This document shows positions 1 to 64,000 of a DNA stretch of 64,000 nucleotides, in pieces (within the stretch, counting starts at the first letter, position 1; the number at the start of each line of letters is the position of its first letter). Origin of the DNA: Selaginella moellendorffii (taxonomy: Eukaryota; Plantae; Lycopodiophyta); contig NW_003314300.1 of assembly GCF_000143415.4 (NCBI RefSeq), positions 1,533,014-1,597,013 on the forward strand, in the 5' to 3' direction. The position numbers were made by a program, and so were the translations under genes. A model generated the notes under the pieces. That model saw only the letters and a program-made list of their open reading frames with translations. It was not told the DNA's origin and did no database searches.

Positions 1-3000
1 TCGTGGCATAGGCGTTGTCTTGGATATAGATCATCGAGCGGCTGAAGGTGGCGTGAAGGACTTCTGGCGCATTCTACTGTCAGCAACGGTTATAGAAACT
101 AGCGAAGTTGCAGACGTGATCGCGGTTGGATGCCAAATGCTGAGAATTTCGAGTGAGCTTCGAGATCTTGGTGAGTCTTTCGGACAAATTCAAAACTGCT
201 TCTTAACTAGCTCTTGAATTTCAGGTGCTTTACCGGTGCTCTTTTCTTCCGTGAAATCACTGGGACCAGACGAAGGCTTGCAGTTTCTGTCGCCCTCTTT
301 GTTCGCGCAGGGTCTTAAAAGCTTCTTTTGCGATCCTTTACTTCTAAATGCACTACGGAAGATGATCGAGAACATGCCCGAAGCTCAAGCTCCTGAAGTC
401 GTGAACATGGTGTCAAGGGACGCTTTGGAAACGCTTCGAATGATCAACAGTACCGACGTGGTTGTCGAAGCAGTGGTGATGGCCTCAGGGGAACTTCATG
501 CACAGATTTTGGAAAATCTCAACATTACATCAACAAATGCTTACCAAGTAGGGGTCAACGTGAGGCAGCTTGTCAACTCAGTTGTAGCAGAGCCACTTTT
601 CGATCTTCTGGTCAAGATCTCGAAAGGAAAGGTGAAGAAACTTGCAGAATGGGCAGGGTTGAAGGCTTTCTTTCTTCTTCGGCTATACTTGATATGCCGG
701 ATGCTGCACCGACAGTGTATCTCACTTATGGCCCCTCTCAAGGCAGGGAAAGCGGCTGAAGCAGCGCACGAGCTACACTTGGACTCGTTAGAAATCGACT
801 GGATGGAGATAGCTTTGGAACCGCAGGACTTGTCCACTTTCTCGTGGATTGGACAGGCAACTAGCGTTACCGCTCTTATCAACGGACTTCTTCTAGTGAC
901 GCGGAAGAAGTCATTTCCATCGTTATACTATTTGATGGATCTCCTTGCAATTCAGCGCCTGAGTGACTTGCAAAGGTATATCCAGTCCGTTGAGTATTTC
1001 GAAGCGAAACTTACCTCCTCTTCTGTTGAAGATCCAGTTTTGCACTCGCTCGACAGTGTGGATTATCAGAACGGAAAGTCATCGTCAGAAGGTGATGTCC
1101 GTCAGTTGCTACTGGATTTCAAGGCCGAAGCGAAAGACTTGGTCGTTTTACTCCTTGATGGTGGCACCTCGTGCTCACTCAAGGAGATTGGTGAGACGGT
1201 GATCACGTCTTGGAATGGAGTTGTGGTGATGCTAACGGAGGAAAGCATGCCTTCGGCAAGATGGCAACTCATTTCTCGTACAATAGACCTTTGGTCAAGA
1301 TATGCTTCCAGGAAATGTCTTACGAGCTGCCTTAGTTACGCCTTGATCACTTGGAGGCCTGAACCTCCAGCATTCGCTCAACGTCCCATTACTCGTGAGC
1401 TTCTTCATAATCTTCTATTTTGTGAGAACCAGGTGATGTTTATCTTCTAGTTTGATGGTTTCTAACGTTTAGACATTTCTTTTTGCAGAGGGTCCAAACT
1501 GCTCTTCTACCAGCTGCTTGGAAGGCTCTACGGAAACTTCTGCATCTGGAAATAGAATTCAAGAAGTTCAAGAAACCTTCTTTTACAGGCTTTGAGTCGT
1601 CAACCTTGAACATCCAGCTGTTGCCGGACTCAACGTTAGAAACATGCATTGGTCTTTTCCAACTTATTGCTTCCTTTCCTTGGGGACAAAAGAAGGAGCT
1701 GGATACAATGCAGTGCATTTTCTCGGTTTGCTATGTCGAAAGGTACCGCTTTTTTTCTTTGTTTTGCTTATAAGAATCTGTTTTTTTTTTTTCCAGACTC
1801 GCCTTAAGTATGTTGGCTGCAATTATCAAGAACAGATCAGAAATCTCAGGTGTCAAGATATTTGAGCTTTTTGCCGTCTGCAGACAGACAACAAAAGCAT
1901 TCGCGATTACCCGCAGCAAACAGATCGGTAGCGACGTTCCGGGATTCGATATGGACCTTTTCAGCTGGCTATATCGATCCATCAACATGGCCTCAGATTG
2001 CGCAATGAAGTTGAAAGAAAGGAGTGCTTTTGTGGCTGAATCCATCGGTGGCTCGCTGGCTTCCGCTGTCAAGAGTACGCAGTCATACATCCAGCATATT
2101 TTGAACCAGATCTTCGCGTTGGAATCGAGCTGCCTCCTTGTCAAGCGGTCCGAAGCACGGGCGGAATCAGTTGACAGGGACGACGACACTAAGTTCCTGT
2201 TCAAATGTATACAGCAAGCCGACAGTGCCTGGGACGCAGATGACAATGAGCTGCAAAGCTACAGCTTTCTTGGATCGATATCTTTCGCAAGGAGTCTTTT
2301 GTGGACAGCTGCTGAAACTCTCGGGCTCCTGGACAGAAAATGTCAAGAAGACAAAAGCAGAGAGTTACGATGGCTGACAACGATTCCTTGGGTGTCGTCT
2401 CTCAGAAGTATTGAGCAAAAGGTTGTTACCATGCTACTGGGACGTATTGCAGAAGCCCGGGGTACAGAGTCACGGCAGAGCAGTATTCTAGACGTGTTTC
2501 TGGACTCGAAAAACATCGATGTGAAGGCCCTGAAAGTTGAGACACTACTGGAGGACCAGGAGGACGATGAGAGCACCGATGAAAGCGACAGTGAAAAAGA
2601 AGAGCAAGAAGACGAAGGAAAGTCTGAAACTTCGAGCGACGACGAGGATCCAAAAGTAGAACCGGCTCAAGACATTGACATGGAGGAAGTGAACGTTCAA
2701 GCGGACGAGACATCTCAACTACATCCACTGGACGAATCGCAGAAAGCTGCTCTAAGCTGGCTGTTCGACAGCGGCTTGCAACGAGAACGATCGGAAATCG
2801 TTGGGGAGCTCTTGATGGCCATGGCTGCCTTGGTGAAGCTGAGAAGTCTACACTTTTCGCCGTATGCTTTGAAAGCGTCTTCTATCGGTAAGACGGCGGC
2901 TCGTTCGACAGTCAGTGCAGTGCTGGAAGTTGTCTATTCACTTCTCACCGAGGCAACGTCCCTTATGTATCACGCTGCGCCCGCCAAGCGTACGTGTTTC

Positions 3001-4495
3001 TTCTGGATTTTCGGAGCAGTCAAGTGCATGGAGTCACTCGGGCTTGTTCTACCTTCGCTTCAACCTCCGTTAGCTCGAGCAGAGTACCTGAGACTTTTGA
3101 CGCTGCATATTGATCTCCTGGGAGCTGTTATATGGCTGCAGTCGTCCGAAATAAGAGCCGACTTTGGCCGTTTCTACGGAGACTTGGGTGCTGCGATCAG
3201 GGATTCGTTTTGTGCGCTCATCAAGTTCGCACCAGTGCCGCAGCTTCTTCTTGCGTTTCAGACTATTCAAAAGGCACTTTGTGGAAGCTCTGACGTCTCC
3301 AAGTTCAGCTCCGCTTTGAGACTCGGTGACTGTGACGATGGAAGAGTTGGAGTTGTAACTGCGGCTTGTGTGGAGTGCCTCGCAGTCGCTCTGGACGCTG
3401 TTTCAGGTAAGTTGCTGTTTTATTTTTCCATCGTGACCTCTATGATCGTCTTTTTGTTTTACAGGTCCACGACGTTTAAAAGTCCTTGCAAAGTACTCTC
3501 CGAGATTCATCGCCGAGCTAGTGAATCTAATCACGCATCTTCAAGGACCAGCTGTGTTTTATAAGAAAAAACGACAGGAAGAGAGGCCAGCTACAGTCGC
3601 CTCCTCCTCCGTCCTTCTCCAGAGCCTGGACATCATAACAAGGATCGCTTCCCGCGAAGTCATTTTCTCTATGAAAGCCACTCACGTTGCTCTTGCTCTG
3701 CACAGTCCCGTGGGTATTTTAAAGCCAGTATATCAGTTCAAGCTCCCAAGCTACACCAAGCACAGGAATCCCCGCTTCAAGATTGAGGATGGCAATGTGG
3801 ACGCTGAGGTCGTCTTGCATTTTTATATTGCATCGTGCAAGCTGCTATATACAGTCTTAAAACATCGGAAAAGGTAACATACTTGATCATTTTGAGCATC
3901 CATCTAAAGCGCTCTCTTTTGTCCTCTCACAGAGAGAGCGGCCGCGCTATTGCACTTCTGGGAGAATCTCTTCGTGTGCTGTTACACTGTTTGGAAAGTT
4001 CATCAAAGCTTTGTACAATGACTACGCAGTGTGCCCGTTGGCTTCGCCGAATATATGAAGAGGTAACTTTTCTTTGCCGTGTTTTACATGTTTTTTTTTG
4101 CCGTGAAACATTGTTTCCCGTCGATTCAGCTCGGAGAACAGAAAGAGACCTTGGGAAGGTACTGCATAAACGTCCTCTCCGATTATCTGTCCGTTTTGTC
4201 AGGAGCTGGACCTTTTGAAGCCGGCCTGGACAGGTAAAGTCCCTTTCTTTTCCCTTCGTATCGTAAACCAAAACTTCCTTTCAGGGAGGTGGACAAGGAG
4301 CTTCGACCGGGCGTGTACGCACTCTTGAGCTCGTCTCAAGATCTACAGCAACTCCACGCCACACTTGGAGGTTACGCCTTGCATTCGTGTCATGAGATTC
4401 TCACTGTTGATCTAGCAGAAGGACCTCTGAGAAGCAATCTTGCGATGATTAGGAAAGACTACGAGAAAAACTTCAAGTACACCGGAAAAATCTAA
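1..4495 (+). CDS. URB2: Urb2/Npa2-family nucleolar pre-ribosomal protein, 5'-partial, multi-exon (approx. exons ..170, 225-1432, 1489-1742, 1797-3406, 3465-3873, 3933-4062, 4130-4233, 4285-4370, 4419-4495)
   Basis: ORFs are joined by canonical ~50-70 nt GT-AG introns. The C-terminus LRPGVYALL...LQQLHATLGEGPLRSNLAMIRKDYEKNFKYTGKI matches the Urb2 C-terminal domain pattern. Confidence 0.8.
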
Positions 4496-4518
4496 CCTGG
4501 TACGTAAGAACGTTCCAG

Positions 4519-6955
4519 TCAATATGATGGATTCTGCCATCCTTGATATGCCTGGTTTGGATCTTGCATGCAAGCCTGGCTTGGATCGTAAGCCTGGTAC
4601 TGGTATCCTTGGTTGGGGTCTTGCACGTAAGGGTCCTGATAAAAACCATAACTTTGCATCTGAGGACCTTGCATATACATCTGCTGCATCTGAGGATCTT
4701 GCATATACATCTGCTGCATCGGATCTTGCATGTACATCTGCTGCACCTGTGGATCTTGCATATACATTTGCATCTGAGGATCTTGATATCCTTGGTATAA
4801 GTTCCCTGCCATTTGTCCATATGGATCTGTCTGGTAGAACGTGTAGTCTCCAGGAATCTGGCCTTGAAGGTATGCCGCTTGCATGTAGTTTGGATCGTTG
4901 TAGAGAGCCCCGCTCTGCATGTATCCTGCTTGTGGACTTTGCATCCAGGGAGACATTGCAGCCAGTGGATTCTGAGCTACAAATCCCTGCGGGAAAGCTC
5001 CCACTGCTGAGTCTGCCTGCTGCCGAGGACTTGCCCAGGAATCGTCATCTTGAGCAGAGGCTTGTTCGTCCTCCGCTGTTGCTTTGCCTTTGCCTTTCTG
5101 CTTGCGAGACTTCTTTGATCCAGCGTCGGACGACGTCTCGAATGGTGGTGACTTCTTCCCTTTGCCTTTCTTGCTTCTCTTGCTGGTGGAACTCGCTTGA
5201 GAGCTTGTTGCTGACGAACTCTTTGGTATGGAATCCGCAGGTGTGTCTTCCTCCAGCCACGACGGGAACAGCGTGTCTTCGTCCTCTTCCACCAGAGCGG
5301 CGGCTCTCTTCTTGGCGGTTTCGTCGTGCTCCTCGCCTTCAAGGATGATATCAATCACCGCCGACGGCTCGACGTGCTCCTGTTCCTCCTCCTTGGGCTT
5401 GACGGCCTGCTTTACCTCCTGGGCAACGCTCTCCCACCTCTTGCTGACGCGCATCACGAACCACGTCCGGTACAGTATGGCAAGCAGCGCAGCAATCACC
5501 ACGATGTTGACAACCGAGGCCTTGTACCACTTGCTCTTGACGTTCTGCAAGATGCCGGCCTTGCAAGAGTCGCAGTCGAGGCAGAGCTCGTTGGCGTTCC
5601 ACACCGAGCAGTCCGCGTCCGCGTCCGGGGTGCTGGGAAGCCGCCAGTTGGTCCCGCCTTGGTAAGCAAAGCCACAGGGAAATGGTGGAGCGCAGCATCC
5701 AGACTGCGTACAGCACAAAGTTTACGTGAGAAGAGCAGCAACGTTTACGTGAGAAGAGCAACGATCGATTCAACAACGAAAGAGAAGATGGAGAGGGGAC
5801 CTGTGTGGAGGACAGCTTTGCGGAGTACACCTCCTCGGCCGAGCCAAGGTTCCAGTTGTGACAGAAGCTCCCTTTGGCGACGCACGACCGGATGTCCTGC
5901 CAGTGCGATCCATTCCCGACCAGCTTCCTCTGGAGCCACTTGGAGTAGTCCGTGAAGCGGTACCGCCGGAAGGCTATGCCTGGCAGCTTCTTCCCGCCAC
6001 CTCGATAAGTCACGGCGAAGCCAAACAGGGTGAAGCACAGCAGCATGACAACCAGCACGGCCGTGAGGAAGAAGTGGATCTTGACGATGCCGAAACGGTT
6101 CCACCACACTCCAGCGAATCCAGCCAGGGAGATCCCGAGTAGCAGCAGGCTGAAGAGGAAGCCGATGGTCACGGCCGGAGTGAGGAGGAAGGCCAGACAC
6201 TCTCTTTTAAACGCGGAAGCCAGGGAGATGGAGACTCCGAGAACTGGGATCGCCAAACCCGCGCTAAAGGCGTTGAGTCCCAGCAGCATGAGCGAGAACC
6301 AATCGTCCTGGACTTTGCCGATCGCCCAGCCTTTGTCCTCGAAAGTTTTGCGCCAGGCTACCAGCTTGTTCGTGATCCCGGACGCCGCCTCTCCGCCCAG
6401 GTTCGCCATCTCTTTCTCCAGCTCCTCTCCAGAGTGCTTCATCTTCTCCCCGGTTTCTTTCATCCTCTTGCCAGTCTCTCGCATCTTCTTCTTCGCGTCG
6501 GCCTGGAGCTCCTTCCCTTTGGCCTTCATCTTGGCTTTCATCTCCCTCCCGCCTTTCTCCATCTTGGCCTTGAGCTCGTGAGACTTGTCTCTCATCTTCT
6601 TCTTCATCCCCGCTCTTGTGTCTTTCATCTTCTTCTTCATCTCCTCCGACTTCTCTTTGACCTTGTCCTTCATCTTCTTGCGCAGCTCGTTCCCCTTGGC
6701 TTTCATCTTCTGCCGCATCTCCACCCCCTTCTTCTTCATCTTCTCCTCCAGCTTGGCGCCCTGCGATTTCATCTTTGCTTGCATCTTCTTGCCGCCGGCC
6801 TTGAGCAGATTCCCCAGCCCCGACGCGAGTTTGCTCTTCTTCCCATCTTTCTTCGCTCCCGATTTCTTGTCCTTCTTCTTCGTCTCTTTCCCCTTCGCTT
6901 TGAGCGCCCCCGGCTTTCCCTTGCCGTGCTGCTTCTTCCCCTTCTTCGGAGCCAT
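4519..6955 (-). CDS. Tetraspanin with long N- and C-terminal low-complexity extensions (~779 aa; exons 6955-5801 and 5703-4519)
   Basis: Four TM segments. EC2 reads YRFTDYSKWLQRKL..WQDIRSC..Q|SGCCAPP..C..DC..W....LC.DCDSCKAG, the plant tetraspanin signature. The single intron (5704-5800) is at the usual plant TET position just before SGCC. Confidence 0.9.
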
Positions 6956-7168
6956 GCCGATCGATCAATCCAATCCAGCTACAGCGCGCCGGAACCTCCA
7001 ATTGCCATTTCTCCCTCGCGTCAAACCCGCCTTCTCCAAGAACCCTAAAAATTCGAATTCGAAAATTTGAATTTGAATTTACCGCGCACGCCAATACTAA
7101 ATACAATTGGAATTCCATCGCTCCTTTGGACGTCACACAAAATCTAGAAGAACAAAAGAATCACTCAC

Positions 7169-10100
7169 TCACTCTGCTCTCTCGATCATCAAAGAAGCTT
7201 GCAGCTCCTCTAGTTGTTCATCGTTCAAGCCTTCGAGACAATCCTTTGCGCTCGCAAAGATCTGTGCCTGGCCTCTCGACTGCTCATCGTCCTTTGCGCT
7301 CGCAACGATCTGTGCCTGGCCTCTCGACTGCTGCTCTACCGCCTCCTGCTCGAATCCATCGTCGTCGCCCAGCGAAGAAATCTTGAAGAGCCCCGGCCCG
7401 TTGAGACGCTGCTCCCTATCCGAGACGTTCTCCTTGGTCACCACCTCTCCATCCGCCGAGACCTTGAGCTGCTTCTTCTGCGACGATCTTCCAGAGCTGA
7501 GCTTCCTCATCGACTTGCTGCGAGCGCTCGATCTCTTACCGCTGCTACTCCTGCTCGTCTCCTTCGGCTTCCTCTCCGGGGGAGTTACCAGCAGGAGCCG
7601 CGACATCACGTAAGCCAGCAGCTCCTCCCTGTGCGCGAACGTAAAGTCGAGGTGCGCGTACTCGTACTCCTGGTACGAGGCCTGCCCCCCCGCGGCCTTG
7701 AGCGTCTCGTAGTGCTTCCTCACCATGCTCCTCGGGATGAGCCGGTCCTTCTTCCCGGCCACGAAGTCCACCGGAATGTCGATCACGTCGTAGAAGGCCG
7801 CCACGTCCAGCGGCTCCGGCGTCCCATACGCCTCCGTGTTGGCCTCGACGCTGCCAAAGTCGTACATGATGAACCTCTTGGCGCGCAGCATCTGTGTCAT
7901 GTGCTCCGCCACCATGTACGCCACCCCGGGCATGTCGTCCATGTTGTAGTGCGTCTGTCCCAGCGCTCCGACCCAGTTGGAGCTGTCGCCACCCACGACG
8001 GAGCCGCAGAGGAGCTGGACGAGGCCGCCGAGAGCTGGATAGTTTTGAAAGTCGCGGGCGAGCTTGTTGAGAACCATCCGCAAGAACTTCGTTGGAATGT
8101 AGATACCGGGGACGAGAGGCCGCAGCACCGGACCCAGCAGAGGAATGAGGTACTGCAAGATGTAGAAAAGCCAGGGCGAGTCCTCGTGGAATCCAGCCGG
8201 CGAGAGAAGGATGAGCCTCGAGAGTCGATGCGGCCGGCCTTCGAGGCGAGCTGTGACGAGGTACATGAGCATGGCCGCACCGCCTAAGCTGTGAGAGATC
8301 CCGCACAGCGTGTAAGGCATCTCCTCCTCGGTAGTGGCCGAAGGGGATTCGGATAGTTCCTGCAGCTCGGACGTCTTGAGCTCGTGTAATCTGTTTATCA
8401 TGGCAGGGACGTCCTGCGTGGCGTGCTCGTTCACTGAGTATCTCCAATATCTGAAGAACAAAGGTCCCAAGGCATAAGATTGTAGAAGGGAAGGGGAGAT
8501 GAAAGAGCAGCCTGACCTCTCGGAAGAAATATGTTTATTTACATGCTCTCTGGACACTAGCCCTCGAAAGTTGCCCAGAAATACATCGTACCCTGGAAAA
8601 AGCCAACACCGTTACACGAAACGAGTGAAATGGAGATTGTCACTTACCATGGTCGTACGCAGCGAACGCCTGCGAGCCTACAACACCATTTGAGACCCAT
8701 CTGGAAATTTTTAACAGCTTTGATACGAACGAAAAGAAAAAATGCTATAGATACTCACCCGAGTGACGAGTCAAACATTCCATGCTGCAAATACACCACT
8801 TTTTGCGAATCCCGTCTGCAAACTCATGTCAACAAAAACAATTACATCTCAAGCATCGACAGGTTACCTGGGAATTCTTTCTAATAAAAGTACATATCCG
8901 TCCTCAGTGGTTACTCGGAGACATTCATATGGGTAACTGCAATGCAATATTTAGTCCAAGAAAGATTGCAAAAAAACAGAAAGAAAATGTCGATACTCAC
9001 CCAAGGTCAGTAATGATATCCTTACAAGTCCTAGCATCGGTGTTTAATCTCTGTTTGGGCCTCGCTTCTCGAAACGTTGGAGCTGGATCAGCATCGCCCA
9101 GAACACTCTTCTGCTCGAGAGAAGGCGCTTCTTCTTGCTGGCAAAAAATCTTCCGAGCTAAGGCTTTCATAGTCTGAATGGGTGAGATAAAGTAGAATAG
9201 AATGTTGTGCATCACGTCAAAAAATCTCTCGATGGAAAGCTCCATCAAAAGCTGTAAGTCCTGAGCAAAGGAACACAAAAAAGAGGCTTAGCTCTTCGAG
9301 ACCTTTCGACAAAGGACTAAATCACTTACCTCGATCACACCTCTTCTTCGACTATCCGAGCTTTGGTGCAGCATCACAAAGTCTCTCATGCTGTTGAAGC
9401 GTTTGCTGGCCAGGCTATACAAGCTCGTAAAGCTCCCGGAGCTTCCACTCCGGCTGTGAGATATAAATCTCCTCTTGCTGCTCTCTCTTGGCTGCTGCCT
9501 CCATACCAGTATAGGCCAAGCTATCAAACGCAAGAAACGCCGAAAGAGAGAGGACCTCCCCTGCCTTCTCGACATGCTGCTCGACCTCGAAAAATGCGAA
9601 GTTTGTGAAGATGGCGACGGTGGCATACTATCGTCGTCCAACCCAGATTCATACTCGGACTCAGTCTCACTGTCGGTATCAGCCGCGTACTCGTGAATAA
9701 ATTCGTTGAAGGAAGAAACTCCACTATAAAAGGAAACAAAAGAAAACGATCATTCAAGAAACGTGAAGACAATTAGAATTAATTCTTACTGACAATGAAG
9801 AAGAAAAACTTGCAACCATCACGACTGGAAGGAAACTAAAACGAATCAAACTTAAAAAACTGCAAGGACGATCCTGTCTAAATCAGCTAAAAAGGACAGA
9901 ATTCTCACTGACCAGAGAGAGAACGAACAGCACATAAAAAAGGCAACCAAATTGAAAGGACTTGCCACGCATCAGCAACACAGAAGCACACATCTCCCTT
10001 TGGACGAATCTCGATCACGGAATGAAATAATACTTGGAATATTCAAGAACTTAAGGTGGAACCCTGTCTACTCTACCGACAATGAGGAAATAAAAACTTG

Positions 10101-10585
10101 CGACCATTAGAACAGGAAGTAAACTTAAGCGAATCAAAAACTCGCAAGGAACTTAGAAACGATCGTGTCTAAAAAGGACTGGTCACAGAGAGATCTAACA
10201 CCACAAAGAAAAAGGAAACCAAAAGCATTCGAAAGAACAAACCGACTTTGGACGACTCTCTATCACGAAATCACGAAAACTTGGAAAGATCTAAGAACTT
10301 ACTTCTCCATCCATCGCGGCATACGAGCAGCACGAAAGGTCGGTTGGAGCTCCCATCCTTGTATGCCCTCGAGCATTGCCGTCTTCCCAGGAATGAGCGT
10401 GAGAAGCATTCCCGAGAATCCATTGATGAGCTTGATCGTGATGTTGAAGGCCTCCTGCGTGAAGGTCTTGATCGACCTGGAGGAGCGCGGGAAAGGAAAG
10501 AATCAAAATCTAGACGAGAGCCCCAAAACCCCCTAGCTTACTCTTTGGCGACGCCCAATGCGCCCTCAACCACGCTCTCGATCAT
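7169..10585 (-). CDS. Alpha/beta-hydrolase lipase (abhydro_lipase type, At1g73920/At1g18460-like), multi-exon
   Basis: N-terminus MIESVVEGALGVAKE|SIKTFTQE...GWELQPTFRAARMPRWME; LNTDARTCKDIITDLGYP; VFLGNFRGLVSREH; nucleophile elbow SHSLGG; YAHLDFTF; canonical introns. Confidence 0.88.
7242..7332. repeat. 48-nt tandem duplication in the lipase C-terminal tail (QSRGQAQI(V/F)ASAKD x2)
   Basis: Near-identical copies start at 7242 and 7290. Confidence 0.9.
9752..10302. repeat. Diverged ~290-bp tandem duplication inside a long lipase intron
   Basis: Matching blocks gacaatga..aaaacttgc.accat, ctaaaaaggac, ctttggacga, aagaactta at ~9791-10053 and ~10078-10301. Confidence 0.7.
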
Positions 10586-10922
10586 CGCCGCGGCGCACAC
10601 GCATGGATGGATCGACCGCTCGCCCCGCCCGGAGAGAAGAAGAAATTTAGGGTTAACACGATCACCAGCGTCCCTTAGCTCGCCACAAAGCGCAAAGCGC
10701 AAATCCAGCAATTCACAGCAAAATGCTTCGCGAGATCCCTCAACACGCTTCCCCAATCAACAAAAAACCCCCACTCTAGTCTTTCCGATCTTCCCCCAAT
10801 CCAACAGTCGCAAGCGCGCCAGCAATGCGCCCTTCTGCGCCCGACATGTGGCACGGTCCCAATCGTCCACACGTGGACCGTCGAGATCTAGGAAGATTTA
10901 GGGCTTTGGGCGATTGGAGATT

Positions 10923-10930
10923 TAGGGTTT
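10923..10930 (-). promoter_or_regulatory. Telo-box (AAACCCTA) just upstream of the rpl33 ATG
   Basis: tagggttt ends 7 nt before the ATG. Telo-boxes are typical of plant ribosomal-protein gene 5' regions. Confidence 0.6.
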
Positions 10931-10937
10931 ATAGGCG

Positions 10938-11114
10938 ATGGCGAAGGGGAAGAAGACTGGGCGCATTCTCATCCGCCTCGTCTCCTCGGCGGCCACGGGA
11001 TTCTTCTATGTCACCTCCAAGAATCCGCGCAAGACGCCCCACAAGCTGGAGCTCGTCAAGTACGATCCACGGGTAAACAAGCACGTCGTCTTCAACGAAG
11101 CAAAGATGCGATGA
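10938..11114 (+). CDS. rpl33: Organellar (probably mitochondrial) ribosomal protein bL33, 58 aa, intronless
   Basis: Manual translation [58 protein letters not shown], a classic bL33 motif set. It is below the ORF-track cutoff. Confidence 0.95.
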
Positions 11115-11329
11115 AGAAGACGAAGAACGCGCAAAATGTAGGCTAGTTTTTTCCACAAATTCTCTTCTGGGTTTATTCACAAGATCGATGCTGGCATGGA
11201 GCTCGAGTGTCAGCCACTGCCCAAGAACAAAATACCACTGTCAAGAACAAAAAGGATGGAAAATTTACGTACCATTGTCGCAGTGATCCAAAGTTTCTTC
11301 GGTGAGATCCTCCAAAACTCTTGCGCTTT

Positions 11330-13432
11330 CTAGCACAGGCCTCCCTGGAAATCAAACTCGCCGCACAGCCACTTTGCCTGCTTCGCGGTCTCGACGTAGC
11401 TCTGGAACTTCTCGTGCGCGTTGGGGACGTCGAGCGCGAGCTCATTGAGCAAGTTGTAGACCCTGGTGAATCCGGCACACATCTGGCTGGTGGTGATGAG
11501 CCCCTCCCTCGAGCACTGCTCCAGCAGCTCCAGCGGCCGCTCGTTTTGCTTCTCCATCGCCATGTCTAGCACCCGCTTGACGATCTCGTGGTGGAAAAAC
11601 GGCATGTTGAGCTCGCGGATGCACCGGCACGCCTCCGTCAAGTCCCCGCCAGCTTCGAACTCCTCCACGATCTTAAAAACTTTGTCTTTCGCGTCTTCGA
11701 TCGCCCAGCCTGTGCCGCCACCCCAGCACCGGAGGATCCTCTCGCCGGCGTGTTGGGCCGAGAGGATGCTCTTGGCGTTGCCGACGATCTCTCTTCCCAG
11801 CGAGTTCTCTGGAAGTTGTCCCTTGATCTGTTCCAGGTAGAACGGCGTGAGGACGTTGTCAAACACGGCCCTGGCGAGGAAGAAAGTGAGCTGAGTTCCT
11901 GCGTCTGGAGTGTCCAGTGCTGTGTCTTCGGCAGACTCGAGAAGCAGAACGAACCCCTTGGCAACTTGGTCAGTGTCGGACTCTGTGTGGATCGTTGACA
12001 GCAAGCTCGAAGCCATCTCTTTCTCCCGGCTTCTCCTGTCCATCGCTAGCAGAATGAGCCTCTTGATGAAGAGAGGATACAAGTCCTGGACGCTCGCCAG
12101 GTCTTGCAAGCTCCTCAAAACTTCCTGGGAGTCGTCGGACGAGAAGTACTCGTGGATGATGGCCGTGGACTTTTTCTTGAACTCTGCGCTTGAAAAGTCG
12201 GGCTCTGGAGCTGCCGAAGCTAACGAAGTCTGGAGCGAAGGACTCAGCCATCCTTCATTCACTGCCGCTGACACCACCGGCTTCAACTTCTCGCGAGCCT
12301 CGGCGCTCGACTCCTCGAGACATCTCATGAAGCCTTTCGACATCTGGCTGGAGCTGATGAGGCCTTCTTCCGAGCAGTGCTTGAGTAACGCCAACAAGGA
12401 ACTTTGCGTGCTCTTGTTGCCCTCCAGGGACAAGGTAGCGGCCCTCTTCACGAGCTCGTGGTGATAGTAGCCCATGTCAAGCTCTCGGATGCACTGGCAG
12501 GCCTTTGTTACATCCCCGGATTCTCTATACTCCTCGAGCATCTCGTCTATCTTCTTCACCAGAAGCGCCACCGTTGAGCGAGTACTTCCTCCCCATTTCT
12601 TCTCCACCATGTCGGCATGAGCAGATGGTCCCAAGTGCGTTGCCATAGCCTTGTTCACAACTTCCATCCCCTTGGATCCTTCTGCCAAGAGCTTCTGTGC
12701 GTCCGTGAGAAATGCGGGTGGAAGTATGTCGTCCACCACTGCGCGAGCCACGAACACCGCCAAGATCTTGACTGCGTTGGGATTATCCAGCGCCAAGTCG
12801 TCCACTGAGAGAAGCAACTTCCGGAAGCCTTTAGCCATCTGGTCCGCTGGAACAACGTCGGCATACAATGCCGAGAGCAGCACCGCGGCCTTTTCCTTCT
12901 CGCGATCACGCTTGTCCATGGCTATGGAGACGAGCTTCTTCACAAAGTAGTGCTGAAAGTCCGGGCACCCGAGATCACGTAGCTCTTGAGCTGCCTCGTC
13001 TATGTTCGACGACATGAAGTACTCCTCGATGGCTAACAGGACTCTTCCCTTGAATTCTTCCACGGATTCGGCAACCGGAGCTTCCACCAGCCAGTAAGGT
13101 TCCTGGAACAGATAAAAAATCTATCGTAACTTGCGTTTTCTATGAAAAAAAAAAATGAACTTACTTCCTCGCTATCGTAATTTGGATCGTCGGGATGGAT
13201 TCTAAGCTCGACTATCTGATCCAGTTGGCTGCCCCAGGTGCCTTTCCCGCTCCCGCCAGCTAGAGAGAACAAAAAAGTTTAATCGAGAGAACACGAATCA
13301 ATGGGTCCGAAATTCATGCAAACCTTTCTTTGCCTTGCATGGCTTCTTACGATTGCTCGAATTCTTCTCCCGGCCCCTCTCCATGCAAGCGGAGCTCATG
13401 ACTTTGCGCTGATCATCCGTCAAGACGGCCAT
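11330..13432 (-). CDS. MA3-domain translation regulator (PDCD4/MRF-like; exons 13432-13324, 13259-13165, 13102-11330)
   Basis: KKAGGSGKGTWG..DPNYDSEEEPY N-terminal motif followed by four MA3 repeats (IEEYF..., FFHHEIVKR, GLITTSQM.GF.R). Confidence 0.92.
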
Positions 13433-13883
13433 TCCTCCTCCCGCCTGGAGATCACAATGCCAGCACAGGCCGCGAGAATTCCTCACCTCGCCAAGCCAAA
13501 GATCGACGCCGTGGCGCGGGATTTCGACGCCCTAGCGAGATCTTGCCGTTCCAATCCAACCCTAAGAAAGAGGCTGCTACATTTCGCTGGGCGGAAGGAG
13601 AAGAAATGAAGCAGGTGATTGTCTGGCCGTCCACGTGTCTCTCATCGAGACCTGCCAGAATATTCACTTCTGCGGTTAAAGAAAAACGGAATATACTACG
13701 TTATGGAATATGCTCGCCTGACCGCCCATGCCCTGTGCGCTTCTCTAGAACCGTTGCTATCAACAAAAGGCTAAGATTTTCATGTGTTCGTACGCTATTC
13801 CTAGTGGAATTTTGGACCGTGTGGCCCAACCGATAGGCTAGAAGCAAAACCACCATATCGTGAAGAAGGGATCTCGATCATGC

Positions 13884-14447
13884 ATGGATGATCATCAGGG
13901 CAGCGACTCCAAAAAAAGAAAGGGGAGCTGCCGCAATGGCGGCGATCTTCGTGAGGCTGCGAGCGATTGCAAGCGATCCAGAGTAGAAGCTGAGGAAGAG
14001 GCCGAGGATTCGAACAATTCCAGCGGTTCAAGCGCGAATCGCATTGGCCGGACCGAAATCTCGCCCCAGGAGATGCAATGCGAGCTGAGCGCCAGCGCCA
14101 GCACGGTGACGAGCATCGAGGAGGAAGTGGACGACCAAGAACGAGGTAAATCTTGCCACAATGCTTTTCCTCTCCTCCAAGATTCCATCTCCGGCTCCGA
14201 AATATCGTTGCATCGCGACGGGATCGACCAAGGACGAGCTGGATCTTTCCGGGATCTCCCTCCTCTTCTCCACGAATCCATCACCGGGGACGATCTATCG
14301 CAGCGCCGCGATGCGATCGAAGAAGACAACGCCAGCGACAGGAAACTATTCGTTCTTTCTTCCGGGAGGCCGCGATTGGAGCAAGAAGACAGCGCTCCCA
14401 CGATCGATGCCGAGTTCCAAAGCTACTTCGCCAATCTCATGTTATAA
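13884..14447 (+). CDS. Uncharacterised plant protein with conserved-looking C-terminus (LFVLSSGR...PTIDAEFQSYFANLML)
   Basis: Intronless ORF with an NLS-like KKRK. The C-terminal PTID.EF..YF..LML resembles a recurring motif in uncharacterised land-plant proteins (recalled, not searched). Confidence 0.6.
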   Translation: MDDHQGSDSKKRKGSCRNGGDLREAASDCKRSRVEAEEEAEDSNNSSGSSANRIGRTEISPQEMQCELSASASTVTSIEEEVDDQERGKSCHNAFPLLQDSISGSEISLHRDGIDQGRAGSFRDLPPLLHESITGDDLSQRRDAIEEDNASDRKLFVLSSGRPRLEQEDSAPTIDAEFQSYFANLML

Positions 14448-14501
14448 GCGGTTGACATGGGCGCTCCATTTTTCCAGGGTTTTTAGTCAAGGGAGGGCGC
14501 A

Positions 14502-15839
14502 ATGAGGGCGCTGCTCGTCAAGTCCTATGGCGATCCAACGCTTGCTCCATCCGAGAATGGCCCTCTCTTCGTCGACGAGGATCATCCACGGCCCCGGATG
14601 GTATCCAATTCCTCGGTGAGAGTCCGGGTAGCCGCCGCGAGTGTGAATTTTGCCACGGTTTTGTCGATCGAGGGTAAGTACCAGGAGAAGCCGGCGCTGC
14701 CATTCACCCCCGGTGGTGATTTCTCGGGCGCTGTGATCGAGGTTGGGGATCACGTCAAACGCGTTAAAGTGGGGGATCACGTCTGTGGCGTGGTGGACCT
14801 GGGATCTTATGCCGAGGAGCTGGTCACTGACGAAAAATATCTGTAAGTATCTTTTCTCTTGGCTAGATTTTACAAGTCGTGGTTTTTTCTTCCAGCTACA
14901 AGGTTCCCTCTGGCTGTGATCTCATTGCAGCAGCAGGGCTTCCAGTCGCGTTTGGAACTTCACACGTTGGATTAGTTCACCGAGCAAATCTTAGACGAGG
15001 ACAGGTATGTGATGTTTTTTCCTGGAATTGCTTGCAGATTTGATTCTTATATCTTTCAGGTGCTGCTCGTGCTCGGAGCTGCTGGTGGAGTTGGCCTGGC
15101 GGCAGTACAAATCGGCAAGTTGTGTGGAGCGATCGTTATAGCTACTGCAAGGTGATGGACAGTATTTATTCCATTCCATACTCTTTAGCTAACGCAGGAA
15201 TTTTCAGAGGGAGTAGCAAGACAAGTCTTTTAAGATCAATGGGGGCCGATCTTGCGGTTGATTCCGGGACTGAGAGCCTCCTCAAAGCCGTACCAGCATT
15301 CTTGAAAAGTAGAAAGCTCTCTGGAGTCGATGTGCTCTATGATCCTGTCGGGGGGAAGCATTTCAAGGAAGGGCTCAGGCTCTGCTGCTGGGGAGCACAA
15401 ATCATAATAGTTGGCTTTGCAAGTGGAGAGATTCCTTCTCTTCCTGCAAACATAGCACTTGTTAAGGTCAGTATGCTTGCCTTTAAGCTTGTGGATGTAA
15501 AGTTTTTGTTCTTCTTTTATAGAACTTGACAGTCCATGGACTTTACTGGGGAAGCTATAAGGTACACCACCCAGAGGTCCTAGAAACTTCCCTACAACAG
15601 TTAATTGAAATGCTTGCGGATGGTTCGATCCAGATCAACGTTTCACACACTTACGATTTGTCCGAGGTCAGTCTCTCACATTCTAGATGCCGACTTGAGC
15701 AGTGCCATCTAATGCTCGTTTTCAGGTTAATTTGGCTTTCTCATCCATCGTGCAAAGAGAGGTCTTGGGAAAAGTTGTTGTTGTATTTGACGGCGACAAG
15801 GAGTCGAAGCTTGGTTCCGAGAGAAAGTCTCGACTTTGA
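14502..15839 (+). CDS. NADPH:quinone oxidoreductase-like (MDR family), multi-exon, ending in PTS1 -SRL
   Basis: Motifs AASVNFA..GKYQEKPALPFTPG, LVLGAAGGVGLAAVQ, DVLYDPVGG, VGFASGEIP. The last exon reads ...GSERKSRL*. Confidence 0.9.
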
Positions 15840-16076
15840 ACTGGCAACGAGGAATCTATACTCTGCTTTCTGCGGATTAACTATTAACTAGATAAGGTTT
15901 TTAATTGATCTTCCAGGACTCGCTAGCCTACCAGCAGAGAGAAACTTTCAAACGCGTGATCAATGGAGCTGATCCCAGGTTTGTAACGCGGTAAGTGGCG
16001 GCTAGAGTTGAACAGTTCCTTGTTTACTCGTTCTTTTTAAAGCACGGATGGAGCCACGAGTCGACGACCTCGTAGG

Positions 16077-16622
16077 ATGAAGTCTTATAGCTCTCCGAGT
16101 GGCCAGCGCCAAGTTACTGGAGGTACCTTGCTACCTCGTCTTTCCGGGATTGAAATGCAGGACTTGGATTTACAGTGTTCTCAAGACGGAGATCATCATC
16201 ATCAGCAGCAGCAGCAGCAGCGACAGCGGCAGAGAAAGGAGGAGGAGGATTTTGTGAGTGTTGGATGCTCGGGACGATTGAGAAGCATCTTCACGAGAAA
16301 AGGGGTTTTCCAAGAGAAGCACAGTAGTGATGGATGGTGCTCGAGGCTGGTGAGGAGGCTCTTTGGAGGAGCTTCCACTTCCAGCACCTCTCCTTCGAAT
16401 TCTGGAGAGGAACAACGATCCAGCTCGCAGTATCGACGTCTTCCATCCGAGCTCTTCGCGAAGGTTCGGGGCAACACTGTTTGGAAGGACAGGTTTGAAA
16501 GATTGACAAGCTTCGCAAAGCACGAGCACGATGATGATCGTGGAAAGGAATCAAGTGGCGTGACACCACTTTGGGAAAGACGAATGCTCGCTCCAATTCC
16601 AGTGCTCGAAATCCATAGATAA
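16077..16622 (+). CDS. Hypothetical 181-aa protein (poly-Q/H tract, C-terminal PLWERR)
   Basis: ATG-initiated intronless ORF filling an intergenic space with coding-like composition; no family recognised. Confidence 0.5.
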   Translation: MKSYSSPSGQRQVTGGTLLPRLSGIEMQDLDLQCSQDGDHHHQQQQQQRQRQRKEEEDFVSVGCSGRLRSIFTRKGVFQEKHSSDGWCSRLVRRLFGGASTSSTSPSNSGEEQRSSSQYRRLPSELFAKVRGNTVWKDRFERLTSFAKHEHDDDRGKESSGVTPLWERRMLAPIPVLEIHR

Positions 16623-16899
16623 CGACAAAAGGCAAAAAGGCCATTTTCAAAATAAAGCATATCCTAGAATATCACTTTTTCAATGTATTAGGGCTCTTCT
16701 ATAAGTATATTCTAGCATATTTGACTTTCCAAATTATTAGGGTTCTTCGAAGGCATTTCGCTCGTTCCAACGCTCTATTCCTTCGCAGAGTAGCGATGAT
16801 GTCCACAGGTGTGGCCTTGTTTCTTCTTACACTGGCCTCACTCCAGGGATCGCACAGCATTCTCACGAAAATGTGAGAGGAACTTCCAAAGAATGGGCG

Positions 16900-19749
16900 A
16901 TGACGAGCGAGCGCCTCAAATCCAGCCTCGTGGGCGACCTCGACGCGCAGGGATTTGCCTCTCTCCTGCGAGAATGCGCGCGATCGCGGGACTTCGCCGA
17001 GGGATCTCTCGTCCACCAGCGGATAATCGCCTCGTCCCGCCACCGCCACGATCGATTCCTCCAAAACCTCGTCGTGAGGATGTATGGCGAGTGTGGCCGA
17101 GTGGATGAGGCGGCCAAGGTGTTCCATTCCATCGCCCGCAAGAATCTCTTCTCGTGGAGCTCCATGATCGCGGCCTTTGCCCAGAATGGGCATTCCACCG
17201 CGGCTGTGGAGCTCTACTCGGACATGATCCAGCGATCGGGGCTCCGCCCAGACAGCGTCGTCTTCGTCGCGCTGCTGGGCGCTCTTGATTCGCTCCAATC
17301 CATCCGGGAGATCCACGCGGAAATCATCTCGGCAGGGATCCACGGCGAGACGATCGTGGGCACCGCGATCGTCAACGCCTATGGCCGGCTGGGCAGCGTG
17401 GAAGAATCCCTCTCGGCGTTTCACTCGATCCTCGCCAAGGACGTGATCGCATGGAATTCGATCGTCGCGGTTCTCTCCCAGCATGGCGAGCTCGATCGAG
17501 CGCTAGAGCTCTATCGCAAGATGGATGAGAGCGCGGTGCCGCCGGATCGCATCACGCTAGCGAGCCTGCTGGACGGATGTGGGGGCGATCGTCCGCGAGA
17601 GCTTGAGATTGGGCGATTCATCGACAAAGAGAGCGTACGGAAGGCTCTCCGTGGTGACCCCGCAATAGACAACGCACTAATCCGGATGTACGGGCGGTGC
17701 CGGAGAGTAGAAGAGGCAAGAGCGGTGTTTGCGACCATGGGCTTGCGAAATCTTGCGTCGTGGAACGCGATCATTGCGGCAAATGCCCAGAATGGGTGTT
17801 TTACGGAGGCGATCGAAGCGCTGGAATCTATGATCCAGTTGAAGAGCGTTACGCCAGACCGGATGAGCTTCTCGGTGCTGCTAGATTCGTGCTGTGGGAG
17901 CGAGCACCTTGCGCATGGAGTGAAGATTCATGGATTGATCTTTCTGTGCGCGATCGATTCGGATCTTTTCCTTGACAACGCCTTGATCACGATGTACGGA
18001 AGATGTGGCAGCGTGGAGAGAGCGCAGAAGGTTTTCGCCGCGATGGAAGAGAGAGATCTTGTGTCATGGACTGCGATGATAGCAGCAAATGCCGCTAATG
18101 GGCATTTTCTGGCGAGTGTTCTTCTCTACCTCCGGATGATCCAAGAGGGTGTTCTTCCAGATAGAATCACTTATGCCACGCTTCTAGCCGGATGCTTGAA
18201 GCAGCGAGCTATCGATCCCGGGCGAATGATCCACGCCCACATCGAGAGCTTCTATGGCCGGAACATGGATCGAGACAACGTTCTTGGCAGCCACCTCGTC
18301 AATCTCTATCGCCGGTGTGGATCTCTCGAGGAAGCCAAGTCGGTGTTTGATCGCTTGGGCGATCCAGACGCCTCGTGCTGGAGCGCGATGATCGCGAGCT
18401 ACGCGCAAAGCGGCTATGGATCCCAGGCGCTGGAGCTCTTCCAGCGGATGGATCGCCGTGGTATCGTGCCGGATCGCCTGGCATTCCTCTCGATCTTGAG
18501 CGTTTGCTCGAGCATCGATCTTGGCAGGCGATTCCACTCGCGGATCGCGGGCATGGATCGCGAGAATTCGATCGCGACGGCGCTCATCCAGATGTATGGG
18601 AGACTGGGATTCGTGGAAGAATCCAAAGGGGTCTTCGATCGATTGGAGAAAGAACAGGGCGATGGAGACGATCGCGACGTGGCGGTGTGGACAAGCCTGA
18701 TCCAGGCCTACGCTCGCAACAATCGTCCCAGAGAAGCTCTCGAGATCTTCGCTGCGATGATGGATCACCGCTGCGAGCCCGACGCCGCGAGCTTCGCGAG
18801 CGCCATGGATGCGTGCTCGAGCCTCGGGGATTTGACGCTCGCGAGGAAGATCCACGCCCAGATAATCAGCCTCTCCTCGAATCCCCGCGAGGAGATCCAA
18901 ATCCTCGCGACCAACGCGGCGATCGCCATGTATGGCAAGTGTAAGAGCTTGGAGGAGGCGAAGACCGCATTTGACCGGGCGATCCACGCGAAGAACACGG
19001 TCAACACCGCGACCTGGAACGCTATGATCGGCGCGTACGCCCAGAACGGGCATCCGGGCGCCGGGCTGGAGCTCTACCAGCAGATGAAATCGCAGGGAAT
19101 CCAGCCGGATCGAGCGACGCTGGTGATCGCCCTGGACGCGGCCGCGATGATCGAGGAATTCGAACTGGGGCGAGACGTTCTCATCGATGGAGCGCTAGAA
19201 TACGACGAGAGAGTAGCGACAGCAGTGATTGGGATGCTTGCGCGCAGTGGAAAGACGATTAGAGCCAAGAGGGTCTTCGATTCCATCCCGAGAAGAGATG
19301 GAATTTGCTGGTCCGCGATGGTCACAGCTTATGCCCAGAACGGGCATTCCATCTTGGCGCTAGAGCTCTTCTCGGAGATGGTGGTCGAGGGATTCGTCGC
19401 AGACAAGGCCGCGATCGTCTCCATCCTCGCAGCCTGCAGCCAAAGCGGCGATTTCCGCCGCGGGCGATCCTACTTCGCGTCGATGCAAGCCGATTTCAGC
19501 GTGGATCCAATCGCGGAGCACTACGCCTGCGTCGTCGATCTCTTCTCGCGGATTGGGTGGATCCGCGAGGCGCAAGAGCTCGCGAGAGAGATGCCCTTCA
19601 AGGCCGATCGAGCGGCGGCCATGGCGCTCCTTGCCGGGGGCCGGACAGGGGGCGTACGGAGCTTCCGCGGCGATGATCTTGGGGCGTCGCTGGATTGCGC
19701 TGCTCCGTACGTGCTTTTGTCCAACATTTACAAACAATCCGAGCTCTAA
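16900..19749 (+). CDS. PLS-class pentatricopeptide repeat protein with truncated E-type C-terminus
   Basis: Repeated PLS triplets (NALI.MYGRCG..E.A..VF; SW.AMI.A.AQNG; PD..T). Ends HYACVVDL...AAPYVLLSNIY with no DYW domain. Confidence 0.93.
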   Translation: MTSERLKSSLVGDLDAQGFASLLRECARSRDFAEGSLVHQRIIASSRHRHDRFLQNLVVRMYGECGRVDEAAKVFHSIARKNLFSWSSMIAAFAQNGHSTAAVELYSDMIQRSGLRPDSVVFVALLGALDSLQSIREIHAEIISAGIHGETIVGTAIVNAYGRLGSVEESLSAFHSILAKDVIAWNSIVAVLSQHGELDRALELYRKMDESAVPPDRITLASLLDGCGGDRPRELEIGRFIDKESVRKALRGDPAIDNALIRMYGRCRRVEEARAVFATMGLRNLASWNAIIAANAQNGCFTEAIEALESMIQLKSVTPDRMSFSVLLDSCCGSEHLAHGVKIHGLIFLCAIDSDLFLDNALITMYGRCGSVERAQKVFAAMEERDLVSWTAMIAANAANGHFLASVLLYLRMIQEGVLPDRITYATLLAGCLKQRAIDPGRMIHAHIESFYGRNMDRDNVLGSHLVNLYRRCGSLEEAKSVFDRLGDPDASCWSAMIASYAQSGYGSQALELFQRMDRRGIVPDRLAFLSILSVCSSIDLGRRFHSRIAGMDRENSIATALIQMYGRLGFVEESKGVFDRLEKEQGDGDDRDVAVWTSLIQAYARNNRPREALEIFAAMMDHRCEPDAASFASAMDACSSLGDLTLARKIHAQIISLSSNPREEIQILATNAAIAMYGKCKSLEEAKTAFDRAIHAKNTVNTATWNAMIGAYAQNGHPGAGLELYQQMKSQGIQPDRATLVIALDAAAMIEEFELGRDVLIDGALEYDERVATAVIGMLARSGKTIRAKRVFDSIPRRDGICWSAMVTAYAQNGHSILALELFSEMVVEGFVADKAAIVSILAACSQSGDFRRGRSYFASMQADFSVDPIAEHYACVVDLFSRIGWIREAQELAREMPFKADRAAAMALLAGGRTGGVRSFRGDDLGASLDCAAPYVLLSNIYKQSEL

Positions 19750-20013
19750 AAGTCAATGAAAGTCAATGGAAAGTCAACTCAGTCAATGACAAGCCAAATG
19801 AAGGTTTAGCATCTTATTTGTTTTTTTAATCCTTTTTAACTTTTTTCTCTTTGCTTCCAAATCAAGCTTCCTCTTTTTTTCCAAATATGATCGTGGGTGA
19901 TTTGCTTAACCCATAATTATAGCATCTCAACAAAGTCAAGGATATTATCAATTTATCAGCCCATACTCAATCATCCCTCTTTTATGGTTTCCTGGTAGGT
20001 CGATCTCTCGACC

Positions 20014-21347
20014 ATGGACAATGCTCGTTCCAGCCAGCGAGACGAGGAGGACGAGCTCCATCACAGTAAGAACTACGATGCCTACGTGATCAAGAAGCTC
20101 GCCACTAGTAGCAACACCACCATGATGCCAGGGATCAAAGTCTGGGGTATCGTCTTCTCCCTCTTGTTCTCCACACTCTTGCTCGTCCTCCTCCTCAATC
20201 CCAGCGCTCTTCGATCCCAAGACGTCTCGCTTGGAACATCTCCATCGCCACCCCGAGTGTCGCAATTCAAGCCCCTCCCTCACTACGATCTCACCGCCGT
20301 GCGCCCGCTCGACGCCCTCTCGCGCGTCCCAAGGATCCGCGCCCCCGGCGAGCAGCGCACCATCTCCATGGATCCATCGCCCAATTGCCTCAAGCACCCC
20401 TCCAACGGCGTCGACGACGATTGCTGGAACGCTCTCCGCCGCGACCAGTACCTGCGCGTGCTGGACGAGCTCTACGAGTCGCCAGACTCGGTGCTGGCGC
20501 GATTCAAGCCCGACGACAACTGGCAGATCTTCGATCTGATCACGCCCACGTACCGCTGCGACGCGAATTCCCTGCGGAGGGTCGGGGTCCCGGGAGATGG
20601 CGGGAAATGGGTGTGTGGGCCAATTAGGGTTCTTGGGCCCAAATGCGTGATCTTCTCGCTGGGATCGAACAACCAGTTTGATTTCGAGGAGGCGATCGAC
20701 GCGCACACGGGCGGCGAGTGTGAGATCCACACTTTCGACTGCACGGGGGTGTGGTCCAATCCACACACCAAGTTCCATCCATGGTGTTTCGGGGGAGAGG
20801 ATAAAACTGATGAAAATGGGAGGATTTTCAAGAGGCTGAGCACTGCCGCGAGAGAGATTGGCGTGACGAGCATCTCGCTGCTCAAGATGGACATCGAGCT
20901 CGCGGAATTCGACGTGTTCGAGGGATTGAAATTCGAGGACGAGGTAGGGAAAGCTCTTGCAAAGTTTGGAAACCTTCTTGAGCTGCCACCTTTGCAGGGC
21001 TTCTTGCCGGATCAAATCCTCTTCGAGCTCCACACATTTGGGTACCCCGCGACGAGCAAGCACAAGGACGATTGGCCTCGCACGGTCATGGATCTCGTGC
21101 GAGACATCGATGCCATGGGCTATAGCTTTGCATTCGAGGAGAGAAACTTGGGATGGAGTAAGTTACGCTGCCACCTTTCCTCAATCTCGCTGATAGTATA
21201 TGGTTTTACTTCGATCTCCGTGATAGATATAGTTTCTAAATCTTTGCCGAAATTTTTTGCTTGCTTGCAGTCAAATGCTGCGAGTACGTGATTGTCCGCG
21301 ACAGACCCTCCACGATCAACCCCAAGAACAACACATGGCACGACTAG
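20014..21347 (+). CDS. METTL24-like (Methyltransf_22/FkbM-like) type II membrane methyltransferase, copy 1 (exons 20014-20943, 20998-21157, 21271-21347)
   Basis: N-terminal TM; GDGGKWVC, C.IFSLGSNNQFDFE, CEIHTFD, ISLLKMDIE..EF, QILFELH, CCEYVIV. Confidence 0.85.
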
Positions 21348-21523
21348 GGCATGTGACATCTACCAGCTTTTACTATCTTGTAATGGCATCGTGGATACAT
21401 TGGTATTCCAAACTTAAGACAGAAATCAATAACAAGAACCAAAACCAAGAAAAATAATTTATTAGAATTGAGCAATAAATTTGAGCATTATCTTTTAATC
21501 TGTTGTCCATTCTCGAATTTTAG

Positions 21524-22706
21524 TCAATGAAACAACGACCGTTTTTTCAGCTTTTTTCGGTTCCGTACAATAACGTGCTCACTGCAAGCCGCTGGATGAA
21601 ACAAAATAGAAGAAAAACAAAATTTAGAACTCACACGTGAAAGAATTACAGAGACTTACGGCAAAAGAGGTTCTTCTCCTGGAATGCAAAGCTATAGCCC
21701 ATCTCATCGATGTCTCGAACAAGATCCATGATCGTTCGAGGCCAATCGCTCTTGTGCTTGCTCGTTTTCGTCGGGTAGAACAGTGTGTGGAGCTCAAACA
21801 GGATCTGGTCAGGCAAGAACTCCTGTAGAGTGTAGCCAAAACATAGCTCGATCAACACAACTATGATCTAAGATGGAATTACTAAGAACAAGAGCTTACC
21901 TCCTCCTCGAATTTAAACCCCTCAAACACCTCATACTCGCCATGCTCGATGTCCATCTTGAGCAGCGAGATGCTCGTCACTCCAATCTCTCTCGCGGCAG
22001 TGCTCAGCCTCTTGAAAGTCCTCCCATTTTCATCCTTTCCATCGAATCCCCCTAGACACCACGGATGGAAGCTCGTCTTTGGGTTGGACCACTCCCCCGT
22101 GCAATCGAACGTGTGGATCTCACACTCGCCATTCGTGTGTGCATGGATCGCCTCCTCGAAGTCGAACTGGTTGTTCGATCCCAGCGAGAAGACCACGCAC
22201 TTGGGGCCGACAACTCGGATCGGCCCGCACAGCCACTTGCCGCCATCGCCGGAAGCTCCGATCCTCTGCAGGGAGTTTGCGTCGCAGTGGTACGTGGGCG
22301 TGATGAGATCGAATATCTGCCAGTTGGAGTTGGGCTTGAATCGCTCCAGCTCCTCGTCCGGGGATTGGTAGAGCTCGTCCAGGGTGCGCAGGTACTGATC
22401 CCGCCGGAGAGCGTTCCAGCAATCGTCGTCGATCCCGTTGGAGGGAAGCTTGAGGCAGCTGGGCTGTGGCAAAGCGTCGCTGGTGGAGTTTCGGATCCGG
22501 GGGATTCTGGAGAGGGCGCGGTTTGGGTCGACTCTGGGAGGGACCTGGTAGCTGGCGATGGCTTCCCGGATGGCGATGAGATCCTCAGGCGCCCTGGGAC
22601 GAAGATTGGAGAGGAGGAAGAGATTGAAAGAAGAGGAGTTCTCCTTGAGCAAGAGGATGAGTCCGCAAGAAGCGATCAAGAGGGCGATGATCCATGACGG
22701 TCGCAT
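21524..22706 (-). CDS. METTL24-like methyltransferase, copy 2 (exons 22706-21900, 21822-21660, 21591-21524)
   Basis: Same motifs and same two intron positions as copy 1. Confidence 0.85.
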
Positions 22707-22930
22707 TGCTGGGTTGGGAGAGACGTGCCTAAGAATCAAAACAAGAAAAATTAAGTGCACCGACTATTTGAATGGTCGCTCTTTTCGCTCTTTTTTCCGA
22801 TTTATTATATTTCACATTAAGAATATTCTTTGCTTTGTGCTCAAGCTCGATAATTAATATGATTATATTTAAGATTCCTTTTCCTTTTTCACACTATAAT
22901 TTTGGATTAGGGTCGTCACCCTTAAAGCAA

Positions 22931-23254
22931 ATGGATCATCTGGCGATAAGATATGGCGCGGCAAGTGGAACGCTTGGAGCTTCGATCGATCGCAATCTTA
23001 GGCGATGCGTGAGAGTGAAAGCTTGTTCACAATCTGGCGTATCTCCACTGAGGAAGGAATTCGAGTCGTGGGCTTTGATCCACAACAAGCGGTACAAGGA
23101 TTCCCAAGAAAAGGAGCAACGATTTGAGATCTTCAAGAAGACCTGGCTGTGGGTGGAAAGGATGAACGCCGAGGAGAGTAGCTGCCGATTTGGCGTGAAT
23201 TACTTCTCGGATCTTCTTCCGGAAGAACTCGCTAGCTTCACAAACTACGAGTGA
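22931..23254 (+). CDS. Stand-alone cathepsin/papain propeptide inhibitor (I29) domain protein, 107 aa
   Basis: FESW...HNKRY...EKEQRFEIFK (ERFNIN-like) and FGVNYFSDL (GNFD). Stop follows immediately; no protease domain downstream. Confidence 0.75.
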   Translation: MDHLAIRYGAASGTLGASIDRNLRRCVRVKACSQSGVSPLRKEFESWALIHNKRYKDSQEKEQRFEIFKKTWLWVERMNAEESSCRFGVNYFSDLLPEELASFTNYE

Positions 23255-23352
23255 CATAGCTTTCCAAGAACTGGTGTAACCACAATAGGTATATCAAACT
23301 TCTTATTCTATTCTTAAAGTCTTCGGACTTTTAAACCCTAAAAACTCTTACA

Positions 23353-24496
23353 ATGCCAGGTCCACTATGGATCGTAGTGCTCCTGGTCGGTTCTAGCACT
23401 CTCATCCTCCTCTTCAGGCAAAACTCCATCGCTTCATTCACAATGATCCTCTCCAAGTTCCCTACCACAAGATCCCAAGACTTCAAGATCCCTCCAAGAG
23501 TCGATCCAACCCAGGCCCTTTCCAGAGTTCCCCGGATCCGAAGCTCCATCAGCGACGCCACGCGATCGCGCAATTGCCTCTGGCACCCCTCCAATGGGGT
23601 CGACGATGACTGCTGGAACGCTCTCCGGCGGGATCAGTACCTGCGCAGCCTGGACGAGCTCTACCAATCCCCGGACGAGGAGCTGGATCGATTCAAGCCC
23701 AACTCCAACTGGCAGATATTCGATCTCATCACGCCCACGTACCACTGCGACGCGAACTCCCTGCAGAGGATCGGAGCTTCCGGCGATGGCGGCAAGTGGC
23801 TCTGTGGTCCGATCCGAGTCCTCGGCCCCAAGTGCGTGATCTTCTCGCTGGGATCAAACAACCAGTTCGATTTCGAGGAGGCGATCCACGCACACACGAA
23901 TGGCGAGTGTGAGATCCACACTTTCGATTGCACGGGGCAGTGGTCCAACCCAAAGACGAGCTTCCATCCGTGGTGTCTCGGGGGAATCGATGGAAAGGAT
24001 GAACATGGCAGGATTTTCAAGAGGCTTAGCACTGCCGCGAGAGAGATTGGAGTGACGAGCATCTCTCTTCTCAAGATGGACATCGAGCATGGCGAGTATG
24101 AGGTGTTCGAGGGGTTTAAATCCGAGAACGAGGTAAGCTTCCATGGTTCTTGGCGTGAAGATTTCTAGTTGAGTTTTGAGTTGTTTGCCAACTTTTTCTC
24201 GAGTTTCTTGCATGCCGTACAGGAGTTCTTGCCCGACCAGATCCTGTTTGAGCTCCACACAATATATTATCCGTCGAAAACGAGCAAGCACAAAGACGAT
24301 TGGCCGCGAACAATCATGGATCTCGTCCGAGACATTGACGCCATGGGGTATAGCTTTGCATTCCAGGAGAAAAATTTGGTATCCAGTAAGTCTTGGAGTT
24401 TGATCATCTTACACAACTCTAAAGTTTCATTTCTTGCGTTTTGCAGCGTGTTGCACTGAGTACGTCATCGTACGGGACAGGCCCAAACAAATGTGA
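23353..24496 (+). CDS. METTL24-like methyltransferase, copy 3 (exons 23353-24132, 24223-24385, 24447-24496)
   Basis: Same motifs and introns; core nearly identical to copy 2; telo-box at 23333. Confidence 0.85.
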
Positions 24497-24708
24497 TATG
24501 CTAAGCATATTTACTTCCCGGAGAGGAAATACTGGAGTCTTGCATTGGTTGCTCTGTGACCCTGAAACGAGCTAGCCAAGATCGATGAGCTCAAATCTCG
24601 GATGGGCCTGGGCGAGGATATCATGCTCATTGTCGATGGCGCCGTCAAGAATACTATAAACTTTAAAAGGTGGCGATCCTTTAGGGTTTTTAGGGCTTGT
24701 CGGAAGAG

Positions 24709-25816
24709 ATGAAGTACACGAAATTGGGGAGCACGGGCTTAGAGGTGAGTTCTTTGGGTTTTGGGGGAGCACCGCTTGGGAGCGTCTTCGGGCCCGTGAG
24801 CGAGGAATCGGCAATCGAGAGCGTCCGTGAGGCGATTCGCCTTGGCATCAATTTCTTTGATGTTTCTCCGTAAGAAACACGGAGCTTCTTCTAAGTTTCT
24901 AAAGTGGAAGATTGATCTTTCCTCCAGATGCTATGGCAACGCAGAGACAGTCCTGGGAAGAGCTCTCGAGTCCATTCCCAGGGAGAAGTTTGTCGTCTCC
25001 ACCAAGTGTGGAAGATACAGCGATGGCTTCGACTTTAGCGCGCAGCGAGTGCTCAAGAGCGTCGACGAGAGCTTGGAGCGATTAAAGCTGGACTACATCG
25101 ACATCATCCACTGCCATGACATCGAATTCGGCTCGCTCGATCAAGTAAGATAGCTTAGCAAAAGTCTTATCTGGAACGATACCTCTCTTCCCAGGTGATC
25201 TCCGAGACGATCCCAGCGCTGCTTGGCTTGAAACGACAAGGCAAAGTCCGCTTCATTGGAATGAGCGGACTTCCACTGGCCATCTTTCGCTACGTCTTGG
25301 ACAGAGTCGAGCCTGGAACAATCGACGTTATTCTATCATACTGCCACTACTCCCTCAACGATTCCTCGCTCGAGGGTCTAATTCCGTACCTCAAGGACAA
25401 AGGAGTCGGGATCATCACTGCTTCGCCACTCGCCATGGGATTACTCACGGAGTCTGGTCCTCCGCAGTGGCATCCAGCGCCGGAAGAAATCAAGGTACTG
25501 CTAAGTTATAGAACTTCGGTGTGGAAACCTTTCTTCTTCTTTTTCGTAGGAAGCTTGCGCCAAGGCTGCTACTCACTGCAAACTCAAGGGTCAGAACATC
25601 TCGGAGATGGCATTGAAGTTCTCCCTCTCAAATCCAGATATCGCAATCACTCTAGTTGGAATGTGTACTACCCAGCAAGTCCACGAGAACATCAAGGCAA
25701 TGGACAATCTCGAAAGGAGCTCTGTGGACTGCGAGAACATTCTTGACGAAGTGAAAGAGATTCTCGCTCCTATCAAGAACAAAACGTGGCCCTGCGGAAG
25801 ACCAGAGAACAACTGA
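24709..25816 (+). CDS. GalDH: L-galactose dehydrogenase (aldo-keto reductase, ascorbate pathway), multi-exon
   Basis: MKYTKLGSTGLEVSSLGFGGAPLGSVFG...GINFFDVSP; STKCGRYSDGFDFSA; HCHDIEFGSLDQ; DVILSYCHY; ASPLAMGLLTESGPPQWHPA; C-terminal KNKTWPCGRPENN. Confidence 0.92.
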
Positions 25817-25892
25817 GAAGACCAAGCTCGTCAAATCTTACCTTCAAAATAATTTTCTAGCTGAAGTAAGTTCTTTGCTGCTTTTATGATAT

Positions 25893-27137
25893 CTAGCAAC
25901 TTGCACTAAAAACCTGGAGAATTGCCAAACATTAACGACGGCTAACAGAATAAGAACAAGCAAACCTGTACAACATTGTGGATTGTGATGTTGAGGTACT
26001 GAGCCCGAATCGATTGCTTAAACACGGTCACCTGAATCCAATCTCTCGTAAGGCGAAAATATGTGACGTTGAATTCACCTTGGACAGGACGATGACTGCT
26101 CCTGGCACAATGTCCCTGCCGAACTCAGTCTCGGCAAGCACTCTCTTGTGGACGGTTCCACCAATCGTGCCTGTCGGATCCTACTCCAGGAACTTTGCTC
26201 AAATTATGTTTTCTTTCCATGACGACTGTACCTTGAGTGTCACAAAAGCGTCTCCGCATCCATTTGGAGTACACGATTGGATTATCGCAAGCAGCTGATC
26301 GAGAAAACCATGTAAACTACGGGGTAAAGAAGATGGTCGTCCAGATAATGGCAATATAGTTTACCTGGGGAATACGTTCGACACAAGGGGATGACTTGAT
26401 ATGGCTGATTGTGGAATCACGGCGTGAGTACTTCACTGTCGTGGAAATCAAGTCATGAAAGAGAGAGAAGAAAGAAACAAGATGAGCTTACCCGGATCAA
26501 TCTCGCCGATCTGACAGTAGCGAAGGGCCGCCAGCCACGCAGAACTTCTAAAGTCCGAGTGATCAAAAGGATTTTCTTTGCGCGAAACTTCGCAAGGCTC
26601 TGATCGTTTTATGCCCAGCTGCATGGCCCCGGCTGGTCCTGGAATCGTGTAAGCAAGCTTTTGTGACTTTGCTCCAAAAATCTCTGGAGCATCAAAGTCG
26701 TTTTCTAAGCTCCGTTGTGGAGGTTCTTCGTCGGCTCTTGCAGGACTGCTGGCAACGTTGAGAGTCCTTGGCACAGTCCAGTCAAGACTATCCTCCATGT
26801 CCAGGAAATCCAAGAACATCGGCTCCTCTGATGCGGTCTTGGCTTTCTTCTGGACGTTACCTTGATCGTTTTCTCGCAAAGATCGCTTGGCACTCGTGCC
26901 TAAGATCCTTGCGCTCTCTCCAAGGCCGAAATCCCGGAAATCAGAGCGGCTCGAGCTTGGATTTTCTGGAAGAGGCGAGACTGCCCGATCGCTACCCGCA
27001 AAACCCTGACGGAAATCTGGAGTTGTTGCTGGCGCTGCCGTGCCAGCTGCTGCGATCGAATCACTGACCTCTGCTCGATCGCCATTCTTGAGGAACTCGC
27101 CAAGATCGAAGTCTACCTCAAAATCTTCGAGATCCAT
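25893..27137 (-). CDS. HROB: HROB/C17orf53/MCM8IP-like OB-fold protein (DUF4539), multi-exon
   Basis: IPGPAG; DF.S.AW..AL; GDAFVTLK|DPTGTIGGTVH..VL....G..I..GAVIVL..V; YLNIT..NVVQV. Telo-box at 27140 directly upstream of the ATG. Confidence 0.78.
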
Positions 27138-27324
27138 AAAAACCCTAACCCCCAAAAAAGATGCAAGAGAATATCCAGTTTTCAAAAAGATGCCAGAGAA
27201 TATCCACTTTATGATCCTGACACAGCATCCATGTGGCTTGAGCTTGTCCTGCCACGTAGGCGAGGGCTAGAAAGGCGCTCTTTTTTCTTTTTTCTCTTTT
27301 CTCGGGCGATAGTAGAATGCTGGA

Positions 27325-29150
27325 TTGATTGTTTCCATTCGATGCCCTAGTTTCAATCCTTCCATAGCTCTTCGCCTGGAAGAATCGTCGGCATCGTCAT
27401 CCGTGGTCGCGGCGCCATCGACCACAGCAATCCAGGTGAGATTTCGCCGGATCCGTCCAGCAGCAGCGGCATTGGGCAGCATTTCGTGTTGCGATCCGGG
27501 GAGGTGCAGCTGTAGGGTTTATAGCGCTTTGCCAGGTTTTTCACACAGGGAATGGATCTCTAGAAAGGATTTCCAGCACTCGAGCAGCATATCTTTGAGA
27601 AGGAGAATGGTTTCCAGTGCTCTATCGCCGGGGGATGATTTGCCAGACGAGTATGAGAAGGATGATCCTTCAAAGAAGGCCATGCCCAGAAGAGCTGGGA
27701 TTATTTTGCATCCTACTTCATTGCCTGGACCGCATGGGATTGGAGACCTTGGTCCAGACGCTTTTAGATTTCTCGATTGGCTCGAGTCTACTGGATGTCG
27801 CATTTGGCAGGTATTCTAGCTCTTTGTTTCGTTTGTCTTTGAATCATTCACTTATAGGAGCTCAAGTTTTTGTTCTCGTAGGTTCTGCCATTGGTACCTC
27901 CTGGGAGAAAAGCCGGAGAGGATGGATCGCATTACGCTGGACAAGTAAGCGGCGTTTTTCTTTCATCCGAGTTCTTATGTTTTGCGATTGACAGGATGCT
28001 AACTGCGGGAATACTCTTCTGATCTCGCTGACTGAACTCGTCAAAGATAGTCTTCTGGAAGAAGAAGATATTCCTGAGGCTATGTAAGCTGGCTTCTTTT
28101 CTTCCTTCGGAAATGACTTGTTGCTTACAGACCTGTCGAGAAAATTAACTATGAAGCTGTAGCCGAGCTCAAGGATCCACTGATTCAAAAGGTCTGCCAG
28201 TTTCGTTTGCATCACCGCTTTATTCTTTCCCGTTGTTTCATAGGCTGCAAAGAATTTGGTGCAAAATGGAGGTTCGTTGAAGAAGGATCTCGAAACTTTT
28301 CGAAAGAGCCCCCAAATTGCATGTAAGTCCATGTTGTGCTTTTTAATGGATGCTCTAATCATGCACCAAATGTAGCCTGGCTGGAAGAAGCTGCTTTATT
28401 TGCAGCTATAGATTCACATCTCGATGACGGAGCCTGGTGGCTATGGCCAGAGCTCTACGAGATAGAAACCCTTCGGCACTAGATAAAGCTCGGAAAGAGC
28501 ATAAAGACTTTGTAAGAACAAAGTGCTAGTTGTTCTAGTTCTAACTCGTTCTATTACAGATTGACGTTTTTATTGCGCAACAATTTTTGTTTCAAAAGCA
28601 GTGGCAAGCTTTGCATACGTACACAAATGAAAGAGGAATCAAGATTATTGGCGACATGCCGATTTACGTAGGAGGCCATAGTGCTGATGTTTGGGTCCTT
28701 CGGACACAGTTTATGATGGTACGCTTCCATTTTCTTTCTCAAATACAAGGAAGAACTCAATATCTCGCAGGACGAAAATACATGCGAACCAGTTCTAGTT
28801 AGCGGTGGTCCAAATATTTTTAACTTGTCTTTTAGTAATTTTCCAGCCCTTTATACAACTGGAAAGCGATGGCAAACGATGGCTACAAGTGGTGGACCTC
28901 AAGAATGAGGCGTGCTTTTAAGCTTTATGACGAGTTTCGAATCGATTACTTCCGTGGGCTTGCAGGATGCTGGTTATGTCTAAAAGAAGACTGCATATCG
29001 AGATTTTTGCTGACATTTTTACGTTGCTTAAACAGCTCGCTAGAAAGTGATGCCGAAGACCTGGTATATCCTTTTGAAAGAGAAGGTAGCGCTCATGCTA
29101 AGCGCAGGGTGTCATAACGAGTGATGAGTTTTTAGTTGTTGGGCCTGACC
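27325..29150 (+). pseudogene. DPE1: Plastid 4-alpha-glucanotransferase (D-enzyme, GH77), degenerate and truncated copy
   Basis: RRAGIILHPTSLPG..GIGDLG, IIGDMPIYVG.HSADVW. No in-frame ATG before the transit peptide; -1 frameshift near 28451; GVPPDAFSETGQLWG segment missing near 28806; RIDHFRG changed to RIDYFRG; C-terminal third absent. Confidence 0.85.
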
Positions 29151-29289
29151 GTTTGGTGGGCTGGACCAGTTAGGTTAAACGGAATCTAAGGAGGGTTTTT
29201 GGCAAAAGGGGGGATTGACAAGCGGGTGTTCACACTTAGGTTCCTGGATTGTCATCCTTGTTTCTAGGAGTCACATTTTCAATCGCTAC

Positions 29290-29390
29290 AACAGTCACCT
29301 GGATCCAAGACAAATCTCTCGTAAAACGAAATGATGTACAATTCACCTTGGACAGGAGGATGATTGCTCTGAACTCAGCGCAAGCACTCA
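29290..29390 (-). pseudogene. Degenerate duplicated fragment of the HROB gene (exon-intron-exon)
   Basis: gtcacctg..atcca..atctctcgtaa..aattcaccttggacagga.gatga.tgctc..gaactcag..gcaagcactc matches 26022-26143 in the same orientation. Confidence 0.75.
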
Positions 29391-29469
29391 GGAACTTAGT
29401 GCAGTAGTAAGCACAGTGTAAACGCGCGCCGGATCTCTTGTGAGGCGTCTCTTAGGGTTTTTGGTTGAG

Positions 29470-30818
29470 ATGTGTGCCAAGCGTAGCCGCGATTATGTCA
29501 CGGTAGAGGAAGCAAGGGAGGCGGTGAAGACCATCCTCGACATGAATGAAGACGATGTCTTCATCAAAGGCAAGTCCACTCTCCTGCCATATCCAGGCAT
29601 AGGAGACCCGGTTAATAGGCCTCCGGTGGAGCTCAACTACGTGGGTCGCGGGAACACGTTGTTTGAGCTCCTGGGCACCTGGATTTCTGGTCGTGAGGTT
29701 TTGATCGTCGGTCCCAAGGGCATTGGGAAGTCATCCGACTTTCGAGCCATGGCGTGTGTTCTCTACAAGTGGCTCAACACTCCCGACGACGAGGAGAATC
29801 GAGAGAAGCGCATGCATCTCCAGTTGCGTGAGGGTGTGAAGTACCGGCCAGTTTTTCTGTGGGCAGAGACGTTCCTGATCGATCATGTAGAGGCAACCAA
29901 GAACGCGCTTCTCTTCTCATATCTTGTGGACGAGATCAGGCAAGTCGACGGCTGGCAAGAGACTGAAGCTGCCATCGCGAGCATCGTGTCGATGGAGGAG
30001 GCGCTTGGGTTTATCAAGGAGCGCAAGAAGAACAAAGCAGAAGTGTTTTACTTCTTTATAGACGGAGGCGAGGCACTTGATCCAAGTGATTTCCTTGGGA
30101 AGCCAGTGTATGACCACGATGCAAAGTCTGCAGCGAAGAAGGATCTGCGCGTCCTTTTGAGCGCGGGTACAAGAATTTGTTGGTGCACTAGTCCGAAAGC
30201 AGGTATTTTAAGCAGGAAGAATCAATTGCCATCGTTCACTTATAAACGCCAGAAAGCTGTCTTTGACGAGGTAAGAAGCTGCCAATATTTTGTTCATGGG
30301 TTTCATGCTTGAAAGCTTTGTTTCAGGAAGAGTATTCCACCTTCTCTGGAAATTGCGTGCTTGGTAAACTTCCAGCTCGTCGTTCCAGCATCGAATACTA
30401 CACTGGACTCGTCCCGCTTTTCCTTGATGCTATGTCCGCCTGCTGCGAGACTGTTCTTCGAGACTTGGCGCTCGCTGAAAGTGACACACTTGCAGGCATG
30501 CCGTCGTGGATGCAATATGGTCGAAGGAAGACTTTACAAGCAACCGATGAAATGATAACGATGTTGAACGACGAAGATGAGTATTGGGATCGCGTTCTAC
30601 GGGCCTTTACCCAACACAGTGAGATTGATGAGGTGCGGAAAAAGGCCAGTAAGATACAAGTACGAGGTGCGTGCAGAACAGATGCAGACATAGCACGTCT
30701 GGACCCGAGTTACGTTCTTGACGCCAGCACGGGGGAGTACTGCTCCAGCTACATCAAGAGGATCTACTTGAATGTGGTGCGCGAGAAAGAAGACAGTGAA
30801 ACACTAATGTTTCACTAG
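29470..30818 (+). CDS. P-loop NTPase resembling Crinkler/RHS (CR) effector NTPase modules (~430 aa; exons 29470-30270, 30327-30818)
   Basis: Walker A LIVGPKGIGKS followed by AMACVL; RPVFL; ALLFSY; Walker B FYFFIDG; later IEYYTGLVPLFL. In-frame GT-AG intron. Confidence 0.55.
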
Positions 30819-31029
30819 TTTGCTTTGATTTTATCATAAAAGACCTCTTTAACCTAATGTAAAACATCCTTATATACAGTATTAATTGTAAAATTGTGCT
30901 GTTTTGAATCTGCCCGGATATTTGATTGCATTGGAATTTCCTTGCGATCAGATGGCTCTATCCATCTTGAATGGGTCTGACAGCATAACTGTGATGTGTT
31001 GGATAAAGGATTATCCCTTTGAATTGCCC

Positions 31030-31552
31030 GCAATTTATCCCTTTCAAGGGATATATTTAACTTTCTTATTTTAATAATAAGTCTTGGGTAGTCTTTTTGG
31101 AGTCAAGGCCCTAGCACCAAATTGTTCCTTTGTCCCTCTGGGTTGGATAGTTAAGGAGTTGGGAGTGGCTACCATGCAATCCATTGAGCTCGATACCCAT
31201 TGTTATACCCATGTAGCCTTGAAATTGAGTACAAATTGCACCAGAGTTCACCATTGTTTTTGTTGAACTAAAGAAAACCTAGGCAATGTAATTGTACTAT
31301 CTAGACCTTGAAAGCAGTTGAAGTCATATTTGATCAATGTAGGGCATGATGGTAATGATGCGTTAATATTCCTTGAGAGTTGTGAGAGGAGAATTTATGC
31401 TAAAGGATAGCAAAGATTTAGAGGAAATTGATAAGAGAATTGAGGGCAACAATAGGGAAGGTTAAGTTAGGTAGTAAGTAATTAAATTTTCCATTTTACT
31501 TTAGTCATTTAGTTACACCTCTGACCACTTAGAGAAGTTTTTCTCACAACCT
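31030..31552. repeat. Dispersed repeat, probable LTR family B
   Basis: 31030-31092 resembles 44808-44872; 31476-31552 resembles 41493-41570; the 31170 region resembles the 41317 region. Confidence 0.55.
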
Positions 31553-33349
31553 TAATAAGTTTTATGTTAATCTATGTTGATAACATTTTTATTTTTAAAT
31601 TGTAATGTTTAGATAAGTGTGTTCAGAAGGAATGTTTAATTGCATTTTATAATTTTAACTTTCCTGTGGGCTTGATATATTTGTATGAATTTATAATATT
31701 TTCTTTGGAAAATTTTTTATATGGTAAAGGTAGTAAGTTTTTCTGTGTAACCTCATTTTGTTATTTATATCATTTAAAACATACTCATAATGAAGAATTG
31801 GATACTTTTGTACAAAATTTTCTAAGAGAAAGTCTTTAACTTTGTCCCATGGGTCCTTTGGAGTGCAAAAGACATAAAAAGAACACAAATAATTATCTAA
31901 ATTATGAAAGCATTCTAAAAATCAAGCATTTTCTAAATATATATTCTATTTAACATTATCAGCCTAAAGCCCCATAATACTTGTAGCTTGCTTAAATGTG
32001 TCCTAATAAATATTATTAATAGTTTCTAAATTTTAAAAATGATATATCACTTTTTTTGTTAAGATAAAAAACTACAACTCAGTATTAGGTGGATAAACTG
32101 AATAAATTCGAGATATAACAGTTTTTAAGCATCGAATTTGCTAAAAAAGAATTTCTATAATATATAAGCATATTTAAATTAAAATATTTTGTTAACATTG
32201 TATATTTCAGTTTAAATGCTACTTAATCATTACCTTCTAAAAAGAAGATGAACAAAAAGAGTTTTCATGTTCTTTCTAATAAATGTTTTTATAAAAGATA
32301 TAAATCCTATATTAATTTTCAAATTTGTGAAACAGTATAATGCATTTATTCATAAAATTTAAGATTGTGACACTATTGAAAGTCATCAACAACTTAATAT
32401 AATAGTTTAAATTGAGGTAAGATTTCCAGTTTTTTAACATGCATTATGTGTCTGCCTAGAAATAATACAAAGCCTAATTAATACAGATAATAGATATTAA
32501 AACAACCATGTATATGTTTTGAATTTAAAAAGTCTTATAATACTCTAAATATATATCAACACTAAATGTTGTTTTAAAATTCATTTCTTTTGGAAAACCT
32601 TTCAAGCAAGTATCATATATGTAAGGACTATTTGGGTTTAAAGGTTTATTTATGTATCATGTGAGCTGTGATTACTTCAAAAAATTGTATCTTGAAAGTT
32701 AGGTAAATGAGGTACTATATATTGATCAATAGCACCATAGATACAAATTTTATTATCATGATCTTTTTAAAATATGGGAGTCCTCTTCTATAGAACTCAA
32801 TTATATATATATATAAGCTATATGTTTTCCAAATATATAATTTTTTTATTAATAACATTTTGAAAATTTTAATTTTGATATAAAATGCTCTAGAAACTAA
32901 TTTATAAAAATTTTTCTAGTCATTCATTTAATTTCAAGTTTTCTATGATTTCAATTTATTTAGTATTACATGTAAAAACATCTAACCCTACCAAAACTTG
33001 ATGACAAAATAACAATTCTACCTAGAATAGTATTTTAAGTTGTCAGTTGATTTGCGACATAGTCCATAATGTCTATATATATTGCAACTTAAAATTGTTT
33101 TTTTATGAGTGCAATAATAAATAAAAGTATTTCTTTCAACTTTTACATATATATCAACTATAAATTGGAGGCATGCATATTATTGGAGCAATATAGTATA
33201 TCTTAAACTTATTTTTGTGCCAGTCTTTATCAAACCTATTTTTATTTAAAATTAATTTTTTATGTTAAATTATCATAATTTATATATAGGTGGTTTGAAT
33301 GAAAAATAGCTAAATTTATTTTAAATATTAGATACACAATTCACTACAT

Positions 33350-35000
33350 TATTATACCCTTTGAAGGTCTCCATCTCCAAGATCTTTTCTTAATCCAAAA
33401 TTCACCACCTATATATTCTTCCACTTTTGCATATTGCCAAGACATTTTTATCCTTTCCACTTACCCTAACTCTCACTTTAGATGCTCCTGCCTTGCTACA
33501 AATTTTTGTGCCTATGCATGATGCCAAAAACTAATATATTAATTAATAATACCAATAATCACTAAGGCATGGTCTTTCAGTTAATTAACATGATGGCATT
33601 AGAGATCCTAAAGGTAGTATTAGATTGTCATTCTTATATATTTAAAGAGCTCAATCCATTAAGGTGGAACTCAAGTATTATCTCATATGTTTCGTCTTGT
33701 ACTGCATTATTCGAATATTATTTCTGATAGTAAAATCTAATTAAAAGTGGATTTGAATGGCAAACAAACTCAACACTTTTGGCATTAAAGTGCCTTTAGC
33801 TATGTTACAAATTTTAAATTTCTTCATTAATTCTAAAGTAGTGGAATAATTTAAGTGTTGAAAAGAATGGCTAAAAAGACCATCCACATCTTCATCAATG
33901 TGCCCAATAATTTGTAAAAAATACTAAAAGGTATCAAAATACATACTTATTCTTGTTTTTAATTCCAAAATTATTAATTTGTAACAATAAATGTGAAAGT
34001 ATTGATTTAACTATGGGAGGATATAAAACACCTCGTGAAATATAATTACACTACCTCCAGAATTTTAATTTTTTTTAAAGAATATAAGGTCTTCCATTTT
34101 TTTTATGTTCTTTTATTGCATTAGTTGACTTCTTGCTAACAAGGTTTTCCATCCATGATTGCATTACAAAGGGTTTTATGTCCAAAAGTGCTTTATGAAG
34201 TGGTTGAAAAATAAACATTTCTAGTTATTCCTTTCTTATATAAGATTAAAGATGCTAACATTAAGAGATAACATGATGGCTTTTGAATACCACCTATTCA
34301 TTCCTTCTTCATTATATAATATGTTAAATGTGTAATATCATAAAAAATTCACTATGGATTATAACAGACAATAACTTTGTTGAAAACCATTCCTCCTTTC
34401 ATAAATCACTCTTTTCAATTGATGATGAAAAGTTACAACTAAATTTCTTAAATAAAGAGTTGAATCAATTCACTCATTCTAAATATATTTGCACTTATTG
34501 TATTAATAACAACTCCTCTTGTAACAATCAATTGTGAAAATCATTTGCACCTTAATAAACTCTTTCCAAGTGGAATTATTTCAATTTTAAGGTGAATTGT
34601 TACTTTTTCTTATTTTTTGAATAAAACATTATTTATTTTTTCTCCAGTTTTCACAAAACTCTAATTATTTAACTACCCCACTATCATTATTCTCAAAACC
34701 AAACTTCATATCTTGAAATATGATTCAATAAAGCTCCCAACAAATAATTTCTCCCTAATTTAGTCTACAACCACTTTTGAGAATATTCAAAACTACACCA
34801 ATGTGTTTTAAGACAAGCTCTTAATTGCTAAATAATCTTTCAAATAAACCACTATCACTATATTCTCAGCTACATTTTTATTGTTGTAGTATTTTAAAAT
34901 AGTTTTTGCATGATTCTATGTTAACCAATTTTTAAGGTCAACCTCTTTGATGTTCTTTGTAACACATATAAGACCTAAATTCCTAAGTCCCAAATTGAAA
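33350..35000 (-). mobile_element. Heavily eroded Ty3/gypsy pol relic
   Basis: Minus-strand remnants MKFGFEN (~MPFGLTN), INNVLF (~LDDIL) and KWKG (chromodomain-like) in an AT-rich, stop-riddled stretch. Confidence 0.4.
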
Positions 35001-37481
35001 TTGAAAGTTAAAACTCCTAAAGATGCATTTAAGAAATAAGTATGAAGTGATCGATAAGTAAGTCTTTAAAAAAACAATAAAAAGAATGACTAATACATAA
35101 CAAGTCTTATGACATATAAAAGTGTTAAGATTAAATTTAAGACTGAGTCAAAGACCAAATTTGAGTTTGAAAGGTGAAAGCATAAAGCGATCACTTCCTA
35201 AACCCTAGGGGGTTTGGTAAGTCCCTACTAAATAGGAGGGGGAGAACTCTAGAGGAATTAATATGACCAAAGAATATTATATCTATGTGATTGGTGATAA
35301 TATAAACACTAGGGAGTCCAAAGTTATAGTGAATATAGATGAATAAATGAAGTATTCAAAAGCCAGCTCTAACTCCTCTAAAAGATTAAATAGTCAATGC
35401 TCTCAATTTAAGTGTGGGTAGCACTATCTACTTGAATACTTTATGTAGCTTATTAAAACCTTCTTTTAGCCACATAGTTTGGGTGGCTTTAGAAAAGTTT
35501 GACAACAACAAGGGCAATGCTCATGATGATCTATAACATCAATTGCTTACTATTAATCATCATCCTTTCATCAATGAAGGTGAAGACCACTCCTTTGCAA
35601 CTATAAATTCTACATTCCTCAAGGAGCCAAACTTACTAAATACTTCTTAAGCTACCTTCACCCTTCTCCAAACAAAAAGTGTTGATGATCTCTTGGTGGT
35701 AGTGCTTGTAGTAGCGGAGGAGGTAACCATGATTCAAGTGACTTAGAAGCCTAAGGAAGTGCATGCATTCATGAAGATGATCACCAAGTATGGCCATATA
35801 ATCCTCAATAGTGAGTTTAACTTATGAACATCTACTGATATTAAAAAGTAAATTAGTATAATTATTTCCATCACTCACTCCACCCTAAAAAATTCACTAG
35901 TTCCTTTCTCCTTAAGCACATTGATCTAGGTTATACATTTAGCATGAGGATCAATTCCTTTGACTCAATCAATTGCCACCTCCTCTTTGCTCCTCTCTTG
36001 TGCTCTTACATTTGGCCCTAATGCTATTCTCTCATTTGAGGTTGCAGTATGGTAACAGCCCTTCCATTTTCCAGGGCACCTTTGTTTCTCTCACTCATGA
36101 ACAGTGTTGTGGGTGAGAAGTTCATATGCCCTCTAGGCATGAGGATGCAAGAGGGCATGTGCAATGCTCAATATCTAGATCTCCTCTAGGATAATTGGAT
36201 CCTTTGTGACATCACCATTTTTTAACCCATAGCTGGGGTTAATGCCTTGAAAGTATTTGTAAACTTCAAAATTTTTAAGGATTGGATGGGGAGATTGATA
36301 ACAAAGTAGCATGTTTGAGGGCTCCTATGTCTAGAGTGCATCTTTGATCGTACAACTATGATCTGATAGATAGTTAATGAAGAAGTAGTTAACATTTTCA
36401 TTACAATAAATGGTGTTTCTCATTGTCCAAAAGCTAGTGCTAGCCATTTTCAACTCAAGAAAGGTAGTGTTTTTGCAATCTTTTCTCTAAGAATGACAAA
36501 AAAAGGAACACCTTATTTATGTCTCATGGATGTTTCTATGCATCTTTAGGTACAAAAAGCTCACCAAAACAAATCTGGAACACAGATCCAAGATAAGTAT
36601 AAGGCATATATGTTTCAACCAAGCAAAACTCTTTTTTCTCTTTATAGATTGATCTAATTGAAGGGATGATTGAGCAATAAAGCTATGGCATTTGTGTCAA
36701 AGCACTGAACACAATGCCCTAGCAACCTATTTTTGAGGTAAATTGTAAACTTTCTAGCATGTTTACCACCTTCATGCTCATATTGATGATATAGAGGTAG
36801 TATTCATAGGTTGTAAAGAGAAGATGAAAGTATCACTCAAGTTGCATAATGGGCAAAGGTGCTGCTTTGAGCAAAGATCCCTCTCAACATCTTGGGCAAG
36901 CAAGTTAATGATCTTGCCATTGCCATTATTGTGAACAAGGGCCAAAGTTTTTAATAACTTTAAATGCATATTATAAATGTATTCAAAAGGGAAAGAGATT
37001 TTGTGAGGTCTTTTTTAGGCATGGCATTCTTGTTTGCTTCTTTTGTTTTTTCTACTCTTTGTTACTCTATTGGTGATCTTGTGATGGATTTTTCTCTTTA
37101 TTTATAGGAAGACCTCAAGAAATAATAGTTTAGTGTGAACATATTTCCTAAATCTCTTGCAACTAGTAAGAGATTTGATCTAAACCTAGATTTCTTCTTG
37201 CTCTAACTCCCATTTATTTTGTTTCTTGTTTCTTTAAAGCTTTTTTAATCCTGTTATCTAGAAAATTAGAAGACAATAAAGTAGACTAGTAAGAAGAGCC
37301 AATGTTCTAGTACTTTATGATCACTTTGAACACTAAATAAATTTAATCTTATTCATTAATTTTTAATTTTTCTCTAATCAAGATTATTTGATTTTTATTA
37401 TAAATAATATATATAATTTATTAATTTATTTATTATTATTATATTATAACTTGTGAGTTGGAAATGTAATATAGAAATCTA

Positions 37482-37588
37482 CATCTTAATTAACCCAAAA
37501 ATGCAAATTTATATATAGGAGAAAATGGCCTAGATCGAAACCAATCCGATAGCTATTAAAATCCCACTATACTAATATTAGTATATAG
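37482..37588 (-). repeat. Dispersed repeat (second copy 58039-58144), possible Helitron 5' end
   Basis: Two ~105-bp similar copies. The minus strand begins CTATATACTAATATTA, similar to plant Helitron 5' termini. Confidence 0.4.
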
Positions 37589-38383
37589 CATTGTAACTGT
37601 ACACTACTTTATATCCTCCCCTCCTCTCGGAAGGATGGAAGGTAGTCAAGGTTCTCTAGTTGACAGGCTGGGATCTCAAAGAACATTAGGAGGAGGGATC
37701 TATAAGTGGTGTTAATTATTCTTGATCCTCTTATACAAAGTGTTTAAATTGTTTATATCTATAATTTTTGGAAGATTAGTATATTGAATGTTATGCTGAA
37801 CCTTATAAACTTGCTCCAACACTCGATATAGTCCCTTCCACTAAGTAAGGAGCCCTTTAAACAAACTACATATTATAAAATTGGGAAAATATATTAACAT
37901 TAAGTTGTCCACTTTGTACTTTGCATATGGACGATAATAGAAGTGGTAACACCATTCTTATCCCACTTATATACAGTGTAGCCTAAGTGTTCAATAGACT
38001 CTACTCAAACAAGTGGAAGAATATTCGTTAAATATTAATCTCATGACCTAGCATTTCATGGTAATCATGAAGGTAAACTCAACTCTATTAGTAGTATCGG
38101 ATTATGACCATATAAGAGTTTATATAGTGAAACATCAATAAAACTCTATATTCATATAATTTATGCATATCGAAAAGATGGCAAATAACCATCTTAATTC
38201 GAATACTGAAAGTTCAGATACTTTGTGATTATCCCTTTGAAGGTCCAAACAAATTGTTCCACTAAGCTATTTATTTATGGATGATAAACATTTGTGAAAG
38301 TGTGGTGTATCCTTAATCGAAATGTTAAAATGTGAAATGCCTCAACCATAAATGCAGGACCATTACCTAAGAGAATTTTCTCT

Positions 38384-39015
38384 TATCATGAATGTGACTT
38401 CGGGTATCGAAAGATACTTGTCAGCTAGTCCTTACGGACACTCTTTCCTTATTGCCATGACAGCAGAAGGTTGGTATAGTTGGTTCCCTTTATCATTCCC
38501 ACTTGAGCTAATTGAGAAACTAGTCAATGACCTTGCACTTAAATTGGATAAATATAAGATAGGAACCTTATATGTTTCTTGTTGAGCATATTCAGCTTGG
38601 TTTGAGAAACTTGTGTCATTGGCTTGCATTTGCTAGTATAAAAAACCCCCATGATATTGAGACTATTCATTAGATGATAGCTTACCGGTTGTGGGGGGTT
38701 TCAAATGTATAGTAGGGATAGTGGTTAAAATGTATGTTTGACCACTTGAGACATTAGTTTGGCTCCCATTGGGTTATGTCACTCTTTGTTCTGTGTCTGG
38801 CTTGGGTCTAAGCCCAAACTCCACACTGCTCTAGTCGGTGGGGTACCCTCCTCCTCACATTAGGCCACCAGTATGCCAAAATTGTGCCAAACAATTTGAC
38901 ACCATTTTACATGTAGGTGTTGGATATGGGGAGTTGGTGCTCATGGGATTGTATTGGACCCTCATTTTGTAGTGCAACTGGCTTGGAGTTTGGCTCCAAA
39001 TTCAGGTGCACTACA
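38384..39015 (+). mobile_element. LTR (family A) of a Ty3/gypsy retrotransposon
   Basis: Similar to 58475-59123 and 63487-63720; ends ...TACA immediately before a PBS. Confidence 0.75.
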
Positions 39016-39017
39016 TT

Positions 39018-39028
39018 TGGTATCAGAG
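39018..39028 (+). other. Primer-binding site for tRNA-iMet (TGGTATCAGAG)
   Basis: Canonical PBS 2 nt after the LTR end. Confidence 0.85.
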
Positions 39029-39207
39029 GAATTGCCTCAGTGATTCCTATCCAACTTTTTGTCGGATTTTCTAACTCAAGTTGCATACATAGAGACTTTT
39101 CTAGTAGTTCCAAAGCGACTTGTGTAGGATTAGTGGAATTGCACCATTTGGTAAGAACGTTGTATGCATGTTCAGTTACTGATAGAGGCATGCATGTAGC
39201 TATCGGG

Positions 39208-39790
39208 ATGGTCAAAAGGAATCGTGCTGATGACGCTGAAACCTCTAGACGGGTGAATTGAGAGAAGGAAACTCCTACTAGAGATGCTGCGGAAAAGGCA
39301 GAGGTTGAGTCAGAAGAGGAAGAGCTAGATGTTGCGGTGCTATAGCATACCACTCAGGAAGTTGAAATCAAGAATTTGCAAAGGAATTTTACAAATTGAA
39401 GAAGGAGAAAAAAAAGAGGAAAAAAGAAGCTGAGGCAGCTAAACCAGCTAAACCTAAGCATCTAGACTCTTCTTCAAGTTCTGAGGATGATGAAGTTCTG
39501 CAGCCGCCCCCGCTTGCACAAGTTTCAAAGTTCAAGCCCTCGAAGCTACCCAATTTCAGAGGCATGTAGAACTATTAGGTTTTGGAAGATTGGGTTTACG
39601 ATATGGAAAACTATTTCATAGCAGCAGATATAGATGATCGTAAGAAAGTTGCATGTGCGCAATCCTTTCTCACTGATCATGCCAAAACTTGGTGGCGCCA
39701 GGTGTGTGCTGAAAAAGGGCAAACTTGAAGTTGAACCAAGATGTGATCTCATATCCGTAAAGAATACTCCACTGGAGAGTTCCTTCAAGA
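39208..39790 (+). pseudogene. Ty3/gypsy gag remnant
   Basis: FKPSKLPNFRG...LEDWVYDMENYF...KKVACAQSFLTDHAKTWWR with in-frame stops. Confidence 0.75.
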
Positions 39791-39904
39791 CTGGATCCTA
39801 GACCTCACTATCTCTACTATACTTTTAGAACCCCCTACAGTCTGCCCCCCCCCTACAGGAGACACAAGCTTTGGGCTTTCACCCCTCGATTTGTATTAGT
39901 ACTT

Positions 39905-40102
39905 AGACTCGATCTTGGACTTGATCTCGGACTCGACCTCAGACCTGATCTTGGACTCGATCTCAGACCTGACTTCGGACTCAGTCTCGAACCCGATCTC
40001 GAATCTCGGACTCTGTCTTGAACTCAATCTTGAACTCGGTCTTGAACTTGGTCTCGGAGTTGGCCTCGAACTCAATCCCGAACTCTATCTCAAACTCGGT
40101 CC
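39905..40102. repeat. Degenerate 12-bp tandem repeat (actcgatcttgg-like)
   Basis: About 16 diverged units with 6/12-bp periodicity. Confidence 0.7.
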
Positions 40103-40149
40103 TATCCGATGAACTCCTTATCATTTTGGTCATGCTTTCGGGGATCCTT

Positions 40150-41140
40150 TAGCCTATGACACCTCAGAGAGTTGGTTCCTTGTATTCCACACTACCAAGT
40201 CCACTATTTCTTTCCACTTGGATATTTTTATTGAAACACCACTCACAAATTTTCTGGCTACTTGACCACCTTCCCCAAACTGAAAGTGTATGGGCAACAT
40301 TTGCTCAGCATTTAATCCTAACAACTTAACTATGTCTTTGGATATCACGTTGTGTGTAGCTCTTGTGTCAATTATCACTCAGATTTGGTGTCCACAGACA
40401 AAGCCTACCAAATATATCAATGAATCAGTATTTGCATTGATTGTGAGAAAAGCTTGAGGAAAGCAATGTAAGTAACTCACCTCCTCTTCCTCATAGTCTG
40501 CATTGACTAACTCGTCAACCCCTTCAGTTTCACCACCACTGTCTTCCCTCATAACATTAATATGAGACCTTGTCTTATGCTTGTTGGGACATTCTGAGGA
40601 TTTATGTCCTGACTCTTCACAATGGAAGCAATGACCTACACTACCTGTTTTGCTAGGAGTAGGTTTTGCAAGTTGCTATTGCTTGTACCCACTAGGAGGA
40701 GGAACAAAGGGCCTAGGATCAGAAGAAGCTGCTAGTGGTCTCCAACCACCACCACCTTTGTTAACCGTTCCTTGTGAGCCTCTAGGGCGGAACCTTCCTT
40801 CCACCCTCTATTTCTGATCACCTTGTTTATTCCTAAAATTCTTATTCTTATTCAAAGTACCAACATACGACTGTTGATATTGTTCCATGAGTGAATGACT
40901 AAAGGCAACTTGCTATGTTGCCTCCTTACACTCTAAGTACGTCTTCGGCTTAAACTTCAAAATCTCATTACAAGAAAGTGAACTTAAACCCTCCAGGAAA
41001 TAACTTTGAGCATCTTCATCACTCATATTTGCAATCATAATGCACTTTTGAGCAAACACATTAATATAATGCATAAGGTCCCCTCGCTACTCTAACTGCC
41101 CCAACTCCGCACAAAGTCTCAAACCAAGATCATCCGGCAT
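40150..41140 (-). pseudogene. Ty3/gypsy gag-protease remnant
   Basis: GDLMHYINVFAQKC..MSDEDAQSYFLEGLS (capsid); zinc knuckle CFHCEESGHKSSEC at 40589-40630; protease IIDTRATHNVIS (DTGA decayed). Confidence 0.85.
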
Positions 41141-44100
41141 GCTTCCAAACTAACTTGAGGTTGCAACTGGGGTCGAGGGGCCTTGGGTGGGAATGAACCT
41201 AAACTTAGGTTGTGCCGGAGGGGCCACCCTAGGAAGTGCTCAAGAGTAGCTTCCACTCATAAAAGGGAAACCAACTATAGTGCTCCCAGCTCATGTGGTG
41301 TGGTGTCCCAATTAAGTACCTTGCGACTCATTGATTCTCGCCCTTCCTAGGGGCTTGGGCCTTCCCTTCGGGATGGAAGTGGGGGGTAGAGGTACCCATA
41401 CTGGGCCGTTAGGCTATGGTGTCTCCCTTTAGCGTCTCAAAGCAAGTGTTGCACCCAAGGCTTGGGATTTAAAGGGTCTTATGATCAAGTTGTAAGTGAC
41501 TCATTTTTTCATTTTACTTTAGTCACTTAACCACACATTCGACCACTTGGAGGAGTCTCACTCACAACCTCCATATATCCTATTTTGGACTTGAGCTTGC
41601 TAGCCCCAAAAATGGCCTCCCTGCCACTCAACCTTTGCACTTGGTCCAAGTGCTTCACATGTCCGATCCCATGACCAACACCCCAAGGCACCACCAACAT
41701 ACTAGCCCGTTACGCTAGGCCATGCTCAATCACCTTGGTGGTCCAACACCACCTGCATTGCAATCTCGTCTTTCCAAGACTGGGCCATCTATCCATGAGT
41801 GGTCATCCTAGATCCACTCCTTAGCATCCTTAGGATGCCTGTAGACATGGGGAATAACCTTCCCCAATATCTCCTTTCTGGTCCTCACCAAGTCCCTTTT
41901 TGTCCTTGGCCATGTTTGCCAACATTGCCACTGGATCAAGGCCCATAGGCCCGACCACTAAGTCCCACGGTCCTCTAGGACTTCCTCACCACACGACTGT
42001 ATCCTTGGTCACTACATCAGAGGACTACTCCTCTTCCTTTCCATAGTCTGGGCCTTTGGGACAACATTTCGGAACATTGTGGCCTTACGTAAGCCTTGTG
42101 GGTACTCTCCCCGCCTTCCGCCTTTGGGTGCTCTAGCCATGGGCTTAGAGCGAGGTTCTATTAAGCCACGCCTGGTATCCAAGTAGGTAGTGCCACCCAC
42201 ACTTGGATTGGGAGCATCGGCCAATTGATCTCCTGGGGGACCGAAGGCTCACCATGCCTTGTTTATCCTCTAAGGAGCATAGTTTCTTGAACATAGAGAC
42301 TCACTCAACCATCTAGGGTGGTTTGCTCCCTTTTATTGGTTAAGTTCTCGCTAAACCTGTTAAAGACACCCTCTCTAACTCAATTCCACTACTCATTCTC
42401 GAGTTGTCTCAGATTCTATCGACATAACCTTTGCACTTTGGAACTTTTAATTTTGACTTCTCAGAGTTAATTTCCTAGGTGTCTCCGACACCTTATGTTG
42501 CACATGGTGCAACTCCACTTCCCCATCTTAGGAAGTTCTTTACTTGATGGCACCATCATCCTCTCTTCGATATCATGCCACCTTTGGCACTAAATTCCAG
42601 TTATTATAATTTGTACTAGGGCTGCCCACAGCCCTATTATTTGGCTACTTTACCGCTCCCCCCTTTGGAGCATCCACTTTTGCCAAATCGGAGCGGTTGG
42701 GAATCCATCCTTGGGGAAACATTGCCTTTCCCACAATTCGTTAGCACCCAACACATTAGTGTTCTCACCTGGATTCTTTTCTATGATTCCCATGGTTCTT
42801 TTTTTAGCCACTAGTCTTTTGCTCCTATCCTTGATTGTTGCACCCAGCAACATATGATCCCTACCTCCATTTTCGAGGTTTCCTTTCGGTTCCCTAGCAA
42901 CAGTTTGCTTTGCCAAATCCAGAGGGTGTTCACCCCTAGTACGTCTCTTTAACATTTTCTATTGTGGGTTCTATCCACAGCCCAACTTTTGAGACCTTCC
43001 CTTGGATCTCTTATAGAGGCTACTTTCCTCGGACTTACTATGCCATTGCAGTGATATAACTCATTTCCCTTAGGTGTTTTTCCCACTTGGTCACCTTGAT
43101 CAAGCCACACCATTCTCAATAGTTTAAATCAACACTTTTGAACTAAGAACTTTATCCTTTAAACTCACAAGGACTTTGTCCTTGTTTTAGTTATAAGACC
43201 ACCTAGTGATCTAACTTCGGCACCTTAACAGGTTTGCCAATAGGTACTAGGTCTTCCAGACCTTTAAGTTGTTGACCATGACCTCGGGGGCATCCCCCAT
43301 ACTTGGCGGTGTGCCCAAGCCAGCCCTTCTAGCCAAGGATCCATAGCAATTGAGACTGGGTGTCCCCATCTCATTCACCACGTCCTTGGTGCCCTTTGCA
43401 CCACAGTATTCAAGTTAGATATGCCGAGCTTTCACTCTAAGCAATCTAACCGTGCATCACGACTCCAGGGCATCCTCCGCTTGGCAGTGTGCCCAAGCCA
43501 ATCTCCTCATTGAGAGTTGATGACCACTGAAATATGAGTGTCTTTATATTCCAAACCATCACCACGCCCTAGTGATTTGGGACTTGAACCCAAGCATTAG
43601 AAGGTCGGGACTCGAACCCAACCTCCGTATATGCATCTATGGAAGGCATCATCCAAGATGCCTAGTGTGACTCCCCACTCCGGTGCACCAACTTATAGTC
43701 AAAGCGCGCTATAGATCATAGCTTAGAAACCTAGTTCCTCCGCACTACCAAGTCCTCTCACTTAACAAATCTATGATCATGCATGGACTCTTCCATGCTC
43801 GGCCCCATGGGCCACCCCTTTTAAAGTTAGCACCTTCAATTAGGGGATTTGTCCCCCTGACTTGCTAATCTCACTTAGTAAGTCATCCGGCCATCGTAAC
43901 ATGGTTCATGCATAAGCGTGAAAGTCCTTAACCATCGTCTTTCATTCAAAGCCCTCTCTTTGAACACTCGGGAACCACTTCCCCAACCTTGATAGCCTCG
44001 CCTTATGGCCAGCTTCAAAACCACACTTCTGCTATGCCACTCTGATTTCGCGCGCTCTAGAAACCATTTACGCTTGGCTTTCTAGGTACTAAGCTACCTA

Positions 44101-44934
44101 GAATTGTCTTTGGGAACTTTGAAGGAACTCTGTCCCTTAGCTTGCTAAAGCCTCCCTTTTCGCAAGCTTTTTAGTTGCCATATAGTCTAATATGGATAAT
44201 TCCATATTTTAGACTCTCCATAACATCACGATTGCTAGCAATAACACCCTCGAGCCCCCACTTGATTCTCCACTCCCAACTAGCATAACCACCCTTGGTT
44301 ATGCCCTTCGATTCCTATGGTTTGGTTTTATCCCCTTACTACTTGCTTTTGGCTTCACACCTTTCCTTCGGTCATTCTCCTCTAGACTAGGAGGATAGCT
44401 TTGCACTTTCTATTATGTCTTAGCAAGTATTCTTAGGGATGAACCGACCTGATAGCCTAGGGAGTGGTTCCTCAATCTAGGTATGCTCACCTTATAATCC
44501 CACACACCGGGATTAACGTTGTTGCTTATGGGCCCTTACATGCCCATCACTAGCCTTGCCAAAATTCCATTTTTGGTTTTGTCCAATTCGGGTAGACAGT
44601 CTTCTCCCGCCTCTGCAACCTTGGACTTTTGGATAGCACCTTCTATCCATCATTCGCTAGGGACTTAGTCCCTTGGACCTTATCTATTGCCCTCGCGACA
44701 TCAAACACCACCTCCTGGTATTCTAGAGTGTTTGGATGTCCCAAATGATGGCTTCTTTGATAATGAACATTATTTTTTACAACATTGATTTACTATATCG
44801 CAACATAAGCAATTTATCCCCCATAAGGGTATATCTAACTTCCTTATGCCATTAAAAAGTCTTGGGTAGCTACTTTCTACTAGTTTAACTAATTATCTTG
44901 CACCTTTTCTTTAGTTGCCTTGAGCGTGGACCAT
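41140..44934 (-). mobile_element. Degenerate retroelement-like segment bounded by family-B repeat pieces
   Basis: Both ends match parts of the 31030-31552 repeat. The interior has no intact ORF and I recognised no motifs. Confidence 0.35.
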
Positions 44935-45564
44935 ACTTGAGCTCACGAGCTGAAGAGTTGAGCTCACAAGTTGAGCTCAATTTTCAATTGTAATTTAGTA
45001 CAAACATTATAAACTTTAAAATTTTAAAGTTATGGCGAACTTAATAATTTCATAACTCTCTATATATTATATAGATAAAAATGTTCTAAAGGACACTTCT
45101 TGTTCTAATAATTTAAATATTTACTACATTCAATAATAGAGACGTTTGTTAGAATATAAAATAAAATGTTTGCAAAAAGAGTATTCTTGTCACTTCTTTA
45201 AATTTGTACTCTGTGCTTTCTAGCTAGTAAATGTCAGGTTCATCAGAATTTTTAAATTATTAAATTTGAATTAAGATTCTATATAAGGCCATATAACCAT
45301 TTGAAAGGAAAAAAAAAAACTGTGATGGTACATATGCTCTCACAATACATTGTAACATCATACACCTGAAAGACTATCACGAAATATTTTTTGAGAAGGT
45401 AAAGACAAAAATGGAGACTCACAAATACTATGGGTAGTATTGCGAAAAGAACCTTATAAGTATATGAAATGAAAAGTGAAATAATAAAATATTTTTATTA
45501 ATTATATAAGGTATAATTAGTTTATATTATTGATAGAGAATAAACATCGATAGTGCTGGAAAAT

Positions 45565-48500
45565 CTAATTAGCTCCAAAAGTTTTCTGCAACTCAGCAAT
45601 AGTAAAGCTTGCTTGGTGTATATGAATATCCACTTTAGGATCCTGGTGCAAGATGTTGATGAAGATGTAGTACATATGCTTGCAAGGAGCATATGCCTTC
45701 CCATGTTCCTCACGCTTCATAAAGTCTGGACATGTGCAAGAAGGAAAGTCTTGAATGGCAATTGTGTACTCTCCACCTTCTGTTTTGACTGTGTACTCCT
45801 TTGCGAGCACAGTGATGTACTTCGTGGAGAGAATCTCACACTCAAGTGTTTGAGCCAAGTTTATTTTACCTTGCTTCTGCTTGGAGACAGTACCAATAAA
45901 TTTAACTGCCTTACCTTGTCTTGCTGACCTCCTGTGCATCTCTGTAGGAATAGTCCTGGTTCTGTCACTCATATCTCCAACTCTCCTCTCAAGATTGAAA
46001 CCAGATTTCTCAAGGTTTTCAATCTCATCCGAGGTGAGCGCAACCCCATTAGCAACCGGCCATTCTTTAGGTACTGCATCAGGTTTAGTCACTATAGTGT
46101 CTTCAAGCCGCTTTGTATGGTTGACATCAGAGTTGCAGCAATATAACCAACACTATCTTGAAAATCCTGCTTGCTTTCGTTCCCCATGGAAACATGGGGT
46201 TGGAACAGAAGCAGACTTATCACCACGGATCCAAGCCCAACACTTGCCCCTTGGAAGCATCCCCACACACCTTACATTTGATTTTGTTGGCACTCGACGG
46301 ATTGCCCATTGCTTCGGCTCCACACTACGATAAGCAATTTCAACCTGCTGTGATGCACTTTCTTCATCAGCCACTTGAGGTGGTTCGGTTCTGGGGCGAT
46401 GTCTTGGAGCAGAATGATACTCAACATCAGGCCTGTGAGAGCTTTTTGCTCCAAGATCCATGCTAACATCTTCACCAGTAAAAGAAAATCGACGCTTTGA
46501 GCGGACGGTCTTCATATCACCAATAGAAGCCCGAGGAGTGTACTCCATAAATGTGCCGCGGACCACTTCCTCCACTATAGTTGCCATTGTTCGTGCTGGT
46601 GGAGTCACTTTCTTCTTCATCCGATCGTGTAACATCTCAACCGAAGGTCTTGTTCCCATGTATTTTCCTTCCTCAAATGCCAAGGCTTTTGAAGACTGCT
46701 CTACAGCGCGTATCAAATCTGATAGACATGCTTCATATAGACTCATCTTCCCTTTCCCTGCCTCAGAGGAACGCCAGCTCCAATGTTTACTCTCTGAGAG
46801 ATTCACAGTTGGGGTGTATGCAAGATCCTCAAGTGGTTGATCCTTATAAAAAGATGATATTAAAAAGCAATAAAAAGAGAGGAAAAAAAGAAAAACCAAC
46901 TTGAAAAGAGTGATGTCCCCATTGGAACATTCTAACTTCCCACCACCCCAACCACGACTCAAGTTGTGGTAGACAACTTACGTCAGTATGGCCATCTTCA
47001 CGCCACCACATTCGAATCTCGTTTACTTTTGCTTCATGCTCTTCTTCAGAAGGTGCAGCTTGCCATTGTTTGCACAACTCCTTAAATGCTAATTGGAAAT
47101 CTGGCTTGATAAGGTGGCAGTGTTGGTTTAGGCTTTGAGCCCAATGGAACTCACATGTCTTCTCACAACCTTCTAGGGGTAGACCATTCCCAAAGACTGC
47201 CCGGACACCATTCCAATTAGCCCCAGCCCCATCTGCCATGAAACCGCAAAAATTGGCAGGCTTACCAGTCCGCTTCAATACAATGTCGGAGAGGGACTTC
47301 CAAAATATTTCTTGAGCCATCTGGTCTTGTACTTTAAACTCTGCCGTTGCAATTGTCAAGTTACAACGTAGCCTGTGAAAAGTGCAATGTTTAAAACCAT
47401 TTTAAGATAATGAGAAAAAAAACTACCTTGGATCATACACATGAGCTCCCATGGTTGTCCAACCTGCCACTCGCTCCATATGGTCAAAATGTACCCATGC
47501 ATTAGCAAGGTCACTTGACCCAGACATATCCATTCGGGAAACAAGATCCACACCAGAGGCAGGGCCCATGGTAGACATTTTGAAAACGAAGGGGCGCTCT
47601 TGCTCACTAACGACTTGATCTGGAAATAAACTCCCATGGATAAACTCATAGGGACAAGTCTGTTTTAGTTCAAGGATTGAGTCGATTTTTGATTGGAGTT
47701 TCCCCTCTCGAGATTCACACATCCAAGACTTTATCCTAAATAAAACAAAATGTAAGAGAGATATTATTGAAAAGTATGTAATAATATTTTCATACCTTCT
47801 AAGGCTAGTTGCAGGTTGCACATGTCGTAGTAACTCCCGCAAGCTAGCCTCATCCAGTTGAGTATTCTTGTAGTCCGGATCAAGTAAAGTATTTGCGATA
47901 AAATCCTTGAGCACTATCTTCTAAACATGCTTCGGAGTTGCAGATGAGTTTCTCACAGTCTCTATCTGCACTGCATCTTTGAAATGGTTGACTGAACTCC
48001 TTTGTATCCCTTCTTGCATTGGATGTGTGTGCGTGCCAATATGTACTGCAGCTCTACCAACCTCTCCATCCCGTGGAAGAAAATAGTACATCTTGGCCCC
48101 GCAGATGGCACGACACAATGGAGCATTCTTGCAAAACCGACACTTGAATCCAACACCAATGGTGTCACAGAGGGGAGGATTGGTTGCAGATCCTTCAAAA
48201 AATATGGAGTTTTTACCACGCTCTTGATTGCATGCTTTATTCACACAATCCAAATACCCACCACAATGAACCATGGACACTGTGCCTTCGAAATGCTGGA
48301 AATGTGTGGTCTTGATCTTGCACCAGTTGTGGATATCCTGCTTCGTCTCCATCCCCTTTCGTTTTGAGCTGACAAGAGGTGGTAGTTCAAAGAAGATATT
48401 GCCATTGTATGTAGATGGGAGCTCGCTAACAAGCCTATGCAGAAAGGAACGCACGTCGATAGAGAGGCGGGAAAACTGGAAAGCATTGCAAACAGCTTGG

Positions 48501-48889
48501 AATATCAGTGAAGTTGGAGTTTGGAAATTCTTGGCTCGCACTGGACTAACATCTCCACTAGAACTAGAAGAGGAAGAAATGATGACGACCGACTCTTGCT
48601 TCACATTCACTTTAGCAGGATCACAGCCTCGCACTTTGATTGGAGATCCAAAAACTCGAATCTCTTTCGACTTGGAATGTTGCAAATCCCAATGTTGTCC
48701 ACCTTCACCTACACCCGAAAGAAGAAACTCCGATCGTTCAACTACACCAATGTTGTTGCGAATCACAGCTTCCAATGAAATAGAACCGAGAGAAAGATTG
48801 AAACGTCGGCAAAGAAAACTTTCTGAAATAAGACTCTGGGAGATAGAAAGCGGTGGGTGATCTTGGTAATGCATAAGGAAGCCCTCCAT
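45565..48889 (-). pseudogene. MULE-type DDE transposase with N-terminal GCM/WRKY-like Zn domain and C-terminal SWIM finger (~1050 codons; exons 48889-47796, 47735-47427, 47372-46901, 46842-45565; 2 internal stops)
   Basis: CGGYLDCVNKAC..CRFC..CGAK...HIGTHTHP; WVHFDH; GFMADGA; CxxH signature TCEFHW; TVNLSESKH; SWIM SCTCPDF...PCKH. In-frame TAG at 47921 and 46153. Confidence 0.8.
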
Positions 48890-49749
48890 TTTGTTACCTT
48901 TAGGTTTTGGAACTCTGAACTTTTATAACGAAATGTCACCTCACATGTGCTATGCCATTATGTGAAAAGATAGGGCGATTTTATTCTAGGATCTAACATC
49001 GAATAATGTTGTTATAATAAATTCTGTATGAAGTATATAGGACTATGTTGTACAATATTAAAAGTCTATATACATTGAATTCAAAAACATACTCAAATTT
49101 ATTATATGCACTAACTTTTGGTAGAACGGAAAGAAATATCACGTCAAGCATGTGCCATAATATTAAAGATAGGAATGATTTTATTCTAGGATCTACCATC
49201 AACCAATTGTTGCCAAATAAATTAAATATTGTACATATTTTCAGTACTTCATTAAAGCTAGAAATCATCATATTCTTCTAAACTCATTTAAATATATTCC
49301 ATCTTTGTACTACCATCTATCACCTATAGTAAATTATCTATATACATTACTTTGGAAATAACACCTTACGATTTAATAATCTTATATTTTCTAACAATTT
49401 CGTACTGTGATCAATTCAACACATGCGTCTGTGACATTATTTCACATTATGACATAGTCATATTAGAGCACACCTCCATTATTAAATTACAATTCAAAAG
49501 GACTTTGTCACGTGATCAAATCTAGGGCGGAATAGAAATTGTACAGTGCTAGATTTATTATTTATTGTACAGTGAAGATTTACTGCATCCATGATGAACG
49601 GCTGTGATGAAAGTTAGGTTAGGGTTAGGGCAGCTACTGGCGTTAGGGTTTTACAGAAAGTATCGCGGGAGATTGAGAGTGACTGCGGGAACAGAATGCT
49701 GCCAAGAGTAAGTTTTTCCTCCTTCTCCACTCCCTCTCCTCCACTCCCT

Positions 49750-50400
49750 CTCCTCCCCGCCCAGCGCCACCACACCCAGCGCCCCCGTGCCCACGCCATG
49801 CTCTGCGCCGCCACGCTGCGCACACCATGCCATGCTCAGCACCGCCACTGCCCAGGGCTGCCGAGCGCCGCCCACTGCCATGCCACGCCCAGCGCAGTGC
49901 TGCCTGCCCAGCACTGCCACTGCCATGCCGCCGCTGCCGTGCCGCCACTGCCCAGCACCGCCGCTGCCGTGCCGCTGCTGCCCAGCACTGCCGCTGCCCA
50001 GCACTGCCGCTGCCATGCTGCCGCTGCCCAGCACCGCCACTGCCATGCCGCTACTGCCGTGCCGCCGCTGCCCAGCACCGCCACTACCATACCGCCGCTG
50101 CCGTGCCGATGCCACGCCACGCCAGCGCCGCGCTGCCTAGGGCCACTGCTGCCCAGCACCGCCGCTGCCAAGTGCCCAGGCCGGGCATTTGGCTGGGCAC
50201 TCCGCCTGGGCCGGCCAAGTCCACGCAGGCTGGCCAAGGCGCTTGGCTGGCAAAGGCGCCAAGTGCTTGCGCCAAATGCCCACGCTGGGCATTTGGTGTG
50301 AGCCAGCTAAGTCCAAGCGCCAAGGCTGGCTCGCAGGCAGTTGGTCTTGGCGCGGGCCGGCCAAGGTGCTTGGGGGAGGCGTGCACCGAGCCCACGCCCT
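49750..50400. repeat. GC-rich tandem repeat plus nested hairpin array in intron 1 of the ParB-MTase gene
   Basis: Units such as gccgc(c/t)(a/g)ctgcccagcac; hairpins at 50168-50192, 50272-50296 (11-bp stem) and 50300-50331. Confidence 0.85.
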
Positions 50401-50609
50401 GTTCCCCTCTTCTTATGCATTTATAATTTATAATGAGTTTTTTTTATTTTCAGAAACGGAAGCAACTACAAAAGGAGAGGGATGTTGGATCAAAGAGAAG
50501 ACATAAGGAAGATGAGATCCAGGATGACAATCAAGTTGACCTTCAGATAGAGATTTCCACAGCAACAACTCTACCGTCTTCCCAACCACATAGCTCCAGT
50601 CCACATGCA

Positions 50610-50870
50610 CCCCCACCACCGCCATCGATGCCACCACCACCACCACCATTACCACCACCGCCACCTTTACCTTCATCACCACCATTACCACCACTGTCAT
50701 CACCACCATTACCACCACCACCGTCATCACCACCATTACCACCACCACCGCCACCATCATCACCACCATTACCACCACCACCGTCATCACCACCATTACC
50801 ACCACCACCGCCACCATCATCACCACCACCAGCGCAACCATTGTCATCACCACCATTGCTGCCACAACCA
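50610..50870 (+). repeat. Coding tandem repeat SSPPLPPPP
   Basis: tcatcaccaccattaccaccacc units. Confidence 0.9.
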
Positions 50871-53800
50871 CAAATGCCACTACTCTTAACATATTCACAA
50901 AATATGGCAGAAACGGAGCAGTGCCCAAGTGCGCCTGATGGCGGTGTTGGGCCCGAGTCGGGGGCTAGATCTGATAATGGTGCTACTGGAGGTGTAGCTG
51001 AAGCTGAAAGAGAAGTGGAGCTACCTGAACACATTGTCGACAAGCGCTTCCAAGAGACAGCTTTGAGAACTAAAGAGAAGGCCATTCACACGACTCTGGA
51101 GTCTCTCAAGTGGGAAGGCCCGGGGCACATGATCCGAGAAATCCCACTATGTCGATTCACTCAGACAAGCATCGTTCGGTCTGCTTCACCGCACTTCGTC
51201 AACATGGACATCTATAGTCTGTACAAATAGAATGGCCTTGGGACAAACATAGGTATGTTCCTTGTTTCGGTTTTCAAGCCAGGAACGACAAATACCCTCT
51301 CGGTGTCATCGGAAATCGAGAGGGATTGGGATGACATTTGGAAAATGAAGTCCCGCGAATTTGACAACAAGCTTATGAGCCATCCTGAGACTCAACAATT
51401 TGTGGGGAAAATGTTCTACATTATCGATGGGAATCATCGCTGGTGCGCGTGGATGAAGTGCATCTGAGAATGCTTCCGAGACGATCCTGTCTATCACATC
51501 AATGTTCCGGTTGGACATGTACACGCGAGAGGATCTCTAGATTTGGCAAGGCTTGTGATAGCTTGCCACAAAATTAATGCGTAAGTACCTCTCCTTCTTC
51601 AATCACTTTTAACAATTTATGTTTTGCAGACTGGGACAGTTTGCAGTGCAGAAACAAAGCCTAGTACATGATATCGAGCAGATCCGGTTTCTTGCCAATC
51701 TCGACGAGGATGCAGTCCGCAGCCACTATGGTGATGATTTAGCATCACTTATTCGACATCAACGAGGTCGTCAGGATGCCAATAGATGGTACAAGAATCC
51801 AGTGGCTTTTATGACAGCTGTGTGGAGTAAGGTATGTTCTTTTAAGTATACTTCTTATCATAGAATGTTTGTGTTGTCTTCAGCCATTGGTGAAGGTTAA
51901 GCAAGATGCATATGCACAGTCGCATCGAGCTGAAAATGATCAAGAACTCTCAGAGCATTTAGCTGCAATTGACAAGAAAATCAACAGCACAAAGAAGACA
52001 AAGGTAAAGAAATTACTTAGTGTGGCTAACCCTTGACGCCCAAAGGAGTGGTTCGATATTATAACAGAGATTGCTTGTCATGAAAGTAAGTATTGTTTAT
52101 ATTTACATGAAGGTTCTCACAAAAGTTATTTTTTAGTGGGCAAGACTCCAGATGAGATTATTTACAATATCTCAAAGTCAAAGCTTACATATGAGGAACA
52201 GATACACATTCTGAACGACCTCAATAGCAGACTCAGGGAAGGAGAAAAAGGTTTGGATAGTATGATGGAGACTGTGATGAGGAGGACCATCTACATTTCA
52301 CAAACTGTATATGAAGGGGAGATGTTTCTATCGCCTTTCATAGGGGATGATCCTGAGCAACTTCCATTTAAGGACTTCGTCACCATTGAGCTTACAAAAC
52401 TTAGAGAGGACTGGCTGCCAAAGAAGGCCACAAGCACGACTCCATTTGATAAACAACTTGGCCAACCTTACTTCATGCGTCGAGCGGCTTTCAGGTAACA
52501 TACAATTTCTCAACTATACTCAATTGTTTATATTCTATTATAGGTATCTCCAATATAGAAGCATTCCTCTCGAAACACCGGTATGCACACGCCTCCTGAG
52601 GCATGGTGTGAGAGATGGAGGCATGTACCCAACAACAATGAAGTTTCTAGCAGCAATAAAGCGCGCTTGTCCTTGGGAATTGGAGATGCCAGATTATGAA
52701 CCAACCCACCATGAGGCTGCAAGAGGCAACAATGATGACGAAGATGATGGCCATGAGAATGTCGACACTGTTGGTGCCAATGGCGAGCAGAGTGAAGATG
52801 GCGGTGAGAACGAGATTCTTCGAGACGAAGTCGAGCAAGAGAACCAGAACATCCAAGAAGTTCTACCTCGACGAAAGCGAGCAAATCCACATCTGGAGGA
52901 ATTAGTCAACAGTGATGATGATCGTCCAAGACGTCCCCGTAACCGAGGAACTTCTCGAGGTATATTTCTTTTTATTTTCTCCTTTTCTTAGTTCCTCAAA
53001 ATGGTTGCAGCAAAAACTGTCGGGAGTAACTTCATTCCAGCTCGTCTTGATGCTCGAGAAGAGGACTTGGAGGAACTTACATCTACCACACGCCACATGA
53101 CGGTATGTAAATTTTTCTTAAATTCACATCTTATCTTTGTCTTCTCCCCCTAGATTCACCCTGTATCTCCAGTGGCATTCCGTGGTGAAGTTGGGATCTT
53201 TATTGGCTCCTATAGTTCATTGATGGCATCTTTTGAGGAGGATGCTGAGAATATGGCTATCTGGCAAAAGTGGGAGCGCTTTTGTCAGAAGATCCATAGG
53301 CGACCGCTCAAGAGCACAAACTTCATGCTCTTTGACATGCTAGATGGTCTTCCAGACGCTAATGGTGATGTCCCAAGCTGGAACAACCTGACTAAAGACC
53401 ACTTGAAGGATGCATTCCTTTTGGCAGCAATTCTCCTTCACACAACCGGTCAAGTTGCCTTCATTCTCCCGAATGACCCCCATTAGATGTCCTGCCTTAT
53501 GAGGTATGCAAGTCGAGTCAACTCCAAGAGGTTCTCTTCCGGATGCATCATGAATAGTGTTGGGGTCGAGACCAAAGGTGTCCTAGGCATGCCAGAGAAG
53601 GTAAGAAATCATTTTCTGTTTTGGTTGTCTCTAAAGTTTTATTATTCAGGTTATGATGTGGACCTACCATGTGTTTTGCAGAAAAGAAAATGACAGTTTT
53701 CGTGATAGCGAGCGTGCTACAAGGGTTTTGCCAGGGTATGACAACTTTACTGACATCATACCAAATCTCATAGACGACGACATCCGCAACACATTGTCTG

Positions 53801-54175
53801 GGTATCGGTTTCGATCTCCATCGGCGATGCATGTCCTACTTGAGCTTTATTGCCCAACTAGAGGTGTTGTCATCGATTGCACAGCAGGTAGTGGTTCGAT
53901 GGTCGAAGCAGCACGTGACTCTGGTAGATCGGTGTTTGCGATTGAAGAACATGAGTTCTTCAAACGCCATCTTCGAGGTTTTTGTCCTTCTCTATCAGTT
54001 GCTTCTAGGAGGTAATTTATGATGTTTTAAAAACTTATAAATAATATATATTTAGTTTTCTAGAAGTCTTCCTAGGTATGCTGGCACATCATATGCTATT
54101 TGTAAATTGAGGAGTGGTATGAAAAATCTATTTATTAATGATACATTAAAAGACAATTGAATGCAATGAGAAAGA

Positions 54176-54306
54176 TGTGTCACATGTCAATGTGATAATG
54201 ATTGTGACACTGACAGTGTCAGTATAGCAGATAGCGACAGTGATAGTGTCAGTGACAGAGACAGTGTCAGTGTCAGAGATGACAAAGTTACAGTGTCAGT
54301 CTGTCA
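54176..54306. repeat. Cluster of TGACA/TGTCA motifs (direct and inverted)
   Basis: More than 10 copies of acagtgtcag, tgacact and variants. Confidence 0.7.
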
Positions 54307-54437
54307 AAATTCATAATTACTAATATTATCAGTTTATTATCTATAGGTAATACAATTTTGTTAATAAAAAAAAGGCAAGAGGGGGGGGGGGGGGATGAAT
54401 AATATCATAGTGTAAGAATTATTAGTGGCTGGAATTT

Positions 54438-55047
54438 TCAGTAGGATGGCCTAAAAATACCATATTCAGCACTTGTGGGTGTAGGATTTACTAACGGAAT
54501 ATTGTTTCTCACCATGAAATGATAATGATTGTGTGTTTTTAACTCTTTCTTGATTTTCTTATACATCCATTTATGCACACCTTCCACACCAGTTCTTGGG
54601 CAGTTGTGACAGTGTTCTAGAAAAGTTTCTAGACCCATACAGCCTTCCGTTTTATCTAAATAAAAGTAGTAGATAGGACACTGGAGATAATATGTGTTCA
54701 TTCTTTCAAAAGTTTCAACCATATCGGGAGCAAGATCTTGAAGAAACATCTGGCATCGCTCTTGAAGCACATGAGGCAATCCATCTTTTGTAGCAACATC
54801 TAGAACATTATCTGGAAGAGGGATCTCTTGTTCAGTCACACTTGGGGCTACAAAAGAAANNNNNNNNNNNNNNNNNNNNNNNNNNNNNNNNNNNNNNNNN
54901 NNNNNNNNNNNNNNNNNNNNNNNNNNNNNNNNNNNNNNNNNNNNNNNNNNNNNNNNNNNTTGGTAGAAGTTGGAGATGGAGGTGGAGACTCAAGGATGAG
55001 ATGCATGGGGGCCAAGTGCGAGTAGCAATAGCATTTTCCCTAGCCAT
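54438..55047 (-). CDS. Cys/His-rich small protein, paralog 1 (spans assembly gap, possibly frameshifted)
   Basis: LQERCQ.FLQDLAPDM..TYYLQCPI..FYL.KT.GCMGL..F.EHC..CPR.G.EGVH.WMYKKIKKELKTH is shared with 55306-55857. Confidence 0.55.
54860..54959. other. Assembly gap (100 N)
   Basis: Run of N. Confidence 1.
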
Positions 55048-55305
55048 TCCTACACTCTAAACAAACTAAAATTTCAATGTTGAAAACATCCCTTGTTGGT
55101 ATTTATACTAAGAAAAGATCTAGGGGTTCTTGAAAGTTTAAATTGTCAGTCTCAAAAATGGGACTTCAGAATTATAACAGTGTCAGAACCACTTGTATAT
55201 ATAATAATATCTTTATACATGCTAGAATAATATCATTCTCGAAAATATAAGATTCTCCACTTTACTCATAAAGAATTAACCTTTTGAAAAAACTATGCAT
55301 GACTT

Positions 55306-55857
55306 TCACATTACATTAAAGGGTGGCCTAAATATCCCATATTCAGCACTTACTGATGTAGTGTTCACCAATGGAATATTGTTCTCCACCATAAAATCAT
55401 AATAGCTGTGTGTTTTTAATTCTTTCTTGATTTTCTTATACATCCACGCGTGCACACCTTCCAAACCCACTCTTGGGCATTTGCGACAATGCTCAATAAA
55501 ATTTACCAAACCCATGCAACCATCTGTCTTGTTTAAATAAAAGTTGCATATAGGACACTGAAGATAATATGTATCTACATTAAGCTCCCCTGCCATATCT
55601 GGAGCAAGATCTTGAAGAAAATATTGACATCGCTCTTGAAGCATTGGAGGCAATCCAACTTTTTTAACAACATCATAAGGAAGGAGTTTTTGTTCAGTTG
55701 CACTCGAGGTCGCAAATGGAAGAGCCTCACAACAGCCCTCAAAATGAAGAGGATTGTTGCGTAGAGGTGAAGGTGGATTATTGGTTGAGATTGAAGATGG
55801 AGGTGGAGACTCATATGAGAGGCCTTCGGGACCAAAAGTAAACTTCTTCCTAACCAT
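55306..55857 (-). CDS. Cys/His-rich small protein, paralog 2 (183 aa, putative Zn finger CPIC...HCxxC...H)
   Basis: Intact ORF; strong protein-level conservation with paralog 1 despite nucleotide divergence. Confidence 0.65.
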   Translation of the reverse strand: MVRKKFTFGPEGLSYESPPPSSISTNNPPSPLRNNPLHFEGCCEALPFATSSATEQKLLPYDVVKKVGLPPMLQERCQYFLQDLAPDMAGELNVDTYYLQCPICNFYLNKTDGCMGLVNFIEHCRKCPRVGLEGVHAWMYKKIKKELKTHSYYDFMVENNIPLVNTTSVSAEYGIFRPPFNVM

Positions 55858-56298
55858 TGCAACACACAAGAAGAATTAAACTTCCTAGCAATAAGAATTC
55901 TCTCATTAATATACTATATTTCAATCTCGGGAATGATGTTTTATTATGACATGACACTATAGTGAATGATAATTGTCAGTCTTAGTAATTACAACCTACT
56001 ATGAGAAACAAGTGGCTATAGGGTTTCAGAAGCTAAAAACTAGCATATAATTAATATGTAGCCTTATTTTATATAGTTGGCCTGCCATATATAATAATAG
56101 CGAATATACACAAGCACGCGAGTATGCCTTTTTGCAAGATTACCTTTCAATCCCAAAATCATATATAGATTTAATTCTTTGATTTGTCTACATCATATAT
56201 CTTTGCAAAGACAAAACATATCAAAAGGAATAAGATATATATAAAAAACTTACATTTTCTTATAATATTTTAGTGGATTACAAAAGCCATTGAAAGGT

Positions 56299-56544
56299 TT
56301 ATAAAGTGGATTTATTAGTGCTTTCCGCTGTGCTGTCCATTTCTTCTTTTCTCTTGCTCTGGATTGTTGTTTCGGAAGTAACAAGAGCATTTTTATCAAT
56401 AGTGACAGTGGTCTCCACATTCCCGGATGGGTAATAAGGACCAGGCGTGTAATATGGAGATTGTGGTAGTGAAACAAAATTCACATTCTCACATTTCTGT
56501 ATGCTAGAACTACTTACAGATTTTTTGTCTTCCTTGCTTCCCAT
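56299..56544 (-). CDS. Possible small 81-aa ORF near the element's right end
   Basis: ATG-initiated, preceded by a telo-box at 56551; no recognisable domain. Confidence 0.3.
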   Translation of the reverse strand: MGSKEDKKSVSSSSIQKCENVNFVSLPQSPYYTPGPYYPSGNVETTVTIDKNALVTSETTIQSKRKEEMDSTAESTNKSTL

Positions 56545-58474
56545 CTCTGTAAACCCTAAAGAATGAACGAGTGAATCAGTGTTTCGAATTATTTATATAT
56601 TTCTGGTCAATTGTTGAAATGTTAAAATGTTGAAATGGACAATAGAAATTTTCCAGTTCATTCGAACTTCAATATTCCCATTTTATTTGGGACTAATAAA
56701 GCCCAAAAATTTCTATGGGTTCAGACGAACTTCTAATTCTAGAAATTGTATAAACTGCATTAGAAAGATTCAAAAAATAAAAATCTCTCTGAACCATTGA
56801 TACTTAAACTCGTAAATTTCAAGTTCACCAAAGAATAACATTTTTCTGACTTAATATTTCCTTATAAAACTTATAGTTGACTATGTTGACTAGCATTGAC
56901 TTGAGCTAAATTGAGCTCAACTCATGAGCTCAACTCAACTTTGGACCATCCCCTCTAAAGACAAGTAGTAGCTTTGTTGTGAGGGAGTGATAAAGAGGTA
57001 AATGTTTTATTTTATGTATCTTCCCAGGCATAGCAAAAGAAAGAAGCTTAGGAGAAATAGATTTATGCCTAAGCTTAGGCATCCAAATAAAAAAGATCCG
57101 ACTTAAGCAATGTTCATCATAGACAAACATGAAGTAATTAGAAATGGTTATAAAATTATGTAATATATAAGTAGCACTTAGACATGTTAGAAAACAACCC
57201 TCACTCATTGTTGTATGCATTTGCATTGAATTAACCATATTTACTCCCATTTATGACTATTTGTGCAAAGTAGAGTTGAAAAAGTGATATATACTTATCC
57301 TTATTCTTCTCATTCTTCTTCTCTTCTTTATGTGCTTGTTTTTATTTGTTTGTTACCATTTTTCATACAAGGGAAAGAATGCAAGTATAGGTAGAAAAAG
57401 CCTTACTCATATACATTTAGAACCCCCCATGCAATTGTTGAAAAGCATAATCATAATCATTAACATGTCCAAATGCATGCTTGAAGACGTCAAAGAGAAA
57501 GCTCCAATCTACTCTAGTTGTTACACTCAAACCATTATACCACTACAATGTCGTCCCTTGGAGACATATAGAAACTCATACAAATGTTGACTATCATCCC
57601 AAGAATAATAGGTACTAATCACTATAAAGTGATCAAATCAATGGTACATATTATCCCAAGTTTCCCATGGAAGAACTTTGGTCAAATGCAAAGATTGGCA
57701 ATAAGAGTAGAAGGAGTTATACCATATGCTGTGAATGCCACTATCAACTGAGTTTGATTGTTTAATTGCAACTGTATAACATCAAGCAACTACACCAACT
57801 ATTGCTCTAGAATCAAAGGAGGAGGAAGTTGCTGTTTTGCCATGAAGGTGAATAAAAAGGACAAAAGTAGAAGAGAAGAAATTGAAAAAGTTACAAGGAA
57901 AGAAATATATAAACAGTGCAAAAGCTAGACCTAAACCACAAAATCCCAAATATAAGCACCCCTTTGCAACAATCAAAGTTGCCCTTCATTTCCACCAATA
58001 TGAGTGTATAAAATATGAAAATGGAATACAAAAATGTGCATCTTAATTATCCCAAAAACCCTAGCTTATATATATGAGCAAGTAATCCAAATTGAAACCA
58101 ATTTCATAGCTATCAAAATCCCATTATACTAATATTAATATATGGTAATAGTTTGTTTGCTCATAAAGGTTGGGGCTTTGACTTCTCTTTCTATATCACT
58201 TGCAAATAGGGGTATCATCTTTTATAAGCTAAGTGCATCTAAAGTAACAAGGGTGGCTAACTTCATTAATTATTTTTTTGTCGGTGATGATTAGAAGGTG
58301 TCTGAATTGTAGTGTGGTTGCATTAGACAATGAAGTTGCCTCATAACCCATTTAAGTTAGTGCATTTCTTATAAAGTGTGAAGGGTTCTAAAGTTGTTTC
58401 TGAAAGTTTTTTGAAGTAGTAGTCTAAACTAGAGTATAAATCAATGAGGACGTCAATCTTCCCTAAGGGGGGAG

Positions 58475-59123
58475 TGTCATAAGCATGATTATGGGTATCG
58501 AAGCTACTTGTCAATAAGTCCTTTCAAATATTCATTCCATACTACCATAACAATAGAAAATCAGTATTGCTAATTCCCTTTTTACCTTTTCAGTCCTTCT
58601 TGTTTAAGTGCTTGTAAACTTGATTTAGCATCTGTACTTGGTTAGACGAGCATAAGGAAGGAATTCCTAAGTTTCTATTTAGCCAAGTATATTTAGCTTA
58701 ATTTATTAGTTCTTTTTTGCTTTGTCCAGCGCTAGGAATATCCCCTTTACTTTATCCTGGCGTGCATATCTATCCTTGTTCTATGTCTGGCTTGGGTTTC
58801 ACTTCTAGTTTCTTGTTTGCTTCTTATTTAAGCCTAAGTTCTATGTTATGCTAGTTGGTTTTGTACTTATATCCTTGCATTAGGCCACTAATATGTTGAA
58901 ATAGCATTAAACTCTATTTAGCTCCATTTTACGTGCTAATTTTGGTATTGCTATGTTAGTTGCTCTAGGACTATTTCCATATTGTTCCATATTCTAGTTC
59001 CTTCACTCATACTTGGGAGTTTGGCTCTGGCCCTGGACATGTGGATAAAGATTTACATTCCACTCCATAGTTGACCTTTAGTAAATTACTATAGGATAAA
59101 TAGTGAAAACTACATATGTTACA
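58475..59123 (+). mobile_element. LTR (family A), TG...CA, with PPT upstream (58465-58474) and Met-PBS downstream (59126)
   Basis: aagggggggag|TGTCAT ... TTACA tt TGGTATCAGA. Confidence 0.8.
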
Positions 59124-62100
59124 TTTGGTATCAGAATATACATTTTAGTGAGTATTATCTAATGAGATTGGGCAACTAATCTTGTTGCATACATAGAGAT
59201 GAAAATGTTTGGGTGTTATGATTTCACATTCATTCCTCAAGTATTGATTTTGGTTACCTTTTTGTACTAGATTATATGAGCTTTCACTTGGGCTCATAGG
59301 ATGGATGTTAGATGTTCCATTTACATGAATTTGCACTTGAGCTTGTGAGAGACATTAACAACTTAAGTTTACATTTTGAGTTGGCAAGATTAATGTTAGC
59401 CTATCAATAGTTACTATAAATTATTCCATGTTACCATGCATAAAAGTAAACCTCTTGGTTTGCTATGAATGGTAAATAAGGTAATCCGTAGCTGTTTAGC
59501 ATAGCACTAGTGGATCCTTCATATGCATGATTATGAGTGGATTAATTGAGACTATATTGATTAGTCTTTTAGTTTAAGTAGTCATTCCTATGCTCTTTTA
59601 TAAACTTTTCTTGGATTTGATTAAAGGTAGTGCAAATGCAAGTTGAGGTTTAGTCAAAGTAAAGTCTTAAAAAAAAGTCATTAGGGATGAAGGATTAAAT
59701 ATGTAAATCATCTTCTTTTTTTTGGAGATATGATTTGCAACAAGGTGTGATTTCATTGTTTGTATTCACATCACGCAATTAAAAGTATTTATTTCAATAC
59801 ATGTTAATTATGATAGTCTTGCAAGTGGTGAGTCGTGAGATGGATAGAAGTGAAGAAATAAAACTTTTTGTCTAGGTTTGCTATTGAAAAATTTAGGTTA
59901 CAATGCTCAATTTATTTCTAAGGGAATTTGCTATTACTCATTGAGTAACTTGGTGTCAGATTAGTTTATAGTTTTGTTAAAAAAAGAGTGGCATGAGCTT
60001 GTCTATATTGTCAATGAGATTAATGATGTTAGGTGTTGTAAATTTTTATTAGTAGAGTGTGGCATTTATGTTGCATTTTATCAAATAGTGTTGGCACTTG
60101 ATACTCATATAAACCTTTGTAGTAATGACATAGTGTTGCTTGTAATGTTGCTCAATAGATGATCAAATTATTATGATTATTATATAATATTCATATGATT
60201 GTGAATAATGTGTTTACAAAGTTGTTTGATCAAACAATGATCAATTCCAAAGTGGTTGATGGTGAAGCTAGTCTATTTACACATAATAACATTGTAGTAA
60301 CGTTGATTGAGTTTTTGATAGTGATCCATTATGTTAAGCTTATCTTGGTACCTTGTTTCTTTAAGAGTTGCCCATTGAGTTTTGAAAAGGATGTAACATT
60401 TATTTGTTATAGTTTGTTGATGGATTCGTTAGCACTTAAAGTAGGTTATTGAATGGAGAAAATATGTAGTTGAGGCATTGACATTGCTAATATTCATATT
60501 AGTAGAATTAAAATTGTTATATTAAATGATGAGAAGTTTTCTTTAAAACTTGATTTTTTATATCATTTTTTTTGTTAATGTTTTGGCTTCACATTGGATC
60601 TTAAAGGTAATTAAAGAAGAGTGTTAATACCATATGGATATCCAGATATGTGATCTTCATGATCAAGTTTTGGGTATTTATTAACACTTGTGGATTTTGT
60701 TTTCAAATGTTAGTATGATATTTGATGCTTAAACATTTTGTTGGATTATGAAAATTTGTATTAAGGTGAACCTATGTGAAGTTGTAAGTAAAAGAAAGTT
60801 GGTTGAGTCTTAAAAATTTTTATATCCATTTTCATAAATTATTGCAAACTAGTGAAGGGGTTGGAGTTGACTTCAATTAGCTTATGCTTTAGTAGATAGT
60901 TTGTATGATGTGGCCCAAAAAAGATATTGACTTTTAGAGGTAAGGCAATTGAGTTAGATAAAGTATAGAGTTGGCCATTACGCTTTTCTCAAAAGGTGAC
61001 CCTTGTACTTTTTTCTATAACATCATATTTGGTGGTAAGTTGCACTTTACATTTTATTAAACTCTATAGAAGTAATGAGCTTTCATTAATTTTAACTTAG
61101 TCTTAATATATGCCTTAGCTGAGGATAGTGATGTTGAACTTAGTTGGTTGTGGTTAAAATATTAGTACCTTATACCCTTGTCTATTAGGGGGTTGTGTAT
61201 CATATAAATCCTTCTCATAGTTTTCACTTTAGTTTCAATTGAATACTAATTATATATAACTAGCCTCTTTGATTATGCTCAAAGGTATTAGCTATATGTG
61301 TTAGTGAGTTTATTGCGATTAAATTGAACTTAAGTAGTCATTTTATCCCTACTTGTTCAATGATATTTTCTATCATGCTTTAGAGTGTTACCTTTCTGTT
61401 TAACAAGTATATAACTTGATGACATAACTTTGATGTTTAGGTTTTATGAAGACAAGTTGAAAATTGATTATTGGTTTCTTTTTGACTAGTGATTACTTAT
61501 AAACTTTGTTGAGGACTATTAACACTTGCTTCATTCAATGATGATTTTGTAGTGATGTGTTTACTTTACCAGATGCTGTTGTGAAGGATTGTATCTTTAA
61601 AATTGCATAGTTTTTTATATTAGCATGTTGATTCCACCTTTCTTGATATTATTTAGTTACATTTAGTCTATGGTGTTGGATTGATTTGAATATTGGATAT
61701 GATGATTCACTCCTTGATGATATGGCAAGTTAAATTAATTATGTTATAAATGAGATAGTTTAGTAAAGGTTGAGCTTGGTTTTTCCTTGAAGATTGATTT
61801 AATTATGGAATATACTAGATTTACAAAATGAAGAGTTAATGATCAATTGATGTTATTTGATCCTTGTTGAATTCGAATTGAAGTTTTATCAATTATTGAT
61901 AATTTTTCTTATGTTTGTTATAAAATGAGTTACGTTTATATAAAGAAGATGGATTTATACAAGATCATTTGGTGATTACTTATTGAGTATAACTTTATCA
62001 TGCTTGGGTTTTAGATTGATGCAAACATGTTTTTCAATAGCTTTTATATTGATATGTTGAGAAGGATATTATAGATTATAACATGATTTTTATTTTGGCA

Positions 62101-63486
62101 TTCATTGAAGTTGGTTTATATAAGACTTGTGATCCTAGTTATACAAGACTTTCTTATACACTTCTTTGAACTTTTAGTCCTTTAAGTTGAGAATTATATT
62201 TATTGTTCTATTTGTTTACAATTGTCAAGGAAGGCATTTTGGCTCATTAGTTTTAATATTCAAGTTAGTTCTCACATTTAACAATCATTGGTGTGATTGA
62301 CTATCATCTAAAATAGTTGATTGTCCTTATTAGATGTCTTGCTTGATTATTATTGATGTTGAATGATTTGCCGTTCTTCAAGATGATGGATTGATATTTA
62401 ATGATGACTATGGATCTTTATTGAAGGAATCATCAATAATATTTCATGATAGTTAGTTCTTATTTAAAGGATTTTGGCTTTTTGTATTATCATATATTCT
62501 TTATGGTTTTTTTTAAATTGTTAATGCTTACTTTAGCAACTTTTATTTCTTAGTATTATTGATTGAGATTTATTCAAATTAACTAGAGCGACAATTGACA
62601 TGAACAAGTGTTTATTGGCCCTTGCAATATTCATTCTATTTTATGGATTATTGATAAGGTTGGTTCTGATAAATTGGGGTGTTATTTCTTTTAGATAATA
62701 TATTTATGAGTATTCTTATTATTTAGTTGATAATACTTTGTGTTCTTTGAGCTATTTTTCATAAATTCTTTGGCATACTAAGTTTTATTTTCTTGATGAT
62801 ATATTTGTTATTGAATATTTTTAGATGATTAATCCTATGACTTTAAACTATAGTGATATTGATGGTTCCTATATTGTATTGATTTATTAGATGATGACTT
62901 AATTAGAATACTTTTGTGTTCTAATATAAACTAATAATTTGGTCTCTAAGATATCATTGTCGATAATTTTGATATTGTCCATCTATTGATCTTTAAGTTT
63001 AGACCAGTATACGCAGATTAGCTTTGGCATTTTATGTGCATAGTGAAATCTATATTTATGGGGTATTTACTATCAATTGGTAATGTGACCTGTCTCTTTC
63101 TCAAAATTCCTCATTTTGTTAAAAAGATATGATTTTATAAACAACTTTAACTATTTGTTTATAGTAGTCCCAATGAGTTTAGTTTATTTACTCAGGATAA
63201 TTAAGGCTTTTAGCTTCTCTTTTTATATTACCTATAGGTAAAGGAATATTGTCTTTTGTAAGTTGTGTGATAGGGTGGTTAAATCCATTAATCATTTCCT
63301 TATCAGTGATGGCCGAAAAATGTTGAGTTGTAGAGTATTTATATTAGACAGAAAGGTTGCCTATAATTCATTCATTTCTCACAAAGTTTAAACACCATAA
63401 TTTTTTTTTAGAATTATTTCCTTAGCAGTGGTCTAAATTAGAGTATGAATCAACAAGGATGTTAATCTTTCCTAAGGAGGGGAGAG
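59124..63486 (+). mobile_element. Highly eroded internal region of an LTR retrotransposon ending in a PPT (63474-63486)
   Basis: Bounded by PBS and PPT plus LTR; 63350-63486 resembles 58330-58474; no intact ORFs. Confidence 0.65.
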
Positions 63487-63722
63487 TGTTGTAAATGTGA
63501 TTGCAAGTATTAAAAGTTACATGTGAGTGAGTCTTTTCAAATATTTTTTCCTTACTACAATAATGGCAAGAGATTAGTATTGTTAATTCCCTTTTCAGTC
63601 TTTCTTATTCAAGTGTTAATAAGCATTTATACTTGGCTAGGCAAATATAAGGAATTCCTAAGTGTTTATTTAGCTAAGTATATTTGGCTTGGTTTATTAG
63701 TACTCTTTTATTCTATCTTGCA
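63487..63722 (+). mobile_element. 3' LTR (family A), partial
   Basis: Begins TGTTGT after the PPT and matches 58475-58735. Confidence 0.7.
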
Positions 63723-64000
63723 CTACCTTGACAAGAACCCTCATAATATTAATTTTAGTCCCTCAATACTCATTAAGTGATAGCTTACTATGTTAACCAA
63801 GACACACTTGCTATCATGCCCAATGTGTTAGTTCTATTTGGTCCTATTAGCTATTTATAAAAAGTGTCTATATCTATTAGTAAGGCATATATATGGAATG
63901 TAAAAATTGTTCTAAACACGATGGTGTTGCTCTCATGTTTAAATTCATAATATAACACCATTTTATATTTAATAAGTTTTCATAATTGTCTCAAAGACTA

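Follow-up and report, generated by a model that had tools for sequence, protein, structure and literature searches.

The locus raises the question of whether a plant gene that combines a ParB-like motif with the motifs of a prokaryote-type amino-methyltransferase encodes a DNA-modifying enzyme and, if so, whose DNA is modified. The gene (49696-54015, + strand) lies in a 64,000-nucleotide stretch of the Selaginella moellendorffii genome, referred to here as the window. This copy is a broken version of the second gene of a transposon, and it belongs to that transposon rather than to the host; the 12-kb element is a multi-copy and likely Mutator-like DNA transposon (MULE). For the intact gene, our main reading, to which we assign a probability of about 40%, is that it encodes an accessory amino-methyltransferase acting on the element's own DNA. 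Feature coordinates are collected in Table 1.

Table 1. Features of the transposon and its accessory gene (positions in the window)
Feature	Position	Strand	Basis
Left target-site duplication, exact over 8 bp (over 9 bp if counted from 44926 and allowing one mismatch)	44927..44934	+	
Predicted left element end: GAGCTC-type subrepeats; inverted repeat core, 29 nt at 44955-44983	44935..44983	+	sequence
Decayed gene for the transposase (1050 codons in 4 exons, with 2 stops)	45565..48889	-	gene model
AT-rich spacer separating head-to-head genes	48890..49695	.	sequence
Accessory gene exons 1 to 5	49696-49707, 50454-51580, 51630-51831, 51884-52085, 52137-52494	+	gene model
Accessory gene exons 6 to 9	52544-52959, 53011-53102, 53154-53600, 53650-54015	+	gene model
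Accessory gene in-frame stops	51228 TAG, 51465 TGA, 52034 TGA, 53484 TAG	+	gene model
Basic K/R-rich start, then proline-rich low-complexity segment	50454..50900	+	sequence, gene model
ParB/Srx-like region, model residues about 200-400	51039..51690	+	homologue identity, weak profile matches
IIDGNHR	51420	+	accessory gene model
Exons 3-7: conserved middle part with an acidic linker	51691..53102	+	identity to P0002
Beta-class amino-methyltransferase-like domain	53154..54015	+	profile matches, motif order
DMLD (motif IV position; DMPD in sister copies)	53334	+	accessory gene model
DCTAGSGS (motif I)	53875	+	accessory gene model
AARDSGR	53908	+	accessory gene model
FAIE	53935	+	accessory gene model
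~880-bp tandem duplication, Cys/His-rich frame per copy, and a 97-aa frame	54400..56600	-	sequence
Right inverted end of element	56908..56940	-	repeat sequence, read depth
Right target-site duplication	56942..56949	+	direct repeat

The accessory gene was modeled as nine exons with 1073 codons and four internal stops. All eight introns run from GT to AG; seven measure 49 to 52 nt and one 746 nt, and this long intron and the 12-nt exon 1 are predicted parts of the model. An intron-containing gene with IIDGNHR, DMLD, and DCTAGSGS motifs, as described in the initial annotation, was thus recovered. Rather than "plant gene", the locus is better named a transposon gene. When the window was shuffled 100 times by mononucleotide, the motif I pattern never occurred and the DG.HR pattern occurred three times, versus one occurrence of each in the real window.

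The element spans 12,006 bp (44935-56940); its inverted ends are short, and an 8-bp target-site duplication flanks it. Duplications of 8 to 11 bp and terminal inverted repeats are both MULE criteria. The terminal inverted repeat matches over 29 nt at 93% and is imperfect at the extreme ends, and two random 33-nt flank windows have an 8-mer in common in 2.1% of 20000 draws. Read depth in DNA run X1 (which, with run X4, represents one sample) falls from 49114 to 10729 across 56947/56948, at the right element end. In the same run, 6516 contigs match the element, of which 4829 are <99% alike. Together with the transposase gene, the inverted ends, target duplication, and many divergent sister copies substantiate the carriage by a mobile element that had been suspected. 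The putative DDE/SWIM transposase has a Cys/His cluster at its N terminus; D447, D515, CxxH at 541-544, E642, and a SWIM finger at 994-1014 are residues that we take, by eye, to have the roles of MULE motifs. Its SWIM match in Pfam is weak (E=0.032); no MULE family was matched in Pfam or in NCBIfam (three queries, one of them out of frame), and a search among plasmids gave no match. The spacer between the two genes is likely a promoter region common to both. Frames within the tandem duplication had no Pfam match, and read depth there is similar to that of the remainder of the element.

At three of the four stops, sister copies carry sense codons (95%, 90%, and 99% of X1 depth). At position 53341, C accounts for 30147 of 36150 depth units in X1 (20 contigs) and for 324 of 805 in X4 (17 contigs). 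These reads, together with the DMPD found in the S. moellendorffii proteins P0002 and P0007, confirm the earlier suggestion that DMLD is a decayed DMPD (CTA from CCA). CpG observed/expected is 0.68 in the accessory gene, 0.50 in the transposase, and 0.98 in host genes; host cytosine methylation likely silenced and decayed this copy. The 33 variant sites among sister copies, mostly C/T decay, are too few for measuring selection. RNA signal is almost absent, with four, one, and zero reads in three runs of ~1.4 Gb each (the third run compared over 871 bp only); three RNA reads are consistent with sense-strand splicing of the intron at 53103-53153.

The sole relatives found are S. moellendorffii proteins, and an HMMER search of 1.84 billion representatives with the last exon returned no homologue outside Selaginella. 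P0005, a match in that search, is a bacterial PF01555 fragment; P0003, P0004, and P0006 were dropped as spurious, repeat-rich surface proteins. The 1073-codon model is colinear with both P0002 (E=4e-99) and P0007 (E=9e-58), the ParB-like region being identical to P0007 at 89 of 198 positions and model residues 407-685 to P0002 at 95 of 272. Conservation extends to motif I, the next acidic residue, and, within motif IV, the D and P, despite 47% overall identity, and D[AC]TAGxGS followed by [IL]E is common to the window copy, P0001, and P0002. P0007 is a stop-free model with both VVDGNHR and DMPD. P0002 and P0007 both map to a contig of 4,463,058 bp and probably represent a single locus. The RefSeq models are partial, P0002 lacking the ParB part and P0001 comprising the C-terminal part only. 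P0001 is recorded as an identical protein on five contigs, as expected for a recently mobile gene.

The intact gene joins a beta-class amino-methyltransferase domain to a domain that is likely of ParB type. That both parts belong to one gene, as initially proposed, is corroborated by P0007, in which one model carries both motifs. The hydrophobic-DGxHR motif is present (IIDGNHR in the window, VVDGNHR in P0007), and PHROG gave weak matches to ParB-like (E=0.044) and DGQHR (E=0.022) families; Pfam gave no ParB match. In the ESM Atlas, the ParB-like part matched DUF3723 at 0.95 and ParB_N at 0.91 (with 119 features in common and the family present on 35% of members), and AlphaFold2 modeled the region from two sequences at a pLDDT of 33.7, too low for a structural comparison. 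The description as a phage-like fusion was not sustained: the domains are ~450 residues apart, the closest Atlas clusters of the ParB-like part are eukaryotic mobile-element proteins (DUF3723) rather than phage fusions, and P0007 had no match at E<=10 among 50,697 phage records. P0002 matched phage records at its methyltransferase end only (best E 0.04), and no relative covering both domains was found in viral contigs.

For the methyltransferase domain, the last exon matched PF01555 at E=1.1e-4 (22.6 bits, under the 26.7 cut-off), and P0001 and P0002 scored 20.2 and 13.8 bits, also under this gathering score. Against phage DNA-methyltransferase families, E values went down to 2e-6. In a global hhalign alignment (98.4%), DMPD falls on DPPY, and DxTAGxGS on DPFAGSGS; both the model and this alignment have the motif IV position ahead of motif I, in keeping with the beta-class order first noted. 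Aligned alone, the motif IV half scored 20.4 versus <=18.3 in 40 shuffles, which is marginal. The ESM Atlas related the methyltransferase part to Myxococcota clusters at 0.96 (PF01555 on 39-60% of members), with best family hits in agreement in 10 of 10. Single-sequence AlphaFold2 gave a pLDDT of 36, again too low for a structural comparison, and PDB sequence searches returned nothing significant, the best relevant match being the modification methylase 2zie (E=0.35). Neither the last exon (against longer proteins) nor the P0002 methyltransferase region (against shorter proteins) had a match in word-index protein searches. Pattern scans of metagenome, prokaryote genome, and viral contigs yielded no confirmed relative, a weak negative because these collections contain little plant DNA.

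The catalytic (D/N/S)PP(Y/F/W) is absent, as sister copies and homologues read DMPD. The aromatic motif IV residue of N4CMT is modeled as stacking on the target base (PMC10406627), and mutation of SPPY to APPA is reported to abolish activity (PMC8885841). Position 4 of motif IV is Y or F in 7 of 7 and 15 of 16 prokaryotic sequences, with H in one, and DMPD occurs neither in these 7 + 16 sequences nor in a phage family with DPPA; I, L, or V stands at position 2 in 9 of 16 phage beta-class enzymes. When phage loci were chosen on motif I, the pattern was in frame in 17 of 59, of which 16 looked methyltransferase-like; their motif I match is circular because of that selection. The family with the non-aromatic DPPA comprised 122 of 122 loci (the search pattern excluded aromatics) and had motif I downstream in 53 of 64 closed frames. 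Against the profile of this family the motif IV half scored below shuffles, so we claim no particular kinship with it. The "N4C" of the initial annotation is unsupported because DMPD differs from the canonical DPPY/SPPY; the motif begins with D, not with the S of DN4MT1 and N4CMT, and neither protein is among the six HMMER hits (E<=0.001).

Under the main reading, the accessory gene would be co-expressed with the head-to-head transposase, and the intact protein, a predicted SAM binder, would methylate an exocyclic amine, with the N6 of adenine a more likely target than the N4 of cytosine. That the target is the element's own DNA we purely infer. The ParB-like and middle regions may recruit the protein to element DNA, and the methyl mark could keep the element active or aid transposition, by analogy with VANC and MURB in other MULEs. 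A stronger reading, which we regard as somewhat unlikely, is that a family of cut-and-paste transposons in a vascular plant writes its own 6mA or 4mC, with a ParB/DUF3723-like domain as the guide and a beta-class enzyme that works although motif IV has lost its aromatic residue. If true, the element would counter silencing by marking itself, in a lineage thought to be without such a mark; it would also be the third case in which eukaryotes independently captured a beta-class amino-methyltransferase, here seen before domestication.

A close rival of the writer, doubtful but possible, is a pseudo-enzyme in which the methyltransferase fold and SAM site are kept as a DNA- or RNA-binding module that aids transposition or anti-silencing with no methyl transfer. 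The replacement of the motif IV aromatic residue by Asp in sister copies and S. moellendorffii homologues fits this, as does the lack of DMPD among the prokaryotic sequences examined. DIRS1 methyltransferase domains are also described as likely inactive (PMC4738411) and 6mA as lost in major multicellular lineages (10.64898/2026.05.21.726589). Against it, motif I and D-x-P were retained where much of the protein diverged, and phage methyltransferases retain non-aromatic motif IV variants. The altered loop could instead reflect a substrate switch, with an active enzyme working on element RNA, single-stranded DNA, or protein. We hold this to be quite improbable, since the ParB-like partner and DNA-transposon setting favor DNA and domain searches detected no RNA-binding domain. 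It would accord with the myxobacterial nature of the nearest Atlas clusters of the methyltransferase part, as action on RNA has been proposed for eukaryotic recruits of prokaryotic amino-methyltransferases with unusual strand-4 motifs, among them a permuted clade with myxobacterial relatives (PMC4738411, section 8).

Passive cargo is unlikely; in this reading, a gene of host origin or acquired horizontally was captured in the manner of Pack-MULEs and amplified without serving the element. Host-gene capture is described as frequent in MULEs (PMC6446971), and the shared contig of P0002 and P0007 also leans that way, but the accessory gene is full-length, has introns, stands head-to-head with the transposase, and is intact in most of the sister depth. 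The identical P0001 on five contigs and the restriction of last-exon homologues to Selaginella also argue against passive cargo. Finally, the two halves might be separate genes, or the ParB motif a chance occurrence. The frame is continuous through eight canonical introns, P0007 is a single model, and P0002, whose start corresponds to an internal Met of P0007, is colinear over exons 3-9, which together make this extremely improbable despite the partial RefSeq models of P0002 and P0001, the weak ParB profile matches, and the fact that no RNA read joins the ParB-like exon to the methyltransferase exons.

If active, the accessory protein would show how such enzymes can reach land plants and be maintained there, and would offer a direct test of transposon self-marking against 5mC silencing; if inactive, it would still represent a family of accessory proteins, so far undescribed, from a high-copy element. 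The gene also raises the question of whether the motif IV aromatic residue is dispensable. Stop-free homologues in sequenced Selaginella make an activity assay immediately feasible. Our literature search found no description of such an element gene and no report of a prokaryote-type amino-methyltransferase on a plant DNA transposon. The Pfam domains tabulated for 1846 active plant MULE clusters include 0 rows for "Mtase" and two counts of ParB (PMC12973397, Table S6).

Among known systems, the nearest are the S. moellendorffii proteins XP_024519109.1 (LOC9661604), SELMODRAFT_404703, and XP_024519602.1, which are colinear with the window copy, 35-47% identical by region, and have VVDGNHR, DMPD, and DATAGxGS; unlike it, they are stop-free, without the proline-rich segment, and unannotated. 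With VANC of VANDAL, MURB of MuDR, and MutB of Mutyl, the gene shares its place as an extra gene in a MULE-type element with an 8-11 bp target duplication (PMC6446971), although these and other known MULE accessory proteins are not amino-methyltransferases. DUF3723, which the language model ranked first for the ParB-like part, is conserved cargo of fungal mobile elements, the Starships (10.1101/2021.12.13.472469); these are another element class, HMMER gave no Pfam DUF3723 match, and the likeness is a lead only. DIRS and LTR retrotransposons that carry DAM are likewise transposable elements with a prokaryote-like adenine methyltransferase (10.64898/2026.05.21.726589; PMC4738411), but their domains are of DAM type, whereas the present element is cut-and-paste with a beta-class domain; a text search of the preprint gave no occurrence of Selaginella, ParB, MULE, or land plant. 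Prokaryotic and phage beta-class N4C/N6A methyltransferases (PF01555) have the motif IV position before motif I and a matching motif I region, and differ in having (D/N/S)PP(Y/F/W) for DMPD and in lacking spliceosomal introns and the long N-terminal extension. Prokaryote-type amino-methyltransferases are known on retrotransposons and as domesticated genes in a liverwort and in rotifers. Marchantia DN4MT1 and bdelloid N4CMT resemble the accessory gene in bringing a prokaryote-type beta-class amino-methyltransferase domain into a eukaryote; unlike it, they are described as active host genes with (T)SPPY, and N4CMT has a chromodomain.

The gene model of the initial annotation was reproduced exactly, with GT..AG borders at 8/8 introns and the motifs at the positions assigned to them; in shuffles of the window, the ParB-like and motif-I patterns are scarce (3 and 0 per 100 shuffles). 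The gene is very probably cargo of an element of 12,006 bp, whose parts are collected in the table. The neighboring transposase-like frame combines a D/D/CxxH/E pattern with a SWIM finger at its C terminus (SWIM E=0.032). By eye, from motifs typical of MULEs, we take the D/D/CxxH/E residues to be a MULE-type DDE core; neither Pfam nor NCBIfam returned a MULE family match to this frame. The chance that random flank windows have an 8-mer in common is 2.1%, and MULEs make target duplications of 8-11 bp and frequently carry extra genes (excerpt of PMC6446971). A total of 6516 contigs from DNA run X1 aligned to 50900-57600, 4829 of them <99% alike. Summed X1 depth was 13,000-89,000 in the 27 bins to 56947 and 10,700-16,500 in the 3 bins beyond, although depth is not copy number and the flank is repetitive.

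Features of the element and of the surrounding window (window positions)
Feature	Position	Strand	Description
Window gene	49696-54015	+	9 exons, 1073 codons, 4 internal stops
Transposase-like gene		-	head-to-head, 806 bp from window gene; 4 exons, 1050 codons, 2 stops
29-nt inverted repeat	44955-44983 and 56908-56936		encloses both genes
Exact 8-bp direct repeat	44927-44934 and 56942-56949		directly outside element ends
GC-rich 14-16 bp tandem-like repeat	49815-50186		in 746-nt first intron
~880-bp tandem duplication	54400-55900	-	inside element; copies 80-85% alike
100-N assembly gap	54860-54959		within duplication region
Depth peak	56276-56499		X1 depth 89,297, ~2x adjacent bins; overlaps 97-aa minus-strand frame
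Older repeats	31000-44900 and 57000-64000		flank element
Zinc-knuckle frame	40379-40675	-
Diverged direct repeats	31471/41489, 31049/44827, 37459/58016, 38411/58501/63514		10-20 kb apart
Three tandem paralogous frames	19999-24168	+
Frame with P-loop	29422-30818	+
Frame with long Lys/Met-rich N-terminal repeat	5351-6964	-

In each ~880-bp duplicate lies a Cys/His-rich frame of 180-190 aa that matched nothing in Pfam; these frames are possibly a third element gene. The depth peak perhaps reflects sequence common to a shorter non-autonomous derivative. In VANDAL elements, repeat arrays serve as binding sites, and the GC-rich intronic repeat is, by analogy, a candidate binding array. Outside the element, the zinc-knuckle frame and diverged repeats are likely decayed retrotransposon sequence. 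The tandem paralogous frames presumably resemble membrane-anchored SAM-dependent methyltransferases, the P-loop frame strikes us as reminiscent of Crinkler-like proteins (which are expanded in some non-seed plants), and the Lys/Met-rich frame we assume to be tetraspanin-like.

The window copy is a degenerate representative of a typically intact family, because sister copies have sense codons at three of the four stops and DMPD at motif IV, more variants restore the S. moellendorffii residue than depart from it, and the element has less CpG than host genes do. At 51228, 52034, and 53485, sense codons account for 95%, 90%, and 99% of the X1 depth; the 40 listed rows, out of 563, take in these three stops but not the one at 51465. 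The guess that DMLD had decayed from DMPD is borne out by a C at 53341, in CHG context, which makes up 83% of the X1 depth and, in X4, a run of the same sample, 40%. Of the protein-changing majority variants, 17 were examined; 8 bring back the S. moellendorffii residue, and 2 lead away from it. Expression of the window gene is minimal, with 4, 1, and 0 RNA reads in ~12% of each of three runs (for X24, alignment was to 871 bp only). The depth of 3 reads (~2 fragments) from RNA run X22 is consistent with splicing of intron 53103-53153 (spliced prediction 0.72/1.29/2.6, unspliced 0.54/1.47/3.0, observed 0.68/1.26/2.4, by bin arithmetic with no read joint listed).

A HMMER search of 1.84 billion representatives with the last exon (E<=0.001) gave 6 matches: 2 S. 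moellendorffii proteins (E about 1e-30), 1 bacterial PF01555 fragment, and 3 repeat proteins, which were dismissed as spurious. The last exon also matched PF01555 (E=1.1e-4, below the cut-off) and phage DNA-methyltransferase PHROGs (E=2e-6 and 3.2e-5). When profiles were aligned globally against 7 phage and plasmid methyltransferases (98.4%), DMPD fell onto DPPY and the proposed beta-class motif order was upheld. Motif I supplies most of this signal; by itself, the motif IV half scores 20.4 versus <=18.3 in 40 shuffles. For the S. moellendorffii model P0002, which lacks the ParB-like part, the clusters nearest the methyltransferase part are from Myxococcota (score 0.96), and 39-60% of their members carry PF01555. 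From P0002 we arrived at P0007, a single model free of stops that has both VVDGNHR and DMPD; the two are probably models of one locus. These relatives share with the window model 45% (89/198) of residues in the ParB-like part, 35% (95/272) in the middle region, and 47% (96/205) in the methyltransferase part. Together with the short introns, such homologues point to a Selaginella as the host.

A phage-like character of the fusion, as initially proposed, was not supported. Profile matches of the ParB-like part are weak, and its exon gave no match in Pfam. The nearest Atlas clusters are eukaryotic: one is fungal DUF3723 (0.95), and two others are unnamed. A single ParB_N cluster scores 0.91. DUF3723 is conserved Starship cargo (excerpt of 10.1101/2021.12.13.472469). 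Because of these neighbors, Starship DUF3723, and the absence of any phage match to P0007, the fusion may have come together in mobile elements of eukaryotes rather than been inherited from phages. Residues 30-280 of P0007 show language-model similarity to DUF3723, ParB_N, and unnamed sponge and basidiomycete clusters, a hint that DUF3723 contains a ParB/Srx-like domain common to eukaryotic mobile elements.

We tentatively prefer, at a probability of roughly 40%, an element-encoded accessory methyltransferase, which would act on the element's own DNA, over four other readings. Against activity, the aromatic fourth residue of motif IV is absent from DMPD; in N4CMT, this residue was modeled as stacking on the base (excerpt of PMC10406627), and changing SPPY to APPA abolishes activity (excerpt of PMC8885841). 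Among 16 phage methyltransferases chosen by similar motif I, position 4 is Y/F in 15 and H in 1. A non-catalytic binder is the strongest competitor and only somewhat less probable. In favor of activity, both Selaginella lineages retain the D and P of motif IV as well as the SAM motif, position 2 is I, L, or V in 9 of the same 16 enzymes, and a phage family with the non-aromatic motif IV DPPA comprises 122 loci, with motif I in 53/64 closed frames. This DPPA family of putative beta-class methyltransferases (122/122 loci, from IMG/VR; ~200 estimated in the collection) resembles the window protein in its non-aromatic motif IV, without specific kinship. The N4C label was not supported, as D at the first motif IV residue points to adenine over cytosine by a general rule (excerpt of PMC8885841).

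Passive cargo, in which the gene simply travels along, is less probable still; the typical family member is intact. A methyltransferase with another substrate is improbable. Least probable are two separate genes; P0002 has the methyltransferase part without the ParB-like part, and P0007 joins both in one model.

The literature searched held no description of this family; repeat libraries lay outside that search, and supplements or the journal version of the Marchantia study might show a Selaginella phylogeny. Besides the preprint, a journal version of that study reportedly exists. In the supplement of PMC4738411, there were 0 matches to '404703' and 'DMPD'; the main text of the retrotransposon DAM preprint (10.64898/2026.05.21.726589) mentions none of the terms Selaginella, ParB, MULE, and land plants. 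Table S6 of PMC12973397, as excerpted, covers 1846 MULE clusters and has 0 'Mtase' rows, with ParB counted 2x and other methyltransferase families having single counts. The window gene is a real feature, and transposon-borne prokaryote-type amino-methyltransferases and MULE accessory genes are already known kinds. The proposed accessory methyltransferase may be likened to the VANC anti-silencing proteins (excerpts of PMC10398659 and PMC5735166) and, as a second analogy, to MURB (excerpt of PMC12973397).
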